Assembly: GCA_965240325.2 (NCBI GenBank)
Contig: OZ251229.1
Span: 744,001 to 808,000, forward strand
Source of the DNA: Rebecca billardiae RCC1528
Taxonomy: Eukaryota; Protista; Haptophyta
DNA length: 64,000 nucleotides
Direction of reading: 5' to 3'
The position numbers and the translations under genes are program-made. How positions within the stretch are numbered: position 1 is the first letter of the stretch; every line of letters starts with the position of its first letter. Shown here piece by piece: positions 1 to 64,000 of the stretch. The notes under the pieces were generated by a model. The model did no database searches. It was not told the origin of the DNA and was given only the letters and a program-made list of their open reading frames with translations.

Positions 1-311
1 CGGTCGCGCCAAGCACGCGCATGCTCTGCGACGTGCTGGCAGCGGGCATAGAGGAGGCGCCCGTCGCGCGCCTCACCGTCTTGGCGACGCGCTGCCTACG
101 TGCTCGGCGTTGCGCGCGGCACCGTTGGCACCCACTGGCGAAGCTGATGCCATGCCTGAGCGCCGCGACCTGCGGCACGGGCACTTTTGACCTGCAGCTA
201 GCGCACGGCGCGGCGAGGCGCCCGGTGGACGAGCTGCGGGGCGTGGGCGCAAAGGATGAGTCGGTGCGCACAGCAACTCAGCAAGAGGCACACAGGCGGC
301 GTGCGCACCAC

Positions 312-1512
312 GCGTGGCTCGCCGCTCGCGCTAGCCGCTGGCCACCAGGCGAGCCGCTCGCCCTGGGCGCATCGGCCCGCCTCCTCGCGCCGCCTGGCGC
401 AGCACGTGCGCACCGGCGGGCGCGCAGGTGACGGTAAGCGTGGCGCGACCGAGGGCGGCTCAGGGCTCATACCGCGCGCGCCGCGCCCACATCCATTTGT
501 CCCCCCGGCGGCGCGCACGGGCGGCGCGCGCGCGGCACGTGGCTCGCCGCTAGCCACCAGGCGAGCCGCTCCCCTGGGCGCATCGGCCCGCCTCCTCGCG
601 CCGCTTGGCGCGCCGCGTGCGCACCGGCGGGCACGCAGGTGACGGTAAGCGTGGCGCGACCGAGGGCGGCTCAGGGCTCACATCGCGCGCGCCGCGCCCA
701 CATCCATTCGTCCCCCCGGCGGCGCGCACGGGCGGCGCGCGCGCGGCACGTGGCTCGCCGCTAGCCACCAGGCGAGCCGCTCCCCTGGGCGCATCGGCCC
801 GCCTCCTCGCGCCGCTTGGCGCGCCGCGTGCGCACCGGCGGGCGCGCAGGTGACGGTAAGCGTGGCGCGACCGAGGGCGGCTCAGGGCTCACATCGCGCG
901 CGCCGCGCCCACATCCATTTGTGCCCGCGGCGGCGCGCACGGGCGGCGGCGCCGCGGCGCGCGCGCGGCACGTGGCTCGCCGCTGGTCACCAGGCGAGCC
1001 GCTCCCCTGGGCGCATCGGCCCGCCTCCTCGCGCCGCTTGGCGCGCCGCGTGCGCACCGGCGGGCGCGCAGGTGACGGTAAGCGTGGCGCGACCGAGGGC
1101 GGCTCAGGGCTCACACCGCGCGCGCCGCGCCCACATCCATTTGTCCCCCCGGCGGCGTGCACGGGCGGCGCGCGAGCGGCACGTGGCTCGCCGCTGGCCA
1201 CCAGGCGAGCCGCTCTCCTGGGCGCATCGGCCCACCTCCTCGCGCCGCGTTGCTCGCCGCGGGCGCACCGGCGGGCGCGCAGGCGACTGTAAGCATGGCG
1301 CGACCGAGGGCGGCTCACCTTGCGCACGCCGCGCTGCCAATTTTTCATTCGTCCTCTTTCCCCCGGCGGCGGCGCGCGGCACGGGCCGCGCAGGCGCACG
1401 ATTAGCCATCGGACCAGCCTATTGCACGCGGCACATTCGCTTGTTCATACGAGCCACGCGCGCGCGGCGTAGCGAGAGCATGCCCCTAGTCGCGGCGCAG
1501 TACCAGCATAGC
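312..1512. repeat. Tandem repeat, ~211-bp unit, ~5 copies, plus unique terminal segment
   Basis: GGTGACGGTAAGCGTGGCGCGACCGAGGGCGGCTCAGGGCTCA recurs at ~428, ~638, ~849 and ~1071, and in degenerate form at ~1282. The overlapping ORFs repeat the same peptides. Confidence 0.9.
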
Positions 1513-1833
1513 CTACCAGCCTACCAGCAGCCTACCAGACTGAGCACGCAGTGTCAGCCCACTGCGGGCGGTGCCAGGCCGCAGGCGGCCGCCCCGGCGC
1601 GGTCGAACCGTCCCGGCTGCCTACTCACTACGTATATATATAGACCAGCAGCCCGTAGTACCACCCCGGCCGCCACCGCGCAGGACGACCGTACACTTTG
1701 ACTCGGCCAGTGTCGGCTCAGCGCAGCCGAGCGGCACGGTGGACGACCGACACGGCAGATTACTGGTCGTCATCACGCATATATGTGCGTGTCAGGCTAT
1801 ATATATATACTACATCAATAATAATATATAGTA

Positions 1834-4108
1834 TTATGGCCCGCGGTGCAGGGCGGAGCGCGCAGCGTGGAGCCCGCACCAGTGGGCCCGAACCACGTTT
1901 CAAAAAGATCTTTGATCAAGAAAAAGGGACGCGGGGGCCGATTTTTAGGGCTGGCGGAGACCGAGTTTCGAATTTTGAGACCCTCTCTACAGGTGCATCA
2001 CGGAGAAAAAAACCGCGCCCACAACATTCCCCTAATCAATCGTGGACGGCCGGGCGTGAGAGTTCACTTCTGTGTGAAGTAGGACGGTTACAAGTCCAAT
2101 ACAAGCGTCAGCTTCTTTGAGGCTATTTTCGCACGTCCATACGGGATCAGCGAAGTAACCAACCGATATATATTGGCTTCGTCGGGGTCGTATTCACTAC
2201 TGATTCATATGCTGTATGGTTCACGCAGGCATAAAATCGCTTCGTCGGAGTCGTATCCACTACTGGAGAACATCATTTGCACCGCTTCGTTTTCATACAT
2301 TATGAACCATATATGCTGTATGGTTCACGCAGGCATAAAATCGCTTCGTCGGGGTCGTATCCAGTATCCACTACTGGAGAACAACATTTGCACCGCTTCG
2401 TTTTCATACATTATAATATATATATGGTTCATGGACTGCTACGGGGTCGAGCAAAATATCATCGATATTCATCAGGCGCACGTGTGCGTATTCATCATCA
2501 GCCTTCGGGAATTGGGAGTAGCTATTGGCCTTTTGCCCTCTGGCGAGCCAGTTGTGCGCACTTTAAGAGCAGGCCTGAGCAGGCTCGAGGCCACTTTTTT
2601 GCCGCTCACGTGGACATGATGCCGAGCACGTCTCACGAGGTGCGCGCGGCGAGTGGCGTCTGGAGCGCGCGGCTGTGGTGGGCCCCGACGGCCGTCGACA
2701 TCGCGTTCGTGCCCCGCTCACTCTGAACTCCGCGCGCCCCCGCCGCCCTATCGATCGATCATCGATGCCTGCGCGCGGAATCGTGCACCGCGCGTGCCGC
2801 CCGCGACCGGCCGCGGCAGGCCCGAGCCGCCCTTTCGGGCTCTCGCAAGCACGGGGGCAGCGGCGCCTGATGGCGGACTGATCGACATCTGAGTCTCCGA
2901 CTTCACCGTGGACGCGCCCCCCTCGTCATGCCTTCCCGGGGTCTCCCACGGAAGACGGACTAACCGAGCAGGCGACGGTACTGTCTGTACGCTGCCGTGA
3001 CACACGGCGCCTGGGCAGCGGGCAGTGGTGGCGGGGTCCCGCGGACGTCAGTCTTCCCCTCGCGCCCTGCTCACCTCGAGTGCGCCGCCACGCGCCTCCG
3101 CACGCGTGTCCCATCGATGCGCAGAGCGGCATGCTTGCATGAAAGTTGAAATGGCTGGGTCATCAGCCCGCGCCGGCAAGTCTGTCTAGCGCTGGACGGA
3201 CGGACATAGGAGGACGAGCAGCGCGGGCGACGGTGGTGCGCGACGCTCCCAGAGCTGGCCGTGCCTCTGCGACGCGTGCCGAGCCTGACCGAGGTGTGTC
3301 ACCCGGTCCACGCGCGGCGCGCGCGAAGGCACCGGTGCTGTGGCTGCTCGGCTCGAATCCGCGGCCTCGCCTCGCACCGCGGCACCGTGCTCCCTGGCTG
3401 TCAGCTCCGCGTGGCCTGGCGTGCACGTAGAGTTGCGCTCATGCGTCGATCACGCCTCGCGCCCGCCTGTCGGCCGTCGCGCAGGCGCTGGTCGAACCCT
3501 ACTCGGACCAGTGCAAATCATCTATCCCGTGGCCGCTGCCGGCGCGCGGTGACGGGACAGCGCGGTCAGCAGCAGGCGCAGCGGCCCGAACGAATCCGCG
3601 GCCCCGCACCGTGCTCCCTGGCTGTCTGCTCCGCGTGGCCTGGCGTGCACGTGGAGTCGCGCTCATGCGTCGATCACGCCTCGTCGCATCCGCCTGTACA
3701 CAATATCGGCGCCGCGGCGGCGGCTGCGACTGGGCCCGCCCGGCCCCGGGCGCCCCGGCGGCCCGGCGCGGCCGAGGCGGCGGCGCGCCGCTGGAGTCTA
3801 CTGCTACAGTTTACTAAGAATAAGAGACGCACACAGCTCAGGCAGGCGAGATTGACGCCCGCCAGCTGTCACCGCCCATGAAGCCGTCGCCGATGGTAGC
3901 GCCGCCGGAAAAAAATCGTTACATCAGTAGTTGTACGGGCATGCCAACCGTGCCATTACTGGTCTCACTCTCAGCCTCAGGTCTGTCCGAATCGGACAAT
4001 AGTGAAATTGAATAGAGTTAGACGACTGCGCGACGGAGGGTGCACCGCCACCGCGGGCCCCGAACTACGTTCGTTCTACGGAAAAGGACCGCGGAACGCG
4101 GTCATTAT
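1834..4108. mobile_element. Dispersed composite repeat, copy 1 (non-coding, putative non-autonomous DNA element)
   Basis: The start (TTATGGCCCGCGGTGCAGGGCGGAGCG...GATCAAGAAAAA), internal blocks 2650-3810 and the end (GCACCGCCACCGCGGGCCCCGAACTACGTTCGTTCTACGGAAAAGGACCGCGGAACGCGGTCAT) all recur in 6475-8229. Confidence 0.7.
2177..2431. repeat. ~104-bp tandem repeat, ~2.5 units
   Basis: GCTTCGTCGGRGTCGTAT at ~2177, 2239 and 2343; ATGCTGTATGGTTCACGCAGGCATAAAATC occurs twice. Confidence 0.85.
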
Positions 4109-4226
4109 ATTACATTAAACGCGGGCGGCTCGGTGATGACGGTCTGACGGACTCGGACGGTCGACTCTGTGGCCTCGATGATACTCTGCGTCGGCTCGCA
4201 GACACTAGACAGATATATGCGCTAAA

Positions 4227-4228
<2 letters not shown>

Positions 4229-4269
<41 letters not shown>
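4229..4269. repeat. (TA)n microsatellite
   Basis: Direct reading. Confidence 0.95.
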
Positions 4270-4272
<3 letters not shown>

Positions 4273-4696
4273 CAGCAGTAGGCAGCTGTTACTCTCGGAG
4301 ATGCGCGCCCCGTGCTATCCCGTATCCGGTACGCGGGCTGCGCTGCGTCGTCAGACGAACGATGATCGCTCGATGCTGATGATGCATGTTGCGCGCTGTC
4401 ATACTGCGCTAGCTTATGGCCGCTGGCGGGCCCGCTGGAGGCGCGGGGCGGCCCGAGCGCCGCCGCCGGCCGAGCCGCGGGCCCGCCACCCGCGGCACGG
4501 CCGCCGGCGGGGCCCCCGCCGTCAGTCACTAGTGAGTCAGGCACGGCGCCTCGGGCGGCGGCGGCGTAGCGCCGCCCGCGGACTGACAGCAAGTGACGAC
4601 ACGCGACTCCGACAGCCAAAGCACGTATAACTATAATAATATTACTATCGTCTGGCAGTCGATCTGGTAGGTACACTGATAGGCTGGTCTTCAGCT

Positions 4697-5080
4697 AGCT
4701 ATGCTGGTGCTGCGCCGTGCGGGCGGCGTGAAGCCGGGGGCGTGCTCTCGCTCCGCTGCGCGCGCGTGGCTCGCCAGTGGAAAAGCGCGAATGCGCTGCG
4801 TGCGATAGTCGGTTCCGATGGTCAACCGCGCGCCCTGGCGGCCCGTACCGCGCGCCGCCGCCGGGTAGACAAACGGGGGCGCGGCGCGCGCACGGCGAGC
4901 CGCCCTCGGTCGCGACATGCTTACAGTGTCGTCGCCTGTGCGCCCACCGGTGTGTACGCGGCGAGCCGTGCGGCGCGAGGAGGTGGGTCGATGCGCCGAT
5001 CAGGGCCAGCGGCTCGCCTGGTAGGCAGCGGCAGGCAGCGGCGAGCCACGAGCCACGCGTGCGCCGCTCGTGCACGCCAT
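4697..5080 (-). repeat. Inverted, diverged copy of 1150-1512 (last repeat unit plus terminus)
   Basis: The reverse complement matches e.g. GACTGTAAGCATGGCGCGACCGAGGGCGGCTC (~1284) and ...GCGCAGTACCAGCATAGC (~1495-1512). Confidence 0.85.
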
Positions 5081-5440
5081 GGCATGCCCAACGGCGCAGG
5101 CTTGAAGCGGCATGGCGCGCGCCCATGATGGCCCCACCTCGAGGATCGACCAGGTCAGGCACGGCGCGTTGCCCGGTGCGAGTCCGCCTGGTGCAAGTCC
5201 TCGCCCGCCTGGTGCGAGTCGTCGTCGTCTCGTCGAGCTGAGCCGAGCACCGTCGGAGGGAGGGCGGACACGCGCTGTGTGAACCGGGCAGAGCTTGCAG
5301 GAACCGCTGCGAAGCGGAGGCGAGGTGGCGAGCAAGCATCGTCACTGCGCGCAAGTCTCTGGAGCCGGCGAAGTTCTATCCTCGAGGATCCGCTGAGACA
5401 TGGTTTTCCTCCAAGTCCCGCGCCGATCCTCGAGGATACA

Positions 5441-5530
5441 GTTTACTATGTTTTAACGTGCACACTTGGTTAAGGCGTGATTGACGCCATCCAACACTGC
5501 ACAAAGACACCGCCACAAAACAGACCGGTA
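5441..5530. repeat. Short dispersed repeat; uninterrupted version of the repeat at 43563-44150
   Basis: GTGCACACTTGGTTAA..GGCGTGATTGACGCCATCC..AACACTGC|ACAAAGACACCGCCACAAAACAGACCGG. Its reverse complement is split by an insertion at 43596-44069. Confidence 0.85.
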
Positions 5531-5696
5531 CGTCTGCCCGCCCCTTCTCTCTCCTCTGAGAGTTTCGGGACCGCGGATTTTCATCGTCGCGTGATGATTT
5601 TCGTCATGCACAAGCGCTCGCGCGTGAACGGGCGGCGGCCATTGAACGTCGCGCCGCGGTACGACTACTTCGCGACGCGGCGTGGGCAACGGCAAG

Positions 5697-5966
5697 ATGA
5701 AGGTCACGGTGAAGCGCTGGGGTGCCGTGGCGAGCTGGACCTGGACCGCAGAGGACGACGTGTGCGGCATCTGCCATACTGCACTCGATGGCTGCGCTCC
5801 AGGTGCTCCTGGTCCGGGCGATGACTCGCCCGTCGTGTGGGGGAGATGTGCGCACAACTTCCACTTGCAATGCATCTCGACCTGGTTGCAATCCAAGAAC
5901 ACGTGCCCGATGTGCCGTAATACGTGGGAATTCGCTCCATCCGCGCCGCCGCCCAACGCCAACTGA
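5697..5966 (+). CDS. APC11: Anaphase-promoting complex subunit 11 (RING-H2)
   Basis: MKVTVKRWGAVASWTW..DDVCGIC...DGC..PGDDSPVVWGRCAHNFHLQCISTWL..CPMCR..WEF is the APC11 signature. ATG at 5697. Confidence 0.93.
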   Translation: MKVTVKRWGAVASWTWTAEDDVCGICHTALDGCAPGAPGPGDDSPVVWGRCAHNFHLQCISTWLQSKNTCPMCRNTWEFAPSAPPPNAN

Positions 5967-6474
5967 GTAGCCCCTATTGCATGGTGCTCACTATTTCATC
6001 TGCGCAGCATGCCATGTTAGGTGGGCACAGCTTTGAGGACCGCCAGGTCGAGTACCCCGACAACGAGCACTGAGCAGCTTGGCGTGCTGCTATCTCCTGC
6101 GTATCGATGGCATTGGCATCGAGGCCGCGTGCAGCAACGGCAGGCAAGTAGTCTGGGCAGTGAGGCTGTTGAGCCATCTAGCCCGGGCGCCATCAATGCC
6201 GCGCTGGTACTGATTCGTGAGATTCGTCCGAGGCCGAGTGCGGCGAGCCAGTTACGACTGATGCTACTCAGGCTCCGTCGGCGACGGTCGTCCAGGACAG
6301 CCTGGGGCTGAAAGCTGACACTGCTTAGCTTGAGTAGCAGTCTACTTAACAGCCTACTGTGGCCGATCCGCCACCTTTGTGATTGTCCTTTTCCGCCGCC
6401 AAGCCGTGCGGCCAGGCGGGGTCGGAGCAGTTGGCAGAATTATTCGGCGAATACGATACGTATCATTGTATGCG

Positions 6475-6825
6475 TTATGGCCCGCGGTGCAGGGCGGAGC
6501 GCGCAGCGTGGAGCCCGCACCAGCGGGCCCGAACCACGTTTCAAAAAGATCTTTGATCAAGAAAAAAGGGACGGGGGGCGATTTTTTTGGGCTGGAGGAG
6601 ACCGAGTTTCGATTTTGAGACTCCCTTACAGGTGCATTAGCGTCGAAAAAGGGCGCGTCCGCCGTCTTGAATAGTGAACAGAGGAATCAACGAAACCCAC
6701 GCCCAAGTGCGCCAGGCAGGGTAATTGTGGGTAGCCTCTCGTTCATGTGTGACCATAGTAATAAATAAATATGGCCTCGCCGCCGCAACGACTCTCATCG
6801 TATTTATCTTCACCGCGGGCCATAA
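6475..6825. mobile_element. MITE-like unit with perfect 15-bp inverted ends
   Basis: TTATGGCCCGCGGTG (6475-6489) and CACCGCGGGCCATAA (6811-6825). Can be read as a 12-bp TIR with a TA target duplication. Confidence 0.6.
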
Positions 6826-8229
6826 TGTATCGTAGTACCCGCGTATGCCGAAAGCTGGGATTGCAGAGGAAGCGGGTCGCGTATGACCGGACTCTTTTAG
6901 TTTGCCTCCGCCTTGATGAATATGAACTTGGCTTCGCGGCGGTTGGTATCTAGAGTCTAAAACCCGCAAGCCTTATTGAAAATACCCGCGCAGCTATTCG
7001 TTGCCAGCCCATTCCATAGTCACTGACTTACCGAGCTGGCGAGCTCAAAACCTGCCGCCGTCGCAAGGACGACGTGTGCAGGTTTCTTCGTTCGGGGGTG
7101 GCGAGCGAGCCGCGACGACTCTTGGTTGGTCCGCAAGGGGGCGCTCGATGGGCAGGTGCGCGTCCGGCGAGTGCCGAGTGGCGCCTGGAGCGCGCGTCTG
7201 CGGCGGGTCCCGACGGCCGTCGACATCGCGTTCGTGCCCGCTCACTAGTCACTCCGCACGCCCCTGCCGCGCCCTGTCGATGCCTGCGCGGCCGGCCGCG
7301 CGGCCGTGCCGCCGCCGCCGCAGCCGCCGCCCTGTGTTCGGGCTCTCGCAAGCTCGGGGGCAGCGGCGCATGATGCCGGACTGATCGATCTCTGAGTCTC
7401 CGACTTCACCACACGCCCCCCTTGCCATGCCTCTCCGCCAGGGTCTCCCAGAACTCTTCTTCAGAGCAGGCGCAAGTCGAACGTTCGGAACTGGCCGCGG
7501 CCCCGCGCGCCGTCGGCTCCCCGTGGCTGTCAGCTCCGCGTGGCCTGGGCGCCTGGCGTGCCCAGAGCTGGCCGTGCCTCTGCGACGCGTGCCGAGCCTG
7601 ACCGAGGTGTGTCACCCCGTGCACGCGCGGCGCGCGCAAGCACCGGTGCTGCATGGCTGCTCGCACCGTGCTCCCTGGCTCGCGGTCAGTCAGCTCGGCC
7701 GCGTGGTGCCTGGTGTGCACGTAGAGTCGCGCTCATGCGTCGCTCACGCCTCGCGCCCGCCTGTCGGCCGTCGCGCAGGCGCGCAGGTCGAACCCTACTG
7801 ACCTGCAGATCATCTACTCCTGCGCTGCTGGCGTCGCGGCGACGACGGTCAGCGGCAGGCCCGAACGAACGGTCGAATCCGCGCGGTCCCGCGCCGTCCG
7901 GCTCCCTGGCTGTCAGTCAGCTCCGCCGGTGGCCTGGCGTGCAAGAGTCGCGCTCGTGCGTCGATCACGCCGAGTCGCATCCGCCTGTCGGCCGTCGCGC
8001 ACGCGCAGGGGGTCAGGTAAGGGCCGTCTGTGATGTCTGATGAGGGCAGCTCGGCCGACGACCGACAGTCCACACTCGGCGCACGCCGGCGGCGGCGCGG
8101 CGCTGGGCGGCGCGCCGCTGGATGGAGTCTAGTTACACGTGTACGGGACGACTGCGACGGAGGGTGCACCGCCACCGCGGGCCCCGAACTACGTTCGTTC
8201 TACGGAAAAGGACCGCGGAACGCGGTCAT
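6475..8229. mobile_element. Dispersed composite repeat, copy 2
   Basis: Shares the start, internal blocks (7170-8000) and end with 1834-4108. Confidence 0.7.
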
Positions 8230-8637
8230 ATTTTCAGCAGACGAATAATATAATAATATATAACTACAATAACAGGGTCGGGTGTTTTTTTAAATAATTA
8301 TTATTTTATATTTCGTAGCTACTAGCTAAGTAACTTTTTCAGTGTATGGCGGGCGTCGTTTTACTTTTATTGACGCATCAGGAAGGGCGAAGTAATAAGA
8401 AGTTGAAGTTATATTCCGCGCTGACGCGTCGGCGCGGCACTGGACCTGGTGCCCCATGCGGGGACTATAAGTATCAAGGGTGAACCGTGAAGGAGTCCTC
8501 AAGTCCGCCGTGCCCGGAGCGGCCGGAGCCGCGAGGCCGAGCGCTGCGGCTGCTGCGCGACACCGGCGATAATACGTTCCGGCAGACAGCAGACGTATTC
8601 GACTCTATCACTATTAGACTACGACTGTAGGTTAGAC

Positions 8638-9807
8638 TTAGAGTCTCGTCAGCAATAAGTCGGGCGGCGGGTATGGGTAACCCAGGCACGCGTAGTCTTG
8701 CCGGTAGTGGTGTGCAAGCTCGCGGAGCAGCTCGCGTTTTGCGTGCGCGGGCACGTCGCCACTGCTGCCCTCGCTGAGTGCGCGCGTCGCTCGCCACGGC
8801 CAAAATCCATGCTTCATACTGTGCACAGCCTTTGCGCTGGCTGCACCCTTGCCCTTCGCAGGTTTGGCGCGCAGCTGCAGCGTGCCGGCGACACCGCCTT
8901 GGTCCACGTTCTGAGCTCGCTCGAGCGACTGCCTGGGGCTGCCGTCGGGCGAGAGCAGATCGCCGTACGTCCTCTCGAACGCGCGCACGCCCTTCTCGAG
9001 CGCCTCCAGCCTGACTACCCGCTCCAGCTGCCACGGGTACAGCGCCAGAAAAAAGGCCTGAGAGAAGGCGTGCATCAGCTCGAGGCCGAACCGCGGGGTG
9101 ACGATGCGGCCGAGCGAGGCGACGACGTGCACGTGCATGCCGCGGGTGAGCCAGTGCACGTAGCCGGCGAGCGCTGCCGTCGCGTTCGTCTCGTGCAGCC
9201 AGTGCGGGCACGCGCGCGCACGCACTCGCCACGGGTCCGGCCGTTTGCGCAGTGCGGGCCATTGCGCAACTTGGTCGATGCAAATGAGCTTCAGACGGTC
9301 GCGCAGCGTGCCGTACGCCGAGAGCGCGCGTGCGAGGGGCTCGCGCACGATGGCGAAGGCAGGCGCCGGCTGCCCGCGCGCGGCCCGCCGGCCGAGTCCG
9401 TTGCGCATCATATGGACAACCTTTTCTGTTGGCTCGGGGAAGGTGTTGAGTGCGCGCTTGAACGTGGTCGAGCCTGCCTTGGGCACCTCGACCCATGTGA
9501 CGCCGGATCCGGCTATCGTCGTGCGCAGGGCGCGGCCGTATGGCTTGAAGAGGAGGCCCACCTTGGGCACAAGCGCGGCGCGCGGAATCGCGTCCTCCAC
9601 CACCGCCATGTCGAATGGGTGCTCCTTGATGCTCAGGTTGAAGGGCGCGAAGAAGTGGCGGCAGCCCTCGCGCATGCGAGGGTCGCCTGTGATGCCGTCG
9701 ATCGCATTGGCGCCATACACGGCGGCCTCTTCCGCGGCCGCGCCGTCGCGCCCCGCGCACGCACACAGGAGGAGCAGCACCGAGCGGCGCGCGCCGTCGC
9801 CGGCCAT
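8638..9807 (-). CDS. Carbohydrate sulfotransferase-like (Sulfotransfer_2 family), secretory
   Basis: Hydrophobic N-terminus; 5'-PSB-like WVEVPKAGSTT; 3'-PB-like FAIVREPLARALSAY; C-terminal YRQDYACLGY. Confidence 0.85.
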   Translation of the reverse strand: MAGDGARRSVLLLLCACAGRDGAAAEEAAVYGANAIDGITGDPRMREGCRHFFAPFNLSIKEHPFDMAVVEDAIPRAALVPKVGLLFKPYGRALRTTIAGSGVTWVEVPKAGSTTFKRALNTFPEPTEKVVHMMRNGLGRRAARGQPAPAFAIVREPLARALSAYGTLRDRLKLICIDQVAQWPALRKRPDPWRVRARACPHWLHETNATAALAGYVHWLTRGMHVHVVASLGRIVTPRFGLELMHAFSQAFFLALYPWQLERVVRLEALEKGVRAFERTYGDLLSPDGSPRQSLERAQNVDQGGVAGTLQLRAKPAKGKGAASAKAVHSMKHGFWPWRATRALSEGSSGDVPAHAKRELLRELAHHYRQDYACLGYPYPPPDLLLTRL

Positions 9808-10012
9808 CGACACGATTCTAGCGCGATTTCTCGTTGGCTGCGCCGCAAGTTTTTTCCGCCTGTGCCGTGCGGCTTGACCGCTTGCCGTGGCTGATGAGCG
9901 GCCGCCCGGCCGCGCTGGCGAGGCACGCGCCTCGCGCGGCGAGCCGACACAGAAGCTCGTGCGCGGCCTGCCACTCATCAACACCGCGGCACGGCCGTCC
10001 GAGTGCAAAGGC

Positions 10013-11596
10013 ATGTTCCCCAACTCGCGCGCCTCTTCGTTCCACAAGTCGATCCCTGCGTGGGAGGCGATCCAGGCTGATGACCCCAGCCGCCTCAGCG
10101 ACATCACCTTCGACCCCAAGGCCACGCGCGGCGGCGAGCAGACGATGCTGCACTACGCGTGCGAGCACGACTCGCACAAGTGCGTCGCGTGGATCTGCTC
10201 CAAGCCGGGCGTGGACGTGAACGTGGAGGACGCTCAGCTGCGCACGCCACTTCTGATTGCGTGCGAGAACCTCGCGCTCAAGTCGCTCGACGTCCTGCTC
10301 GGCGTCGCGAGTGTCGACGTGACGGCGGCCAACAAGCAGGAGATGGGTGCGCTCCACCACGTGTGCGCATCTGATGAGGGGCTCGAGGCGGTGCGCAAGC
10401 TGCTCGACCGCGGGCTGGACGGCTCGGCGGCCTCGTCCGATGGGCTCACGCCGCTGCACGTCGCCGTGCTCCACGACGCCGTCGCCGTCGCGGCGCTGCT
10501 CATCGACCGCGGGCACGCCGGCTGGAAGACCAAGGCCGACGGCAGCGCTGACGCGAGCGGCGGCGCGCGGCGCGCGGCCACCACCGGCCGCGGCGCGGCG
10601 CCGCTGCTGCCGCTCGCGCTGGTGAAGAACGCGACGCGCTGCGCGGAGCTGCTCATCGACCGCGGCGCGCCCATCGACGCCGTCGACACGGAGGGCCGCA
10701 CCGCCCTCCACCTCGCCGTCAAGGAGGGCGCGCCGTGCCTGCCCGCACTGCTCCGGCGCGGGGAGATCCCGATTGACGCGGCCGACCGCGCGCGCCGCAC
10801 GGCGCTGCACTACGCCGTGGCGACGGGTTCGGTCGAGCGCGCGTCGCTGCTGCTGCAGCACGGCGCGGACATCGACGCCGCCGACGCGACGGGCATGAGC
10901 GCGCTGCACGTCGCGTGCTGCACGGGCGAGGCGGAGATCGCCCGGCTGCTGCTCGGGAAGGGCGCCACGGTCGAGGCGACCGACCGCGCGGGCAACACGC
11001 CGCTGCACTGGGCGTGCCAGCGCGGCTCGGCGGCGTGCGTCGAGCTGCTGCTCGAGGCGCAGGCCGACGCGGGCGCGGCGAATGTGGCGGGTCTAACCGC
11101 CGCGCAGCTCACCGAGGCCGCCGACGTCGCCGCCGCCTTCGCCAAGTTTGGGGTGGCTACCGCCACGAGGCCGGGCGCTGTCGCCGAGCCGACGACAGCG
11201 ACCGCCTCGGCTGCCGCGGCGCTCAAGCGCGGGCGCGCAGACGTGGCGTGCGACGCGCTCATCGACGCGTGGAACGCCGCCGACGCGGACGCGCTCGCCT
11301 CGCTCTTCGCCGAGGGCGGCTCGCTCGCCGGGCTCGACGCGCGCGTCGCGGTCGGCCGCGCCGCCGTGCGCTCCACTTGCGCGAGCGTGTTTGCCAACAA
11401 CTCGAGCCGCATCACGGTGCACGCGCGCCACACGTCCGCGGCCACGGGGACCGTGTGCGTCGAGGGCCGGCTTGCCGTCGACCGCGCCGCGGCCAAGCGC
11501 GGCGCCACCGCGCACGATTGCGCGCTCGTCGCGACCGTGGGCAGCGACGGGCTGCTCGTCAAGGTGACGCTGTACCGCACCGACCACCTTGCATGA
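10013..11596 (+). CDS. Ankyrin-repeat protein with C-terminal SnoaL/NTF2-like domain
   Basis: About 9 ankyrin repeats (GLTPLHVA, GRTALHLA, RRTALHYA, GMSALHVA, GNTPLHWA), then DALIDAWNAADADALASLFAEGG...GRAAVR...GLLVKVTLY. Confidence 0.88.
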   Translation: MFPNSRASSFHKSIPAWEAIQADDPSRLSDITFDPKATRGGEQTMLHYACEHDSHKCVAWICSKPGVDVNVEDAQLRTPLLIACENLALKSLDVLLGVASVDVTAANKQEMGALHHVCASDEGLEAVRKLLDRGLDGSAASSDGLTPLHVAVLHDAVAVAALLIDRGHAGWKTKADGSADASGGARRAATTGRGAAPLLPLALVKNATRCAELLIDRGAPIDAVDTEGRTALHLAVKEGAPCLPALLRRGEIPIDAADRARRTALHYAVATGSVERASLLLQHGADIDAADATGMSALHVACCTGEAEIARLLLGKGATVEATDRAGNTPLHWACQRGSAACVELLLEAQADAGAANVAGLTAAQLTEAADVAAAFAKFGVATATRPGAVAEPTTATASAAAALKRGRADVACDALIDAWNAADADALASLFAEGGSLAGLDARVAVGRAAVRSTCASVFANNSSRITVHARHTSAATGTVCVEGRLAVDRAAAKRGATAHDCALVATVGSDGLLVKVTLYRTDHLA

Positions 11597-12386
11597 GCGC
11601 AGGTGCTGTCACAGCACGCGCCCCGTGCAGTCGCGCTCGCCACGACACTGCTGGCATGCTGCTGGCCCCCGTTGCAGCGTGCTGGCTCCTGGCAGGGATG
11701 GGAGCTGCACGGCGCGTCGGCTCGTGCTTCTGCTGGCGACCTCGCCTGCAGCACCTGTGACATCGGCGATGTGCCACGGGTCGCTCGTGCCACGGACCGG
11801 CGGAGTCGTGCTGCGTGGCGAGCTGGGTACCACGCGAGGCCGAGCCGCGCTACGCGGCCCGACTCTCTTGCGGGTCACGCGACACGCACCTTCGTCGTTC
11901 GTCCTGACTCACGTCTCCGCAGCCGGTGGCGATGCGGCCCAGAGCCCGTGGCTCCCACGTCAGCGGCCAAGCCGCTGCGGCGCGGCGACGGCGGGCTGCG
12001 GCCGGCACGGCCACTCCGGCGCCGCCCGCCGGCGCGGGGCTTGTCAGGCCGCACCGGCCACCGGGCCCGCGCGCGGGGAGTGGCCGCGCCCGCTGCCCGC
12101 GGGCCGGAGCGCGGCTGCGCGGGTCGTCTGAGACGTTGAACTCTCCGTCTCTCGATGTTCCCGTGGCAGCCATAGTAGGAAATATGATACCCGCACAGTG
12201 GAGTCCATAGCAGTCAGAAGTGTCAATAACTGTTAGCAGATGATACTCACTTACTCTGACTCATGACTCGGTCATCGAATCGTGTATAGTCGTCAATAGA
12301 TAATGATGATTGATGTGTTCAGTGAGATTCAAATTTGTGAAATGAAATGTATTATTACCCCAAATTCGCATCAATCTGGTGATTAT

Positions 12387-12459
12387 TTCGCCGTAGTACA
12401 GTGGTTTAGTATCCTGCGCCTTCACCGCAGTGACGCGGGTTCGAATCCCGCCGGCGAAA
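12387..12459 (+). tRNA. tRNA-Glu(TTC), with C at position 33
   Basis: Acceptor TTCGCCG/CGGCGAA; D arm GTAC-AGTGGTTTA-GTAT; anticodon arm CTGCG-CCTTCAC-CGCAG; T arm GCGGG-TTCGAAT-CCCGC. Confidence 0.88.
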
Positions 12460-12461
12460 CG

Positions 12462-12478
12462 TTTTCCTTTTTCTTTTT
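12462..12478 (+). terminator. Pol III oligo-T terminator
   Basis: TTTTCCTTTTTCTTTTT directly after the tRNA. Confidence 0.7.
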
Positions 12479-12830
12479 CACTCGCAAAGACTGACCGCTG
12501 ATGCTGACTGAGTCAGTCAGTGAGTGCAACGTGCTGATTGAGACTCCGAGTAAATGTACATGGACCGACCATACTAGTCGCCCGGCAGGCCAGACGCTGA
12601 ATGCCGCCCGCACCGTCGGAACCGTCCGAGGGGCGGAGGGGTCGGTCAGTCGCGCGGCTGACTCGCGGACGCGGACCGCGCGGGAGTCTGCCGGCCGCCG
12701 GCGGCCGCCGTCGGCGGCCGCCTGGCCCGGAACCGCGCCGAAACCGCGACGGCGTGGATCGGCCGTCCCGCGGTTCCTGAGACGTGTACTCGACAGCCCT
12801 CGGACTCGCACCGCGGCCCAATCAGTCACA

Positions 12831-15800
12831 TCAGACGCGCGCAGCCATGCCGTGCCGCACCATCCCGACGGCCGCGAGGTGGCCGACCTGCGCGAGATGG
12901 AAGACGGCGCGAGAGATCGGGTTGCCGTCGACGAGCAGCGTGATCGTCGCGCCGCACAGTCTGTTTGCCGCCTGCGCCGCCTCGAGGAGCGAGACAACTG
13001 CCGCGTCGCGCAGGCGGTTGCGGCACACGTTGAGCGTGTGCAGCTCGGGGCGCGCGTGCGCGAGCCCGCGCGCGAGCGCGCAGCCAGCGCGCGTGTCGAG
13101 CTCGCACTCTGCGAGGTGCAGCTGCTGCAGGGGGCAGCCGGGCAGCGCGAGGCACTCGCCGATCACCGCGCCGCCCTCGACGCCGAGGTGCACGTTGCGG
13201 TCGAGCCGCAGGTCGACGATGCCAGCGGCGGAGGGCGAGGAGGCGAGCTGGCGCATGAGCGTGCCCACGCCTGCCGCGCGCAGCATGTTGCCCTCGAGGT
13301 GGAGCGCGCGCACGCGCGGCGCGATCGACGCGCCCAGCAGCTCGGCGCACAGCACCTCCGCGTCGTCGCACGTCAGCTGCTTCTGCTCGAGTCGCACGAC
13401 GACGCGCGTGCCGGTGCGGCGCGTGGCGAGCGCCGTCTTCTGCGCGAGCACGGCGTACCGGGCGAATCGCGCGCGCACGTCGCGCTCCAGGGCGCAGATG
13501 TGCAGGCGGTCGGCCTCGACGGTGAGCGCGCCGCGCGAGGGCAGCTCGTCGGCGCAGAAGCGCGCCGCGTCGAGCTCCTCGCCCGTGAGCGCGCGGAAGA
13601 AGTCGCCGTCGATGTCGCCCGCGGAGCGGCGCATGCCGAGCGCGCGCCGGAGCGCGTGGATGGCCGAGCTCGCCCTCGCGGCGCCGCCCCTCCGCCGCCT
13701 GCCGCCGACGCCGCCGCGGCTGTCGCTCGAGGCGCCGCTGTCGCCGTAGAGTGCGACGGTGAGCTCCGCGTAATCGTCCGCGCCCTCGTCCTCCGCGTCG
13801 GCGGTGCCGCCCTCGTCCGCGCCCGGGACGGCGGCGCCCTCCTCGTGCTCGGCGCCGCCGGTGCCGTGCCCTTCCGGCTGCAGGCTCTGGAAGTCCTCGC
13901 CCGCCTTGGCGCCGTACGCAGGCCGGCCGTAGGCGTACACGTGCGCGCGCTCGCGAGACATCTCCATCAGGCAGAGGTACACGTAGAGCTCGCAGCGGCA
14001 CCACGCGCGCTCGCCATAGTGGAGCAGGTCGAGCGGGTGGCTCGCGTCGCGCAGCGAGAGCAGCTCGGCGGCGCGCGGCCGCACGGGGACGAGCAGGAAG
14101 TGCGCGCGCGCCGCGTAGGAGAGCAGCGACGTGATGCCGGCCGCCTGCCGCTCCGCGTCCTGCTGGTCGACGCAGGCGAAGTCGATCCAGATGGCGCACG
14201 AGGCGACGTCGATGCCGTGCGCGGCGGCGATGCGGCGCACGCCGTCGCTGACCAGCGCGTACTTGGTGTTCTGCCGGTCGTCCGGCGACTCGACGCGCCA
14301 CCAGCGGTGCGAGACGAAGATGACCACGTCGCGCGCCTCGTCGAGCGGCCGCGTGACGCCGTCCGCGTGCGAGGGGATGCGGCCGGCGTGCACCCACGCG
14401 TCGTAGGGCACGACGCACATGGGCCACTGCTCGCGCGCGATGATGGACGCGCGTGTCTCCGCCGAGAGCGCCGCCATGAGCTCCTCGTCCGTGTGCGCGC
14501 ACAGGCCGCCGCCGCCGCCCGCGTCGTCGTCCTCATCGCCCGCCTCGTGCACCGCGCCGAGCTCGAGCACGCCGTGCGACAGGTCGTCGTCGTCGTCGCC
14601 CTGGGAAGAGGTGCGGCGGCGGTGGTGGCCGCGGCGCGCCTTGGACTTCCTCGCGGCGGAGCTCGCCGCCTTCGCCGCCGCCGCGGCTGACGCGTCGCCC
14701 ACCGTGCCCAGCCTCGGCCCGCCGCCCAGGCTGCCGAGCAGCGCGGCCACCTCCTGCTGGATGTCGTCCTTTTTCAGGTAGAGCACGCCCGAGACCAGCC
14801 CCTGCAGGTGCGCCCAGCTGCCGGCGAACCAGTTGAGGTGGCCGCCGGTGAGGTAGTAGGGCACCTGCACCAGCCAGATCACGAAGAAGGGCGCCCACAT
14901 CGCGCCGATCACCACGAGCAGGCGCAGGAAGTACGTGTGCAGGCCTGACGCCGAGAGCCGCGTCACCGAGCCCGGCAGCGCGGCCGCGGCGGCGCCGGCG
15001 CGCGTGCTGCCGTTGCGCGTCTCCGGGCCGGTGCGCTCGAGCGCGCGCGTGCACCACGGCGCGCACATGAGCCAGGCGGGCGGCGGCACGCCGCTCTGCG
15101 CGGCGACGTTCAGCGCGTACGTGCGCGACGCCAGCAGCACGATCAGTGTGAGCGGGATGAAGAGCATCAGCTGCGCGGTGAACGCCCACAGGAAGGTGCT
15201 CGACGGCTTGTCGTACGGGACGGGCAGGCAGTTGAGGCCGCGCACGGCGTACGATTGCGCGGGGAAGCCGTCTCGGAGGCGGTACGCGAACGAGGGCACC
15301 AGCGAGAACGCGGCCACCAGCGCGTACGCCAACGAGAGCCGCGCCCACACGGCCGCGGGCCGCGTCGGCACGTACGTCTGCATCTCGTACGTGCAGCGCG
15401 AGAGGCGGCAGATCTCGGACGCGATCAGCACGTTGACCCACATCGAGCCGGCCGCGCCGAAGACGGTGTATGCCGACTGCAGGTCGCACATCCACGCGCC
15501 ATCGCCGTCCCAGTAGTCGCCGTGGTGCGCGTGCATCGCACACGTCCACACGCACGTGGTCGAGAAGATCACGTCCGGGATGGCCAGGCCGACGATGTAG
15601 TGGTTGAAGGGCGAGGCGCGAAGCCGGCGGCGGCCGAGCACAAGGACGATGATGGCGATGCCCGCCGAGGCGGAGACGAGGCTGACCAGCACCCACGCGC
15701 GCCAGTACGGCACGCGGATGTCGTCCGGCAGCGGCGTGCGGATGAGAAGCCACCGCGCCTCTTGTGCGTCCATGAACGGGTCCTCGCCGCGCGCGGCGCG

Positions 15801-15842
15801 CGCGATGGCGAAGCCATCGCCTGTCTCTGGCAGGTACGGCAT
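12831..15842 (-). CDS. 7TM GPCR-like receptor fused to a HET/TIR-like domain and RNI-type LRRs (1003 aa, one ORF)
   Basis: Seven hydrophobic helices with NHYIVGLAIPD, WMCDLQ, GLNCLP and HLQGLVSGVLY; then VIFVSHRW..PDD..IWIDFACVDQ..YGERAWCRCE; then LRRs (VRALHLEGNML, IVDLRLDRN, LQQLHLAEC, LHTLNVCRN). Confidence 0.85.
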   Translation of the reverse strand: MPYLPETGDGFAIARAARGEDPFMDAQEARWLLIRTPLPDDIRVPYWRAWVLVSLVSASAGIAIIVLVLGRRRLRASPFNHYIVGLAIPDVIFSTTCVWTCAMHAHHGDYWDGDGAWMCDLQSAYTVFGAAGSMWVNVLIASEICRLSRCTYEMQTYVPTRPAAVWARLSLAYALVAAFSLVPSFAYRLRDGFPAQSYAVRGLNCLPVPYDKPSSTFLWAFTAQLMLFIPLTLIVLLASRTYALNVAAQSGVPPPAWLMCAPWCTRALERTGPETRNGSTRAGAAAAALPGSVTRLSASGLHTYFLRLLVVIGAMWAPFFVIWLVQVPYYLTGGHLNWFAGSWAHLQGLVSGVLYLKKDDIQQEVAALLGSLGGGPRLGTVGDASAAAAAKAASSAARKSKARRGHHRRRTSSQGDDDDDLSHGVLELGAVHEAGDEDDDAGGGGGLCAHTDEELMAALSAETRASIIAREQWPMCVVPYDAWVHAGRIPSHADGVTRPLDEARDVVIFVSHRWWRVESPDDRQNTKYALVSDGVRRIAAAHGIDVASCAIWIDFACVDQQDAERQAAGITSLLSYAARAHFLLVPVRPRAAELLSLRDASHPLDLLHYGERAWCRCELYVYLCLMEMSRERAHVYAYGRPAYGAKAGEDFQSLQPEGHGTGGAEHEEGAAVPGADEGGTADAEDEGADDYAELTVALYGDSGASSDSRGGVGGRRRRGGAARASSAIHALRRALGMRRSAGDIDGDFFRALTGEELDAARFCADELPSRGALTVEADRLHICALERDVRARFARYAVLAQKTALATRRTGTRVVVRLEQKQLTCDDAEVLCAELLGASIAPRVRALHLEGNMLRAAGVGTLMRQLASSPSAAGIVDLRLDRNVHLGVEGGAVIGECLALPGCPLQQLHLAECELDTRAGCALARGLAHARPELHTLNVCRNRLRDAAVVSLLEAAQAANRLCGATITLLVDGNPISRAVFHLAQVGHLAAVGMVRHGMAARV

Positions 15843-16782
15843 CTTCTCGCCCGCGTCTCACTCCAGGCCGCGGGCCCGGCCCTCTGCCCACTCACGGTGA
15901 ACACGACCTTCTCAAGGGGCTCGCCCTTTAGCACGCCGCTCGTGGCTCTTTCACGAGTACCCAAGGGCGTTCCCGGGATCCTGCCACACGCTCCTGAAGA
16001 CCTGAAAAGCAAAGCGCGCCCCCGCTGCGGGGGCTTTGCCTTTTTTCGTATTCAAATGTACCCGCTTCGAATGGAGAAAGCTCGTTTCAATAGGAAGGTG
16101 GTTCAATTTGGCGAATGACCAATGCGGGGAACGCCCCTGGCGTGAGTTTGATCAAGAGTTCGTCCCTCCGCCGCCGCCGGGCGGGCGCCGGGCGGCCTTC
16201 GGGCTTCGGCGCACTCGGATTAATCAAAGCGGTCGGGTTACCAGTAGGTATAATACCCTCATTTCATTTATGGAAGCTTCCAGTTGCAGTATGACAGCAC
16301 CTGTTTGGGTCGTCGTGGAAACGAAAACGACGTCGACGGAACTTCCCTCACACAAGCACAGCGCGAAGGCGCCGCTCTCAGACCCGACGGGTAATTTTAT
16401 TATTGCCTTCGAAACGACATCAGATACCCCCTTCCAACCGTCTCATCTTCTGTGCATCCCGAATCTCACGATCGCCAGCGATCGCCACTCGCAATAATCT
16501 TCATCACTAATCAGGCGGCGGCGGGCGTTTGATGACTGGCTGTGAGCTGTGATGAGGAGGACCCTTTGACGAACCGAACCGCAATAAATAGGCGAGCGAA
16601 GACCGACTAAGGTTTATGAGTTACGACGACGACGGCTCGTGTGGTTGTTGTAAGAAAAATAAGGTCGTATCTTCATCGTAGAAAGGTCGAAAGGAAGAGA
16701 CAAGAGTCGCGACGAGCTTTTCTGCGACGCGGGCCCCCTCGCCAGGCGCTCACGAGCGAGCCCAGCGGGCGCTGAGCCCGCG

Positions 16783-19614
16783 ATGCTCGGGGGTCGTGCC
16801 GCGCCCACGAGTCTGAATGCCTCCGAGCCGCCCGTCTCGCTCGTGCTCATCACCGACCCTGGCCCGGACCCGGACGACGTGAAAGCGCTCATGGCGGCGG
16901 CCATGTTCCACCAGCAGCAGCGCGTGCAGCTGGCGGCGGTCATTTGCAATGGCGGCGGCGCGCCGCGTGAGCGCGCGCGACTGGCTGCGTGCGTGCTCCG
17001 GCACATGCACCTGGACGACGTCCCCGTGGGCATCGGCAGTGCCGGCACGCCTCGCACGGCGCTCGAGCACGAGTACCGGCTCGACGGCTACGGCGAGACC
17101 GTCGGCGCGCCGCTGCACGACGGGCTGACGCTCCTGCATGGCGTGCTCAGCTCGGCGGCGCCCTCGTCCATCGTGATGGTGTGCATCAGCAGCCTGCGCG
17201 ACGTCGCCGACGCGATGCAGGCGCACACCGCGCTCGTGATGAGCAAGGTCTCGCGCGTGATTGTGATGGGCGGCCTCGAGCGCGCGCACGGCGACACCGG
17301 CGGCGCTGGCGACGCTGATGCCGACGCGCCGCTCCCGCCCCCGCCCGGCGCGGCGGCGGCGCCGGTGCCGCCGCCGCCCTACGCGCCGTGGCGGCCGGAC
17401 AGCGCGCAGAACAACCAGTTCGACGTGAGCGCCGCCGAGTACGTGTACTCCTTCTGCTTTGAGCGAGGGATGCCGCTCACGGTCGTCGGCCGGCACGCGG
17501 TGCCGCTGCTGCCGATGCAGCTCGCGCGCTCGTTCGCCGAGCGCACGGACTCGGCGCTCATGCGCTACCTCGCCGACGCGCAGTTCCTCGGCCTCGAAGG
17601 GCTGTGGCGCCGGCTGTGCGCGGGCGAGCTCCCCGCGCGCTGCACGAAGCAGTGGTACTTCGAGACCTTCTGCGGCATCGGCGCCGAGCAGTTTGGCGCG
17701 CGCGGCTACGACGCGCTCGGCGCGGACGCGGCGATCAGCACGTTCCTCAACGGGTACGTGAAGCCGTACGACGTGGTCGCGCTGATGGCCGCGCTGCCCA
17801 CCTTCAGCGGCCTCGGCGGCGACTCCGCCGACTTCCTCTGGCGGCGCGTGCGACACCGGCTGCTGCTGGGTGCCGAGCACGCGCCCGACGTGCGCGAGGT
17901 GGCCGAGCTGCTGCGCGCCGCGTACCACCACGCGGTGGCGCTGGGCTCGCTGCAGTCGTCGGCGTCGCCGGACGGCGGCGGGCGCCCGCCGATCCTCTTC
18001 GGCCGGCTGCGCACCGGCGGCGCGGCGGAGCCGGCCGACGCGACGACGCTCGCCTCGTCCATCGCCGTGCTGAACGGCAGCGGCGCATATGGCAGCACGC
18101 AGCAGGCGGGCGCGCGCGCGCCGCGGCGGTCGGTCAAGCTGGTCGCGGCGGAGGAGGTGGGGACGAAGGTGCGCGAGGACTTCCTCGCCGCGGTGGACAA
18201 GGAGCGCACGCCGTCCGCGCAGGACCCGTCGCTCCCACGGCTGCCGCGCTCGCACCGCAACAGCGCAACGTCCAGCATCGGCGCGAGCGACGCTTCCGCC
18301 CAGCGGCCACCACTCCTCGGCGGCGCAGCCGCACCCGCCGCCGAGCACCGGCCCCCGGCTGGCCGCGGCGCTGCTGGCAGCTCGGAGCCGGCGCCCCCCG
18401 CGGCGCCCGCGCACGCGCCGGCCACACCGCCCGCCACGCGGTCGGCGACGCCCCTCGCGGCCTCGCGCGCGCCTCCCCCCGCGCTCCTCGAGCGCTCGCA
18501 CACGGGCCTGAGCACGCTGAGCGTGCACAGCGACCTGGCCAGCTGGAGCGCGATGCAGCAGCACCACCACACCGAGCCGCCCGGCCGCATGGCGGTGGCG
18601 CGGCTGCTCGACGGCGCGCTCTCGCAGGCGATGCGCGTGCACCGCTGGGTCGCGAGCGCGCTGCTGCTGCTCGGCGGCACGGGCTTCGCTGCCGTCGAGG
18701 CCGCGCGCGTGCTGCGCTGCCTGCAGATTGCTCTGCCCGGCTCGGCGGCCGTCGGCTGGCCGCGCGCCGCGTCGATCGCGCTCGACGACCTGGACGACAT
18801 GCTGCCCGTCGCGTCGGCGGTGTGCCTCGTGGTGGCGCTGCTCGGGCAGCTGCCTGTGCGCGAGCACATCTGGGCCGCGCACGCCGTCGCCATGCTGCTC
18901 GGCGCCTCGCTCGTCGCGCACACGCTGGTGAGCGCGTCGCAGCTGGGCGCGGACGGCAGCGGCGGCGGCGCGCACTGGTGGCACTGGGCGCTCAGCACGC
19001 TTGCCAACGCGGCCGTGGGCGTGTCGCTCGCGCGCGCGACCGCGCGGCACTCGCAGCCGGCGCCCGCGCACCTGGTGATCCGCGCGGTGTGGCGCTGCGC
19101 CGGCGCGTGGATGCTCGCCTCCGCCGCGCTCGCGCTCCTCGGCGCGTGGCTGCTCCCGCCGCGCGGCGCGGGCCCGCCGAGCGCGCCGTGGGCGCGCGCT
19201 GGCTCGCTGCTGCTGCTCGCGGGCCTCTCGCTCTACCCGCCGTTCCAGGCGAGCCTGTACGCGCAGCTGGTGCGCGCGCGGTGCATCTCGGGGCAGAGGC
19301 ACGTCGTGCTCGCGCCGCTGGTCGGCTTCGGCGCGGCGGAGGTCGCGGCGGGCGGCGGCAGCGCGCTGCTCTCGCGCGCCGAGCGCCGCTGCTTTGCGCT
19401 CAAGCTGAACGCAGCCGGGCGGCGCATCCTCGGCGCCGAGCTGATCGGCTCGGTCTCGGCGGTGGCCGAGGGCGGCAAACGCGGCGGCTCGTGCGAGAGC
19501 TCGCGCGAGGGCTTGCGCGGGGGCTCCCCGCGCGTCTCGAAGCGCAGCACGCCGCCGCCCTCAGTCGCCGGGCTGTCGCACGGTTGGCCCTCAACCGAGC
19601 GCGACCTGGAGATG

Positions 19615-19687
<73 letters not shown>

Positions 19688-21234
19688 TGGACGGTGGCAG
19701 CTCGTTCGGCTCGTCCACGAGCGCGGCGCTGCAGGCGGCGGCCGGGCTGCGGCCTGCGGTGAGCCCACTCGAGCCGGTCGCCGCATCCGAGCAGGGCGCG
19801 AGCCGCGCCAATCCCTCGCCGATGATGATCGACGCGGCTGACGAGCCGCCGCCGCGCGGCCACGGCCGGCAGCGCGAGCCGCGGGCGCAGCGCGGCGCGG
19901 CCGCGCGCGTTGCGGCCAGGGTGCTCAGCGCCCCGCGCCACTGGGCGCTGGCTGGGCGCGGCTCCGCCCGCCGGCCGCCGAGGCGCGGCCACGCGTCGGC
20001 GCACCGGCTGCAAGACGACGAGCGGGACGACAGCGGAGGCGGCAGCACCTCGAGCCGCGCGTCACCTTCCGAGGACGGGCGCGACAGCTTCAAGCGACAC
20101 AGCTTCACGCGAGCGGCGGCGTCACGCAAGGCGGGCTCGGAGGTCTCGATGCGCGAGCTGGCGCGCTCCATGCCGGCCTCGCCCGACGGGGTGCCGGTGG
20201 CGGGCTCACCGGCGCAGCACCGCTCTCCGCTCGGATCGATGCGCTTGGCGCCCTCGCGCCCGGCGCCCTCGCTCGACGGCGCGGGCGGGGCCTTGCAGTG
20301 GCTTCGTGACGAGGCCGTGCGGTGCCGGGCATGGCTCGGAGGCGCGCGCCACCGGTCGCCGCAGAGCAGCCCGCAGACGGGCAAGCGGCGCATGTCGACC
20401 AGCCTCTTCCGCCTCGCGCGGCTCGATCCGGACGGCCCGCTCTCCTGGTTCGGCCGCGCGGACGCGAGCGGCGTCGACTGGTTCGTGAGTCACTGCGTCG
20501 ACGACAGCGCCGAGGCTCGACTCGCCGCGCTCGACGCGTGGACGCGCTCCTCGCGCGAGACGCCGAGCGTGTTCATCGACTGCGCGTGCATGGCGCCCGA
20601 CCTCACGCCCGAGGACGCGCTCGCGCTGCGGCTCGTCGCGCTCGCGCGCGCGCAGCGGCTGCTCGTGCTCTGGGGGCCGCACTACGCCTCGTCGCTGCTC
20701 TGCGTGATGGACCTGGTCGCGTGGGTCGCACTCGGCCGCTCCCTCGACAGCGTGGAGGTGGTGGGCGCGATCGCGACGCTCGACGACGCGCACACGGCCG
20801 TCGCCGCTGTCGACGCCTTCCACGTCGCGTACGCGCGCCCGCCGACGAAGCGGGCGGGCGGCTCGGAGGAGGTGGCGCGCCGCCTCGCGCTCGCGTCCGA
20901 CCTCGCCGGCCCGCGCGCCATCAACCGCCTCGTCACCTCCTTCGCCAGCCCGATGCTCGACCTCGCCATCCGCCAGCGTGAGCTCGACGAGGGGCACGAC
21001 GACGGGGACTCGATCTCGTCCGACGATGACGGTTACTCGGGCAAGCACGGCAGCGTGGACCTGGAGCAGTCGCCGATGATCGGGGGGCACCGGAACGGGG
21101 GGAGCTTGCAGGTGATGCCGGCTCCCAGTCCCATCGGCGCACGCCGTTCCAGCTCGCAGTCATCGCCATCGGGGTTGAGGATCCACAGCAACATGATGCC
21201 CCAGTCTCAGGGCGATGATTCCGCCGGCCCGTGA
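16783..21234 (+). CDS. Nucleoside hydrolase-like domain + multipass membrane region + degenerate TIR-like domain (1483 aa, one ORF)
   Basis: LITDPGPDPDD, VPVGIG, VIVMGG, AQNNQFDVSAA and KPYD match the IU-NH fold. About 6 hydrophobic segments at 18640-19260. C-terminal DWFVSHC..VFIDCAC..RLLVLWGPHYASSLLCVMD. Confidence 0.8.
19614..19686. repeat. (GGC)n encoding a poly-Gly tract
   Basis: Direct reading; in frame within the 1483-aa ORF. Confidence 0.95.
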
Positions 21235-21474
21235 GACTCAGACTGACACTTATACTCACTGACACTCACTACTAGACCCTTCAGGAAAGGTTTAGTGGCC
21301 CCGGCCCTTCACGCAGTACGGGTTCCCACCGTCCTGACGAGTCGGCAGCGGCATACTATAGCCTAGTCGTACGACTAGTAGTATAGTAGTTAGCAGCATA
21401 CATCAGTACGTAGATAGTATACATCAGAGATCTATATCATCGATGATTGATACCGCCCGTGGATCATCGACGTT

Positions 21475-21580
21475 AGAGAGAGTCAGAGAGATCGAGATCT
21501 CGAGAGAGAGCAGAGGGCGGAGAGAGAGAGACGAGAGAGAAGCAGATGGATCGATGGATGGATGGATGGATCGATAGATA
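21475..21580. repeat. Degenerate (GA)n/(GATG)n simple repeat
   Basis: Direct reading. Confidence 0.8.
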
Positions 21581-21616
21581 TGATGGCCTGCTCGAGAGCG
21601 CGGTGTAAGTGGTCAA

Positions 21617-24598
21617 CTAGGGCGTGCTCAGCTGCGCGCCGCCGCCGCCGCCGCTGCATCGACTCGACACGGTCGTGTAGCCGCCGGCGCCGGCGCCGGC
21701 CGCAGGCGACGGTGAGTACGCGAGCCCAGCGGCCGACGCGGCGACGGGCGAGGTGCGCGAGGCGCGCGCGCCCGCGGGCGAAGCGGGCGCGCCGGCAGAG
21801 TCCACGCGTGAGCTCGTCGGCCGCGCCCGCCCCCCGCGTTGGCCGGGCGGGTAGAGCTGGTAGCCGCTGCCGCTCGTGTGCGCCTGCGTGTGCGTCCACG
21901 TGCGCGTGTGCTGCGCGCTCGCCTGCCGGCCGTGCTGCTCCCAGGAGGTGGTGCGGCGCGGCGAGGTGTAGCTGCGCGCGGCGTGGCGCGCGGTCGAGGC
22001 GTGCGTGCGCGGCGGCGTGGTCTCGGACCACAGCGCGTGCGCGCGCACGGTCTCGGGCGAGTGCGGCCACGGCGGCGAGCCGGCGCGCTGCCGGTGGCGC
22101 GGCGACAGCGGGTTGCGCGGAGAGTTGGGCGGCGCGGCGAGCGAGATCATCACGGGGAACGGGCTGCCGGCGATGTGCTCCGAGTGGAGGGTGACCTCGA
22201 TGTGGTACTTGCCCGTGACGGGCGTGGTGTACTCCACGCCGTACGAGCCGTCGCCGCGGTCCTCGAACGTGTGCACGTTGCCGTAGTGCCCGTGCGAGCG
22301 CGGCACGACGCTCACCGCAAACGGGTGGCCTCCGTACGTGAGCCGATTGCCGAGCGTGTCGCGCGCGACGATGGTGAAGGCACCGACGCCGCCGAGGAGG
22401 CCGACGCCCTCGAGCCCGGCGCCGTGCGCGGCGGAGTGGCGCGCCGAGGCGGGGCCCGGCGCGACCACGAACTCGAACGGCGAGCCCACGATGTCCCCGC
22501 CCGCCGCGGGCATCGAGACGCGCACCGAGTGCGCGCCGAGGGCGCGCGGGCAGAAGCGCAGCTCGTACCGACCATCGCCCCAGTCGTGCAGCAGCACGGC
22601 CTCGGAGGAGGCGGAGCACGCCGCGGCGAACTCGTCGCCGCCGCGGCGCGTGGGGTTGCCGTGCGCGTCGCGCGCGATCACGAGGAACGCCACCCACTCG
22701 TTCGCGAGCAGCGTCTCGCCCGCGAGCCGCGTGCCGTCCTCCGCGGCCGTGCGCCGAGCGCTCGCGCGGCCAGGCTCGACGAGCACGCGCGCGGGCGCGC
22801 CGCCGACAACGTCGCCGTCGAGCTGCGCGTGGATGGACCAGACGCCGGCGCGCTCGCAGCTCCACGTGAGCGCGTACGTCCCGTCGTCGCGGTCGACCGC
22901 CTCGACGCTCGCCACCTCGCCCCCGCCGCCGTCGGCGGGCACGGCGACCAGCTCGGCGCGCGCGCCGCCGCGCTCGCACCGGTTGCCGCCCTTGTCGCAC
23001 GCTTCGATCACCCACGTCTGTGGCTCGCCGGCGACGGCGCGCCACGCGGCGTGCTGCAGCAGCGACTTGGCGGCGCTGGGCGGCCCCGCGCGCACGTGCA
23101 CGCGGAACGGCGAGCCCTGCACCGCGCGCCCGCCCAGCGACACGTGCACGAGCGCCGTGCCGGCCGCGCTCGGCACGACCTGGCAGTGGATGCGCTCCGC
23201 CTCCGCGCGCGCGTACACGCGCGCAGACGGGTCGGGCGCGCCGTGCTCGTCGGTGACGTGCACCTCGAGCTCGCCGACGACGTCCTCCGCGGGCTTCCAG
23301 TTGCCCTCCGCGTCGGCCGGCGCGATGTACAGCGTGTTCATCTCCCCCGCCACGCACTCGTCCAGCGCGCCGCCGTACGCGCCCGACGCCTCGGGCTCGA
23401 GCCGGCCTGGCGTGACGCTCAGCTCAAACGGAGAGCCACGGATGGCGTGCGCGCCGCCCGCGAGGATGTGCACGTCGTACACGCCGGCGCGGCGCGGGGT
23501 GAAGCCGACGCGGTACGTGCCGTCGCCATCGTCGTACACTGCCGCGAGCACCTCGTCGCCCTCCTCCGCCGCCTCCCCCTCCGAGCGCCGCCGCACGACG
23601 CGCGCGACAAAGTCGTCGCCGCCGCGCTCGCGCTGGTTGCCGTTCGCGTCGCGCGCCTTCACGGCGAACGAGACGTGCTCGCCGGCGGCGGGGCGGAGGC
23701 TGGCGAGCTCCTCGGCGGTGCTGGCGAAGGGCAGCGTCGTGCTCGACACGACGAGGCACAGCATCGGCTCGCCGCCCACCAGCGTCCCGTCGAGCGTCAC
23801 CGACGCGTCGTACGCGCCCGCGCGGTCGGCCGTGTAGCGCACGCTGTACGCGCCGTTGCCGTGGTCAAGCACGTCGCACTCGACGCGCGCGTCGGCGCGG
23901 CCGCGCGCGTGCGCGTCGGAGAGCGTGTCCACGCGCGCGTCGAAGCGCACCGCCACGCGGTCCCCGCCGCGCTCCACGCGGTTCCCGAAGCGGTCGCGCG
24001 CGAGGAGAGTGAACGAGGACGGCAGGCCGGCGACCGCGGACGACACGTGTCGCCCGTGCGGCCCGCCGTCGTCCGAGCCGACGAGCTCGGAGGCGGCGGC
24101 GACGGGCGCGCCCGCGCGCACGCGCAGCGCGAACGGGCTCCCCGAGATGTGCCCGCCCTCCACCGTGATCGCCAGCAGGTACTCGCCCGCGTTGTACAGC
24201 GGCCCAAAGCTGAGCGGCACGCGCGCCGCCTGCCACTCCTCAAACAGCACCTCCGCCTCGCTGACGGGGAGCGCGGCGGGGCCCGCGTCGCGGGGCAGGA
24301 CCTGCGCGTTCGCGTACGTGCGCACGTTCCGGTAGTTCGCGGGGAGCGCGGCGTGCGCGTGCAGCAGCACCGAGCCGGTCTCGCCCGCGTCGACCGCGCT
24401 CAGGTTGGGGCCGGACGCATGGCACCGCTTCGCGCGGCCCAGCCAGCGCCATGGCTCGTCGCCGCCACGCTGGCGGTGGTGGACGGCGTCGAGGAGCGTA
24501 CGCTCTGGCGAGGCCGGCCTAGGCGAGCCGCCCGCCGTGCGCCCGCCCGAGGTGGGGCTGCGAGGCCGCGACGGGCTCGGCGACGCGAAGGAGAGCAT
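21617..24598 (-). CDS. Filamin/ABP280 Ig-repeat protein (about 7 repeats, no CH actin-binding domain seen)
   Basis: Repeated ARDxxGN...GGD, DxGDGTY and HIxGSPF motifs. ATG at 24598 (MLSFASP). Confidence 0.9.
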   Translation of the reverse strand: MLSFASPSPSRPRSPTSGGRTAGGSPRPASPERTLLDAVHHRQRGGDEPWRWLGRAKRCHASGPNLSAVDAGETGSVLLHAHAALPANYRNVRTYANAQVLPRDAGPAALPVSEAEVLFEEWQAARVPLSFGPLYNAGEYLLAITVEGGHISGSPFALRVRAGAPVAAASELVGSDDGGPHGRHVSSAVAGLPSSFTLLARDRFGNRVERGGDRVAVRFDARVDTLSDAHARGRADARVECDVLDHGNGAYSVRYTADRAGAYDASVTLDGTLVGGEPMLCLVVSSTTLPFASTAEELASLRPAAGEHVSFAVKARDANGNQRERGGDDFVARVVRRRSEGEAAEEGDEVLAAVYDDGDGTYRVGFTPRRAGVYDVHILAGGAHAIRGSPFELSVTPGRLEPEASGAYGGALDECVAGEMNTLYIAPADAEGNWKPAEDVVGELEVHVTDEHGAPDPSARVYARAEAERIHCQVVPSAAGTALVHVSLGGRAVQGSPFRVHVRAGPPSAAKSLLQHAAWRAVAGEPQTWVIEACDKGGNRCERGGARAELVAVPADGGGGEVASVEAVDRDDGTYALTWSCERAGVWSIHAQLDGDVVGGAPARVLVEPGRASARRTAAEDGTRLAGETLLANEWVAFLVIARDAHGNPTRRGGDEFAAACSASSEAVLLHDWGDGRYELRFCPRALGAHSVRVSMPAAGGDIVGSPFEFVVAPGPASARHSAAHGAGLEGVGLLGGVGAFTIVARDTLGNRLTYGGHPFAVSVVPRSHGHYGNVHTFEDRGDGSYGVEYTTPVTGKYHIEVTLHSEHIAGSPFPVMISLAAPPNSPRNPLSPRHRQRAGSPPWPHSPETVRAHALWSETTPPRTHASTARHAARSYTSPRRTTSWEQHGRQASAQHTRTWTHTQAHTSGSGYQLYPPGQRGGRARPTSSRVDSAGAPASPAGARASRTSPVAASAAGLAYSPSPAAGAGAGGYTTVSSRCSGGGGGAQLSTP

Positions 24599-24895
24599 CG
24601 ATGAGATACCACGCGACGAAGTGGCCGTCAAGTGGCGCGAAGTTTTGCGCGGGCACCGGACCGGCGAAGTCTGTTTCATTCCGGTAGAAATCGACAAATC
24701 CGGCCGTGCTTTTGATGCCGGAACAAACTGAAAACGATGAAGGACTACCGGCCAGGACGCGAATAATGAAATTGAAAGGGGGCTGATGACGCGCGAAATT
24801 CTATCCGCGGAGTCGCGGCGGACAAGGTTCCATAACAGTGTCGCCGGTGACCGGTGTCGATTCCATCGTCGCCGGTGCCACCGATTCATCATCAG

Positions 24896-25738
24896 TCAAG
24901 TCAGCCACTCAGCCATCACCACAGTTACATTCGGCGGCGGCGCCGACACGACGCTGGCTGTGACCAGCGGCAGCAGCTGCGGCGATTGCGGCCGCGCTGC
25001 TCGGATGACGTCCAAAGTGGCTGTGCTGCTGGTGAGCGTCCGCTGTCGCGTCGCAGCGCTCGATGCGTTGGTGCTCGTGCCTTGCTCCAGCGCGCGCTTG
25101 TGCACACCACTCAGAAGAAACTCCATGCTGGCCAGCTTGTGCTCAGAGCACCAGCTGGCGCTCGAGTCGCCCGGCATGCCGAACGATGGCCGCGCGGCGC
25201 AGCCGGTGTGACGACACTTGCGGGTCTTTACGTCGACCATGCCGGCCAGCTTGTGCGCAGCGCACCAGCCGGCGCGGGAGTCGCCCGGCATGCCGATCAT
25301 GGGCGCGGGGGCGTGTGGGCCATGCGTCGTGCCTGCGCTGCGCGGGCCACTCGTCACGGTCTCCTGCTCTGCACCGGCTCCGTGTGGGCGAGCATCCGCC
25401 TGCTCGCCCGCACACTGCAGCGGTGCAACGCGGTTGGAGCTCTCGGCAGCGGAGAGGAACTCGGTGATGCGCGCCGTGGAGTCGCCGCCTCCCGCGCCGT
25501 TCCCGTCGCCTTGCGGGAGCGCTTGGATCGACTTGACGTACAAGCCGACAGTGGCTCCGCTCACACCGTGCCGGCGAGCAGCAATGACGTTCGAGATGTA
25601 GTCTCCGCGGATGACACCCATGGCCGCCGCGACAGCGTTAAATCTCTTCTCGGAATACCGATACACCGCGTCGACGTGCGCGAGGCGCAGAAGCATATCA
25701 TCCACAGCGCGCCGCTCGTCGCCGCTCAGCTCGCCCAT
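24896..25738 (-). CDS. Chimeric protein: unique N-terminus + ~1.5 EsV-1-7-type Cys/His repeats + tail shared with the 30510-31676 gene
   Basis: [53 protein letters not shown]; the C-terminus is nearly identical to that of 30510-31676. Confidence 0.65.
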   Translation of the reverse strand: MGELSGDERRAVDDMLLRLAHVDAVYRYSEKRFNAVAAAMGVIRGDYISNVIAARRHGVSGATVGLYVKSIQALPQGDGNGAGGGDSTARITEFLSAAESSNRVAPLQCAGEQADARPHGAGAEQETVTSGPRSAGTTHGPHAPAPMIGMPGDSRAGWCAAHKLAGMVDVKTRKCRHTGCAARPSFGMPGDSSASWCSEHKLASMEFLLSGVHKRALEQGTSTNASSAATRQRTLTSSTATLDVIRAARPQSPQLLPLVTASVVSAPPPNVTVVMAEWLT

Positions 25739-25953
25739 GGGCGCACCGCCGAGCAGCGTCGACACCGGTGTTCCACCCCGCCGCCGGGGGAGCCGTCCAG
25801 CTTGTGGCGCGAAGAATTTGCGCGGGCACCGAGTGAGCTCCGCTGAATGTTCGTCGCGCGCCGCCATTACGCATGTCCGGGCCAGGAAAGAGGTGTCGAG
25901 TTTCCCACGATGGATTCCAACTCACGAGCTCACTGCTTCCCTCGCGCCAAGAA

Positions 25954-28394
25954 TACCCGTACGCCCCCTGTGGTTCCATGTGGTTCCAGGCACTTTGCGG
26001 CCTCGCCGCGGACGCTGCGGAGGGCCGGAGGCGAGATGCGCGGCGGTGCACATCGTGCCCCCGAGCGGACCGCCTAGCCCCAGCCGGGCGTCGCTCGATT
26101 CGTCCATCGCGGCGAGTGCCGAGCCGCCGCGCGAGGGGCGGGTCGAGGGGGGGGCGCCTGGTACATTGACGCCATCGTTTTGGACCGATTCTTTTTTTTC
26201 CGGGCGGTGCTCCCGGTGAAAAAGCAAGCAGGGGAGAATTCCGTCGGAGCAGTTTTATTTTGGGGCTTTTTACGCGTTTTGGCCGTATATTGTTTGCGTG
26301 CTGCTGCTGCTCACTGTCATGAATGCGTCGGCGATCAGACCGTCACTCATCGTCGCAGCGTGTACCAGTGGCGGTGGCGGAGCAGCGGACGATGCCGCAT
26401 TGACGGGCGGCTGCCACGCGCACGAAGCGGCCGGTGACTACTTCTGATGCAGCGCACTGACACGCGTTGCACTGATATTGATGCGACCGGTCGTCGATCA
26501 CCCGGGCGGACGACCGTCTTGCCGTCCTGCTTCTCCTGATGAGACAGCAGTCGCGCGCAGCCGCGATCGCGCCGCGGGAGACAGGTGGCGTTATCAAAAC
26601 AACGCCTCGCCTCGCCGGTGGTCGCACGCCGCGCGCGCGCGCGCGCCGCACCTCGACCACCTTCTGCGTCGCCCGCCAGTTCGTCGCCGCCACCACCGTC
26701 GACAGAATGGGCAACGTGAGTATGAAGCGGAGCAGCGCAACGCCGAGAGCGCCGACTCCGTCCAGCGCCACGCCCACGAGCTTGCCCCGGCGCGTGACGA
26801 AGCCGTGTCCGGCTAGGTGCGCGCACAGCTCGCGGCTCGGCCATGGGGCCGCCTCGCTCGCGTGCCAGCTCCCGTCCTCGCGCTGTCGCGCCCTCTTCTT
26901 CTTCACCGCTGCAATCTTGTCCTGTCGCCTCAGATCGCGCGCGCGGAGAGCCGCTGGCTGCACGGGCTCGCCACTCGCAGCGCCGACGCGCTGCAGCTCG
27001 TCCTGCATCTCACCCATGTCGAGCTCGACCCAGGCACCTGTCACTGGCTCGTGCCCGCGCTGCGCCGAGGTTGCCAGGCTCCGCCGCGCCCAGAGCATCA
27101 CGCCGGTGGGCGCTCGCTGCGCTGCCACCTGCTGCCCTGCCGCAGCGGCGGCCGCCGCCGCCGTCGGCTGCGCGCTCGGCTCGGCTCGTCAAGCCAGCGC
27201 GCACCGACCTTGCCCTTGTGCAGGGCAGCAGCGACTGCGGGCCCGTGCATGACAAGCGCCGTTGCGTCGGCCCAATCCGACACATCACAGCCTGCCTCGC
27301 AGCGGCTCTGCATCTCGAACGTGACCATGGATCTCGGGCTCATCACCGGCTTGCCCTTGGTCCACTCCTGCCAGTCCTCCTCCTTGAAGCGACGGGCCAT
27401 CGCCGCGGGGTCAGCGCACATCTGCACCCTCGCTGGCAGCAGCCGCTCTGCGGCGGCCAGCTCGAGCGCGAGACGGCGGAAGTCGTACGAGTCGCCGCCG
27501 TGCGCACACAGAATGCCATCAGACCCGGTGTCCGTGATGATCTCCTTCATCCAATCCAGCAGACCGTCCACCTCCGATGCGAAGTCCGGCTTGGTCGCCA
27601 CGGCCTCGGCCGTGAGCGCATGCCACTCCGGGTCAGGTGCGATGGGCACTCCCGCCGTGTTGAACTTGCCCGCCCACGCACCCACCTTGATCGGCTCCAG
27701 CTCGGCCTCAGCATCTTCATCTGGCCCCGGAAGTGTGTTGATGCTGGCGACGATATGGAGCTCGACCAGCCGATGCCTGGCTGCACCGGCGCTCCCTCCC
27801 GCACGCGCCGTGGTGCCGATCGCGCGGAGAGAGAAGTACACACACTCCTGCTTCGCGTCCGGCTTCACCGTTCCGCCCTCGCGCGACACAGGGACGCGCG
27901 CCGGCTCGGCCGCGAGTGCTGCTCGGCCGCGAGTGCTACTCAGCCGCGAGTGCTGCAGCCGGCAGAGTCAGGCCACCATCGGCGTCCTCCTCTGCGTCCT
28001 CGGCAACGACCATAGGCTCGGCAGCGTCGACGAACATGTGCTCGCCACTTTCTGGCGCATCACCCTGAGCGCGCGCCATGTTCGCCTCCTCGACGCCGCA
28101 TGTTCGTCATGCGAGCCGCAAGGCGGAGCGACGGGATCATCATGATGCTCGTCCGCATCCATGTAGCCGGACACGTACGTGTTCTCCGCCTCGGGCTCCC
28201 CGGAACGATCGAGCACGTCGGACTCGTCGTCGTCAATCCCGCCGCCGCCAGCCGACGACGGACTCAGCTAACCCGCCGCCGCGTGACCGCCGCCACCCAG
28301 CCATCGACCGACACGTGCGAACAAGGTGCGCCATGATGCTCGTTCCCGCCCTCCGCCCGAAAAACGACCAACGTTTCCACGGAGCCTACGGATA
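25954..28394 (-). mobile_element. Degenerate TIR element (piggyBac-like relic)
   Basis: Imperfect inverted ends TACCCGTACGCCCCCTGTGG (25954) versus rc TATCCGTAGGCTCCGTGG (28377-28394), plus a subterminal GCGGAGGGCNGGA match. It encloses a disrupted gene. Confidence 0.45.
26650..28334 (-). pseudogene. Frameshifted gene: acidic N-terminus, DEDDh-exonuclease-like domain, start of a piggyBac-like transposase
   Basis: VYFSLRAIG..LVEL..FASEVDGLLDW..LCAHGGDSYDF resembles DEDD ExoI/ExoII with the acidic residues lost. LLRFILTLPILSTVVAATNWRATQ resembles the piggyBac FxLFF...IVxxTNxYA motif. A 17-bp triplication near 27905-27955 breaks the frame. Confidence 0.5.
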
Positions 28395-28535
28395 CCGGAC
28401 CTGGCCGATACTCGCCGACGTGTGCGGCAGTGTGGCAAGCCCTCTGCAGCTCGTCACCACGCGCGCCCGTCCGGGTGACGCTGCCGGGCGACACGCGCGC
28501 CAGCCGGTGCGCTCGCTACGCACAAGCTGGCCGGA

Positions 28536-29513
28536 ATGGTCGACGTGAGGAGCCGCAAGTGTGATCACACTGGCTGCACCAAGGGGCCTTCCTTTGGCAT
28601 GCCGGGCGACGCGCGCGCCAGCCGGTGCGCTACGCACAAGCTGGCCGGCATGGTCAACGTGAAGAGCCCCAAGTGTGATCACACCGGCTGCACCAAGGTG
28701 CCTTCCTTCGGCATGCCAGGAGACGCGCGCGCCAGCCGGTGCGCTGTGCACAAGCTGGCCGGCATGGTCAACATGGGGAGACCCGAGTGTGATCACGTGG
28801 GCTGCACCAAGTGGCCTTCCTTCGGCATGCCGGGCGACGCGCGCGCCAGCCGGTGCGCTACGCACAAGCTGGCCGGCATGGTCAACGTGGTGAGCCCCAA
28901 GTGTGATCATGCGGGCTGCACCACGCAGCCTTCCTTCGGCATGCCGGGTGACGCGCGCGCCAGCCGGTGCGCTACGCACAAGCTGGCCGGCATGGTCGAC
29001 GTGAGGAGCCCCAAGTGTGATCACGCGGGCTGCACCACGCGGCCGTACTTCGGCATGCCGGGTGACGCGCGCGCCAGCCGGTGCGCTACGCACAAGCTGG
29101 CCGGCATGGTCGACGTGAGGAGCCCCAAGTGTGATCACGCGGGCTGCACCACGCGGCCTTACTTCGGCATGCCGGGTGACGCGCGCGCCAGCCGGTGCGC
29201 TACGCACAAGCTGGCCGGCATGGTATGCAGCCCGCTCGCCATCCCCAAGCGTAGGCTGGAGCATGGCACCGGCGACCAGGGCACACGCGCAGCCAAGCGA
29301 CAGCACAAACGCACCAGCCGCATTGCCACCGTCTCGGACTCCGCCCCGCAGCTGCCCGAACTGCCGCCGCTGGTTGGGAGACTCGAGAGAGGCAACGCCG
29401 GGGCGGATTGCCAAGCGCCGCCACACGACCGTGACACGGACGATGAGTCTGACCATTGGACGGTGATGGCATCCGATCTGTCATCCCCTGCTTCCGACGA
29501 TGATGATTATTAA
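28536..29513 (+). CDS. EsV-1-7-type cysteine-rich repeat protein (6 x 38 aa)
   Basis: TGTGATCA recurs every 114 bp (28560-29130); unit C-x4-C..PSFGMPG..C-x2-H KLAGMV. Confidence 0.85.
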
Positions 29514-29529
29514 TATAATTCCGATGATG

Positions 29530-29700
<171 letters not shown>

Positions 29701-29978
29701 GCTAGCTTCATCTTTTATTCCGAGTTTTCGTCCCGGTGGCTAATAACGGTGAGCAGCGCGCGCGGGCCCGCTGGCAGCGCGGGTCACCGGGTCTCGACCG
29801 TCTCGGCCCGGCCCCGGTGCCGGTGGCCGAGTATACGTGGGGCGGTGGGGGCCCCGGGCGGGAGACTGCTGTGAGGAGCTTATTGCTGATGCTGCGCTGA
29901 TGTGATCCCGAATCCGTCTGCCGGGATATATATATATCAGGCGCGCGCTCATCCGGCGCCGAGACGATGATCCGATAT

Positions 29979-29979
<1 letters not shown>

Positions 29980-30067
<88 letters not shown>

Positions 30068-30086
30068 GGAGAGAGAGAGAGAGAGA
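29980..30086. repeat. (GA)n microsatellite
   Basis: Direct reading. Confidence 0.95.
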
Positions 30087-30509
30087 TCTATGTATATTTA
30101 ACGACCCCTGGTGTATATATATATATATATGCAACCGGCAAGCGTCATCAGGCTCAGAGTGTCATGCAGCAGACACATAGAATGCGTCCGCGCGCCTTCC
30201 GACCAGGTCAGGCAGTGCGCCAGTGCGCCACCCACAGCCCTGCCCCCCTACGGGAGGCGTTCTAGCAACCGGGCGGGGGCGGCCGCAAGGGGCGCGGGCA
30301 AATCGACAATTATTACATATATATAATATAATTATAATCCGCGGAGTCGTGGGTCGTGGCGGACATCAAGGTGGCCAAACGGTATAACCGTACTAACTAG
30401 CTAGTGTCGCCGGCGGCACTGACCGGTGTCGATTCCATCGTCGCCGGTCGTGCCACCTGTGTCAGTGTGCGGGTGTGATGACTGATGACTGCTCGTTATT
30501 CATCATCAG

Positions 30510-31676
30510 TCAAGTCAGCCACTCGGCCATCACCACAGGTACATTCGGCGGCGCCGCCGACACGACGCTGGCTGTGACCAGCGGCAGCAGCTGCGGCGAT
30601 TGCGGCCGCGCTGCTCGGATGACGTCCGAGGCAGTGGCTGTGCTGCTGGTGAGCGTCCGCTGTCGCGTCGCAGCGCTCGATGCGTTGGTGCTCGTGCCTT
30701 GCTCCAGCCCGCGCTTGTGCACACCACTCAGAAGGAACTCCATGCTGGCCAGCTTGTGCTCAGAGCACCAGCTGGCGCTCGAGTCGCCCGGCATGCCGAA
30801 CGAAGGCCGCTCGGTGCAGCCGGTGTGACGACACTTGGGGGTCTGTACGTCGACCATGCCGGCCAGCTTGTGCGCAGCGCACCAGCTGGCGCGGGAGCCG
30901 CCCGGCATGCCGAACGAAGGCTGCGTGGTGCAGCCCACGTGAGCACACTTGCGGCTCTTCACGTCGACCATGCCGGCCAGCTTGTGCGCAGCGCACCGGT
31001 TGGCGCGCGCGTCGCCCGGCATGCCGAACGACGGCACCGTGGTGCAGCCCAGATGATTACACTTGCGGATCACCCGGTGTATCATGCCGTCCAGCTTGTG
31101 CACAGCGCACCGGCTGGCACGCGCGTCGCCCGGCAGGCCGAAGTAAGGCTCCTTGGTGCAGCCTGCGTGATCACACTTGCGGTGCTTCAAGTCGACCATG
31201 CCGACCAGCTTATGCGCAGCGCACCAGCTGGCGCGCGAGTCGCCCGGCATGCCGAACGAAGGCTGCTTGGTGCAGCCCACGTAAGCACACTTGAGGCTCC
31301 TCAAGTCGACCATGCCGGCCAGCTTGTGCGCTGCGCAATGGCTGGCACGCGCGTCGCCCGGCATGCCGAAATAAGGCTCCTTGGTGCAGTCGGCGTGATC
31401 ACACTTGCGACACTTGCGTGGGTACATGCAGGGGTACATGTTGACCATGCCGGCCAGCCTGTGCATGCCGCACCGGCTGGGGCGCGCGTCGCCCGGCATG
31501 CCCCACCCATGCTGCTTGGTGCAGCCCTGATGACCACACTTGCGGCTCGCCGCGTTGATCATGCCGGCCAGCTTGTGCGCAGCGCACCGGCTGGCACTTG
31601 CGTCGCCCGGCATGCCGTACGAACACAGGTTGGTGCAGCCGGTGTGCTCACACGTGCGGTACTTCAGGTCGACCAT
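30510..31676 (-). CDS. EsV-1-7-type cysteine-rich repeat protein (8 repeats)
   Basis: Eight C-x4-C...GMPG...C-x2-H units, more diverged than those in 28536-29513. The start is uncertain because a partial repeat lies upstream. Confidence 0.85.
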   Translation of the reverse strand: MVDLKYRTCEHTGCTNLCSYGMPGDASASRCAAHKLAGMINAASRKCGHQGCTKQHGWGMPGDARPSRCGMHRLAGMVNMYPCMYPRKCRKCDHADCTKEPYFGMPGDARASHCAAHKLAGMVDLRSLKCAYVGCTKQPSFGMPGDSRASWCAAHKLVGMVDLKHRKCDHAGCTKEPYFGLPGDARASRCAVHKLDGMIHRVIRKCNHLGCTTVPSFGMPGDARANRCAAHKLAGMVDVKSRKCAHVGCTTQPSFGMPGGSRASWCAAHKLAGMVDVQTPKCRHTGCTERPSFGMPGDSSASWCSEHKLASMEFLLSGVHKRGLEQGTSTNASSAATRQRTLTSSTATASDVIRAARPQSPQLLPLVTASVVSAAPPNVPVVMAEWLT

Positions 31677-32320
31677 GCCGGCCAGCTTGTGCGCAGAGCC
31701 CCGGGGGGCACGCGCGGTGGTCGAGCGACCAGCAATTGCCCGCTTTGCGGCTTGCGCCGTTGCCGGCGCTTTTCACCCAGCACACTGACGCGGTCTCAGC
31801 GCCAGCGCGAGTGGGCACTTGGAGCCTGCGGCGGGGCGCGCAGAGAAGGGTAGGTGTCGCGAGTCACAATTCTGCCGCGCGCAACCGATGTGCCTCGGGC
31901 AGCAGTACGACCTTCGTCGGTGTAGGCTCAGAAAGCTAGCGCTGGGCGGGCACGGGGTCAGGCCTCGACCAGAGAGCTCAAAGCTTCAGCCAGTGGTGGT
32001 GCGGGTGCGTGTGAGTGCGTGGCAGTGGGCGTGGATGCGCGGTGGGTGTACCTGGATCGGTCGTCCGCGACCGGGGAGCTCCTCGGCGTCTTATGCAGAA
32101 CACGCAGGGAGGGGATGGCGGTCGCCCCCCGTGCGGGGTGAGGCGGCCCCGTGACCACACAAGCCACGAATTGCATTCAGATTTTGCCGTATGGGGGTAT
32201 TCTGTAGTCATCGTCTCCCTTCATCGGCAAGACAAGCCCAGCCGCCCATCAAAGGCAGGTGGGCCGGGCTGGCTGGCCTCCCGCGCGGGCTGCTAACGCT
32301 CCGGGCGGGGGCCGGCGGCG

Positions 32321-34193
32321 ATGGCGAGCGCGACGGTGATGCCCATGGACGAAGCGGCGCGTGTCGCAGCGCAGCTCCACACGGTCAAGCACGAGCTCAA
32401 GCCGTGGCAGCGCCGTCTCCTCACGATCATCGACCGATGGGGCGACTCGGCGCGCGCGCTGTGGGAGACGGTCATCTGCGCGTCGATCATGCCCCTCCTC
32501 ATCTACGTGCCGATGAGCGCGGCGTTCGACGTGGACTCGTCGTCAGTCGCGCCCGAGGGCTACGTGGGGCTGTTCTTCTTCATCCACGCCATCAACGCCA
32601 TCGACCTCATCGTCTCGCTCTCGCTGCCCGCGCCCGACATCAACGCCAAGCCGCTACGGCCAGAGAAGCTGCCGACGGGGCTGACGTTCGAGGCGGTGGT
32701 GGGCGTCACGCTGTCCGAGCACATGCGCGCGTATTCCTCATCCTCCTCCGCCTTCCTCGACGTGCCCGGCGTGCTCGCCCCGCTCATCGCGGACGTGGTG
32801 ATCGCGTCGGGCTCGCGCGCGATGCCCGTGTACGCGACCAACCTGCTCAAGTTGCTCGTGCTGCTGCGCATGCGGCGGATGATGAGCGCGCACGAGCTGC
32901 TCACGAAGATCACGGAGTTCTGGGACCAGCAGGACTACTTCGCCAAGTTCTGCACCGTGATCATCGTGTACGTCTACTTCTCGCACCTAGCGGGCTGCGC
33001 GTGGATCGCGCTGTACAACCACTTTGACGACCCGCCGCCGCCCGGCCACTTCCTGCGCGCGTGCGTGGTGGGCGTCGAGCCGGGCGCGGCGGAGGACGGC
33101 GCCGGGCCGGTCGAGTCGTGCTACCTCCGCTCGTTCTACCTCTCCATCATGATCTTCACCCTCTTCGGCTTCCCGCCCGAGTTCTCGCCCGCCACGACCG
33201 CGGAGATGGTGTTCACGTGCTCGCTGCTCACCGTGGGTGCGATGCTCAACTCGACGATCTTCGGCACGATCGCGATGTACATCCGGCAGGCGAGCCGCGA
33301 CCGCGACCGGCGGCAGCACGTGCTCGACGACGTGAACGACTTCATCGCCGACCACGAGGGCAAGCTGCCGCCCGAGCTCAAGGCGGCGCTGCGGTACCAC
33401 ACGTACTTTCTGCACAAGCACAGGCACATGGCATCCAACGCGATGATTGAGCTGATGCCGCCGTCGGTGCAGCAGGACGTGGCGTACGCGCTGCACAGGC
33501 GGCAGCTGGAGGACGTGCCGCACTTCTCCTCGCTCCCGCCCATCTCGATCGCGCAGCTCGCGCGCAACCTGCAGACGCAGCACTTCATGCCCGGCGACAC
33601 GGTCGTGACGGAGGGCGAGACGCACCTCAACCCGTCGATGTACTTTGTCTACTTGGGGCGGCTGGCGACGATCAAGCACTTCTCGCGCACGTGGTCGAGG
33701 ACCAAGTCGATGCGCACGAACGTGAGCGAGGCGGCGACCCACGCCGCGCGCACGCTCTCGCGCAACATCTCGCGCACCTCCAGCCGGCCCGCCGACTCGC
33801 CGCCCGGCTCGTCGGCGCCGAGCCGAGTGAACTCGTCCGCCCTCGGCCTCCGCACAAACTCGCGGCGCGCGTACAGCTGCGCGGACGAGGTGGGGACGGA
33901 GGGCAGCGAGAGCGCGCCGGGGAGCATGCGGGGCAGCCGCGCGGCCAGCCGCGCCAGCAGCCGCCCCTCCTCGCCCGACGTGATGCGCGCCTCGCGCGGA
34001 GCTGGCGGCGGCGGCGGCGGCAACTTCGCTCGCACCTTCAGCAGCCCGGCCGCGGGGCCGGCGGCCGCGAGCGCCGGGGCGTGCGGCGGCGTGCGGCCGG
34101 CGAGCCCTGTGCGCGGCGCGCGCCCTGTGAGCCCTGTGCGCACTGCGCGCATCTCCAGCCCACGCGGCGGCTCTCGAGCCGCCCCGTGCGACG

Positions 34194-34224
<31 letters not shown>

Positions 34225-35099
34225 GCGGCGCGCGGGCGGCTTCCCCGTGTCCGCGCGAGCGTCCGAGGCCGCGAGGCCGCTGCCCGGGGAGTCGCCGAGC
34301 GCGGCCGCGCGCCGCGCGTGGCTCAAGTCGGCGCACGCGGTGAAGGCGGTGCGCTGGATGGCTGAGCGGCGCAGCAGTGCGATGACGGAGGTGGGCACGG
34401 ACCTGGGGCTCGATGACCCGCCGCCGCGCCCGCCGCGCGCCGCGCACCCAGCGGAGCGCGCCGAGCGCGCGGAGGGCGAGCGCGCGCGCGTGGCCGCGCC
34501 CGGCTCGCCCGCGGGCGGGGGTCGCGCGGGCAGCGCGCTCAAGTCGAGCCCGATGCTCACGGCGCAGAAGCTACGGCTCAAGGCGGGGCGGCGCGCTCGG
34601 CAGGCGCGCGGCGACGCGTCGCACCACCACGACGCCGACGGCTCCGCCACGCCGCCCCGGCGGCGCGGCTCGCGGCTCGCCGGCCAGACACACAACGACG
34701 TGCGCTCGTCCTCAACCAACATCCTGAGCATTCTCAAGGAGGGTGACCACTTCGGCGAGATCTCGCTGCTGCTCGAGGTGCCGCGCACAGCGACGGTGCA
34801 GGCGATCCTGCGCACCATCCTGCTCACGCTCACGCGCGAGCACCTCCTCTTCGTGCTGCGCGAGATGCCCGAGGTTCTGCGCGGGCTGGTCGACAGCGCT
34901 CGCGACCGGCTGCATCGCTCCAAGGAGACGCGCGCGCTGCGCAAGAGCTACTCGCGCTTCGGCGGGCTGGGGATGATGGGCGCGCGGGAGGCGCGGCCGT
35001 CGGGCGGCTCGGTGACGCCGCCGTTCGGCCGCCTCTCGCGCGGCGTCTCGCGCGAAGACATCGGGATCGCAGCGGCCGCGCTCGCGGGCGCGATGGCGA

Positions 35100-35137
<38 letters not shown>

Positions 35138-35818
35138 TCGGAGCCAACGGGCGTGACGTCGCAGGAGCTGCGGTACAGCTTGGCCGGGGCCGCGGCCGCG
35201 CTGGGCACGAGCAGCGGGCAGCTGCCGACCATGCACGCCGAGGACACGCCGCCCGAGACGCCCGAGGAGGACGCGCACGCCAACGTCCTCGCCTCCGAGC
35301 TGCAGCGCATCCGCGACGCGTACGACGACGCGACAGTCGGCACGCCGCCGATGCGGCCGGGCGCGCGCCAGTTTCTCCTCGACGGCCTCCCGCCGCTCGG
35401 CGCGCGCCCCGGCGCGGAGCTGAGCGGGCGGCCGCCGCCCGCCGCGCTGACGCGAGCCCAAACGAGCGGGCTCTTCGCCGAGCGCTACCGCGGGCTCTCG
35501 ACCGTCGGCTCCGAGGCGAGCATCGAGGCGCCGCCCGCCGCTGCGCCGAGCGGCGGCGCGCGAGCCGCGGAGGCGGAGCCGGCGCGTCGCGAGGTGCCGA
35601 GGCCCGGCGACGGGCTCAGCGCGCAAGAGGCCGCCGACGCGGCGACGGCGGCCGCGGCGGCGGCAGCGCAGCAGCCGCGCACCCACGAGCACAACATGAC
35701 GATGATGATGGAGGGCGTGATGAGCCAGCTACGCCGGATGCACCTCGAGCTCGCTGAGGTGCGCGGGGAGGTGGCCGGGGTGCGCAATTCGCAGCGCCGA
35801 CAGTCGATCCACAACTGA
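32321..35818 (+). CDS. 6TM cation channel of the CNBD (KCNH/CNG/HCN) superfamily
   Basis: S1-S6 with S4 LLKLLVLLRMRRM, S5 SHLAGCAW, pore SFYLSIMIFTLFGFPPEFSPATTAE and a C-linker. CNBD halves FMPGDTVVTEGE..SMYFVYLG and GDHFGEISLL..PRTATVQA. Confidence 0.9.
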
Positions 35819-36019
35819 CGACGACTGCGGGTCACGTCTTGGGCCAGGCCAGCGCTCAGGGCGCTGATTCGGCTGGTTTGCTTTCGAATACATGCAGTAC
35901 TCGTGTGCTGCATATATGCTACCAGCGCGCGCTGTGTACTCGTTTACTACACGAGCTACAGCGACCGGCCATGCCGGCCCGGACCAGGGAGTAGTGCCTA
36001 GTGGCCCGGGGTTATGTCA

Positions 36020-36645
36020 GAGCGCTCGTTGGAACTTGAGCGGGGGTGGAACTTGACACCGCATTTCCCAGCGAAGTGCCCCATCTCGGCGGGGCTGGCA
36101 CGGTCGGCACACGCTCCTGAGCGCTCGCTTCGCGGTGCGGCAGGCCTTGGGCAGCCCAGACAGACATGCCGCGACCGAATTACCGGGCCATGCGGCAATG
36201 GGCATGCGCGCACCACACCCGCGCTACATGGCCTGCGCGCTGGACGACTGAGTCTGAGAGGCAACGCCGAAACACTGCATTCCACTGCCCCGCATGCACC
36301 CCGAGTCACCTTCAGAGGGCGTCGACGAGCGCAGAGCGGGTGCGTGGGAGTTCGACCAACTCGTGTACCTTCTTGCAAGCACCAGCGGCGAGGTCGCAAG
36401 CCGAACCTTGACCAGCCGTGGAACTTGAGCTGGTCGGCAGCAAAACCACCGTTTATAACCCGGATCAAGTTAGCAGCGTGCGAGGAGGAGGCGCGGTGCG
36501 CGTCCGCGGCTGGCGAGAGGCGTCCGGACCGTGCCGTTCTCGGCCGCGCCCGCGCGCTTCCCGCCGCCGCAGGCCCCGTGTACGCCCGTCGTCGCCCTCG
36601 CCGCGCGGGCGCCAAACCGGCGTCAAGTTATTCCAACGAGCGCTC
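36020..36645. mobile_element. MITE-like element with 15-bp TIRs
   Basis: GAGCGCTCGTTGGAA (36020-36034) and TTCCAACGAGCGCTC (36631-36645); the AACTTGA motif is repeated internally. No clean TSD. Confidence 0.6.
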
Positions 36646-36735
36646 CATACGACTTACAAGTTACTAATACTACGGGGAGTCCGGGGGCAGGCATCAGCAG
36701 ATCGAATCCGATGATGATGAATATATATGATGTGT

Positions 36736-36738
<3 letters not shown>

Positions 36739-36776
<38 letters not shown>
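36739..36776. repeat. (AT)n microsatellite
   Basis: Direct reading. Confidence 0.95.
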
Positions 36777-36779
<3 letters not shown>

Positions 36780-36921
36780 GCTGACGACGATACGACGACA
36801 TCAATAATTCATCGGACAAATACGCGGTCGATCGTCGCGACGTCATGTACGGCGCCCCGTGATGCCGATCAGCCCGATCACGGTCACGGATTATACTCAG
36901 ATCAGCGCCCGACGGCGACGA

Positions 36922-38754
36922 TCACGCGCGCCAACGCGTCATGCCAAGCGCGTGCAGCAGGTGCTGATGGAGCTCGGCCAGCAGACGGTCCGTGCCCATG
37001 CGCTGCGCCCCGGGCGAGCGCACGCGCAGCCCCCGCGCTCGCGCCGCCTCGGCCGCCGCGCACCGCGGCGCCACCCCGCCCTCGTCGTAGTAGTGGCCGT
37101 ACGTCTTGTCGCGCGCGGGCGCCGTGCTGAAGAGGCCGACGCCGTACACGTCTACGCGCTCGCACAGCCCGAGGGCGAGGTGCAGCGCGCTGCCGCCCGT
37201 GCCGCGCAGGGCAAAGTCAAGCGAGTGGCGCGCCGTGCGCTGCGGTCGCTGCCATGCCAGCCGCACGCCAGCAGCGCGCGCGGCTCGCAGCGCGGCGGGC
37301 GAGTAGTCGCCGCGCGAGGGCGGCTCGCAGCACGGGTGCAGCGTGGTCGAGGTGGAGCGCCGCTCCCACCAGTACGCGGGCAGCACGCACAGCCGCTCCG
37401 CGCGCAGCGCCGCCGCGTGCCGTGGCCACTCAGGGCGCCCTGGCGGTAGGCAGCTCAAGCGCACGTCAGTGCGAGCGCCACCCAGCGCAGCCGGCGCAGC
37501 CGCGACCGCGCCACTGACGCCGCCGCCGTCCCGTGCGTCCGCCGCGGCCGCGTGCAGCTGCGCGCTGTTCGAGCGCAGCACCAGCTCGTGCGCGTCAATC
37601 TCGGCGCCGAGATCGATCGCACGGCCGGACTGGTCGCGGCCGCGGGCGCAGCGCAGCGAGTGGCCACTGCCGACCACGGCGCAGCTGCGGGCCGCGAACG
37701 GCGGTGGGGTGTGCGAGAGGCCCGATGCGTCCGGCTCGGCGGCGCGGAGCAGGGCGCGCACCTCGGCCAAAGCGGCGGGGCCGCGGCGCGAGCCAAAATG
37801 CTGACGCAGCAGCATGTCAAGCGTCACCGCCTCCGCCTGCTCGCCTTCTGCAGCCGCCGTCGGCGCTGCCCGCGCGGGCGTGTCGCCGACCTGCGCATTG
37901 TGCGGGCCCGGTAGATCTGACGAGGCTCGCCAGAGTGGCGAGGTGGTGCGCACGGCGCGCCACCACCGACCGAGTGCGAGCAGGTCAAAGCCAAAGCAAC
38001 CCGCCCGGTGCCGCGCGCCGAGGCCGGCGGCGGAGAGGTTGGCGGCAGCACCGCCGCCCACTGAGGCCGCCCGGCGCACGCCGGCGGGCTGCATCCGCCC
38101 GCGGCGCAGCGGAGGCGTGCGCATGGTCGGCACGTGGGCGCTGGCTGAGTCTGAGACCAGATCCAGCCGGCGGCGCCGACGCGCGTCTGGTTCAGCCGCG
38201 TGCACGCCCGTCCTGCGGATCTGCATCCCCACGGCGAAGTCGGCACTGCCGTGCGGCTCGCAGACGGAGGCCAGCATGGCGGCATCGGGGAGGCAGACGG
38301 TTACATCCGAGAGCGACGGGGAGACGTGTACGGCGCACGGTGCTGACGCGTCGCACAGCACACCGCGCGCGTGCAGGTCGCGCGTCAGGCGCGCGGACAG
38401 CGTGCTGGCCAGAGCCCGGCGCCTGAGCAGCTCGGCGGTGCGCCCGCCCGAGAGCGGAGGCGAAGCCACGCCGGTCGCGCTGGCCGGCGGCAGTACGGCA
38501 AGCAGCAGTGCATCGATCAGACGCGGCCGCGTCCCCCACTCCGAGTCCGGCAGCTGGCGCGTGTGCCGACACACCGCCCTCCATCCCATCAGCTTGCGCG
38601 GTGGACCTAGGCTGCCGGGCGGCAGCGGCGTTGCAGACACGTTACCTGCAGTACGCAGCAGCGCATCGCGCGACCGCCCCGTCGGCGCAGCGCAGGGGTG
38701 CGCGAGCATCAGCAGCATCAGCAGGTTGAAGACGAGGGGGCAATGCGCCGCCAT
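36922..38754 (-). CDS. Glycosyltransferase family 29 (sialyltransferase-like)
   Basis: Signal/anchor; L-motif RSCAVVGSG..LGAEIDAHELVLRSN..GARTD; S-motif GTGGSALHLALGLCERVDVYG; motif III HYYD. Confidence 0.85.
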   Translation of the reverse strand: MAAHCPLVFNLLMLLMLAHPCAAPTGRSRDALLRTAGNVSATPLPPGSLGPPRKLMGWRAVCRHTRQLPDSEWGTRPRLIDALLLAVLPPASATGVASPPLSGGRTAELLRRRALASTLSARLTRDLHARGVLCDASAPCAVHVSPSLSDVTVCLPDAAMLASVCEPHGSADFAVGMQIRRTGVHAAEPDARRRRRLDLVSDSASAHVPTMRTPPLRRGRMQPAGVRRAASVGGGAAANLSAAGLGARHRAGCFGFDLLALGRWWRAVRTTSPLWRASSDLPGPHNAQVGDTPARAAPTAAAEGEQAEAVTLDMLLRQHFGSRRGPAALAEVRALLRAAEPDASGLSHTPPPFAARSCAVVGSGHSLRCARGRDQSGRAIDLGAEIDAHELVLRSNSAQLHAAAADARDGGGVSGAVAAAPAALGGARTDVRLSCLPPGRPEWPRHAAALRAERLCVLPAYWWERRSTSTTLHPCCEPPSRGDYSPAALRAARAAGVRLAWQRPQRTARHSLDFALRGTGGSALHLALGLCERVDVYGVGLFSTAPARDKTYGHYYDEGGVAPRCAAAEAARARGLRVRSPGAQRMGTDRLLAELHQHLLHALGMTRWRA

Positions 38755-39037
38755 CGTTCTGATGCTGGGATTTCATACGTATGTCGTACAATCATCATGA
38801 CAGTTTACCCACATTGGCACATACCGTAGTATCGGGGGTATAAGAATAAGAGACCGCACACCTGTGCTCAGGCAGGACTACGCACCCATGGTGCTAGCCT
38901 CACGTGTAGTCCCTGCTGATGGCTTGGAAATGTATGAGTCCCGCGTCCCGGATGTCGTCACCGTCACTACTCACTAGTCAGCGTCGGCGCCGGCATACCC
39001 ATGTCCTACACGGTGTTGCCAATGCCCGTCATCAAAG

Positions 39038-40003
39038 TCAAACACGCGTCATCGCTGCCTCCGATTCCGTCTCGGCGGCCACGCGCCGCAGCTCGAGGAC
39101 CACTGGCCCCAGCTGGGGGTGGGCGCATTGCGCCTCGACGGCGCGCGTGTGTGCGGCTAGCACCGCGGAGATGTGAGCGTCGGGCACGCCGCCCGCCGCG
39201 CTGAGGCACAGCCGCAGCTGCTGCGCGAGCTCGTCTGCGTACACGGCGCGCATGACCGACCTGTTGAGGGGCGTCTGTCGCAGGAAGGCCGCGATGCCGT
39301 GCGCCGAGCCGTCGTGGTACGGCCCCGCCACGAGGTGGCGCGTCGTCAGATTGCATGCCTCGGCGCTGTTCACCCCGTCCGCGTCGATCCACACGGTGAA
39401 GCAGAAGCGCTCCGCGTGCGCGGGCTCGACGTGGTGCAGGAGCAGGTCGGAGCGGAAGATGACGGCGCGGTTGAAGCGCGGGGCGACGCACGTGCGCTGC
39501 GAGGCGAAGGGAGCGAGAACGATCTCGCCCCCGTCGCCCTCCGTCCACCCGGCGTTCAAGTAGACGACGAGCGTCAGCACGCGCTTGCTGGGTGGGCCGG
39601 GATTGTCGTGGTGCATCGGAAACATCGCCCCCTGCCCCGCATTTCGCTGGAGCTTCACGCTGACGCATCGATCGATGGGCTCGGGGTCGACGGTGTGCGG
39701 GAACGAGCCGACATCTGCGAGGCCGTCGCATAGGCCGCGCACCACGGGTGGCAGCTCTTCGCGCCAGAAGCGATGGAAGGACGGCGCGAGGTCAACGGAC
39801 TGCTTGTCGTGCAGATCGAGCTCAGAGATGCCCGGCTTGGGGAGCACGGCGCCGCCGAACTGCCACTTGTGCGGTCGGAAGTGCGGGCTAGCCGCGCGCA
39901 TCTCGTCGAGGAGCTCCCGCGCGCGAGCCGCGTCGAGGAACCCGTCCACTACCCCGAAGCCTTGCTCAGCCACAGAGGCCAGCACGTCGCGCGTGATCGC
40001 CAT
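39038..40003 (-). CDS. 2OG-Fe(II) oxygenase, EGLN/prolyl-4-hydroxylase-like
   Basis: HHDNPG..RVLTLVVYLN..W..DGGE..PRFNRAVIFRSD..HHVEP..ERFCFTVW gives HxD...H...R. Confidence 0.9.
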   Translation of the reverse strand: MAITRDVLASVAEQGFGVVDGFLDAARARELLDEMRAASPHFRPHKWQFGGAVLPKPGISELDLHDKQSVDLAPSFHRFWREELPPVVRGLCDGLADVGSFPHTVDPEPIDRCVSVKLQRNAGQGAMFPMHHDNPGPPSKRVLTLVVYLNAGWTEGDGGEIVLAPFASQRTCVAPRFNRAVIFRSDLLLHHVEPAHAERFCFTVWIDADGVNSAEACNLTTRHLVAGPYHDGSAHGIAAFLRQTPLNRSVMRAVYADELAQQLRLCLSAAGGVPDAHISAVLAAHTRAVEAQCAHPQLGPVVLELRRVAAETESEAAMTRV

Positions 40004-40112
40004 CGTGTGGAAGACTGCGCGTCCTCTTGATCAGCGGGCGGCAGCGGCCGGCTTTGCAGTTTGCACGAACGGTCAGCGAGCGAGCCACGCCGAGGGGTGG
40101 CGGGAGGGGGCG

Positions 40113-41753
40113 ATGCCGCGCTCGCCGGCCCCCATGCTCGAGCGATGCTCGCGGTGCGGCCTCGAGACCTACGGCACGGCCGTCGTGCACGCCGCTGGGC
40201 GCCGGCTGCACGAGCACTGCTTCTGCTGCGATCGCTGCGGCCGCCCGTTCGAGCGCGGCAACTTTGTGCCGATGGCGGGCGAGCTCGTGTGCGTCGACTG
40301 CCGGGACAAGCAGATCGGGCCGTGGTGCGCGGCGTGCGGCGGCTCGCTCGCGGCGAGCGAGCGTCTCGTTGCGATGGACACGCTGTGGCATCCCGAGTGC
40401 TTCCGCTGCGCCTCGTGCTCGACCGTGCTCGAGAATGGCTACCACGCACGCGAGGGCGCCGCGTATTGCGCGCGCTGCCACGAGGACAAGTTCGCGGAGC
40501 GGTGCGTGGCGTGCGGCGACGCCGTCATCGACGGCGACGGCATCATCGCCGAGGGCGAGCTCTGGCACTCCGGCTGCTTCGTGTGCTCCGCGTGCGCCAA
40601 GCGGCTGGTCGCGCACGAGCCGGGCCGCGGCTCTGAGGAGAAGCTCTTCCTCACGCCCACGCGCCCACAGCGCTCTGTGCTCGACGAGGACGCGGACGAG
40701 GACGAGGAGGACGGCGGCGGCGAGGGCGGCGCCGGTGGCGGCAGCGTCCGTGGGCACGAGCCGGCCGCTGTGCCTGCCCGGCGGGCTGGCTACGGCCGCT
40801 ATCTCGCCGTGAGTGGCCGCACGCCCGGCCGCACGCCGCTGTCTGGCAGCTCGTTGGGCGCGCTCGGCGGCGCGGACGACGCGGACGCCGACGACGTCGA
40901 GGGCACGTACTACGTGCTCGAGGGGCGGCCGTTCTGCCGCGAGCACTACCTGGACGCGCTCACGCCCGAGTGCACCGCGTGCGCCAAGCCCATCCGCGAA
41001 GATCGCGTCGCCGCGCTGGGCGGCGTGTACCACGGCCGCTGCTTTGCGTGCGTGCACTGCAAGATGCCGATCGGCGACGCGCGCTTCATCGAGCACGATG
41101 GGCGCGCGTACTGCGAGCCGGACTACTACGCGATCTTTGGCGGGCGCGCGGTGGCGGACGAGCGCCCGCCCCCGCTGGTGGAGCACGCGGTGATGGCGCG
41201 CGTGCGAGCCGACGCGACCGCCGCCTTCGCCAAGGCGCACGAGAGCCTCTGGGCGGAGGTGGCGCGCGAGCTCCGAGAAGACGGGCTGGTGGCGCCGCGC
41301 GCGCTCCTCTTCGACGACGGCACGGTGGTGCTGGCCTTCTCGCTGGAGGAGGGGCGGGACGCGCAGCGCAGTCTGCTCGCTGCCTTCGACAAGTCGCGCG
41401 GCGCGTGCGCGCAGTGGGACGCGGCGCTGCAGCAAGGCCTCGTCGCCAGCACGCACGGCCGATGGCTGCTGCAGACCAACGTGAGCCCGCGTGTGCTCGT
41501 GGAGCGCGAGAGCGCGCAGCTGGCAGAGGAGGTGGAGCTGCCCTCGCGCGAAGGCGAGCTGCAGCGCCAGGCCTTGCACGCCGCCGGGCGCGCTGGCGGC
41601 TCGAGCCTGCGCACCTCCGCCTCGGCGCCCCCGCGCGGCGGCCTCGTCCGGGGCACCGCGCAGCTCGTGCCGGGCAGTCCGGGCCGGCGGGGCCGCAGCC
41701 GCGCCACCGGCGCCACGGACAGGTTGCACGGAAAAATGACCGCCCGCGACTGA
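40113..41753 (+). CDS. Four-LIM-domain protein with a C-terminal L-rhamnose-mutarotase-like domain
   Basis: Four CxxC..HxxCxxCxxC..Cxx[CHD] units, with LIM3 interrupted; then ARVRADATAAFAKAHESLWAEVARELREDGL...ACAQWD. Confidence 0.85.
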   Translation: MPRSPAPMLERCSRCGLETYGTAVVHAAGRRLHEHCFCCDRCGRPFERGNFVPMAGELVCVDCRDKQIGPWCAACGGSLAASERLVAMDTLWHPECFRCASCSTVLENGYHAREGAAYCARCHEDKFAERCVACGDAVIDGDGIIAEGELWHSGCFVCSACAKRLVAHEPGRGSEEKLFLTPTRPQRSVLDEDADEDEEDGGGEGGAGGGSVRGHEPAAVPARRAGYGRYLAVSGRTPGRTPLSGSSLGALGGADDADADDVEGTYYVLEGRPFCREHYLDALTPECTACAKPIREDRVAALGGVYHGRCFACVHCKMPIGDARFIEHDGRAYCEPDYYAIFGGRAVADERPPPLVEHAVMARVRADATAAFAKAHESLWAEVARELREDGLVAPRALLFDDGTVVLAFSLEEGRDAQRSLLAAFDKSRGACAQWDAALQQGLVASTHGRWLLQTNVSPRVLVERESAQLAEEVELPSREGELQRQALHAAGRAGGSSLRTSASAPPRGGLVRGTAQLVPGSPGRRGRSRATGATDRLHGKMTARD

Positions 41754-42049
41754 CAGATGTTACATTCCCAGTGGACGCGACCTGTCCACCCGTCTTTCGG
41801 TACATGGCGCCGTCGCCGTGCGCCCGGAAGCGGCGCGCGCTCTCGCGCGCTGCACGATGCCCGCTGTTGCGGGTGCAGCGCGCCACTCCGCGCCTCGATC
41901 GGCCTCTTCCTGCTTGAGTAGCATGTACCGAAAGTCAACCACCCTTGAGCTCCAATCGCGACATCGCGCAGCCGCGCGGCACGTTCACGCGGCATCTGAG
42001 TCACAGAGGGCAGCAGAGCAGGCAGTCTCAGCCTGGAAGAGTCCCAGGC

Positions 42050-43420
42050 TCGGTGTGAAGAGACGTAGCAATGCAAGGTGGATACGTGCCGTGCACGTCG
42101 CAGTCTGGCCGCACACGACGTTCGCAGCCTACGACTCGCGCGTGCGTGCTTGCGCTCGGCCACGTCCATTCATCAGCCGTGCGTGTATTGGATGGAGCGC
42201 GCGCGCGACTGGTCTTGCACATCACGTTGCGCAGCAACAGTCGCGGGAAGAGACACGCGACACTCATAGTATGCGACAACCTTGCAATGTTCATCCAGCG
42301 CGTGTTGGTGAGGGTCGAAAAGCTGGCGGCGGCTACCTCTCAACCGCTCGGTTGCACTTGATGGTGCATGCGCGCCGGCCGGAGCGCTGAAGTGTCAGAG
42401 TCGTGGCATGCTCGAGGCTCTTGGATGAGGAGACGGCCGCTACGCAGTCTATCTATGTCGTCAGCATGAAGAACCGCATCCACGCACGACGCCTCGCGAA
42501 CGCACACCTGCTTCCGCGCTGTGACACGCATCGACAAGAACTGCTCAGCAGGCTGACGAGGCACCACGCCTCACTCACGCCCAAGAACAGCAGGGCGAGT
42601 GCTAAGGAGCGGGCGAAGGAAGCTGTCGCTCGCTGCGGCAAGGACGCTCTCACTGTATGAATGTCATTGAGCCCTACATAGCCTTCTTTGTCTCGCGTGA
42701 GCTCAGCATCAAGGGTGAGGCGCGAGGTGTTGCGCAGACGGTCGCACAGGCTCACGTACTACGTAGACAGCTCGATGGTGATGATCGAGAGCTTCTATCG
42801 AGTGTTATTCAGATGCAGAGCGCGTGCGTACACCGAGCAGGAGCTGACGACCTACATGGTATCTACGCCACGCGTGGATCTCCCCGCCGGCCCACAAGTC
42901 GCTGACGACTTATTGTCGAACTCGAATGCTCGCGCGCGGCATTGCGGGCGAAGGCTGCACTCGGGCGACGAGCTCGGTCCGATCATGACGGTTTGCCATA
43001 CTGCGCGTGGTGACGGGCGTTGGGCTCGAGACGGATGGCGCGGGCGGTGTGACGCAGATAGAGCCGGGCGTGTGCGCTCGCTCCGAGACGCGTCGAAGGG
43101 AGGACTGTCTCCAGCTGCCTGATGATCCTGGACGAGAGGGTGATGCTGCTGTGGCTGTTTGCCGTCTCACGCGACGTGTGATGGGATGATGACAGTCACT
43201 GCCGACGGCGAGGGAGTCCCGGCTGTGCTAGCTCAAGGGATGTAGCGCACGCGGACAAGTCCTGACGACACGCGCATTCAGCTAGTCATGATGCGGGGCT
43301 GCATCGACACGCGAGGCGCGCGCCACCCACGAGCGGCGAGTGGGCGGGCGCCATGCTTCAGAGGCGCCGTCTCTCAGAAATGTAAGGACAGTTTCCTGTG
43401 CAACCTGTCCACGGCGGCTG
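42050..43420 (+). pseudogene. Possible degraded DNA-transposase relic (Sola2-like)
   Basis: Fragmented frames. CHTARGDGRW/..TDGAGGVT across a frameshift resembles HGKGxxDGxGG; a Cys cluster RAPCF..KC..LC lies downstream. Confidence 0.3.
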
Positions 43421-43595
43421 CGGCGCCCACGGAAGCTTCAGCAGCGGCGAGCGCAGCGGCTGGGCGCGTCACGTCAGAGTAACTGGAGGAGGCCTGGCAG
43501 AGCTGGCTGTGCTCTGTCGAATACTGATGAGGTGCGGCAACGCGCCCCTCACCTGAGGCCTGCGCCGGTCTGTTTTGTGGCGGTGTCTTTGGACA

Positions 43596-44069
43596 AATTC
43601 TATGATTTAAAGACACAGGCACGAGGGCGCAGCTCTCCTGATTCGTCTGTCGAAGTACTGAATGGAGTTAATGGAGGATGTCGGAGCGCGTTGGCCGCGG
43701 GTGAGGGAGTCGTCGTAACCGATGCTGATCACACGGTCACTGAGGTAGTAGGCGCCCGGGGATGCCGCTGTTTTGCAGTCGTCGTCGGCCTTGGTCATCA
43801 TGTAGTTGCCCGTGTCGTCGTCGTCCGAGGCTGTTCAAGTTGATGCCGTAGTGCAGGTAGTGGATGTGGTCGCCCGGGCCGGTGTGCGCGGCCTAGTGGC
43901 CTTGCCGAGTTGAGGGAGTAGTCGCCCTTGCCGTTGAGGAAGTCGTCGTCCTTGCCGTTGAGGAAGTCGTCGCCCTGGCCGCAGAGGAAGTCGTCGCCCT
44001 TGCCGTTGAGGAAGTCGTCGTCCTGGCCGCTGAGGGTGCCTGCGCTGCCCAACCGGGCGCGTCTGGCGC
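43596..44069 (-). mobile_element. 5'-truncated copy of a retroposon-like element
   Basis: Near-identical to 58400-58876; inserted into a repeat whose empty form is at 5441-5530. Confidence 0.8.
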
Positions 44070-44309
44070 AGTGTTGCATGGATGGCGTCAATCACGCCTT
44101 TAAAATTAACCAAGTGTGCACGACGCTAAAAAACAGCATAGCGTAGTAGTAACTTGTACAGTGTTCCAGTAGTGTGCTGTCATGATTGTGCCGTTTCCGC
44201 GCCGCGCGGTATTGTACGTTACATACAGCGTCGCCATCCACGCCATCGTCACCTCTCCACACACGGCGGCGCCGCGCCCCAGTGGGGGCGGCGTGGGAGT
44301 GACGGCGCG

Positions 44310-45359
44310 ATGCAGATCCCGCGCGAGGAAGAGTTCAACGTGCTGCACGCCGCGAAGACTGAGTTCAGCCATCGGATGCCGAGGCGCACCGTGAACGCCT
44401 CCTTTTACGCCAAGGACATAGAAGGCGCGCAGGCTGGCACGCACAAGACGATCCGCCCGCGGCGCAACCCTGTCAACCCTGCAAACCCCATGTACCTGCC
44501 GCTCGAGCAGCCGTCCGCCGAGTTGGCCGACGCGCGGGCACGCGAGCGAATACGCGACGACGACAGCGGCCGCTCAAGCCGCGAGCCGCCGCGCGGCGCA
44601 CGGCGGTCAGAGCTCGCGGTCACGTGGCGCGCCAACGAGGCCGTGCTCGCGCAGCCGACCATCGTGCGCGAGCGGAGGCATTTCCGCGAGACAAACTACG
44701 TGGGCGACATCGAAGGCGCGCGGCCGCGGCGAGGTCCGTTCACCGCGGAAGGCAAGCCGGTGAGGCGCCAGGTGGACCCTCTCGAGCCGACGTACTCGTG
44801 GGGGGGCACGACGCACGGCCGGCGCGCTGCGCGCGCGCGCGAGCCTGACGAGTCCGAGCAGCTGCCGGAGGCGTACGCGACGCTGCGCATGCCGTCCGAG
44901 GAGCCGCCCCGCCTCGCGCCTCCGCAGCCACCCCGGCCGGACAGGCGCGTGCGGTACGAGACGCACCTCGGCCCGGGCCTCACGATGATCACGCAGCGCC
45001 TGGAGCAGCCAGAGCTGGCCCCACCGCCGCCGCCGCCGCCAGCGCGCCGTCGGCCGCGCGGTGAGCCGCGGAGTGAGCAGACACGCGCTGACCTGTTCGC
45101 GCGTGCGGCCGCTGCCAAGCTGGCGCAGCAAGCGGCTGAGTATAGGCCGCCGCCGCCCGACCGCCGCCCGCCAGACGCTCTCACCCCGCCAGCCCGATCC
45201 GCGCGGCTCATGATCGACCGCAGCCTCACCAACGCCGACATTGCGGGCGCGCCAGCGCACCGCGAGCATCGCAAGGCGGCCGGCATTGGCGTCGTTCGCG
45301 AGCGCCGCGACATCCGCGATCCGATGGTGCTCCTGCCTCGGGAATATCAGCATTACTGA
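44310..45359 (+). CDS. Uncharacterised protein with DIEGA...NPxxPxY repeats
   Basis: KDIEGAQA..NPVNPANPMY; GDIEGARP..VDPLEPTY; ADIAGAP. Codon usage resembles the neighbouring genes. Confidence 0.75.
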   Translation: MQIPREEEFNVLHAAKTEFSHRMPRRTVNASFYAKDIEGAQAGTHKTIRPRRNPVNPANPMYLPLEQPSAELADARARERIRDDDSGRSSREPPRGARRSELAVTWRANEAVLAQPTIVRERRHFRETNYVGDIEGARPRRGPFTAEGKPVRRQVDPLEPTYSWGGTTHGRRAARAREPDESEQLPEAYATLRMPSEEPPRLAPPQPPRPDRRVRYETHLGPGLTMITQRLEQPELAPPPPPPPARRRPRGEPRSEQTRADLFARAAAAKLAQQAAEYRPPPPDRRPPDALTPPARSARLMIDRSLTNADIAGAPAHREHRKAAGIGVVRERRDIRDPMVLLPREYQHY

Positions 45360-46211
45360 ATCGCCTTGACGCTCCTGCCGAGTCCGCGAGCGGGGGCGGA
45401 TCCGAGTCACTCGGAGTAGTCATCACTAGGCTTCTCCGATCTCTACTGAATCCAAGTGACCATCATTCAGATTTCAGACCAAGTCACCCGGCCACGGGGC
45501 AGGCGCCAGGCCGCGGGCACTCCGTCGGTGCCGGCGCGGACCGGCGCGGGGCCGCCGTTGACCGGCTGGCACCGCGCGCGGGCCGCGCGGCCCGGGCAGG
45601 GAATCCACGGTGGCTGCTTACGCGGGCAATAATCCAGCTTTGCCAGTCACAGTGGCAGCCAGAGACGACCCGGATCGGCTGGCCGCTGCCGGGGCCGCGG
45701 GTAGCCGACTCGGATACGGTGACGACTTACTACGGTAGTAGTGTGACGGACAGTGCCGGTCCTGACCTGAGTAGTGCCGCCACCGCTGACTCACTCACTG
45801 ACAGGGCTCACTCTCAACGGTGTCCATCCAAGCTCACGGTCCGAGTGACAGGTCCGGGGCGCGAGGCGGCCTGCACTAGGTCTGTTACTACTCATACTAG
45901 CTAGTGTTAGTCTGAGTGAGGAACTGAGGAACGCCGAGCGGGGGTTTCGTCCAGTTTGACTGTATTGATTATTTAGTGACTTACGGCAGCTTAGTACTAG
46001 ATAATATGTCATCATCAGAATAATAAGATGATGTTTATAATAATTCATTCAGTTTCATTCACAAGCCCGACGACTTGTTGCATGACGACAGGGCGATAGA
46101 CGATTAGCTACACGGAGAAGATTCATAAGCTTATTGGGACTCTTGCCCGACCGGAGAGTAGTCCTAGTCACTAGCTCATAGTAATGACTATAGCACTGTC
46201 TGACAGCACAC

Positions 46212-47440
46212 GGCTCCGGATTCGGTTGACCCCTGCCAGTGGCGGGCATTCTGAGAACCGAGTCGAAGTCACTCGAGCGGACCATATAGCCGGGTCCCTC
46301 CCGACCCCCGATTGATGACTTCCAAGCGACATTGAGCATACACCCACCTCCCAATAGGATTCAGACTCATTTTTATAAGTGACACATACAAAAATGCGAC
46401 CGAAATCCGAAACATGGGTAACTGTATATTAACATGGGTATCTCTGACGGAACTTGTATTCAGACAGTGATGTCACAGCTCACCGCCCCGCACTCGCGAG
46501 CGCGCTCTGGTTGGTCAGCTGCGCGCGGAGAGCATTGTGCCGCTCCTCGCTCAGCTGGTACACCGCTGGGCGCGGCCGCTCCGCCGCCGCTGCCGCGTGC
46601 CTCCGCCTCGTGCCGCGTGCTGGGGCGCCGCTGAAAGCCGGCGTGATCGGTTGCACGGGCGTGAGCTCGACAACGCCGCGGATGTTGCTGGAGTTGACGA
46701 TGAAGCGCGTGTCGCCGTCGTTCCCAGCGGCAACTGCGTCCCATTCGGCAAACGAGAGCCCGCTCGCGTCGTCCGGGATGCGGTCCCACCACTTGATGGC
46801 CACCGCGGCCTCGTTGGCTGCAAACGACACGTTGTCAAGGGAGCCGGCCACCTGGAACTTCTTGACAATGCACGAGCCGTCGCCTGCGTCCACGGTGCGC
46901 GCGATCCAGTAGCCCTGGCGGAGCCACTGGTCCTCGACGTCGCCCGCGCGCCGCCTCCCGAACCGACGCTGCGGCTTCACCTCGATGGCGATCCACAACT
47001 CCGGCACGAGCGAGTCGAGCAGATTGGCTGCAGCTGTGGCGGCGCCGCTGCGCAGGCGGCGGTCGGTGGTGGTGTCCACCGTGTGCACGATCGCGAGGTC
47101 ACGCGCGACCGCCAGGAGGTGCTCGGCATCGCGTTCGCCAAGAGTAGCTCGCAGCTGTTCGTCCGAGACGTCGGCGTCGAACACGCTGCGCACGTCGCGC
47201 CCGCACCACCATGGCAGTGGGCAAAAGTACCCGGACTCCCAGTAGAAATGGTGAAATTCGGGCTCTGACGCCGTGTAAAAACAAGCGATCGCGGCAAACG
47301 GTGCGGATTCGCGCTCAGCACGCCAGCCCGAGTCCAGCAAGCCTTCGACCGCCTCCGTGCGACCTCGCGAAGGTCGTTTTCATTTTCGGTACGCCCGGTT
47401 TCTATGACCGGACTGGCAGGGGTCAACCGAAGCCGGAGCC
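46212..47440 (-). mobile_element. Internally deleted TIR DNA transposon with a 4-bp TSD
   Basis: 29-bp TIRs with one mismatch: GGCTCCGGATTCGGTTGACCCCTGCCAGT (46212-46240) and 47412-47440. ACAC flanks both ends. Encloses the ATG-less ORF fragment 46480-47340. Confidence 0.85.
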
Positions 47441-48142
47441 ACACAGCAGTACTGTTACTCATACTGCATATCATCATGTATACTGTAGTCGTATCGGACT
47501 GACCCGCTCCCGCGCGGAGCGGGAGTGGGTCTTCTAGTCTAGGGCAGACAAGCTGGACTGCTGGTCCTCACTCCTCAGGTGAGTCAGGACATTCAGTCAC
47601 GGACACGAGGTCCGCTGCCGGACCAGCGTGTCTGACGAGATAATAAATCGAGCCCGGGGGCCGGGTCGGTTACATACGCCCGATACGGCATGGCCGTAGT
47701 GTACTAACTGTCTACTGACTGGAAGCTAGCGTATCCGGCTAACCGCCGCACCCGTCCGAGTACCGTTTGCCCGTCGGAGCTGACCAGCCAGAATCGCGGA
47801 CCGACCTGGCACTTTTCCTCAGCTCAGTCAAAGTGCACTGTGCGCACACGCCACGCCGCGAACGCACCGTGCACAGCACGTTGTTACTTTGTCATCACTG
47901 GCAGCACTGATGTCAGCACTGTCTCAGAGTCTCAGTCAGAGGGCTCCGTGGAGGTGCATTTGTTTTTTTTAATATAATAACATTATCGCCAGCTGGTCAT
48001 AACCTGCATAAGTAGGCTCCGCCGTCACTGACCTGACCGGGCTGGTCTCAGAATGGGCGGCCCCGGGGCGGGACCATGTTTAATGCTGTTCAGCGCCGAG
48101 GATGCACTGCGAACAGCCCATGGAAGTTTTCGTGAGAGTGCG

Positions 48143-48237
48143 GCAGTACCTCCGCCTTCGATTGGCGGACTGAGCCTGAATCGTGGCCAGTACCTCCGCC
48201 AATTCGATTGGCGGCTGACTGAGCCTGAATCGTGGCA
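48143..48237. repeat. Two-copy ~46-bp direct repeat with an internal hairpin
   Basis: CAGTACCTCCGCC(AA)TTCGATTGGCGG..ACTGAGCCTGAATCGTGGC occurs twice. Confidence 0.7.
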
Positions 48238-49297
48238 AGTCGGTGGGGGGAAGGAAAGGCTGATGACGGCGCCGGCGTGTATCCAGGCCGCACACAACCG
48301 TGGCTAGCGCGGCTGGCAAGGCTAACACGCCACAACTCACGCAAGGCTGCCACTCAACGGTCTTAGATCAGACGCGAGTCCGAGCCCAGGCCCGCGACGC
48401 ACGGCCGGACACACGCTCCTTGAGTCCTTCCGAGGAGGGATGTATCATGTGCTGTCGTGGAGAGGCCTCGCACGTGGACCGGCCGCACCGATCGTGTCGC
48501 CTCCTCCCCCAGCACACTCCTCACGTTAGTTCGTCGTCTCGATCTTCGGTTGTCAGCGGGATTGCGCGGCATGCGTAACAAGTTGGTGAGGCGCCGCGGT
48601 GTCTTCCATGGCGGAAGTGTCTACCCGTCATCATGTTTGGGTTGACCTTCGACAGAAGGACATTACCTGGGGGGCTTCCGTGATCAGCGGGCCAAGGTCA
48701 TGTGTGCCGCGGCCTGCGTCCATTGTGGGCGAGGGCACCTTCTCGCACTAATCTGACACTGTCGCAAAGCTTGACTGCCGATTGGTGACGACGATGGGAA
48801 CACTCCGGACCGGAGGAGGTGATCGAAAGGATGGAGTCACTCCGTGAGAATACGGCAGCGCAATAATAGAAGACCCTCGCGGTGCAGCGCACCTCCCGGT
48901 CCGGGGACGGTACTTATCATGCGGGTACGTTTCTGAAGTCTAGCGCAGGAGTACGGTTACGTTTCCAGGGGCTGTGAAGACACTTTAATACAGGATTGTA
49001 CGGGATATTACTTACATACAGGTGCGGCACCCAATGTGCACCCCACTATCTATTAGGCGCGCGCGCGCGCCTGATTAGCGAATATTGTGGCTAACGAAAC
49101 CGATCGCAACGCTTGCAAGTCTGAAAAATACCATGGACATCCCCCTGGCCAGTTGTCCGCGCGGCTTGTGATATTCACCCCATGCCCGCTGAATTACCGA
49201 CAAGATGCGCTTTCCGGAGATTGCCTGCCGGCCGCAAGTGGACACACGCCAGGGGGGTTGCTGCAGGGCCGCCGGGGGGGCCAGCTCATCGGGAGCG

Positions 49298-51116
49298 ATG
49301 GTCGAGCTGGACCCTTCGCTGCCGATCCCCAAGAAGATCCTGGTCGCCGATGACTCGGGCGTGTGCCGCATGCGCCTCAAGGCCATGTGCAAGCGGCTCT
49401 ACCCGGGCTGCAGCATTGTGTGCGTGAACGACGGCGATGAAGCTGTCGCTAGCTTTGAGGAGTCGGCGCGGGGGGGCGAGAGCTTTGACCTTGTGCTGAT
49501 GGACCTGAACATGGTCGGCGACGATGATCGGCCACAGCTGACTGGCATGCTTGACGCGCGCAACGGGCCCCAAGCCTCTGCGCGCATCCGACGCATCGAG
49601 GAGACCGTGTCGATGGACACGGGTGTTGACGTGCCGCGCTCACACGTGCTCGTCATTACAGGCTCGACTCGGTGCGTGCGCGAGGCGGCGCGGACGGGGC
49701 GGGGCTGGGGCGGCGGGGAAGGGTGGGGAGGAGGGGGATTGCGCCGTGCGATGCGCTGGGCTGGCCTGATCGGCACCCGTCAGGCGGTTGGGACAGCAAG
49801 GGGCCCGTGTGCGCGCCGGCGACCGGCCAGCTGCAGCCCGCGGCTGCGGCCCTGCCGCTCACGCGTGCGGCCATCGCTGCGTGATGCGCGCCGCGCCCGC
49901 CGCCTGCAGGACCGATCGATGGGACCTGGCGTACTACCATGGCTGCGGCGTGGACGGGTTCCTGAGCAAGCCCGTCACGATCCACAGCCTCACCGAGGGC
50001 GTGACGGCCATACAGCGCAAGGGCAACTCGGACACGGCTGACGACTCGGAGAGCGGCCGAAACCTCGGCACCGCGCTGCTCGGCGAGTCGCCGCTCTTCG
50101 AGCAGGACTCGGCCGCGAAGATCGACATGTACATCGAGCCGTCGCTGCTGGAGAAGGCGAGCGCCGACCCGATCGCCGGGCCCTTCAGCAACCTCGCTGG
50201 CGGCGAGAGCACCTTTGCCGCGCTCGCTGCTGGCGTGCTGCCCGACGACCTCTCCCTCGGCCTGGAGCACCACCAGCCTGACCCGGCGAGCCACCCGCCG
50301 CCGCAGCGCCGGCCGTCGATTCCGAAGAAGCCGCCGGCGCAGGCGAAGCTGCACGTGCCGGACGGCAACGACTCCGACTGCTCCAACCCCTCGCCGATCC
50401 CGCGCGTGAAGCACACGAGGCGCATGGCGCCGCGGCTGCCGCGGCGCAACGCGGGCGGCAGCGGCGACTGGGGCGCTGAGCATGCGCATGCGGAGCACCC
50501 GCCGACGGCGCCGACAGCCGACGAGCAGAGCGACGCCCCGGCGCCGCCGCGGCGCACGAGCGCGCCCGCCGACGCGAAGCACTTCGCGCTGCTCAGCCTC
50601 GACCCGACCATGCTGATGATGCAGGAGGCGGTCATCCACGGCGACTCGCTCGACCACCTGATCACACAGGCGGGCGCCGTGGCCGACGCGGCCGCCAAGC
50701 TGGGCGACGACATGCAGAGGGTCGACGTGCTCGTCCTCACGGCGGTGCGCGCGGGGCGCGGGCACCCGCGCTCGCGCGCAGCCCGGGGCGAGTGCGCGCG
50801 CACGCGTTGCGACGCCGCGCGCTGACCAGCCCCCGCCCCCGGCGCTCCTCCGCGCACGCGCCTCGCCCGGCGCGCGCAGGCCGTGGGACCGGACGGCGCG
50901 CTCGACAAGGAGCGCGTGCGCAGCGAGGCGGAGGCTTTCTGGCAGATGGAGGCTGGGCGGAAACCGGCGGGCGAGGCCCCGAAGACGACGCTCGCCGTGC
51001 TGCCCCAGGACGCCCCCGCCGACCTCAAGCCCGCCGACCTCGGCGTGACGGGCCTGCTGCGCGTGCCCCTGCGCAAGCTCGAGCTCGTGGCTGCGCTCGG
51101 AGAGGGGTTCAGATGA
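49298..51116 (+). CDS. Response-regulator receiver-domain protein; exons 49298-49671, 49910-50744, 50880-51116
   Basis: ILVADD, DGDEAV, FDLVLMD and VITG; splicing restores GVDGFLSKPV. GT..CAG introns. An alternative in-frame ATG lies at 49205. Confidence 0.85.
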
Positions 51117-52413
51117 ACGCGCGGACTCAGTGCCGGCCGTCGGCGCACGCGCCTGCGCGCCGGTGCGCGGCAGGGCGGGCGACGGAGCTTGGGCCACACG
51201 CGCCGTGGTCCTCGAGCCCGCTGCCGCCGCCCACGCCGGACGAGACTCTGCGGCCGCCTGGCTGTGTCGTTGTGTCCGCCCGCTTCTGTCCTCGAGCGAA
51301 CGAGCAGCTGACAACTCCGCTCCACGCAGCTGGCAGCGCTTGCCGCCGCCTACCGGAGTCGCTTGCAAGTCCATCCTCGTCTCGTCACGTCCGTCCCTCC
51401 CGCGTGCTCGTTACTCATGCTGCTGCTTGCAGCTGGTGCAGGGTCGCTCCGTTGTAGTGCCGCGCTCCGCCAACGGCCTCGCAGCCGGGAGGCGGGGCAG
51501 AGTCGCCGAGAGTGTGTTACGTCTTATGAGCGACCGCCGCGGCGGCGCCAGGTCACAGACACATGCACGTGTTCGGTGTTTACTGTTTCAGTGTTTGGCA
51601 ACCTGCTTATCTGCTGATGATTCTAATAATAATCGTGATCCGATCATTCGGATGACGATACTGATATGGCCAAGGCAGCTGTGTCACGTCGGTCCCGCCG
51701 GCCTCTGGCCTCTTCGTATGGTCCGCCAGGTCTTCCACAGCCCAGGCTCCCCCCAGTACAACCGGCACGACCCGCTGCACATTGAGGTGCTACCCTGGCC
51801 CCAAGTGGCCACCAGGCTGGCAGCGGGCGCACTCGGACAGACCAGGGTCATCTCTCACTGGAGAGGCCATTAGGCATTACAGGACCACAGTCCCAATAAG
51901 GGCACTGCCAGGTCAGGCCCACCGTGAGGCCACGGGCCCGCGGGCAGAACTCAGGCTGGCCAGAGGCCCCTGCTGGGGAGGGTGGGGGAACTGCCCAAGC
52001 GCCGGGGGGGGGGGGGGGGGGGGGACGAGCTCAACCAGAACTACCAGGCCCAGCAGAGACACGACCATCCCACACAAGTACCGGAACCAGTCCCCGACGG
52101 CGAGTCCAACTACTACTAACTGCTACGGCCACAACATCATCCACCAGCTGCTGACCAAGAACAGGCTACACCATCGTCCACCATGACCAGCCACTGACCA
52201 AGTAGGCGACGACATCATCCGCACCAGCTGCTGACCAAGTAGGGGACGGCCTGGCCGACGCCAACATGCTCACTCGCCTTTGATTTGGTACCCATGCACT
52301 TCCTGGTGGGCCTGACGACGTCGACGACGACAACACCGACATCCGCCATGGGGACCAACATCAACGTGCTCACACCACTGCCACTGCTGCAAGCTTCGAC
52401 CAGTACCGGCAAT

Positions 52414-52468
52414 ACAGACGAATCAGGAGAGCTGCGCCCTCGTGCCTGTGTCTTTAAATCATAGAATT
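52414..52468 (+). mobile_element. 3' terminus of the same retroposon-like family (element may extend back to ~51650)
   Basis: ACAGACGAATCAGGAGAGCTGCGCCCTCGTGCCTGTGTCTTTAAATCATAGAATT matches the rc of 58400-58454. Confidence 0.8.
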
Positions 52469-53400
52469 GGTCCAGTCCGCGAGGACCGAGCGTAGTCCGG
52501 TCATCAATGTGAGAGTAATCATTTATAATACGGTGATGAATCTGCTGCCGGCAGAGTAGCTGCCGCACTTCCACTCACTCAGTCTCACGGCGGTCGCGGA
52601 CTGCCACTCGGCCTCGCAGTCGCACTACAGACTACTCACTACTGACACTAGTCGCAGTCCGGGCCAGTCGTCGCAGCAATCCCGCAAGCTCCGGTCCACC
52701 ACGAGTCGGAGTCACAGACACAGTCGGGCGACGGCCCCCACGCCCCCCAGCCTAGATATGTATGATGATGATGAGGCGGGTATAACTGCTAGCGTCTGGC
52801 GTCTGCTCGGCGACGGTGTTCATCACTCACATCAGTGATATGATTCCGAGTCGTCGGACTCCGGCGGACTCGTCGCGGACGGACGGTCGAAGAGTACTGC
52901 TGTTATTCAGATTTTAAAATACAGTTATTATAATACATATTATAATAATATGTATATATATGCCCGTTGCATACCACGTCGTTAATATATATATATATAT
53001 ACGGCCCGCTATATACTATTATTATTAATTAAAATAGTAGCAGCATTTAATTACTAAGCCGAGCTAAGCTAGTCGGAATAAGTCGCCGGGCGGCCGCCGC
53101 TTCCGGGCTTCGGAGTCGCCTTCGGAGCGGCCGCTGCCGGGCCGGCGCCGGCCCACGCCGTACCGACGAGCACCGGAGTCTAGCAGTGAGAGTCCAGGAG
53201 GCCGTACTAACGGTCGTCGGAGAGGCAGCAGCTCGAGAAAATAGGCATGCCAGCCGCATCCGGCATCGGCCATCGGGCAGTCGCCAATGGTGCCGAGTCG
53301 GCGACTCGGAGTCTCGGACTCGGTGGGCGAGTCGGGGCGGTAGTCGCCGGGCTGCAGCGCGCGCGCGACGAGCGCGCTCGCACCGTCGAGGTTGCGCGCG

Positions 53401-55771
53401 TCATTCCTCCTCGTCAGCAGCCGACGCGGGCGCGCCCGGAGGAGCCTCGCCCGCTGCGTCCGCTTCGGCGGGAGTGGCACCGTGACCGTCGGCCTCGCCG
53501 CCGCCATCCGCCGCGCTCGCTGCGCCAGCCGCCCTGCCAGCGCCCTGTGTGCGCGCCGCCTCCGGCACGTCCCCACCCGCCCGGACGGCAGGTGCTTGCC
53601 GCCCGGCCTCGAGCTCGGTGAGCTTCTTGCGCGCGCTGTCGGCCAGCCGCGCGGCGTTTGTGCGCTCGCCCTCCTCGGCCGAGCTCGCCACGATCGCCTC
53701 GAAGCGCCGGAGCCGCGCCGTCCACTTGGCGCGCTCGCGCTCCGCGCCGGCCGCGCCACTCGAGTACTGCTTCCACCACTGCCCCTCGGAGGACGCCTTT
53801 TTTTGCGCCTGCCTGTCGCGCACCTCGGCGCGCTCGCGCTCGCGCTGCCTCCGCTCCTCCTCCAGCCGGCGCGCCTCCGTGCGCTCGCGCTCGAGCTTGG
53901 CCTGCAGCTCGGCCGCCGCCGCCTCCATCTGCCGCTGCTCCTCGTCCGAGAAGAGGTGCGTGTACCGCGCGGCCACCTCGCGCAGCCTGCGCGACTTGTC
54001 GCGCACGCCGCGCGACGTGACGTGCACCTTGAAGTCCTCGTGCTCCTTGCGCGTGAACGGGTCGTTGGAGAGCGCGTCGATGCGCACCAGCTTCTTGCCC
54101 TGCCCCGTCTTGACCCACAGCGCGGCGGTCGTCACCTTCTTGCCCACCTGAGGAGGGCAGCGCGCGGGGCAGCGGCGCGTGCGCGTGCGCGCTCAGCGCT
54201 GGGGCAGCGCGCGCCGGGGGCGCGGCGCGGGGCGGGGGCGGGCTGGCGGCGCGCACCCGGTACGGCTGCGTGGAGCGCAGCTCGAGCACGATGCCGACGG
54301 AGAAGTACACCTTGCCACTCTGCAGCCGCTGCGAGGTGCGCACCACCGCGTGCTGCAGCACGCGCTGCAGGTCCCGCCCCTCCGCGTCCAGCCAGATCTG
54401 ACGCGGCGCGAGGGGTGAGGGAGGGCGCGCGCGGGCGTGAGCGCAGGGCTCGCGCAGGGCTCGCGCAGGGCTCGCGCAAGGCTCGCGCGCGCGCAGGCGC
54501 CGGCGCGCGCGGCGCGCGCACACCTCGATCGAGCGGCGCGTCAGCATGATCGTGCACAGCTCCTCGTACGACGCGCGCGCGCGGCCCGCCTCGTCCTCCT
54601 CCTCCTCGGCCGCATCGCCCAGCCGCGGTCGCTTCGCCTCGCGCGCCGCGCCGGCGCGCTCGAGCTCGGAGAGGCCGGCGATGGGCGGCTGCCGCTCGAG
54701 CTCGCGGAGCACCGCCGTGCGCAGCGCCCGCTTCCCGATCGCGTGCGCGTCCGTCACGTCGTGCAGCGCCTGCACGTCGTACGCCTGCCTCACAAAGAAC
54801 TGGTGGTCCTCAAGCGGCGGCGGGGTCGGCCCTCGGAGCACCGCGACCGCCGCGGGCCGCAGCACGGTGTCCGCGTGGTTCTCGTCCTCGTGGAGCGAGA
54901 AGAAGAGCTCCTGCTCCTCCGCGCGCAGCGCCGCGCCGCGCGCCGCGTCGCGCACGCCGTACTCCTTCACGTCCTCCGCGCGGTAGTACCAGCGCGCGTT
55001 GAAGTAGACCTCGTCGGCCGCAAACTTGTACGCGTACACCTCGAGCAGCCGCGCGACGAACGGGGCGGCGTCCTCGGGCGGCTCGAGGTAGACGTCGGTG
55101 CCCACGGCGTACTCCACGCCCATCTTGGCGAAGCCCGCGTAGAACACCTTGCCGTCGCGCTCGCGCAGCGGCCGGCCGATGAAGCGCGGCAGGTCGGCGT
55201 CCAGGGAGGCATCGGCCTCGTCCGCGGCCGCGCCCTCGTCCGCGGCCGCGCCCTCGTCCGCGGCCGCGGTCGCGTCTGCCGCGGGCGAGGCCGTGGCGCC
55301 GCGCGGCTCGGGCGTGCCGCCAGCGGCGTCATCGTCGGGCGCCGGCCGCTTCCGACCGGCCGTTCCCACCGGCGCTTCGCCCGCTGCGCTGTCCGCCGCA
55401 GCACCGGCCCCGGCTTCGGCGGTGGCGCCGGCCGCGCCGCCGCCGCGTGGCGACGCGGCGTGGGCGGGGGGCTCCTGCGTCTCAGCGGCCTGCTCCGCCT
55501 CGCGCGCGGCATCTGAGGGCACATCAGCCCCACCATCCTCCGCCGTTGCGTCGGCACCCCCGCCGCTCTGCTCGCTGACAATGCGCGCCATCGTCTCATC
55601 CACCAGCTGCTTGACTTGCTTCTTCTGCGGCTGCAGCCAGCCCTGCGGCTGATCGGCGACGCCGAGCGCGCTCTCGAGCTTGCGCATGATCAGCTTGACC
55701 GTCACGGTCTCCCAGTCCTCCGTGCGCAGCAGCTTCTCCACCTCCGCGGCGAGGGCCTCATGGGTGGCCAT
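53401..55771 (-). CDS. Chromatin protein with DEK-C + BAH + Plus3 domains; exons 55771-54524, 54397-54257, 54147-53401
   Basis: DEK-C (VEKLLRTEDWETVTVKLIMRKLE..KKQVKQLVD); BAH (YAVGTDVYL..FVARLLE..ARWYYR..ELFFS); Plus3 restored by splicing (IMLTRRSIE|IW..PYR|VGKKVT..RIDALSNDPFT). Confidence 0.82.
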
Positions 55772-55943
55772 CGTGGTCGACACGGCGAGGTGGTCGAGTC
55801 GCGACTCGCGAGCAGGGTAGTTCGTCAGTTTTCGGGGCGCTCCGTCAATTTCAGACTCACGCCCGGCCCGTTTATTTTGGACGTGTGCGCGCTCTTCTTC
55901 ACTTTTTGCGCGCCAGGCGGAAACTCGGCAGTTTGAACCCCAA

Positions 55944-58148
55944 ATGTCGTCGCTCGACGAGGCCGAGCGCCGGCTGAATCAGCTGAGGGCGCAGGCCGCG
56001 CTCCAGGGAGCAGCGGCCGAGGCGCCAGCGCACGCGGCGAGCCCATCAGGCCGTGCGTGGGCCGCTCCACGCGCCGGCGATTCGCCCTCACGCGCCGCGG
56101 GCCTCGACCCGTCCGACCCAGACTTCCTCGCACGGCTGGCCGAGCTCAAGGCGCAGCACGCGCGCAACCTGCGCGAGCTCGAGCGGCAGCTGGCGCGGGC
56201 GAGCGTGCGGTCGCCCCGCGGCGGCACCTCTGCGTCCCTCAGCACCGCCGTCGCCAGCGCCTCGCGCCCCCGGAGCGCGAGCAGTGGGCGCGCGCGCGGC
56301 GGCGATCTCTTCGGTGGCGCAGACGGCGCGCTCGCGCAGGAGGCGGTGCGCGACAACGCCCACCTCGCCGAGCGCGCGCGCGAGCTGGACGAGCTGCTCG
56401 CGGGGGTTCGACCCCGCCGCGTTGTGAACACCTCCCGCCTCGACGCCGCCTACCGACGCTTGCGCGAACGACCGCGCTCGGCGCCGTCGCAGCGGCCGCG
56501 CGCACGTGCGACCGTGCCCGAGCCCTTCTCGTTCGAGGGGCGGGACGAGGCGCGCCGACGGACGCGCGACCAGCAGCGCCGCGCGCGGCTGAGCGCGGAG
56601 CGCGAGGAGGAGGAGGAGATCCTCGTCCGCCCCTTCAAGGCCGCCCCGGTGCCGCCCTCCACCGTCGAGAACCGGTACGAGCGCATGGTGGCCGAGCAGC
56701 GCGCGCGGCGCGCGCAGGTGGCAGTGGAGCGCAAGCAGGTGCTCGAGCGCGACCTGAAGCCGTTCTCCTTCGACTCGCGGCCGCCCGTGCCCCGCCGACG
56801 GCCGCGCGTGAAGAGCGCCGACGAGCTCGCGCGCGAGCACAAGTTCAAGGCGAAGCCCGTCCCCGCCGCCGTCTCGCAGCGCGTGTACGAGCAGCTGCAG
56901 CGGGACGAGGCGATGCGCAAGGAGCGCGTGAGCCGGGCGGCGCACGAGCTGCTCGCGCAGGCGTCGCTGCCGCCGCGGATGGAGCTGCACGAGAAGGTGG
57001 GCAAGGTGAACAGAGTGAGCAAGGTGAGCCCTGCACCGCGCGGCGCGCGCGCGCGCCGGACGCGCGCGACACGCGCTGCGGGGCGTGCGCGCGCGCGCGG
57101 ACTGACTCGCGCGCGGCACACACGCGCGCGCGCGCCGCCTCGCAGCAGGGGGAGCTGAGCGGTGGCGGTGCGGCTGGCGAGGAGCTCTTCAAGCCCAAGA
57201 TCAACCCCTTGTCGCCAGCGATCCCCGCCTTCGATCAGATGCAGAAGCGCTTCGAGCACGTGCGCGCGCCCGCCCCCGGCACGGCCGGCGCCCCCGTGTG
57301 CCCGTGCGCCGCGAGGCGCGTCACCCCATCCCGCGCGCGTGCGCGTGTGAGAGAGGGCGCCAACCGCGCCGCCGCGCGCTGCGCCGATCGCGGCTCGCGC
57401 GGCCACGCGCAGGCGCTGGCGAAGAAGAAGCGCTCGGTGGGCAAGACCGACCCGCAGCCCTTCTCCATGTACACCGATCGGCGGCCCAACCGCATGGACC
57501 GCGTGCTGCGCGACATCGAGCGCGACGCGCTCGTGCTGCCCGAGCAGCGCTGGCCACACGCGTCCTCGCGCGCGCCCGCCCGGTTTGAGCCGGTTGACCT
57601 CGGACCGCCGCCAGACTCGGCGTATCGCACGACGCTCGCGGCCGAGCTGCGCCGCGCCAGCCTTGAGGACGAGCAGGAGCTCCGACGCGCCATCGACGAT
57701 CAGAAGCGGGCCGAGGACGAGGAGCGCATCGAGAAGCAGCGCCGGATCAACGCGGAGGTCGCGGCGGTGGGCGCTCGCGCGCGCGCGACACCGTGGCGCG
57801 GCGCGCGGCCGAGCGAGCGCCGTGACCACCGCTGTACGCCGCGCGCTCAACCGCGCGTGTGCCCTCGCGCGCTCGCGCCCTCCTCGCGCGCAGGTGCTCA
57901 AGCCCACGTTTGTCAGCCGCGACGCGCACATCCAGAAGCGGCGCAAGGACAAGCTCGCCGACGAGCGCGAGAAGCGGCAGAACTGGGAGCGCGTCAAGAA
58001 GGAGATCGAGGCGAACGTGCGCAAGCGGCCGCACCTCTTCGAGCAGGCGTCCACGTCCGTGCACGTGGACCGCGCGCGGCAGGAGCGCCTCGAGCAGTTC
58101 GAGCAGACGCTGCGGGACAACGGGCTGGGAGAGCTCATCGACGGCTGA
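55944..58148 (+). CDS. FAM161: FAM161/UPF0564-family centriolar microtubule-binding protein; introns ~57024-57148, 57260-57412, 57767-57893
   Basis: TVPEPFSF, PFKAAPVP, LKPFSF, FKAKPVP, ASLPPRM, FKPKINP..IPAFD and KRPHLFEQ. Confidence 0.85.
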
Positions 58149-58399
58149 CGGCCCGACCACTCGCTGACGCCGACCACTGAACTCGGCGCGGCCCATCATG
58201 ATCAGCCTTCGAAGGCATCACCATTGTCAGCGGCGCACTCGCGGAACTTCTGTAGTCTTCTCGCGTCGTCTGCGGTCTGACGTCTGCGAGGCGGAGGCAG
58301 CCGATGCCGTCAGCCGAGCCAAGTCGTCTGCCGAGCTGAGGCCGGACGGCCGGTGATCGACAGCTTCATAGTCTGCGGGCGCAGCCGAAGACTCAGACT

Positions 58400-60027
58400 A
58401 ATTCTATGATTTAAAGACACAGGCACGAGGGCGCAGCTCTCCTGATTCGTCTGTCGAAGTACTGAATGGAGTTAATGGAGGATGTCGCTGGAGCGCGTTG
58501 GCCGCGGGTGAGGGAGTCGTCGTAACCGATGCTGATCACACGGTCACTGAGGTAGTAGGCGCCCGGGGATGCCGCTGTTTTGCAGTCGTCGTCGGCCTTG
58601 GTCATCATGTAGTTGCCCGCGTCGTCGTCGTCCGAGGCTGTTCAAGTTGATGCCGTAGTGCGGGTAGTGGATGTGGTCGCCCGGGCCGGTGTGCGCGGCC
58701 TAGTGGCCTTGCCGAGTTGAGGGAGTAGTCGCCCTTGCCGTTGAGGAAGTCGTCGTCCTTGCCGTTGAGGAAGTCGTCGCCCTGGCCGCAGAGGAAGTCG
58801 TCGCCCTTGCCGTTGAGGAAGTCGTCGTCCTGGCCGCTGAGGGTGCCTGCGCTGCCCAACCGGGCGCGTCTGGCGCGCCAGCGCCGCGCGCGGCTCTACG
58901 CCAGTGACGGCGGCACGGCGGCAGCCAGGTCACGGGGGGGGTCGGCGAGGGACGCGGTGCGAGCCTGCTTGGCCGGCTTGGCGTCGCTCCCGCCAGCGGA
59001 GGAGGGCCCATCCTCCTCCGCCGGCGTGGACGGCTCGGTCGCCGCGCGCTTGCCGGCTGCCGCGGCGCCGGGGGGCAGGACCAGGCGGTAGTTGGACTCC
59101 CCGAGCGCCGGCCTGGCCTGTTGCACCTCGGGCCCGTCCGACGGCGCGGCCGCGGTTGGCGGCTGGGGTGGCGGGATGGCATCGTCGGAACCCTCCCCCT
59201 CGGGCTCCTCCGCCTCCGGGCCGGCGGGGTCCGCCGCCTGTTGGTCGGCCGGCTGAGGAGCAGGGCGGCGCGCAGCGGCGGGCGGCGCGGGCGGCACAGG
59301 CGGCGCGGGCGGCACGCCCCACAGGTTGTGTGGGACGCGGGCGGCGCCGGCGATGCGGCGGCTCGGCTTGAGCGGCGCGAAGAAGATGGGGTGCTCGGGG
59401 TCGATGGGCATGAAACGGAGGCGGAGGAAGATCAGGTTCACACCGCCGGAGTAGATGTTGGTCTCGACGTGCTCACCGTTGGTCACGTACTTGTTGATGT
59501 CGGGCACGATCTGCTCGTAGAGGGCCCTGTGGAACTGCACGAGCGTCATCGTGGGGCTAACCGGGAGCGTGAGGGACACGTCCTTCGCCTGGGTTGCGAG
59601 GTCGGCCGCCGACAGCGCGAGCATCTCCTGCGTGAGCTCCGTGGTGCACGCCGTGAAAATGTTCGGCATGCACAGGCTGGTGGCCAGGCGGCGGCAGATG
59701 GCCATGTTCTCGAGCACCGATCCGGTGAAGGAGAAAACGTGCTTATTGCCTTTGGGGTCCTGGGTGAGTCCTGCGAGCAGTCGCCCGCCTTGCGAGTTGG
59801 GCGCCACGTCGCTCAGGCAGCGCGCGCTCAGCTTGATCATCGTCGTGCACATCTGCAGGCCCGCATCCCGCCTGGCGGTGGGGGTGCTCGGCCGTTCCAG
59901 CTGCAGCCCGCGCTCGTAGTTGCTGGAAGAGGGGAAGAAGGTCAAGGCGCTCCTGCTGTTGAGACGGTCGCGGAACACGCCGTACTCGTAAGGGGGCATG
60001 GTAGCCGGTGTGGCGGGCGCGGGGCTG

Positions 60028-60075
<48 letters not shown>

Positions 60076-60650
60076 GCGGGCACTGCGGTGCGAGCGAGGT
60101 CGGTGCTGGTGCCAAAGGCATTTCGGCGCGCGGGGTTGAAATCAAATTTCAAAACCCAGGTCCGGAGTGGCCCCGCCGGTCCCCCGGACCACGGCGGCCC
60201 GTCGTGCGTTTCGGGGGGAGAGGGGTTTGTCGCGAAACGGGCAGGATGGGGAGGGGGGGGGGGGGGGGGGGGGGGGCTCGCGGCCGCCGCGGGGAGGCCG
60301 GGACGGGCGCGGTCTCCACCTGAGGGCCGGGCGCTGCTCAGGAAGGAGGGCGGCCCACACTCCGCGTGTCGCTCCCCAGTGCCTCCGCACTTCGCCGTCG
60401 TGTCGGGATGAGCATGCGCTTGGCGTCCGCACCGGGCCAGTCCTTGCATGGTCAGCAAGCAGGCGGGGGGGGGGGGGCGTGCGTGTGCAAGCGCGGGTGG
60501 ATATGTCGTGTCTGCGATATGCGGAGTGTTGGATGCGGGTTGCGCCGGTGCCCCAGGGCACCGGTGAGTGTGTAGCTGTTTCGGGCACGCCTCGCGAACG
60601 CGAGGCGCTGGAAGACATGGCCGAGGGAGGACCGCCTGACTGGTGTCGAG
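58400..60650 (-). mobile_element. Longest copy of the retroposon-like element (single ORF, no RT seen); 5' boundary approximate
   Basis: Its terminus is shared with three other copies. Poly-C tracts in the leader; 24-bp repeat array at ~58717-58840. Confidence 0.6.
58896..59999 (-). CDS. Element-encoded hypothetical protein (ORF1/gag-like candidate), 367 aa
   Basis: A globular-looking ~225-aa region followed by a Pro/Ala/Glu-rich tail. No domain recognised. Confidence 0.6.
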   Translation of the reverse strand: MPPYEYGVFRDRLNSRSALTFFPSSSNYERGLQLERPSTPTARRDAGLQMCTTMIKLSARCLSDVAPNSQGGRLLAGLTQDPKGNKHVFSFTGSVLENMAICRRLATSLCMPNIFTACTTELTQEMLALSAADLATQAKDVSLTLPVSPTMTLVQFHRALYEQIVPDINKYVTNGEHVETNIYSGGVNLIFLRLRFMPIDPEHPIFFAPLKPSRRIAGAARVPHNLWGVPPAPPVPPAPPAAARRPAPQPADQQAADPAGPEAEEPEGEGSDDAIPPPQPPTAAAPSDGPEVQQARPALGESNYRLVLPPGAAAAGKRAATEPSTPAEEDGPSSAGGSDAKPAKQARTASLADPPRDLAAAVPPSLA

Positions 60651-61070
60651 TATACAAATATAATATATACAAGTGTTTGTGCTACCTTAGCAGGACCCTG
60701 CCTAGACCGTCATCTGTAATATCGTGAGGCCTGCGACTCGCTGCGCTCACCGACCACCCGTCCCAGAAAGCCGCCCTGAGCCCGTCTTCGGCTCAGCGGG
60801 CTCAAAACATGCCCACGGCATGTTTTGAGCTCAGTGACTATGAAATGGGCTGGCAACGAATAGCTGCGGGTATTTTTCAATACCAGGGAGCCTTGATGTA
60901 GGGGGCTGGGACGGGTGGGGCACGCACGGCCGCACGAAAAACTGCGATCGACGAGCTCACCCTTTTTGATTTCCATTTTCCCGGCAGCGCGAATTGCCCA
61001 GGACCGAGCCCAGTCGCCACGTTGTCCGCCACGTTGGACGTCGCGTGGCGCACGGTGCTGCCGTTCGACG

Positions 61071-61853
61071 ATGAAGATCAAGAAGCTCAAGCGCACGAGG
61101 AAGACGCTCATGTACTACGCGACCGTACACGGCATCCGACCCCCATTCACCGTGCTCGTCGACGGCACCTTTGTGCAGGGCACCATCGTGCAGAAGCTCG
61201 CAATCAAGGACGAGCTTGAGAAGCTGCTGGGGGGAAAGGTGATCGTTGGCGTCACCGACGCCATGGTCGCCGAGCTTCGCGCTCTCGGCGAGCCGTATGC
61301 GGCTGCGGCGATCGTGGCTCGCCGGCTCCAGCGAATCAGCATCGCCACCGCGCCCACCGCGCGCACTGTGAGCGACATCATTGTGCATGCCGTCAAGGGC
61401 GGCAATCCATCGAAGCTCTGCATCGCGACGGAGGATATGGCGCTGCAGCAGAGGCTGCGGAAAATCCCAGGCGTCCCACTCCTTCGCTTAGCTCGCAGCA
61501 GCATTGTGCTCGACCGCCCGGTGCGCGAGGACGCGCCCAACCCCCACACGCAGGCTGAACTCGCCCACCAGCTGCCGACACCCTCCGCTGACTTGGCCGA
61601 CAAGGCCGACCGCCAAGCTGTGGTCAGGCAGCGCAAGCGGCCAGCCGCTCCGAACCCGCTCTCCTGCAAGAAGCGCAAAGTCGAGAACCGGCCGCCATCA
61701 GCGCAGCCGCCCGACACCTCGCCATCAGGCCGCGGTGATCACGACACCACAACACAGGCGACGAAGCGCAAGGCCAGGTCTCGCTCTCGGACGCGCGCGA
61801 GGTCGAGAACGTCGAAGGCCTCGAATTCAAGCTCACAGACTCAGATTCCGTGA
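61071..61853 (+). CDS. UTP23: rRNA-processing protein UTP23 (PIN/Fcf1 family)
   Basis: MKIKKLKRTRKTLMYY..GIRPPFTVLVDGTF..ATED..LRKIPGVPL..PNPLSCKK. Confidence 0.92.
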   Translation: MKIKKLKRTRKTLMYYATVHGIRPPFTVLVDGTFVQGTIVQKLAIKDELEKLLGGKVIVGVTDAMVAELRALGEPYAAAAIVARRLQRISIATAPTARTVSDIIVHAVKGGNPSKLCIATEDMALQQRLRKIPGVPLLRLARSSIVLDRPVREDAPNPHTQAELAHQLPTPSADLADKADRQAVVRQRKRPAAPNPLSCKKRKVENRPPSAQPPDTSPSGRGDHDTTTQATKRKARSRSRTRARSRTSKASNSSSQTQIP

Positions 61854-62142
61854 GTCTTGTAAGCTCGCACGTCTGACGATGAGTGCTATAAGTTGCAGTA
61901 GCATTGTCAATGTCTGATTATGCGCGGAAAGTGGAGCCCTACACGGTAGCATCCGGGCTGCCGCCCCGCCCGGGCGGAACTAACTTCGCGGCTTACTTAA
62001 TACTTGCCCGTCATCGGCGACGCCAGAGTCGCCATCGGACTCCAGAGTACGTGGCACTTGCGCAGGCCGAATCATCGTAATAACGCCTGCTTATAGATCG
62101 AAGGCTAAGTCCTAACGACTAACGTAAACGGTAAGCTTGACT

Positions 62143-62509
62143 AATTCTATGATTTAACTCTTAGTTCGACACACTACACAGTACACCGAGTGTACACAGG
62201 CATGAGGGCGCGCAGCTCTCCGGCCTTAGAATCCTGCTTAGATTCGTCTGTCGAAGTACGGATGATTGGAGGCTGACGGAGCCAGGATGCTGACTCACAG
62301 CTAGTGAGTAGTGAGCTGCTGAGTCGCCCTCGGCCTCCGCGCGGACTGGCGGAGCGCGTTGGCCGTGGGTGAGTTCGAGGAGTCAGGAGGGTCTTATCCG
62401 GAGGGAGCCGTCGCCGATGCTGATCACACGGAGGAAGTGGGCGCCCAGGGATATGCCGCGGTATTATTTGCAGTCGTCGCCGGCCTTGGTCATCATGTAT
62501 AGTTGCCCG
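62143..62509 (-). mobile_element. Old, diverged copy of the retroposon-like 3' region
   Basis: Colinear blocks AATTCTATGATTTAA, GATTCGTCTGTCGAAGTAC, CCGATGCTGATCACACGG and GGCCTTGGTCATCATGTA. Confidence 0.75.
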
Positions 62510-62827
62510 AACTACGCCTCATGGACGAAGTTTTATATTAAATTTTTAATTATTATAATAATAACATATTATAATAATATCTGAACTACATATATTATTA
62601 TAAGAATTGTAGTTTTTCTCGTCGGATTACTACAGTTCAGTTCATGGCCCTCCGCAGCGATCGGGTACAGCCACTCGCGGCTCGCCCCCAGAGATACATA
62701 TGTGCACACGTACCCTGCCTGCCATCACCCTGGCAGTGCCGAGCCCTGAATTCTGTGAACGTGCCGGCACGGTCCTTCCACCGCGGACCGACAGAGGATA
62801 GCTCCACGGCACTGCACCTTGACTGCA

Positions 62828-63327
62828 TCACCCATCCGACGTGTCTGTCTCGTTGACGTCACCCGCAGCCTCTTTCGCTGATTCTGCTGCTGCGGCCGTG
62901 CTCGTTGCGTGCACCACGACGGGCACAATGATGATGAGGAGAAGCACGATGACGATGAATGCGATCAGCGCATTCATCTTTGCGTTCTTCATGCACATGT
63001 TTTTCTTCACCTGGTTGCTGCGCTTGTAGAACTTCTTCGACTCCTCGGTCAGGCTAGCTGCGCGCCGGAGCGCGAGACGCGGGCGCACGCCTCAGCACGG
63101 CACGGCACGCGCGCGTGCGCGTGTTCGCGGCACAAGCGAGTGCGCGCGCGCGCACCAGCCTTGTCTTCCAGGACCTCCGCCTTTTCGTAGTTGGAGAGCA
63201 TCTGGCTGACGTTATCCCTCATCACCCCCTGCACCTCCTCGACCTGCAGCTGCACCTCCTGCACCCTGTTTATTTCCGATGGGCCTCCGGCCCCCCCTTG
63301 CCCCGGCGGCGGCGGCATCGCGGCCAT
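62828..63327 (-). CDS. Synaptobrevin/VAMP-like SNARE (no longin domain); intron 63058-63155
   Basis: QVEEVQGVMRDNVSQMLSNYEKAEVLEDKA|ASLTEESKKFYK followed by a C-terminal TM helix. Confidence 0.9.
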
Positions 63328-64000
63328 GGCGGCTGTGTTTGGCGGCGGCTGGGCCAAGCAAGGGTGGTCTTTTAGATCTAGAGCGCCCCAGCTTTCCAGC
63401 TTCCGGAACCGCAGTCGGTACAAGGGTAGTAAGGGTGAGCAACTCCGCTGGCGACAGCCGCGAAGGTCGGGAGCCCTCTGTTCAAGTGCCGCGAGCGGAG
63501 CGGAGCGAGTACTATCAGCGGCGGAGGGCGCTGAGGCCGCGCACGGCGTGAGGCGCGGCGTCGGCCGAGTCGGTCCGCGGAGGATGCGCGGCGCTCGGCC
63601 CGCTGCGCAGCGGTAGTGCGCCTCACTTTGCCCCGAGCGCCGTCCTCCGCGTCGCCTCCTTCCCGCCTTGGAGCAGCACGCATGTGCGCGCCGCCACCCG
63701 TTGAAGGCGGCACGGGCTTGCTCAGACGACCGCGCGCGCATGGCGCGCGACTTGGTCGGCTGCGCGCGCGCGCTGCCGCGGTGCAAGGTAGCGCCGCCGC
63801 ATGCGCGCGCCGTGCCCGCGCGAGAGCGTGTGCGCCGACCTGAGTGCGACCTCACACACATGTCGAATGCTGCCTTGGCATCCGACTTGCCGACTGACGG
63901 GAAGCTGGAAAAGACAGCGGCGTGAGTGTTGGTACCATCGATGCGGAGCCTTAGCGTCCACTTGCATTCGTGCTGAGAATGTATAGACAAGACTAGGCCT

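Follow-up and report, generated by a model that had tools for sequence, protein, structure and literature searches.

A conserved head-to-head gene pair of haptophytes couples a receptor-linked HET/TIR-like domain with a XopQ-type hydrolase as a candidate nucleotide-signalling module

Introduction

XopQ, an effector that blocks type VI Thoeris, has been reported to cleave the TIR signal 2′cADPR (2026 preprint, 10.64898/2026.06.15.732069), and the substitutions D120N/D399N inactivate it. Its subfamily possesses an enlarged pocket and has shown no activity on common nucleosides, and XopQ has been co-crystallised with ADPR (PDB 4p5f). HopQ1-like proteins (HLPs) have been reported in algae, with one haptophyte among them (PMC6019455). 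Neither for HET domains nor for the algal family described below is an enzymatic activity known from the literature, and no HET or algal TIR-like domain is known to hydrolyse NAD+.

Here, we describe two divergent genes, A and B, in a 64-kb window of the Rebecca billardiae RCC1528 genome (GCA_965240325.2, OZ251229.1 744,001–808,000, forward strand; all coordinates below refer to this window). Because the same arrangement recurs in a distant relative, we regard the two as candidates for a pair that makes and breaks a signal. The novelty lies in their conserved pairing.

Results

Genes A and B are each a single ORF, diverging from a 940-bp spacer at exactly the coordinates proposed in a first-pass annotation of this DNA. 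Gene A (12831..15842, minus strand; 1003 aa) encodes a 7TM receptor, a HET/TIR-like domain and ribonuclease-inhibitor (RNI)-type LRRs, and gene B (16783..21234, plus strand; 1483 aa) a XopQ-like hydrolase, ~6 TM helices and a TIR-fold domain. The spacer (15843..16782), presumed to be a shared promoter region, has a GC content of 57% vs. ~70% within the two genes. An uninterrupted, transcript-like Logan contig of 3204 bp, 100% identical to window positions 15988–12785, contains gene A and starts inside the spacer, at 15988; for gene B, a Logan contig of the same identity spans 20520–21664. No ORF of the window other than A and B has a HET/TIR-like domain.

Protein A is a rhodopsin-family 7TM receptor whose tail carries a HET/TIR-superfamily domain with a TIR-type glutamate, followed by the LRRs, which bears out the architecture originally proposed. 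The receptor domain (~residues 50–360; 14763..15695, minus strand) matches Pfam 7tm_1 (E 2.7e-12; 47.2 bits, cut-off 30.5), and its weak PDB matches are adrenergic, cannabinoid and chemokine receptors. The LRRs (~residues 815–990; 12873..13400, minus strand) were detected by phmmer against PDB, with ribonuclease inhibitor (4per) matching at E 2.9e-13 and NLRP LRRs matching too; LRR_6 is also present in P0002, the Diacronema lutheri orthologue of A. In between, the HET/TIR-like domain (~residues 500–650; 13893..14345, minus strand) displays the blocks SHRWW, WIDFACVDQ and ERAWCRCE, with an 18-residue insertion preceding the WCxxE helix in the alignment. Motif WCxxE itself is intact (RAWCRCE, residues 612–618): the checked codon of Glu618 (13989..13991, minus strand) occupies the place of the TIR catalytic glutamate, and a glutamate is kept at this position in A, P0002 and P0003.

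As to the TIR nature of this domain, the initial claim held at the level of sequence profiles and was borne out less clearly by structure. The A and B domains are homologous, as hhalign of A against the B-family profile gave 97.6% (E 3e-12) and a B-only profile recovered A at E 3.6e-6. The AlphaFold2 (AF2) model of A's domain (pLDDT 87.8) matched solved structures in PDB weakly, at Z 5–6 to nucleoside deoxyribosyltransferase (NDT), TIR and ThsB folds, and this weak match to solved TIRs speaks against a module in which A acts as a TIR enzyme. In the ESM-Atlas, TM values of 0.53–0.70 were obtained to HET and haptophyte clusters, predicted fungal HET domains scoring 0.53–0.56. The match to Pfam HET fell below the cut-off (E 0.056), and a fungal TPR protein (P0007) matched at E 1.3e-6.

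Protein B begins with a nucleoside-hydrolase domain of XopQ/HopQ1 type (~residues 11–400; 16813..17982, plus strand), identified through Pfam IU_nuc_hydro (E 4.8e-10; 40 bits, cut-off 34.2) and through its best PDB matches, XopQ 4kl0/4p5f (E 7.6e-19) and 7jlu_B, to which residues 11–340 were aligned. Its non-canonical aspartate motif DPGPDPDD (D25, D29, D31 and D32; 16855..16878, plus strand) aligns with DPNKDPDD of XopQ, making D29 the counterpart of D120, and is kept in 9 of the 12 paralogues checked. The counterpart of XopQ D399 is Asp330, the last residue of a KPYD sequence that aligns with LYDP of XopQ and is conserved among paralogues (codon checked; 17770..17772, plus strand); it lies 279 residues past the D120 equivalent, a spacing equal in XopQ and HopQ1. 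Judged by sequence, the domain hence belongs to the XopQ/HopQ1 subfamily and keeps both aspartates that XopQ needs for 2′cADPR cleavage, yet the substrate specificity of XopQ is not transferable to it, given that BLASTP and phmmer align only part of the domain.

Downstream of the hydrolase, a hydropathy scan and sequence reading delineated ~6 hydrophobic helices of no recognisable family (residues ~620–826; 18640..19260, plus strand). The block shares 25–29% identity with P0010 and P0009, and an Atlas feature search returned only unnamed haptophyte clusters with scores <0.9. This element raises the possibility that B is a receiver rather than a terminator, its XopQ-like domain binding a nucleotide made by A or other TIR proteins and gating the six helices as a channel or transporter, with hydrolysis serving as a timer only. 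The same logic operates in TRPM2, where ADP-ribose is bound by a NUDT9-homology domain. Three points would suit a receiver: in 43 homologues the hydrolase is permanently tethered to the six helices, the helix block is conserved between orthologues, and XopQ binds ADPR tightly enough to yield a crystal. However, a match of the block to a channel or transporter family was not found, no pore signature is evident, and both catalytic aspartates are kept, whereas enzyme-derived sensor domains often lose theirs. We regard a receiver role as improbable.

A disordered linker of B, which includes a run of 24 glycines in the translation (19615..19686, plus strand), precedes the C-terminal TIR-fold domain (residues 1226–1400; 20458..20982, plus strand; FVSHC, FIDCACMAPD and SLLCVMD). 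That B joins a nucleoside hydrolase and TM helices to an altered TIR-like domain had been read correctly from the sequence: the AlphaFold2 model (pLDDT 92) retrieved TIR domains in all of its top 50 Foldseek matches to PDB (50/50), and VIA gave Z 11.7 (3.1 Å over 120 residues) to AbTir and Z 11.3 to the SPARTA TIR. Among the fold matches was 4c6t, a TIR–TIR heterodimer. In SLLCVMD (residues 1304–1310), LCVMD replaces WCxxE, tryptophan being exchanged for leucine and glutamate for aspartate (codon of Asp1310 checked; 20710..20712, plus strand). If B is to be labelled a 'pseudo-TIR', the label would denote aspartate, not nothing, at the glutamate position. Because 36–43% identity is kept in the TIR domain while the linkers are unalignable, this domain is under constraint.

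A search with this domain found 370 representative homologues. Of 51 family members, 23 match Pfam TIR_2 and 14 match HET, which places the family between the two, and its profile motif WCxxEL aligns with WCQYEL of the TLR15 TIR, the best sequence-profile matches being the TIRs of TLR15 and SIGIRR. The glutamate is retained in 133 of 176 family members. Aspartate in the same column was seen in B, P0009 and P0010 and in one of the 133 non-hydrolase homologues (176 homologues in all), and the combined change from tryptophan to leucine or valine and from glutamate to aspartate (L/V-C-x-x-D) is unique to the B-orthologue clade. Of 43 hydrolase–6TM–TIR homologues, 26 kept their own glutamate.

These profile matches bear on a further reading, in which the TIR/HET-like domains are only assembly modules, as in TLR–MyD88. 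The two proteins would then assemble together at the membrane, and the substrate of the hydrolase would be ordinary nucleosides or some unrelated riboside. TIR domains that serve purely as adaptors are numerous, the TIRs of TLR15 and SIGIRR are the closest in profile, HET activity is unproven, and B lacks the glutamate. On the other hand, retention of this residue in most of the family suggests a catalytic role, the enlarged pocket and inactivity of the XopQ subfamily on common nucleosides fit poorly with an ordinary substrate, and the repeated fusion of just this type of hydrolase to TIR-like domains points to a connection through chemistry. A purely scaffolding role seems unlikely.

Linkage of orthologues, a check set beforehand, was found in D. 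lutheri, where the orthologues of A and B likewise lie head-to-head (locus L001), separated by 158 bp. A aligns with P0002 full-length and collinearly at 42% identity, and B is collinear, across its hydrolase, TM and TIR parts, with the neighbouring D. lutheri gene and with P0009; in the TIR-domain tree, these three form one clade (SH-aLRT 95). Overall, the proteins are ~40–47% identical between the two species, and their loci have no flanking gene in common: the downstream neighbour of A differs, and downstream of B lie a filamin-repeat gene in R. billardiae, Dus in D. lutheri and, at L009, a BRCT gene. No conserved sequence was found between the 940-bp and 158-bp spacers, nor was a second TIR-like gene found in the flanks of five paralogue control loci (L002, L006, L007, L008 and L009). 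Conservation of the pair refers to two genomes, the contig of a third stopping ~415 bp upstream of its B orthologue.

TIR/HET-like genes being numerous in this genome, mere adjacency would carry no weight; the case for A and B as a pair rests on this conservation in one other genome, and the main rival to a functional module is that a short divergent promoter has been kept neutrally. On that view, A and B belong to two families that are large and expanded in haptophytes, each protein is self-sufficient, and the two genes came to lie side by side once, in an ancestral pavlovophyte, staying so only because a compact two-way promoter is seldom disrupted. D. lutheri encodes at least 14 XopQ-like hydrolase paralogues, the paralogue loci compared show no A-like neighbour, the D. 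lutheri spacer of 158 bp is a small rearrangement target across which linkage may persist neutrally, and the evidence for conservation is a single genome comparison. Conversely, none of the other adjacencies around the pair is shared by the two genomes, the 940-bp spacer of R. billardiae is no small target, and the restriction of the tryptophan and glutamate replacements to B orthologues fits a TIR domain that handed catalysis to its partner. Neutral adjacency is quite conceivable, if somewhat less likely than a module.

Discussion

We tentatively favour the interpretation that A and B form an anciently linked, probably co-regulated membrane module of pavlovophyte haptophytes, with A producing a nucleotide signal that B clears or processes. 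A ligand on the 7TM core of A would bring its HET/TIR domains together, and these would turn NAD+ into a signal derived from ADP-ribose. The same divergent promoter would also make B. The non-catalytic TIR domain of B could dock on A through a TIR–TIR contact, as RRS1 does with RPS4, and its XopQ-like domain would hydrolyse or process the signal at the membrane, setting signal lifetime and sparing the cell an uncontrolled depletion of NAD+ or death. As the helices of B are even in number and a signal peptide is lacking, its hydrolase and TIR domain are probably cytoplasmic, like the tail of A. Against such a partnership, most other hydrolase–6TM–TIR paralogues keep the glutamate and have no A-like neighbour, so the family generally needs no partner.

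The first-pass interpretation, an active TIR paired with a hydrolase-bearing pseudo-TIR partner, is partly supported overall. Its suggestion that B degrades the product becomes, by analogy with the XopQ subfamily, a concrete, literature-backed idea. A and B do not constitute a pair of NLRs, as Pfam identified no NB-ARC or NACHT in either protein.

Among known systems, the XopQ/HopQ1 effectors and the HLPs of fungi, mosses and algae share with B the nucleoside-hydrolase fold, the non-canonical DxxxDxDD calcium/aspartate motif and the C-terminal aspartate. XopQ and HopQ1 are type III effectors secreted by bacteria that infect plants, whereas B is a membrane protein encoded by the alga itself, and its hydrolase is joined via ~6 helices to a TIR fold, an architecture mentioned neither in the XopQ preprint nor in PMC6019455. 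The paired plant TIR-NLRs RPS4/RRS1 resemble A/B in divergent transcription, TIR folds in both partners and a missing catalytic glutamate in one; A and B differ in being integral membrane proteins without nucleotide-binding NLR domains, with A presumably sensing via its 7TM receptor and B bearing a hydrolase instead of a decoy domain. With fungal HET (PF06985) cell-death modules, A has in common the three HET-like blocks SHRW, WIDxxCxDQ and RAWCxxE, but its domain lies below the curated Pfam cut-off, contains the 18-residue insertion and is fused, in an alga, to a GPCR and LRRs rather than to NACHT, WD or TPR. SARM1 offers a parallel to A insofar as a regulatory region joined to a TIR-type domain would govern what that domain does, although SARM1 is soluble or mitochondrial and regulated through ARM–SAM. 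A direct fusion of a 7TM receptor to a presumed enzyme domain is likewise found in the GPCR-bigrams of oomycetes and protists, whose described C-terminal catalytic domains are PIPK, INPP, AC, PDE or kinase, and none TIR or HET. Finally, type VI Thoeris and phage anti-Thoeris enzymes correspond to the proposed pair in that a TIR-made cADPR-isomer signal is destroyed by a dedicated enzyme; in R. billardiae, however, maker and breaker would be neighbours in the same organism, implying self-regulation instead of attack.

A divergent gene pair encoding predicted membrane proteins

Within this very GC-rich stretch (~60–80%), two single long open reading frames (ORFs) diverge from a 940-bp spacer (15843–16782), as the first-pass annotation had described: gene A on the minus strand (12831–15842; 1003 aa) and gene B on the plus strand (16783–21234; 1483 aa). 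The sequence motifs quoted there were likewise recovered, RAWCRCE at residues 612–618 of A and SLLCVMD at residues 1304–1310 of B. Residues 62–327 of A matched the rhodopsin-family 7TM domain (Pfam 7tm_1, E 2.7e-12; 47.2 bits vs. a cut-off of 30.5), and by this above-threshold match A is a rhodopsin-family 7TM receptor and a putative GPCR. Its C-terminus consists of leucine-rich repeats (LRRs) of the ribonuclease-inhibitor type (PDB 4per, E 2.9e-13; NLRP LRRs ranked lower in the list), and the domain between the 7TM core and the LRRs carries the blocks SHRWW, WIDFACVDQ and ERAWCRCE. A Logan contig of 3204 bp, 100% identical and unbroken, spans window positions 15988–12785 and so exceeds the coding sequence of A by 146 and 46 bases; this contig looks like a transcript and thereby supports an intron-less model for A.

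The wider neighborhood encodes several further multidomain proteins. Downstream of A lies a 569-aa ORF (9887–11596, plus strand) with ankyrin repeats and a SnoaL-like (polyketide-cyclase fold) domain. Downstream of B, a 1091-aa ORF (21617–24892, minus strand) combines six filamin repeats with a GEX2 N-terminal Ig-like domain (Pfam E 5e-21); its layout resembles that of the plant gamete-attachment protein GEX2. Further along, a 1165-aa ORF (32321–35818, plus strand) contains a cyclic-nucleotide-binding domain (Pfam E 6.8e-10) and no other recognized domain.

Gene B couples a XopQ-like hydrolase to a membrane block

The N-terminus of B matched Pfam IU_nuc_hydro (40 bits vs. a cut-off of 34.2). 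Its closest solved relatives were structures of the Xanthomonas effector XopQ (4kl0/4p5f, E 7.6e-19; 7jlu_B), to which residues 11–340 were aligned; by sequence, the domain is a nucleoside-hydrolase fold with XopQ as its nearest solved relative. DPGPDPDD at residues 25–32 of B (D25, D29, D31, D32) faces DPNKDPDD of XopQ, the non-canonical DxxxDxDD motif being present in both, and D330 (in KPYD) faces, in the alignment, the XopQ aspartate located 279 residues past the first. From this spacing and the alignment we infer that D29 and D330 of B are equivalent to XopQ D120 and D399, respectively; D105 and D384 of HopQ1 are spaced by the same 279 residues as the XopQ pair. XopQ was recently reported to hydrolyze 2′cADPR, a TIR product, to ADPR with high specificity and to be inactivated by D120N, alone or together with D399N, in a preprint that does not discuss eukaryotic homologues (June 2026; 10.64898/2026.06.15.732069). 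With 2′cADPR hydrolysis reported for bacterial proteins only, it represents a candidate activity of B.

A disordered linker then leads into ~6 hydrophobic helices, as deduced from hydropathy (residues ~620–826, plus strand), which matched no family in Pfam or in a structure-cluster search. Since B has no signal peptide and the helix count is even, both of its ends are probably cytoplasmic. A run of 24 glycines (19615–19686, plus strand) occupies the linker between the helices and the C-terminal domain; its uninterrupted glycine codons led to false PDB hits against the Gly-Ser linkers in engineered proteins. Conceivably, B might act as a ligand-gated receiver, in the way of the NUDT9-homology domain of TRPM2; we regard this as unlikely.

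TIR-superfamily domains in both proteins

An exhaustive HMMER search with the last 206 residues of B yielded 370 representative homologues, whose canonical members read DAFxSHSWxD ... WLDKACIDQ ... RLWCVMEL (alignment A1). The AlphaFold2 model of the B domain based on this alignment had a pLDDT of 92, and the best 50 PDB matches returned by Foldseek were all TIR domains (RUN1, SNC1, RPP1, RPS4/RRS1, Roq1, MyD88, SARM1). Using VIA-align, the domain could be superimposed on AbTir over 120 residues (Z 11.7, 3.1 Å), and on the TIRs of SPARTA, RPP1, MyD88 and SARM1 with Z 9–11. As modeled, the C-terminal domain of B is a flavodoxin-like α/β TIR fold. The B-family profile matched the TIR domain of TLR15 (E 1.5e-5), with DAFxSHS aligned on β-A and the family WCxxEL on that of TIRs, which bears the catalytic Glu in enzymatic TIRs. 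Taken individually, 23 of 51 family members matched TIR_2 (best E 2.5e-6) and 14 of 51 matched HET; B itself had no Pfam TIR match.

The WxxxE helix of B reads L-C-V-M-D, with Asp1310 in the Glu column and Leu in place of Trp; Asp likewise fills the Glu column in its orthologues from Diacronema lutheri (P0010) and from a third organism (P0009). At that column, B lacks the catalytic glutamate required for NADase activity. When 176 homologues were aligned with this profile, 107 of the 133 without a hydrolase and 26 of the 43 with one proved to keep Glu; Asp occurred exclusively in B, its two orthologues and one other homologue. As the Asp is common to all three orthologues, between which the TIR domain is conserved and the linkers are not alignable, the altered motif is an old conserved state of the group rather than a product of decay.

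Another Logan contig (L011) is 100% identical to window positions 20520–21664, the 3′ end of B, and starts with 29 bases (L011:1–29, abutting 20520) that open with a stop codon and have no counterpart in the window. The contig could be a chimera of the assembly, or the bases could come from another exon further upstream; such a form of B, if genuine, would be missing the initial strand of its TIR domain.

The mid-protein domain of A contains an 18-residue insertion. Against solved structures, its best matches (Z 5–6) were nucleoside deoxyribosyltransferases and the TIRs of MyD88, SARM1, SpbK and ThsB, scores within the range of chance arrangements, and its match to Pfam HET (PF06985; E 0.056) stayed at 14.2 bits, under the cut-off of 22.5. 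Its model resembled predicted fungal HET clusters (TM 0.53–0.56) as well as haptophyte Ank, H-NOX and lectin clusters. Profile comparison of the A-domain alignment (A2) with A1 by hhalign, however, gave a probability of 97.6% (E 3.2e-12, 94 columns), and a B-only profile picked A out of the window with E 3.6e-6. Together with the TIR fold of B, this profile homology indicates that both proteins bear TIR-superfamily domains. The first-pass assignment of TIR/HET-like domains to both thus holds as far as their homology and the clear TIR fold of B are concerned; for A, the resemblance to solved TIRs and to HET stays at the levels just given. E618, within RAWCRCE, occupies the TIR catalytic position and is kept in the D. 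lutheri orthologue (P0002) and paralogue (P0003) of A, whose domain, judged by these alignments, is of a HET-like TIR-superfamily type with Glu. NAD+ hydrolase or cyclase activity is a candidate function of A. Signaling by scaffolding alone, without any nucleotide chemistry, would sit well with Asp1310 of B and poorly with the Glu kept in most family members, and seems improbable.

Seven close homologues of the A domain were found, including one fungal TPR protein (P0007; Cercophora samala, 690 aa), which matches at E 1.3e-6 across the WxDxxCxDQ and RAWC blocks and has no Pfam HET annotation. This protein links the algal subfamily of the A domain to fungal NLR-like architectures. An origin of the pair by recent tandem duplication was rejected, given that the two domains belong to different subfamilies with 27% identity over the 94 aligned profile columns.

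The pair is retained head-to-head in Diacronema lutheri

The closest homologue of A is its D. lutheri orthologue (42% identity, collinear from end to end), which on a chromosome-scale contig lies head-to-head with a gene for a 1363-aa IU_nuc_hydro protein across a 158-bp spacer. This neighbor aligned with B at 47% identity in the hydrolase (E 2e-87) and 36% in the TIR domain (E 1e-25), and weakly in the membrane block. A tree built from 66 TIR-like domains grouped B, P0009 and the D. lutheri neighbor, identical to P0010, in one clade (SH-aLRT 95); the TIR-domain tree thus places the B orthologue, which the star-shaped hydrolase-domain tree does not. The D. lutheri gene (L001:9036–9842) carries a ~270-nt intron between DPGPDP and DD of the catalytic motif; the window gene is unbroken there.

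Apart from the pair, none of the seven other genes at the D. lutheri locus (23 kb) had a counterpart in the 64-kb window. The ankyrin–SnoaL and filamin-repeat genes flank the pair in the window, a Dus gene and a 413-aa gene of no known function in D. lutheri, and a BRCT gene lies downstream of the B orthologue in the third genome. As all flanks differ, the pair is the sole adjacency retained between the window and D. lutheri. The linkage of orthologues expected from the first-pass reading of a two-gene module was hence observed, in one genome comparison. No second TIR-like or A-like gene was located within 8–10 kb of the D. lutheri paralogues of A (P0003) and B (P0159) or of P0037 and P0162 from Pavlovales sp. 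CCMP2436. Nor was one present on the contig bearing the third genome's B orthologue, which stops ~415 bp upstream of that gene, leaving the pair unscorable there. Contigs of three further homologues (P0019, P0024, P0005) were ~3 kb, transcript-like and without genomic context.

D. lutheri encodes at least 14 XopQ-like hydrolase paralogues. For the genome of the window, a rough estimate on assumed counts (~100 genes of the TIR-like architectures among ~15,000) predicts ~0.7 adjacent pairs by chance, and adjacency alone is therefore no evidence. A divergent promoter might simply have been kept neutrally between A and B as unrelated members of two big families, an explanation that we take seriously without favoring it. 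The two spacers (940 vs. 158 bp) have no motif in common. What argues for a functional connection is that this particular orthologous pair is still head-to-head amid changed surroundings, as seen in one genome comparison.

A putative receptor-gated TIR circuit

In the immunity of bacteria, plants and animals, nucleotide signals are produced by TIR domains. Domain identities, conserved catalytic aspartates, TIR-like homology and conserved linkage together make it plausible, if short of probable, that A and B form a co-regulated module with presumed co-expression. In such a module, the 7TM core of A would sense an external ligand, and its Glu-bearing HET/TIR domain would, on assembly, make an NAD+-derived signal. 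B, predicted to be anchored in the same membrane, might dock by its non-catalytic TIR domain, following the precedent of the RPS4/RRS1 TIR heterodimer, and its XopQ-type domain could then hydrolyze or process the signal. The most far-reaching version, a self-contained eukaryotic TIR circuit in which a GPCR gates a TIR/HET enzyme making a cADPR-type messenger and the linked, membrane-tethered XopQ-type hydrolase, docked by its catalytically silent TIR, ends the signal, strikes us as unlikely. If it were true, XopQ/HopQ1 effectors would be mimics of an 'off' enzyme that eukaryotes themselves encode, HET-type domains would count as enzymes, and TIR nucleotide signaling in marine phytoplankton would extend beyond intracellular immunity to receptor-driven sensing.

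Literature searches that joined haptophytes with TIR, HET, GPCR and nucleoside hydrolase returned nothing relevant. HopQ1-like proteins have been described from algae, Emiliania among them, in a study that does not mention fusions to TIR (PMC6019455). The HET domain is considered a distant relative of TIR whose activity is not known (PMC10197012), and the enzymatic parts of the GPCR-bigrams described are kinases, cyclases, phosphodiesterases or phosphatases, with neither TIR nor HET among them (PMC6033456). Based on one comparison genome, the pair would represent a novel combination of known parts, TIR signaling and a XopQ-type hydrolase: an enzyme of this type is fused to a TIR fold and kept, across deep divergence, beside the gene of a receptor with a Glu-bearing TIR/HET domain. 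As leads, this suggests a circuit in which one organism both makes and breaks the signal, the possibility that the XopQ effector family derives from such proteins or mirrors them, and an entry to HET-type biochemistry and to the large haptophyte TIR/HET receptor repertoires, which may matter for cell death and for the way viruses control blooms.

The parallel with plant NLR pairs drawn in the first-pass annotation was abandoned, because neither A nor B has an NB-ARC or NACHT domain (Pfam, E up to 1). What the two genes have in common with paired NLR immune receptors is confined to the head-to-head layout, the LRRs and the TIR-like domains.

Follow-up and report, generated by a model that had tools for sequence, protein, structure and literature searches.

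A XopQ/HopQ1-like hydrolase fused to a divergent TIR domain in a predicted membrane protein of the alga Rebecca billardiae

The locus and its gene family

The window analysed here is a stretch of 64,000 nucleotides of DNA from Rebecca billardiae RCC1528 (GCA_965240325.2 OZ251229.1:744001-808000). Two of its genes lie head to head, and one of them encodes a protein with an N-terminal hydrolase domain, a transmembrane block, and a C-terminal TIR domain (Table 1). The product is a predicted cytosol-facing, membrane-anchored member of a family defined here as the Pavlovales HLP-6TM-TIR family. The frame is free of internal stops, and its GC3 stays at 0.82-1.00 over the full length, while GC in the flanks is 0.50-0.57. 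Because of the coding-level GC3 in a single frame and the drop of GC in the flanks, the ORF is regarded as one exon and one gene. The initial annotation had described a fused hydrolase-TM-TIR gene, with two N-glycosidase-type folds in a single membrane protein, and the uninterrupted frame of 1483 aa bears this out, comprising folds of nucleoside-hydrolase and TIR type together with a TM block.

Table 1. Features of the hydrolase-TIR gene and its divergent neighbour (positions counted from the first letter of the window)
Feature	Position	Strand	Basis
7TM (rhodopsin-type)-HET-like 'SHRW'-LRR-like tail gene, 1003 aa, divergent partner	12831..15842	-	Pfam, Atlas
940-bp intergenic region between the divergent genes, candidate bidirectional promoter	15843..16782	.	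GC 0.57 vs ~0.7-0.8 in genes
Whole gene, single-exon ORF, 1483 aa (coordinates include stop)	16783..21234	+	Open frame and GC3
XopQ/HopQ1-like (HLP-clan) nucleoside hydrolase domain, aa 19-395	16837..17967	+	Pfam, NCBIfam, PDB sequence matches
TDPGPDPDD, aa 24-32	16852-16878	+	Sequence motif
Non-canonical Ca2+ motif D25-PGP-D29-P-D31-D32 (DXXXDXDD)	16855..16878	+	Residues kept in 28-30/30 relatives
MGG, aa 162		+	Sequence motif
NNQFD ribose-pocket motif, N210, N211, D214 (aa 210-214)	17410..17424	+	Kept in 26/27 aligned relatives
Y329-D330	17767..17772	+	Asp aligns with XopQ D399; kept in 28-29/30 relatives
Linker 1, low-complexity, Ala/Pro/Ser/Arg-rich, aa 396-601	17968..18585	+	Unalignable among paralogs; coding-type GC3 retained
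Conserved six-helix transmembrane block, aa 602-834	18586..19284	+	AF2 model, domain profile
Juxtamembrane helices, near-invariant A-x-L-x-G-x-G motif (here LAPLVGFG), aa 835-885	19285..19437	+	Alignment A2
Linker 2, low complexity	19438..20466	+	Unconserved among paralogs
24-residue poly-Gly tract within linker 2	19615-19686	+	Sequence
Divergent TIR domain, aa 1229-1401	20467..20985	+	AF2, Foldseek, VIA-align
SHCV, aa 1236-1239	20488-20499	+	Sequence motif
End of strand beta-A, H1237 ... D1241	20491..20505	+	H in 39/41, D in 40/41 own-genome paralogs
D1310 (GAC) at catalytic-Glu column of family, helix alpha-C	20710..20712	+	Column counts, helix position

A GC-rich open frame could in principle fuse two or three separate genes, or conceal introns, so that the fusion would be unreal. 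GC is 0.67-0.80 here and long spurious ORFs are abundant; both linkers are of low complexity, and some paralogs contain introns. Such an artefact is nevertheless hardly credible, since the hydrolase-then-TIR order on one strand is seen again at at least about 54 loci, transcript-derived proteins of other Pavlovales labelled 'type:complete' (e.g., P0004 and P0012) hold all three parts, and coding-level GC3 persists in one frame across both linkers.

The loci with this order belong to a genome of 72 Mb, the hydrolase lying 2-5 kb upstream of the TIR. Matches in the genome as a whole number at least 84 for the TIR and 166 or more for the hydrolase. In a public protein library, 2353 cluster representatives were found at E<=1e-3. 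Among the best 135 of these representatives, 22 are matched, as is the query, by all three profiles (hydrolase, 6TM, and TIR), and in 10 more hydrophobic segments separate a hydrolase from a TIR domain. Relatives are found in Pavlovales algae, including Diacronema lutheri, CCMP2436, and MMETSP transcripts. No published description of a hydrolase-TIR fusion was found in the literature.

The hydrolase domain and the membrane block

The N-terminal domain is recognized by the Pfam model of the IU-nucleoside hydrolase fold, PF01156 (40-43 bits, gathering cutoff 34.2; E 5e-10 to 6e-11), and had been taken for a generic IU-NH. It scores 86.6 bits (E 1.4e-24) with the NCBIfam model of XopQ, NF041355, but 40 bits with the general one of Pfam, which places it nearer to XopQ than to the canonical nucleoside hydrolases. 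In a PDB sequence search at E<=0.01, its sole matches were the XopQ entries 4kl0, 4p5f, and 7jlu (E 9e-19 to 1.5e-15), and no canonical nucleoside hydrolase structure was matched. The Ca2+ motif points the same way: the form DXXXDXDD defines HLPs, as opposed to the canonical DXDXXXDD (PMC11685791, PMC6019455). These matches and the motif replace the generic assignment with a XopQ/HopQ1-like one within the HLP clan. The equivalog cutoff of NF041355, 500 bits, is far from being reached, and the domain is a relative of XopQ and no equivalog.

The motifs TDPGPDPDD, MGG, and NNxFD, recorded earlier as kept, are all in place, and NNQFD lines up with 'aynnatDi' of XopQ. The catalytic HD does read YD, as had been noticed, but this is no defect, YD being normal for XopQ and present in 29/30 family members; the alignment here pairs ...kpYDvvalmaalp with ...lnlYDpltllaalp of XopQ. 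When the domain is aligned to 7jlu (chain index offset 13), D29 is the partner of XopQ D120, and D29 and D330 are kept in 29/30 and 28/30 relatives, respectively. XopQ mutants in D120 and D399 are inactive, and XopQ is reported to cleave 2'cADPR, which is made by TIRs, to ADPR (preprint 10.64898/2026.06.15.732069, 2026). Of 22 full-length relatives, 21 retain the nine pocket residues unaltered. As judged from sequence, the N-terminal domain is thus a XopQ/HopQ1-like hydrolase with the full conserved set of metal and ribose-pocket residues (Asp, Asn, and Tyr-Asp). By analogy with XopQ it may hydrolyse 2'cADPR; the similarity is of clan level only (86.6 bits as compared with 500), so the substrate may differ.

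XopQ and HopQ1 are type III effectors of plant-pathogenic bacteria (4KL0, 4P5F, 7JLU) belonging to the same subgroup of the nucleoside-hydrolase fold. They have in common with the algal domain DXXXDXDD, NN..D, and Tyr-Asp instead of His-Asp, and both Asp positions whose mutation inactivates XopQ are present. They are secreted, whereas the algal product is a membrane protein of the host, with six TM helices and a TIR domain. HLPs with the non-canonical Ca2+ motif form a separate clade in heterokont and haptophyte algae (PMC6019455), a description which the present domain fits; that study analysed the hydrolase domain alone and mentions neither TIR, TM segments, nor domain architecture.

The Pfam class of the domain, inosine-uridine nucleoside hydrolases, would be compatible with a housekeeping function, in which the protein is a membrane-tethered enzyme of nucleoside salvage and its C-terminal domain a structural relic devoid of signalling. 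We consider this very improbable, since XopQ alone is matched among structures, the Ca2+ motif is of the non-canonical HLP type, and dozens of divergent TIR-fused paralogs and a conserved receptor-like partner are unlike what is seen for a salvage enzyme.

The membrane block was modelled by AF2 from alignment A2 as six long helices (pLDDT 84, pTM 0.82), and its domain profile matches other species with E down to ~1e-43. The juxtamembrane motif corresponds to the near-invariant columns A245, L247, G249, and G251 of the same alignment. No known fold was found for the 6TM model (best E 0.5 in Foldseek against PDB; TM-score <=0.42 in the Atlas). With six predicted TM helices and no signal peptide, the hydrolase and TIR domains probably lie on the same, cytosolic side. 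The positive-inside count, taken with the AF2 helix limits, agrees weakly with this orientation, with five K+R on the inner side and one on the outer.

The conservation across species of the 6TM block and its A-x-L-x-G-x-G motif exceeds what a mere anchor would need, and in bacterial TIR systems a TM effector is often found together with a ligand-binding domain. The XopQ-like domain could accordingly act as a sensor: it would mainly bind a nucleotide signal, turn it over slowly or not at all, and control the opening or action of the 6TM block, which would form a pore or channel or damage the membrane, while the TIR would serve for assembly only. This is rather unlikely, because hydrolase residues of catalytic type, kept in 21 of 22 relatives, fit turnover better than binding. 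Furthermore, no known channel or pore matches the 6TM model in the Foldseek PDB and Atlas structure searches, and the predicted outer loops are short (5-11 residues).

The C-terminal TIR domain

A TIR-like domain had been placed at ~20470-20960, and structure prediction proposed for its verification. The AF2 model folds well over a slightly longer segment (pLDDT 90.6) and has the order of beta and alpha elements typical of TIR domains. With this model as the query, Foldseek returned TIR domains at every one of ranks 1-27 (best E 7e-5, prob 1.0). VIA-align gave Z 9.9 for the TIR of MyD88, 9.6 for SARM1, and 9.5 for ThsB, and Z 9.9-9.4 across the TIRs of MyD88, SpbK, SARM1, IL-18Rbeta, ThsB, and TRR-2. 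On these structural grounds the C-terminal domain has a genuine TIR fold, and the earlier proposal stands in this respect.

The assignment relies on structure, motif alignment, and transitive matches below threshold. Searched with an E limit of 10, this copy gives no match to either Pfam TIR model, PF01582 or PF13676, and a PDB sequence search with its C-terminal domain returned nothing significant. Among 38 paralogs, two are matched by TIR_2 of Pfam (E 0.008), and no Pfam TIR model reaches threshold; the remote family members P0218 and P0213 have sub-threshold Pfam TIR matches (E 1.7e-4 and 0.015). A word-based search in which the full protein's TIR region was the query gave no match because this copy is too divergent. 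Its TIR has the lowest score against the family profile among the 41 own-genome copies sampled.

The sequence SHCV is present, as had been reported; the SHxW said to be expected there is a feature of the HET-like domain of the neighbouring gene. The rule of the family at the end of beta-A is (V/L)-H-(S/A/C)-x-x-D, the residue before H, S in this copy, being V or L in 38/41 own-genome paralogs.

The family consensus, D-R-L-W-C-V-x-E-L-Y-x-W, is catalytically canonical, and the family profile aligns its catalytic E with that of 'CWCQYELY' in TLR. The Asp noticed earlier at the position of the catalytic Glu is D1310 (context ...SSLLCVMDLVAW), equated with this column by motif and profile alignment and by helix position. 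The conserved alpha-C Glu of WCxxEL type, which marks TIRs of catalytic NADase type, is absent from this copy, which has D1310 in its place and, with L1306, has also lost the Trp. In the 41 own-genome paralogs the column reads E16 R9 Q5 G3 A3 D1, and in other species Glu is found in 19/25. Mapped on the TIR tree, the Glu column has switched state 13 times or more. Glu is kept in 13/22 full-length relatives, against 21/22 for the nine pocket residues of the hydrolase.

On the same tree, the copy is sister to P0014, from another organism (SH-aLRT 97). P0014 also has D at the Glu column, and FVSH, VLWG, and L-x-C-x-x-D are common to both. As the Asp and other oddities are common to the two sisters, the Asp-type TIR looks, from these sequence comparisons, like a maintained variant or subtype rather than a decayed or dead domain. 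This qualifies the initial annotation, in which the domain was called a pseudoTIR and one of the two folds held to be probably dead or an adaptor. The replacement of Glu by Asp is correct, and a repurposed, adaptor-like TIR is the most plausible reading. A dead or private pseudo-domain fits poorly with a canonical family consensus and an Asp found in P0014 as well.

Since Asp, like Glu, is a carboxylate, D1310 might still allow catalysis. The chain might then be both maker and breaker of a messenger, with the Asp-type TIR cleaving or cyclising NAD+ and the hydrolase destroying the product, which would yield a self-limiting pulse. The well-formed TIR fold, the conservation of the carboxylate in P0014, as expected of a working residue, and the Glu of most other-species relatives speak for this possibility. 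It is judged unlikely, though not negligible, because in many paralogs R, Q, G, A, V, or L occupies the column and the adjacent Trp is lost here. Shortening a catalytic Glu to Asp, moreover, usually causes a strong loss of activity in glycosyl-transfer enzymes. Since the column is freely variable among paralogs, TIR catalysis is not required family-wide. The Glu-, Asp-, Arg-, Gln-, and Gly-type TIRs on a constant hydrolase form a natural series in which to ask which TIR functions need catalysis.

The catalytic TIRs of plants (RUN1, RPS4, and RPP1), SARM1, and bacteria (ThsB and AbTir) have the same fold and order of elements, and the family consensus has their alpha-C Glu of WCxxEL type. The present copy differs from them by Asp for Glu, Leu for Trp, and extra C-terminal helices, its model comprising 187 residues as compared with ~140-170 in the structural matches. 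TIR proteins with several TM segments or a TM anchor are induced during virus infection in Gephyrocapsa huxleyi, where antiviral signalling has been proposed (PMC12489294). They too come from a haptophyte and carry membrane regions N-terminal to an intracellular TIR, which has the conserved Glu. They belong to another haptophyte class, no nucleoside hydrolase is mentioned for them (PMC12489294), and the likeness drawn here is one of architecture.

Proposed signalling role and the paired receptor-like gene

We give an even chance to the reading, based on analogy, that an active XopQ-like hydrolase ends or converts a TIR-type signal and that the Asp-type TIR is a docking module. The hydrolase domain would be a working enzyme that, as XopQ does, cuts the ribose-linked bond in an ADP-ribose-type messenger made by TIRs (2'cADPR or a relative), and cleavage would end or convert the messenger signal at the membrane. 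The Asp-type TIR would have little or no NADase activity; by docking or oligomerising, it would bring the hydrolase to signalling assemblies of TIR/HET type, with the paired receptor-like neighbour as the prime docking candidate. The size and turnover of the family would be compatible with a role in conflict or immunity. A XopQ-type domain fused to a TIR in dozens of algal host genes provides independent genomic 'guilt by association' with TIR signalling, and suggests that eukaryotes may have HLP enzymes of their own with which TIR signals are shaped or ended.

The neighbouring gene matches Pfam 7tm_1 (E 2.7e-12), and the nearest named Atlas cluster of its SHRW domain is 'heterokaryon incompatibility domain' (score 0.93). 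A direct similarity of the C-terminal domain to this HET-like domain, which covers about aa 465-680 of the neighbour, was rejected, the best BLASTP match to the neighbour protein having an E of 0.33, and the TIR does not match Pfam HET (PF06985). SHxW and the pattern W-I-D..C..Q.D / R-x-W-C-x-x-E belong to the neighbour's domain, which is likened to fungal HET; the two domains are separate families, kin at superfamily level at most.

An extension of the docking model to a two-gene unit is doubtful. In it, the 7TM-HET-like-LRR receptor, once bound to its ligand, would make an NAD-derived, ribose-linked messenger, and its partner would dock through the Asp-type TIR and cleave or convert the messenger with the XopQ-like domain. 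If it holds, TIR/HET signalling in eukaryotes would include XopQ-type enzymes as native parts, and a host 'off-switch' would have its copy or parallel in the bacterial effector. Prediction of a complex between the TIR and the neighbour's HET-like domain gave a score of 0.00, which speaks neither for nor against docking. Two of 12 other HET-like loci lie less than 20 kb from a family paralog (P ~0.1, an estimate), and beyond this locus the two families show no significant co-location in the genome; in the candidate pair C27, an ORF intervenes between the HET-like gene and the paralog.

The head-to-head pair itself is conserved in two algae: on contig L061, which carries P0014, an ortholog of the neighbour occupies the same divergent position (43% identity, E 9e-172). 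The conserved partner gene offers a concrete, testable two-component system in an algal group about whose immunity very little is known. The short region between the two genes, poorer in GC than the genes on either side, may serve as a bidirectional promoter.

The hydrolase domain and the reading frame

The frame of the fusion gene comprises 1483 codons without an internal stop, and every motif quoted in the initial annotation was found at its assigned position in the translation. GC content across the window is high (0.59-0.80), and long open frames that encode nothing are therefore abundant in it. In this frame, by contrast, every 50-codon block has a GC3 of 0.82-1.00, and GC falls to 0.50-0.57 in the flanks, so both low-complexity linkers look coding in the same frame. 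From its composition, the gene seems to consist of one exon. The second linker contains 24 glycine codons in a row, around which the neighbouring frames of either strand give ORFs of poly-Arg or poly-Ala/Pro, a sign of how many shadows the ORF lists contain here.

The N-terminal domain passes Pfam PF01156 (40-43 bits, cutoff 34.2) and scores much better with the NCBIfam XopQ model (86.6 bits, E 1.4e-24), though far under its 500-bit equivalog cutoff. Among all PDB sequences (E<=0.01), the sole matches were the XopQ entries 4kl0, 4p5f and 7jlu (E 9e-19 to 1.5e-15), spanning residues 11-170 and 205-341. The metal loop, D25-PGP-D29-P-D31-D32, has the DXXXDXDD form that defines the HopQ1-like protein (HLP) clan, the canonical form being DXDXXXDD (PMC11685791, PMC6019455). 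The YD pair, previously taken for a damaged HD, aligns to XopQ's own Tyr-Asp. Residue counting on the 7jlu alignment (chain index offset 13) makes D29 the counterpart of XopQ D120, and D330 that of D399; the double mutant of these XopQ residues is inactive (10.64898/2026.06.15.732069). Nine residues (D25, D29, D31, D32, N210, N211, D214, Y329 and D330) are each retained in 26-30 of 30 relatives, and because of this retention the hydrolase part looks like a working XopQ-type enzyme. XopQ is reported to cut 2'cADPR, which TIR domains produce, at its ribose-ribose O-glycosidic bond, and to have no activity on nucleosides, 3'cADPR, cADPR or pRib-AMP (10.64898/2026.06.15.732069). The algal domain may act on the same substrate; a cADPR-type TIR product is proposed for it.

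Coordinates of the features discussed
Feature	Position	Strand	Remark
Fusion gene	window 16783..21234	+	
TDPGPDPDD	aa 24-32		
MGG	aa 162		
NNQFD	aa 210-214		
YD	aa 329-330		
SHCV	aa 1236-1239		
Asp	aa 1310		
Six long helices	aa 602-650, 661-687, 693-723, 729-755, 762-790, 802-834		AF2
Glycine codon run	window 19615-19686		second linker
Divergent upstream neighbour gene	window 12831..15842	-	940 bp from fusion gene
Neighbour ortholog	L061:1-2022	-	contig of P0014
Split calcium motif of P0014 gene	L061:2181-2530		upstream exon M..LVLITDPGPDP
Paralog with degraded pocket	G000 C3:525000-530000		L027
Near-identical Gly-type TIR copies	G000 C1:1215321, C7:2748091, C17:1153431		L030, L032, L035
Hydrolase domains outside TIR matches	G000 C7:2969285-2970220, C16:1320597-1321610, C23:523441-525546, C27:158043-158540, C12:2177296-2178213, C15:880884-881360		
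G000, the R. billardiae genome; C-numbers, its contigs; L-numbers, DNA stretches; aa, residues of the fusion protein.

The hydrolase pocket is conserved and the TIR glutamate is variable

The C-terminal domain is a divergent TIR domain. Pfam gave no family for it, even at E 10, and BLASTP against the 'SHRW' domain of the neighbouring gene was not significant. At least 84 matches occur in its own genome, 38 of which were aligned and modelled with AF2 (pLDDT 90.6, pTM 0.84). The model has the order beta-alpha-beta-alpha-beta-alpha-beta-alpha plus C-terminal helices. TIR domains top both structure searches with this model, in agreement with the TIR-like fold initially proposed. Ranks 1-27 of Foldseek against the PDB are TIR domains (best E 7.4e-5, probability 1.0), including SNC1, RUN1, RPV1, RPP1, RPS4, L6, Roq1, SARM1 and AbTir, and an independent all-against-all aligner placed MyD88 TIR (Z 9.9), SpbK, SARM1 TIR (Z 9.6), IL-18Rbeta, ThsB (Z 9.5) and TRR-2 at the top. 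The family profile aligns weakly with a TLR TIR (E 0.62), exactly at the two hallmark motifs: DAFISYSEHD in the TLR against DAYVVHS..D in the family, and SPSFVNSCWCQYELY against GPT....L.C..EL. Remoter members have sub-threshold Pfam TIR_2/TIR matches (P0218, E 1.7e-4), and the Diacronema relative P0230 is labelled 'TIR domain-containing protein' in UniRef.

The family consensus D-R-L-W-C-V-x-E-L-Y-x-W is the classic TIR motif, and the protein reads S-S-L-L-C-V-M-D-L-V-A-W there; Asp was thus correctly placed at the expected catalytic Glu. In the family alignment, the D1310 column contains E 16, R 9, Q 5, G 3, A 3, D 1, T 1 and others 3 in 41 own-genome copies, and E 19 and others 6 in 25 proteins from other species. 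The SHxW once expected is not a family rule, W occurring at +2 in only 7 of the 41 copies; H1237 is conserved in 39 and D1241 in 40, and the residue ahead of H1237 is V or L in 38. With a profile built without it, the TIR domain reaches 145 bits, the lowest score in its own genome, where the other copies have 165-252. A maximum-likelihood tree was built from 66 TIR domains with the catalytic column omitted. Glu was gained or lost at least 13 times on it, and 12 paralogs, all with Arg or Gly, form a well-supported clade. The sister of the domain on this tree (SH-aLRT 97, domain identity 36%) is P0014, from another organism, which shares the Asp as well as FVSH, VLWG and L-x-C-x-x-D. The conservation of such unusual residues between two lineages argues for a maintained 'Asp-type' TIR rather than a decaying domain. 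The Asp-type domain would have low activity and may serve in docking. Three near-identical copies on three contigs (branch lengths 0.009-0.036) share Gly in the catalytic column, which suggests that a non-Glu subtype was recently duplicated and dispersed.

Of 22 full-length proteins, 21 keep all nine hydrolase residues and 13 keep the TIR Glu. What is constant in the family is the hydrolase rather than TIR catalysis. The only sampled full-length member with a degraded hydrolase pocket is a paralog with SPGADPSD for DPGPDPDD, YG for YD and Gln at the TIR Glu column.

Family architecture and the membrane block

Matches to the hydrolase domain number at least 166 in the 72-Mb genome, and the domain lies 2-5 kb upstream of a TIR on the same strand at about 54 loci, as counted from the two match lists. 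Long relatives (identity up to 53%, none identical) were found in Diacronema lutheri, Pavlovales sp. CCMP2436 and MMETSP transcripts; most contain the TIR and many also the six-helix (6TM) block. P0004 and P0012, two of these relatives, are transcript-derived, marked complete and carry these domains, an argument for one mRNA in relatives. Exhaustive searching by profile gave 2353 cluster representatives at E<=1e-3, of which 138 reach E<=1e-30. Among the best 135 of the 2353, hydrolase plus TIR occurs in 32, 6TM block plus TIR in 20 and the TIR profile only in 83, some of these being short fragments and others having hydrophobic segments ahead of the TIR. Some very long frames outside the TIR match list (1799-2360 aa) also contain the XopQ-like domain, and a C23 frame of 2228 aa has it twice. 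The domain seems to be a module joined with further partners too.

Hydropathy revealed several hydrophobic stretches at residues 620-860. AF2 on a 30-sequence alignment of this region (pLDDT 84, pTM 0.82) gave six long helices, followed by three short ones bearing a near-invariant A-x-L-x-G-x-G motif. Fold searches with the six-helix model matched no known fold; the block is kept in other species, with profile E as low as about 1e-43. Six helices, the lack of a signal peptide, the large N-terminal domain ahead of helix 1 and an excess of basic residues on the predicted inner side (5 vs 1 outer) suggest that hydrolase and TIR both face the cytosol. An immune or conflict role may be proposed for the protein.

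An algal HLP clade has been published with no mention of TIR or membrane parts (PMC6019455), and haptophyte TM-TIR proteins have been published without the hydrolase (PMC12489294). A full-text literature search for a TIR and nucleoside hydrolase fusion matched only the XopQ preprint, which is silent on algae and eukaryotic homologs (10.64898/2026.06.15.732069). The hydrolase-TM-TIR fusion therefore appears undescribed in the available literature, as a new architecture built from known domains.

A conserved head-to-head gene pair

The product of the divergent neighbour combines a 7TM region of the rhodopsin type (Pfam 7tm_1, E 2.7e-12) with the 'SHRW' domain, whose nearest group in the protein Atlas is a heterokaryon-incompatibility cluster (score 0.93), and with an LRR-like tail. 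The P0014 gene is located on a 6.6-kb genomic contig (L061, run DRR621826), and the gene divergent and upstream of it is a 43%-identical ortholog of the neighbour (E 9e-172, 683 aligned residues). Since this ortholog holds the same place, the head-to-head pair is conserved in two organisms, their proteins having diverged to about 43-46% identity. Co-location of the two families elsewhere in the genome was not significant.

In the L061 ortholog, the SHRW motif appears intron-split. The P0014 call starts at a later ATG, and its upstream exon appears joined over roughly 270 bases to DDVKALL, so that the calcium motif is intact but intron-split. The donor of this intron seems to start with GC, not GT.
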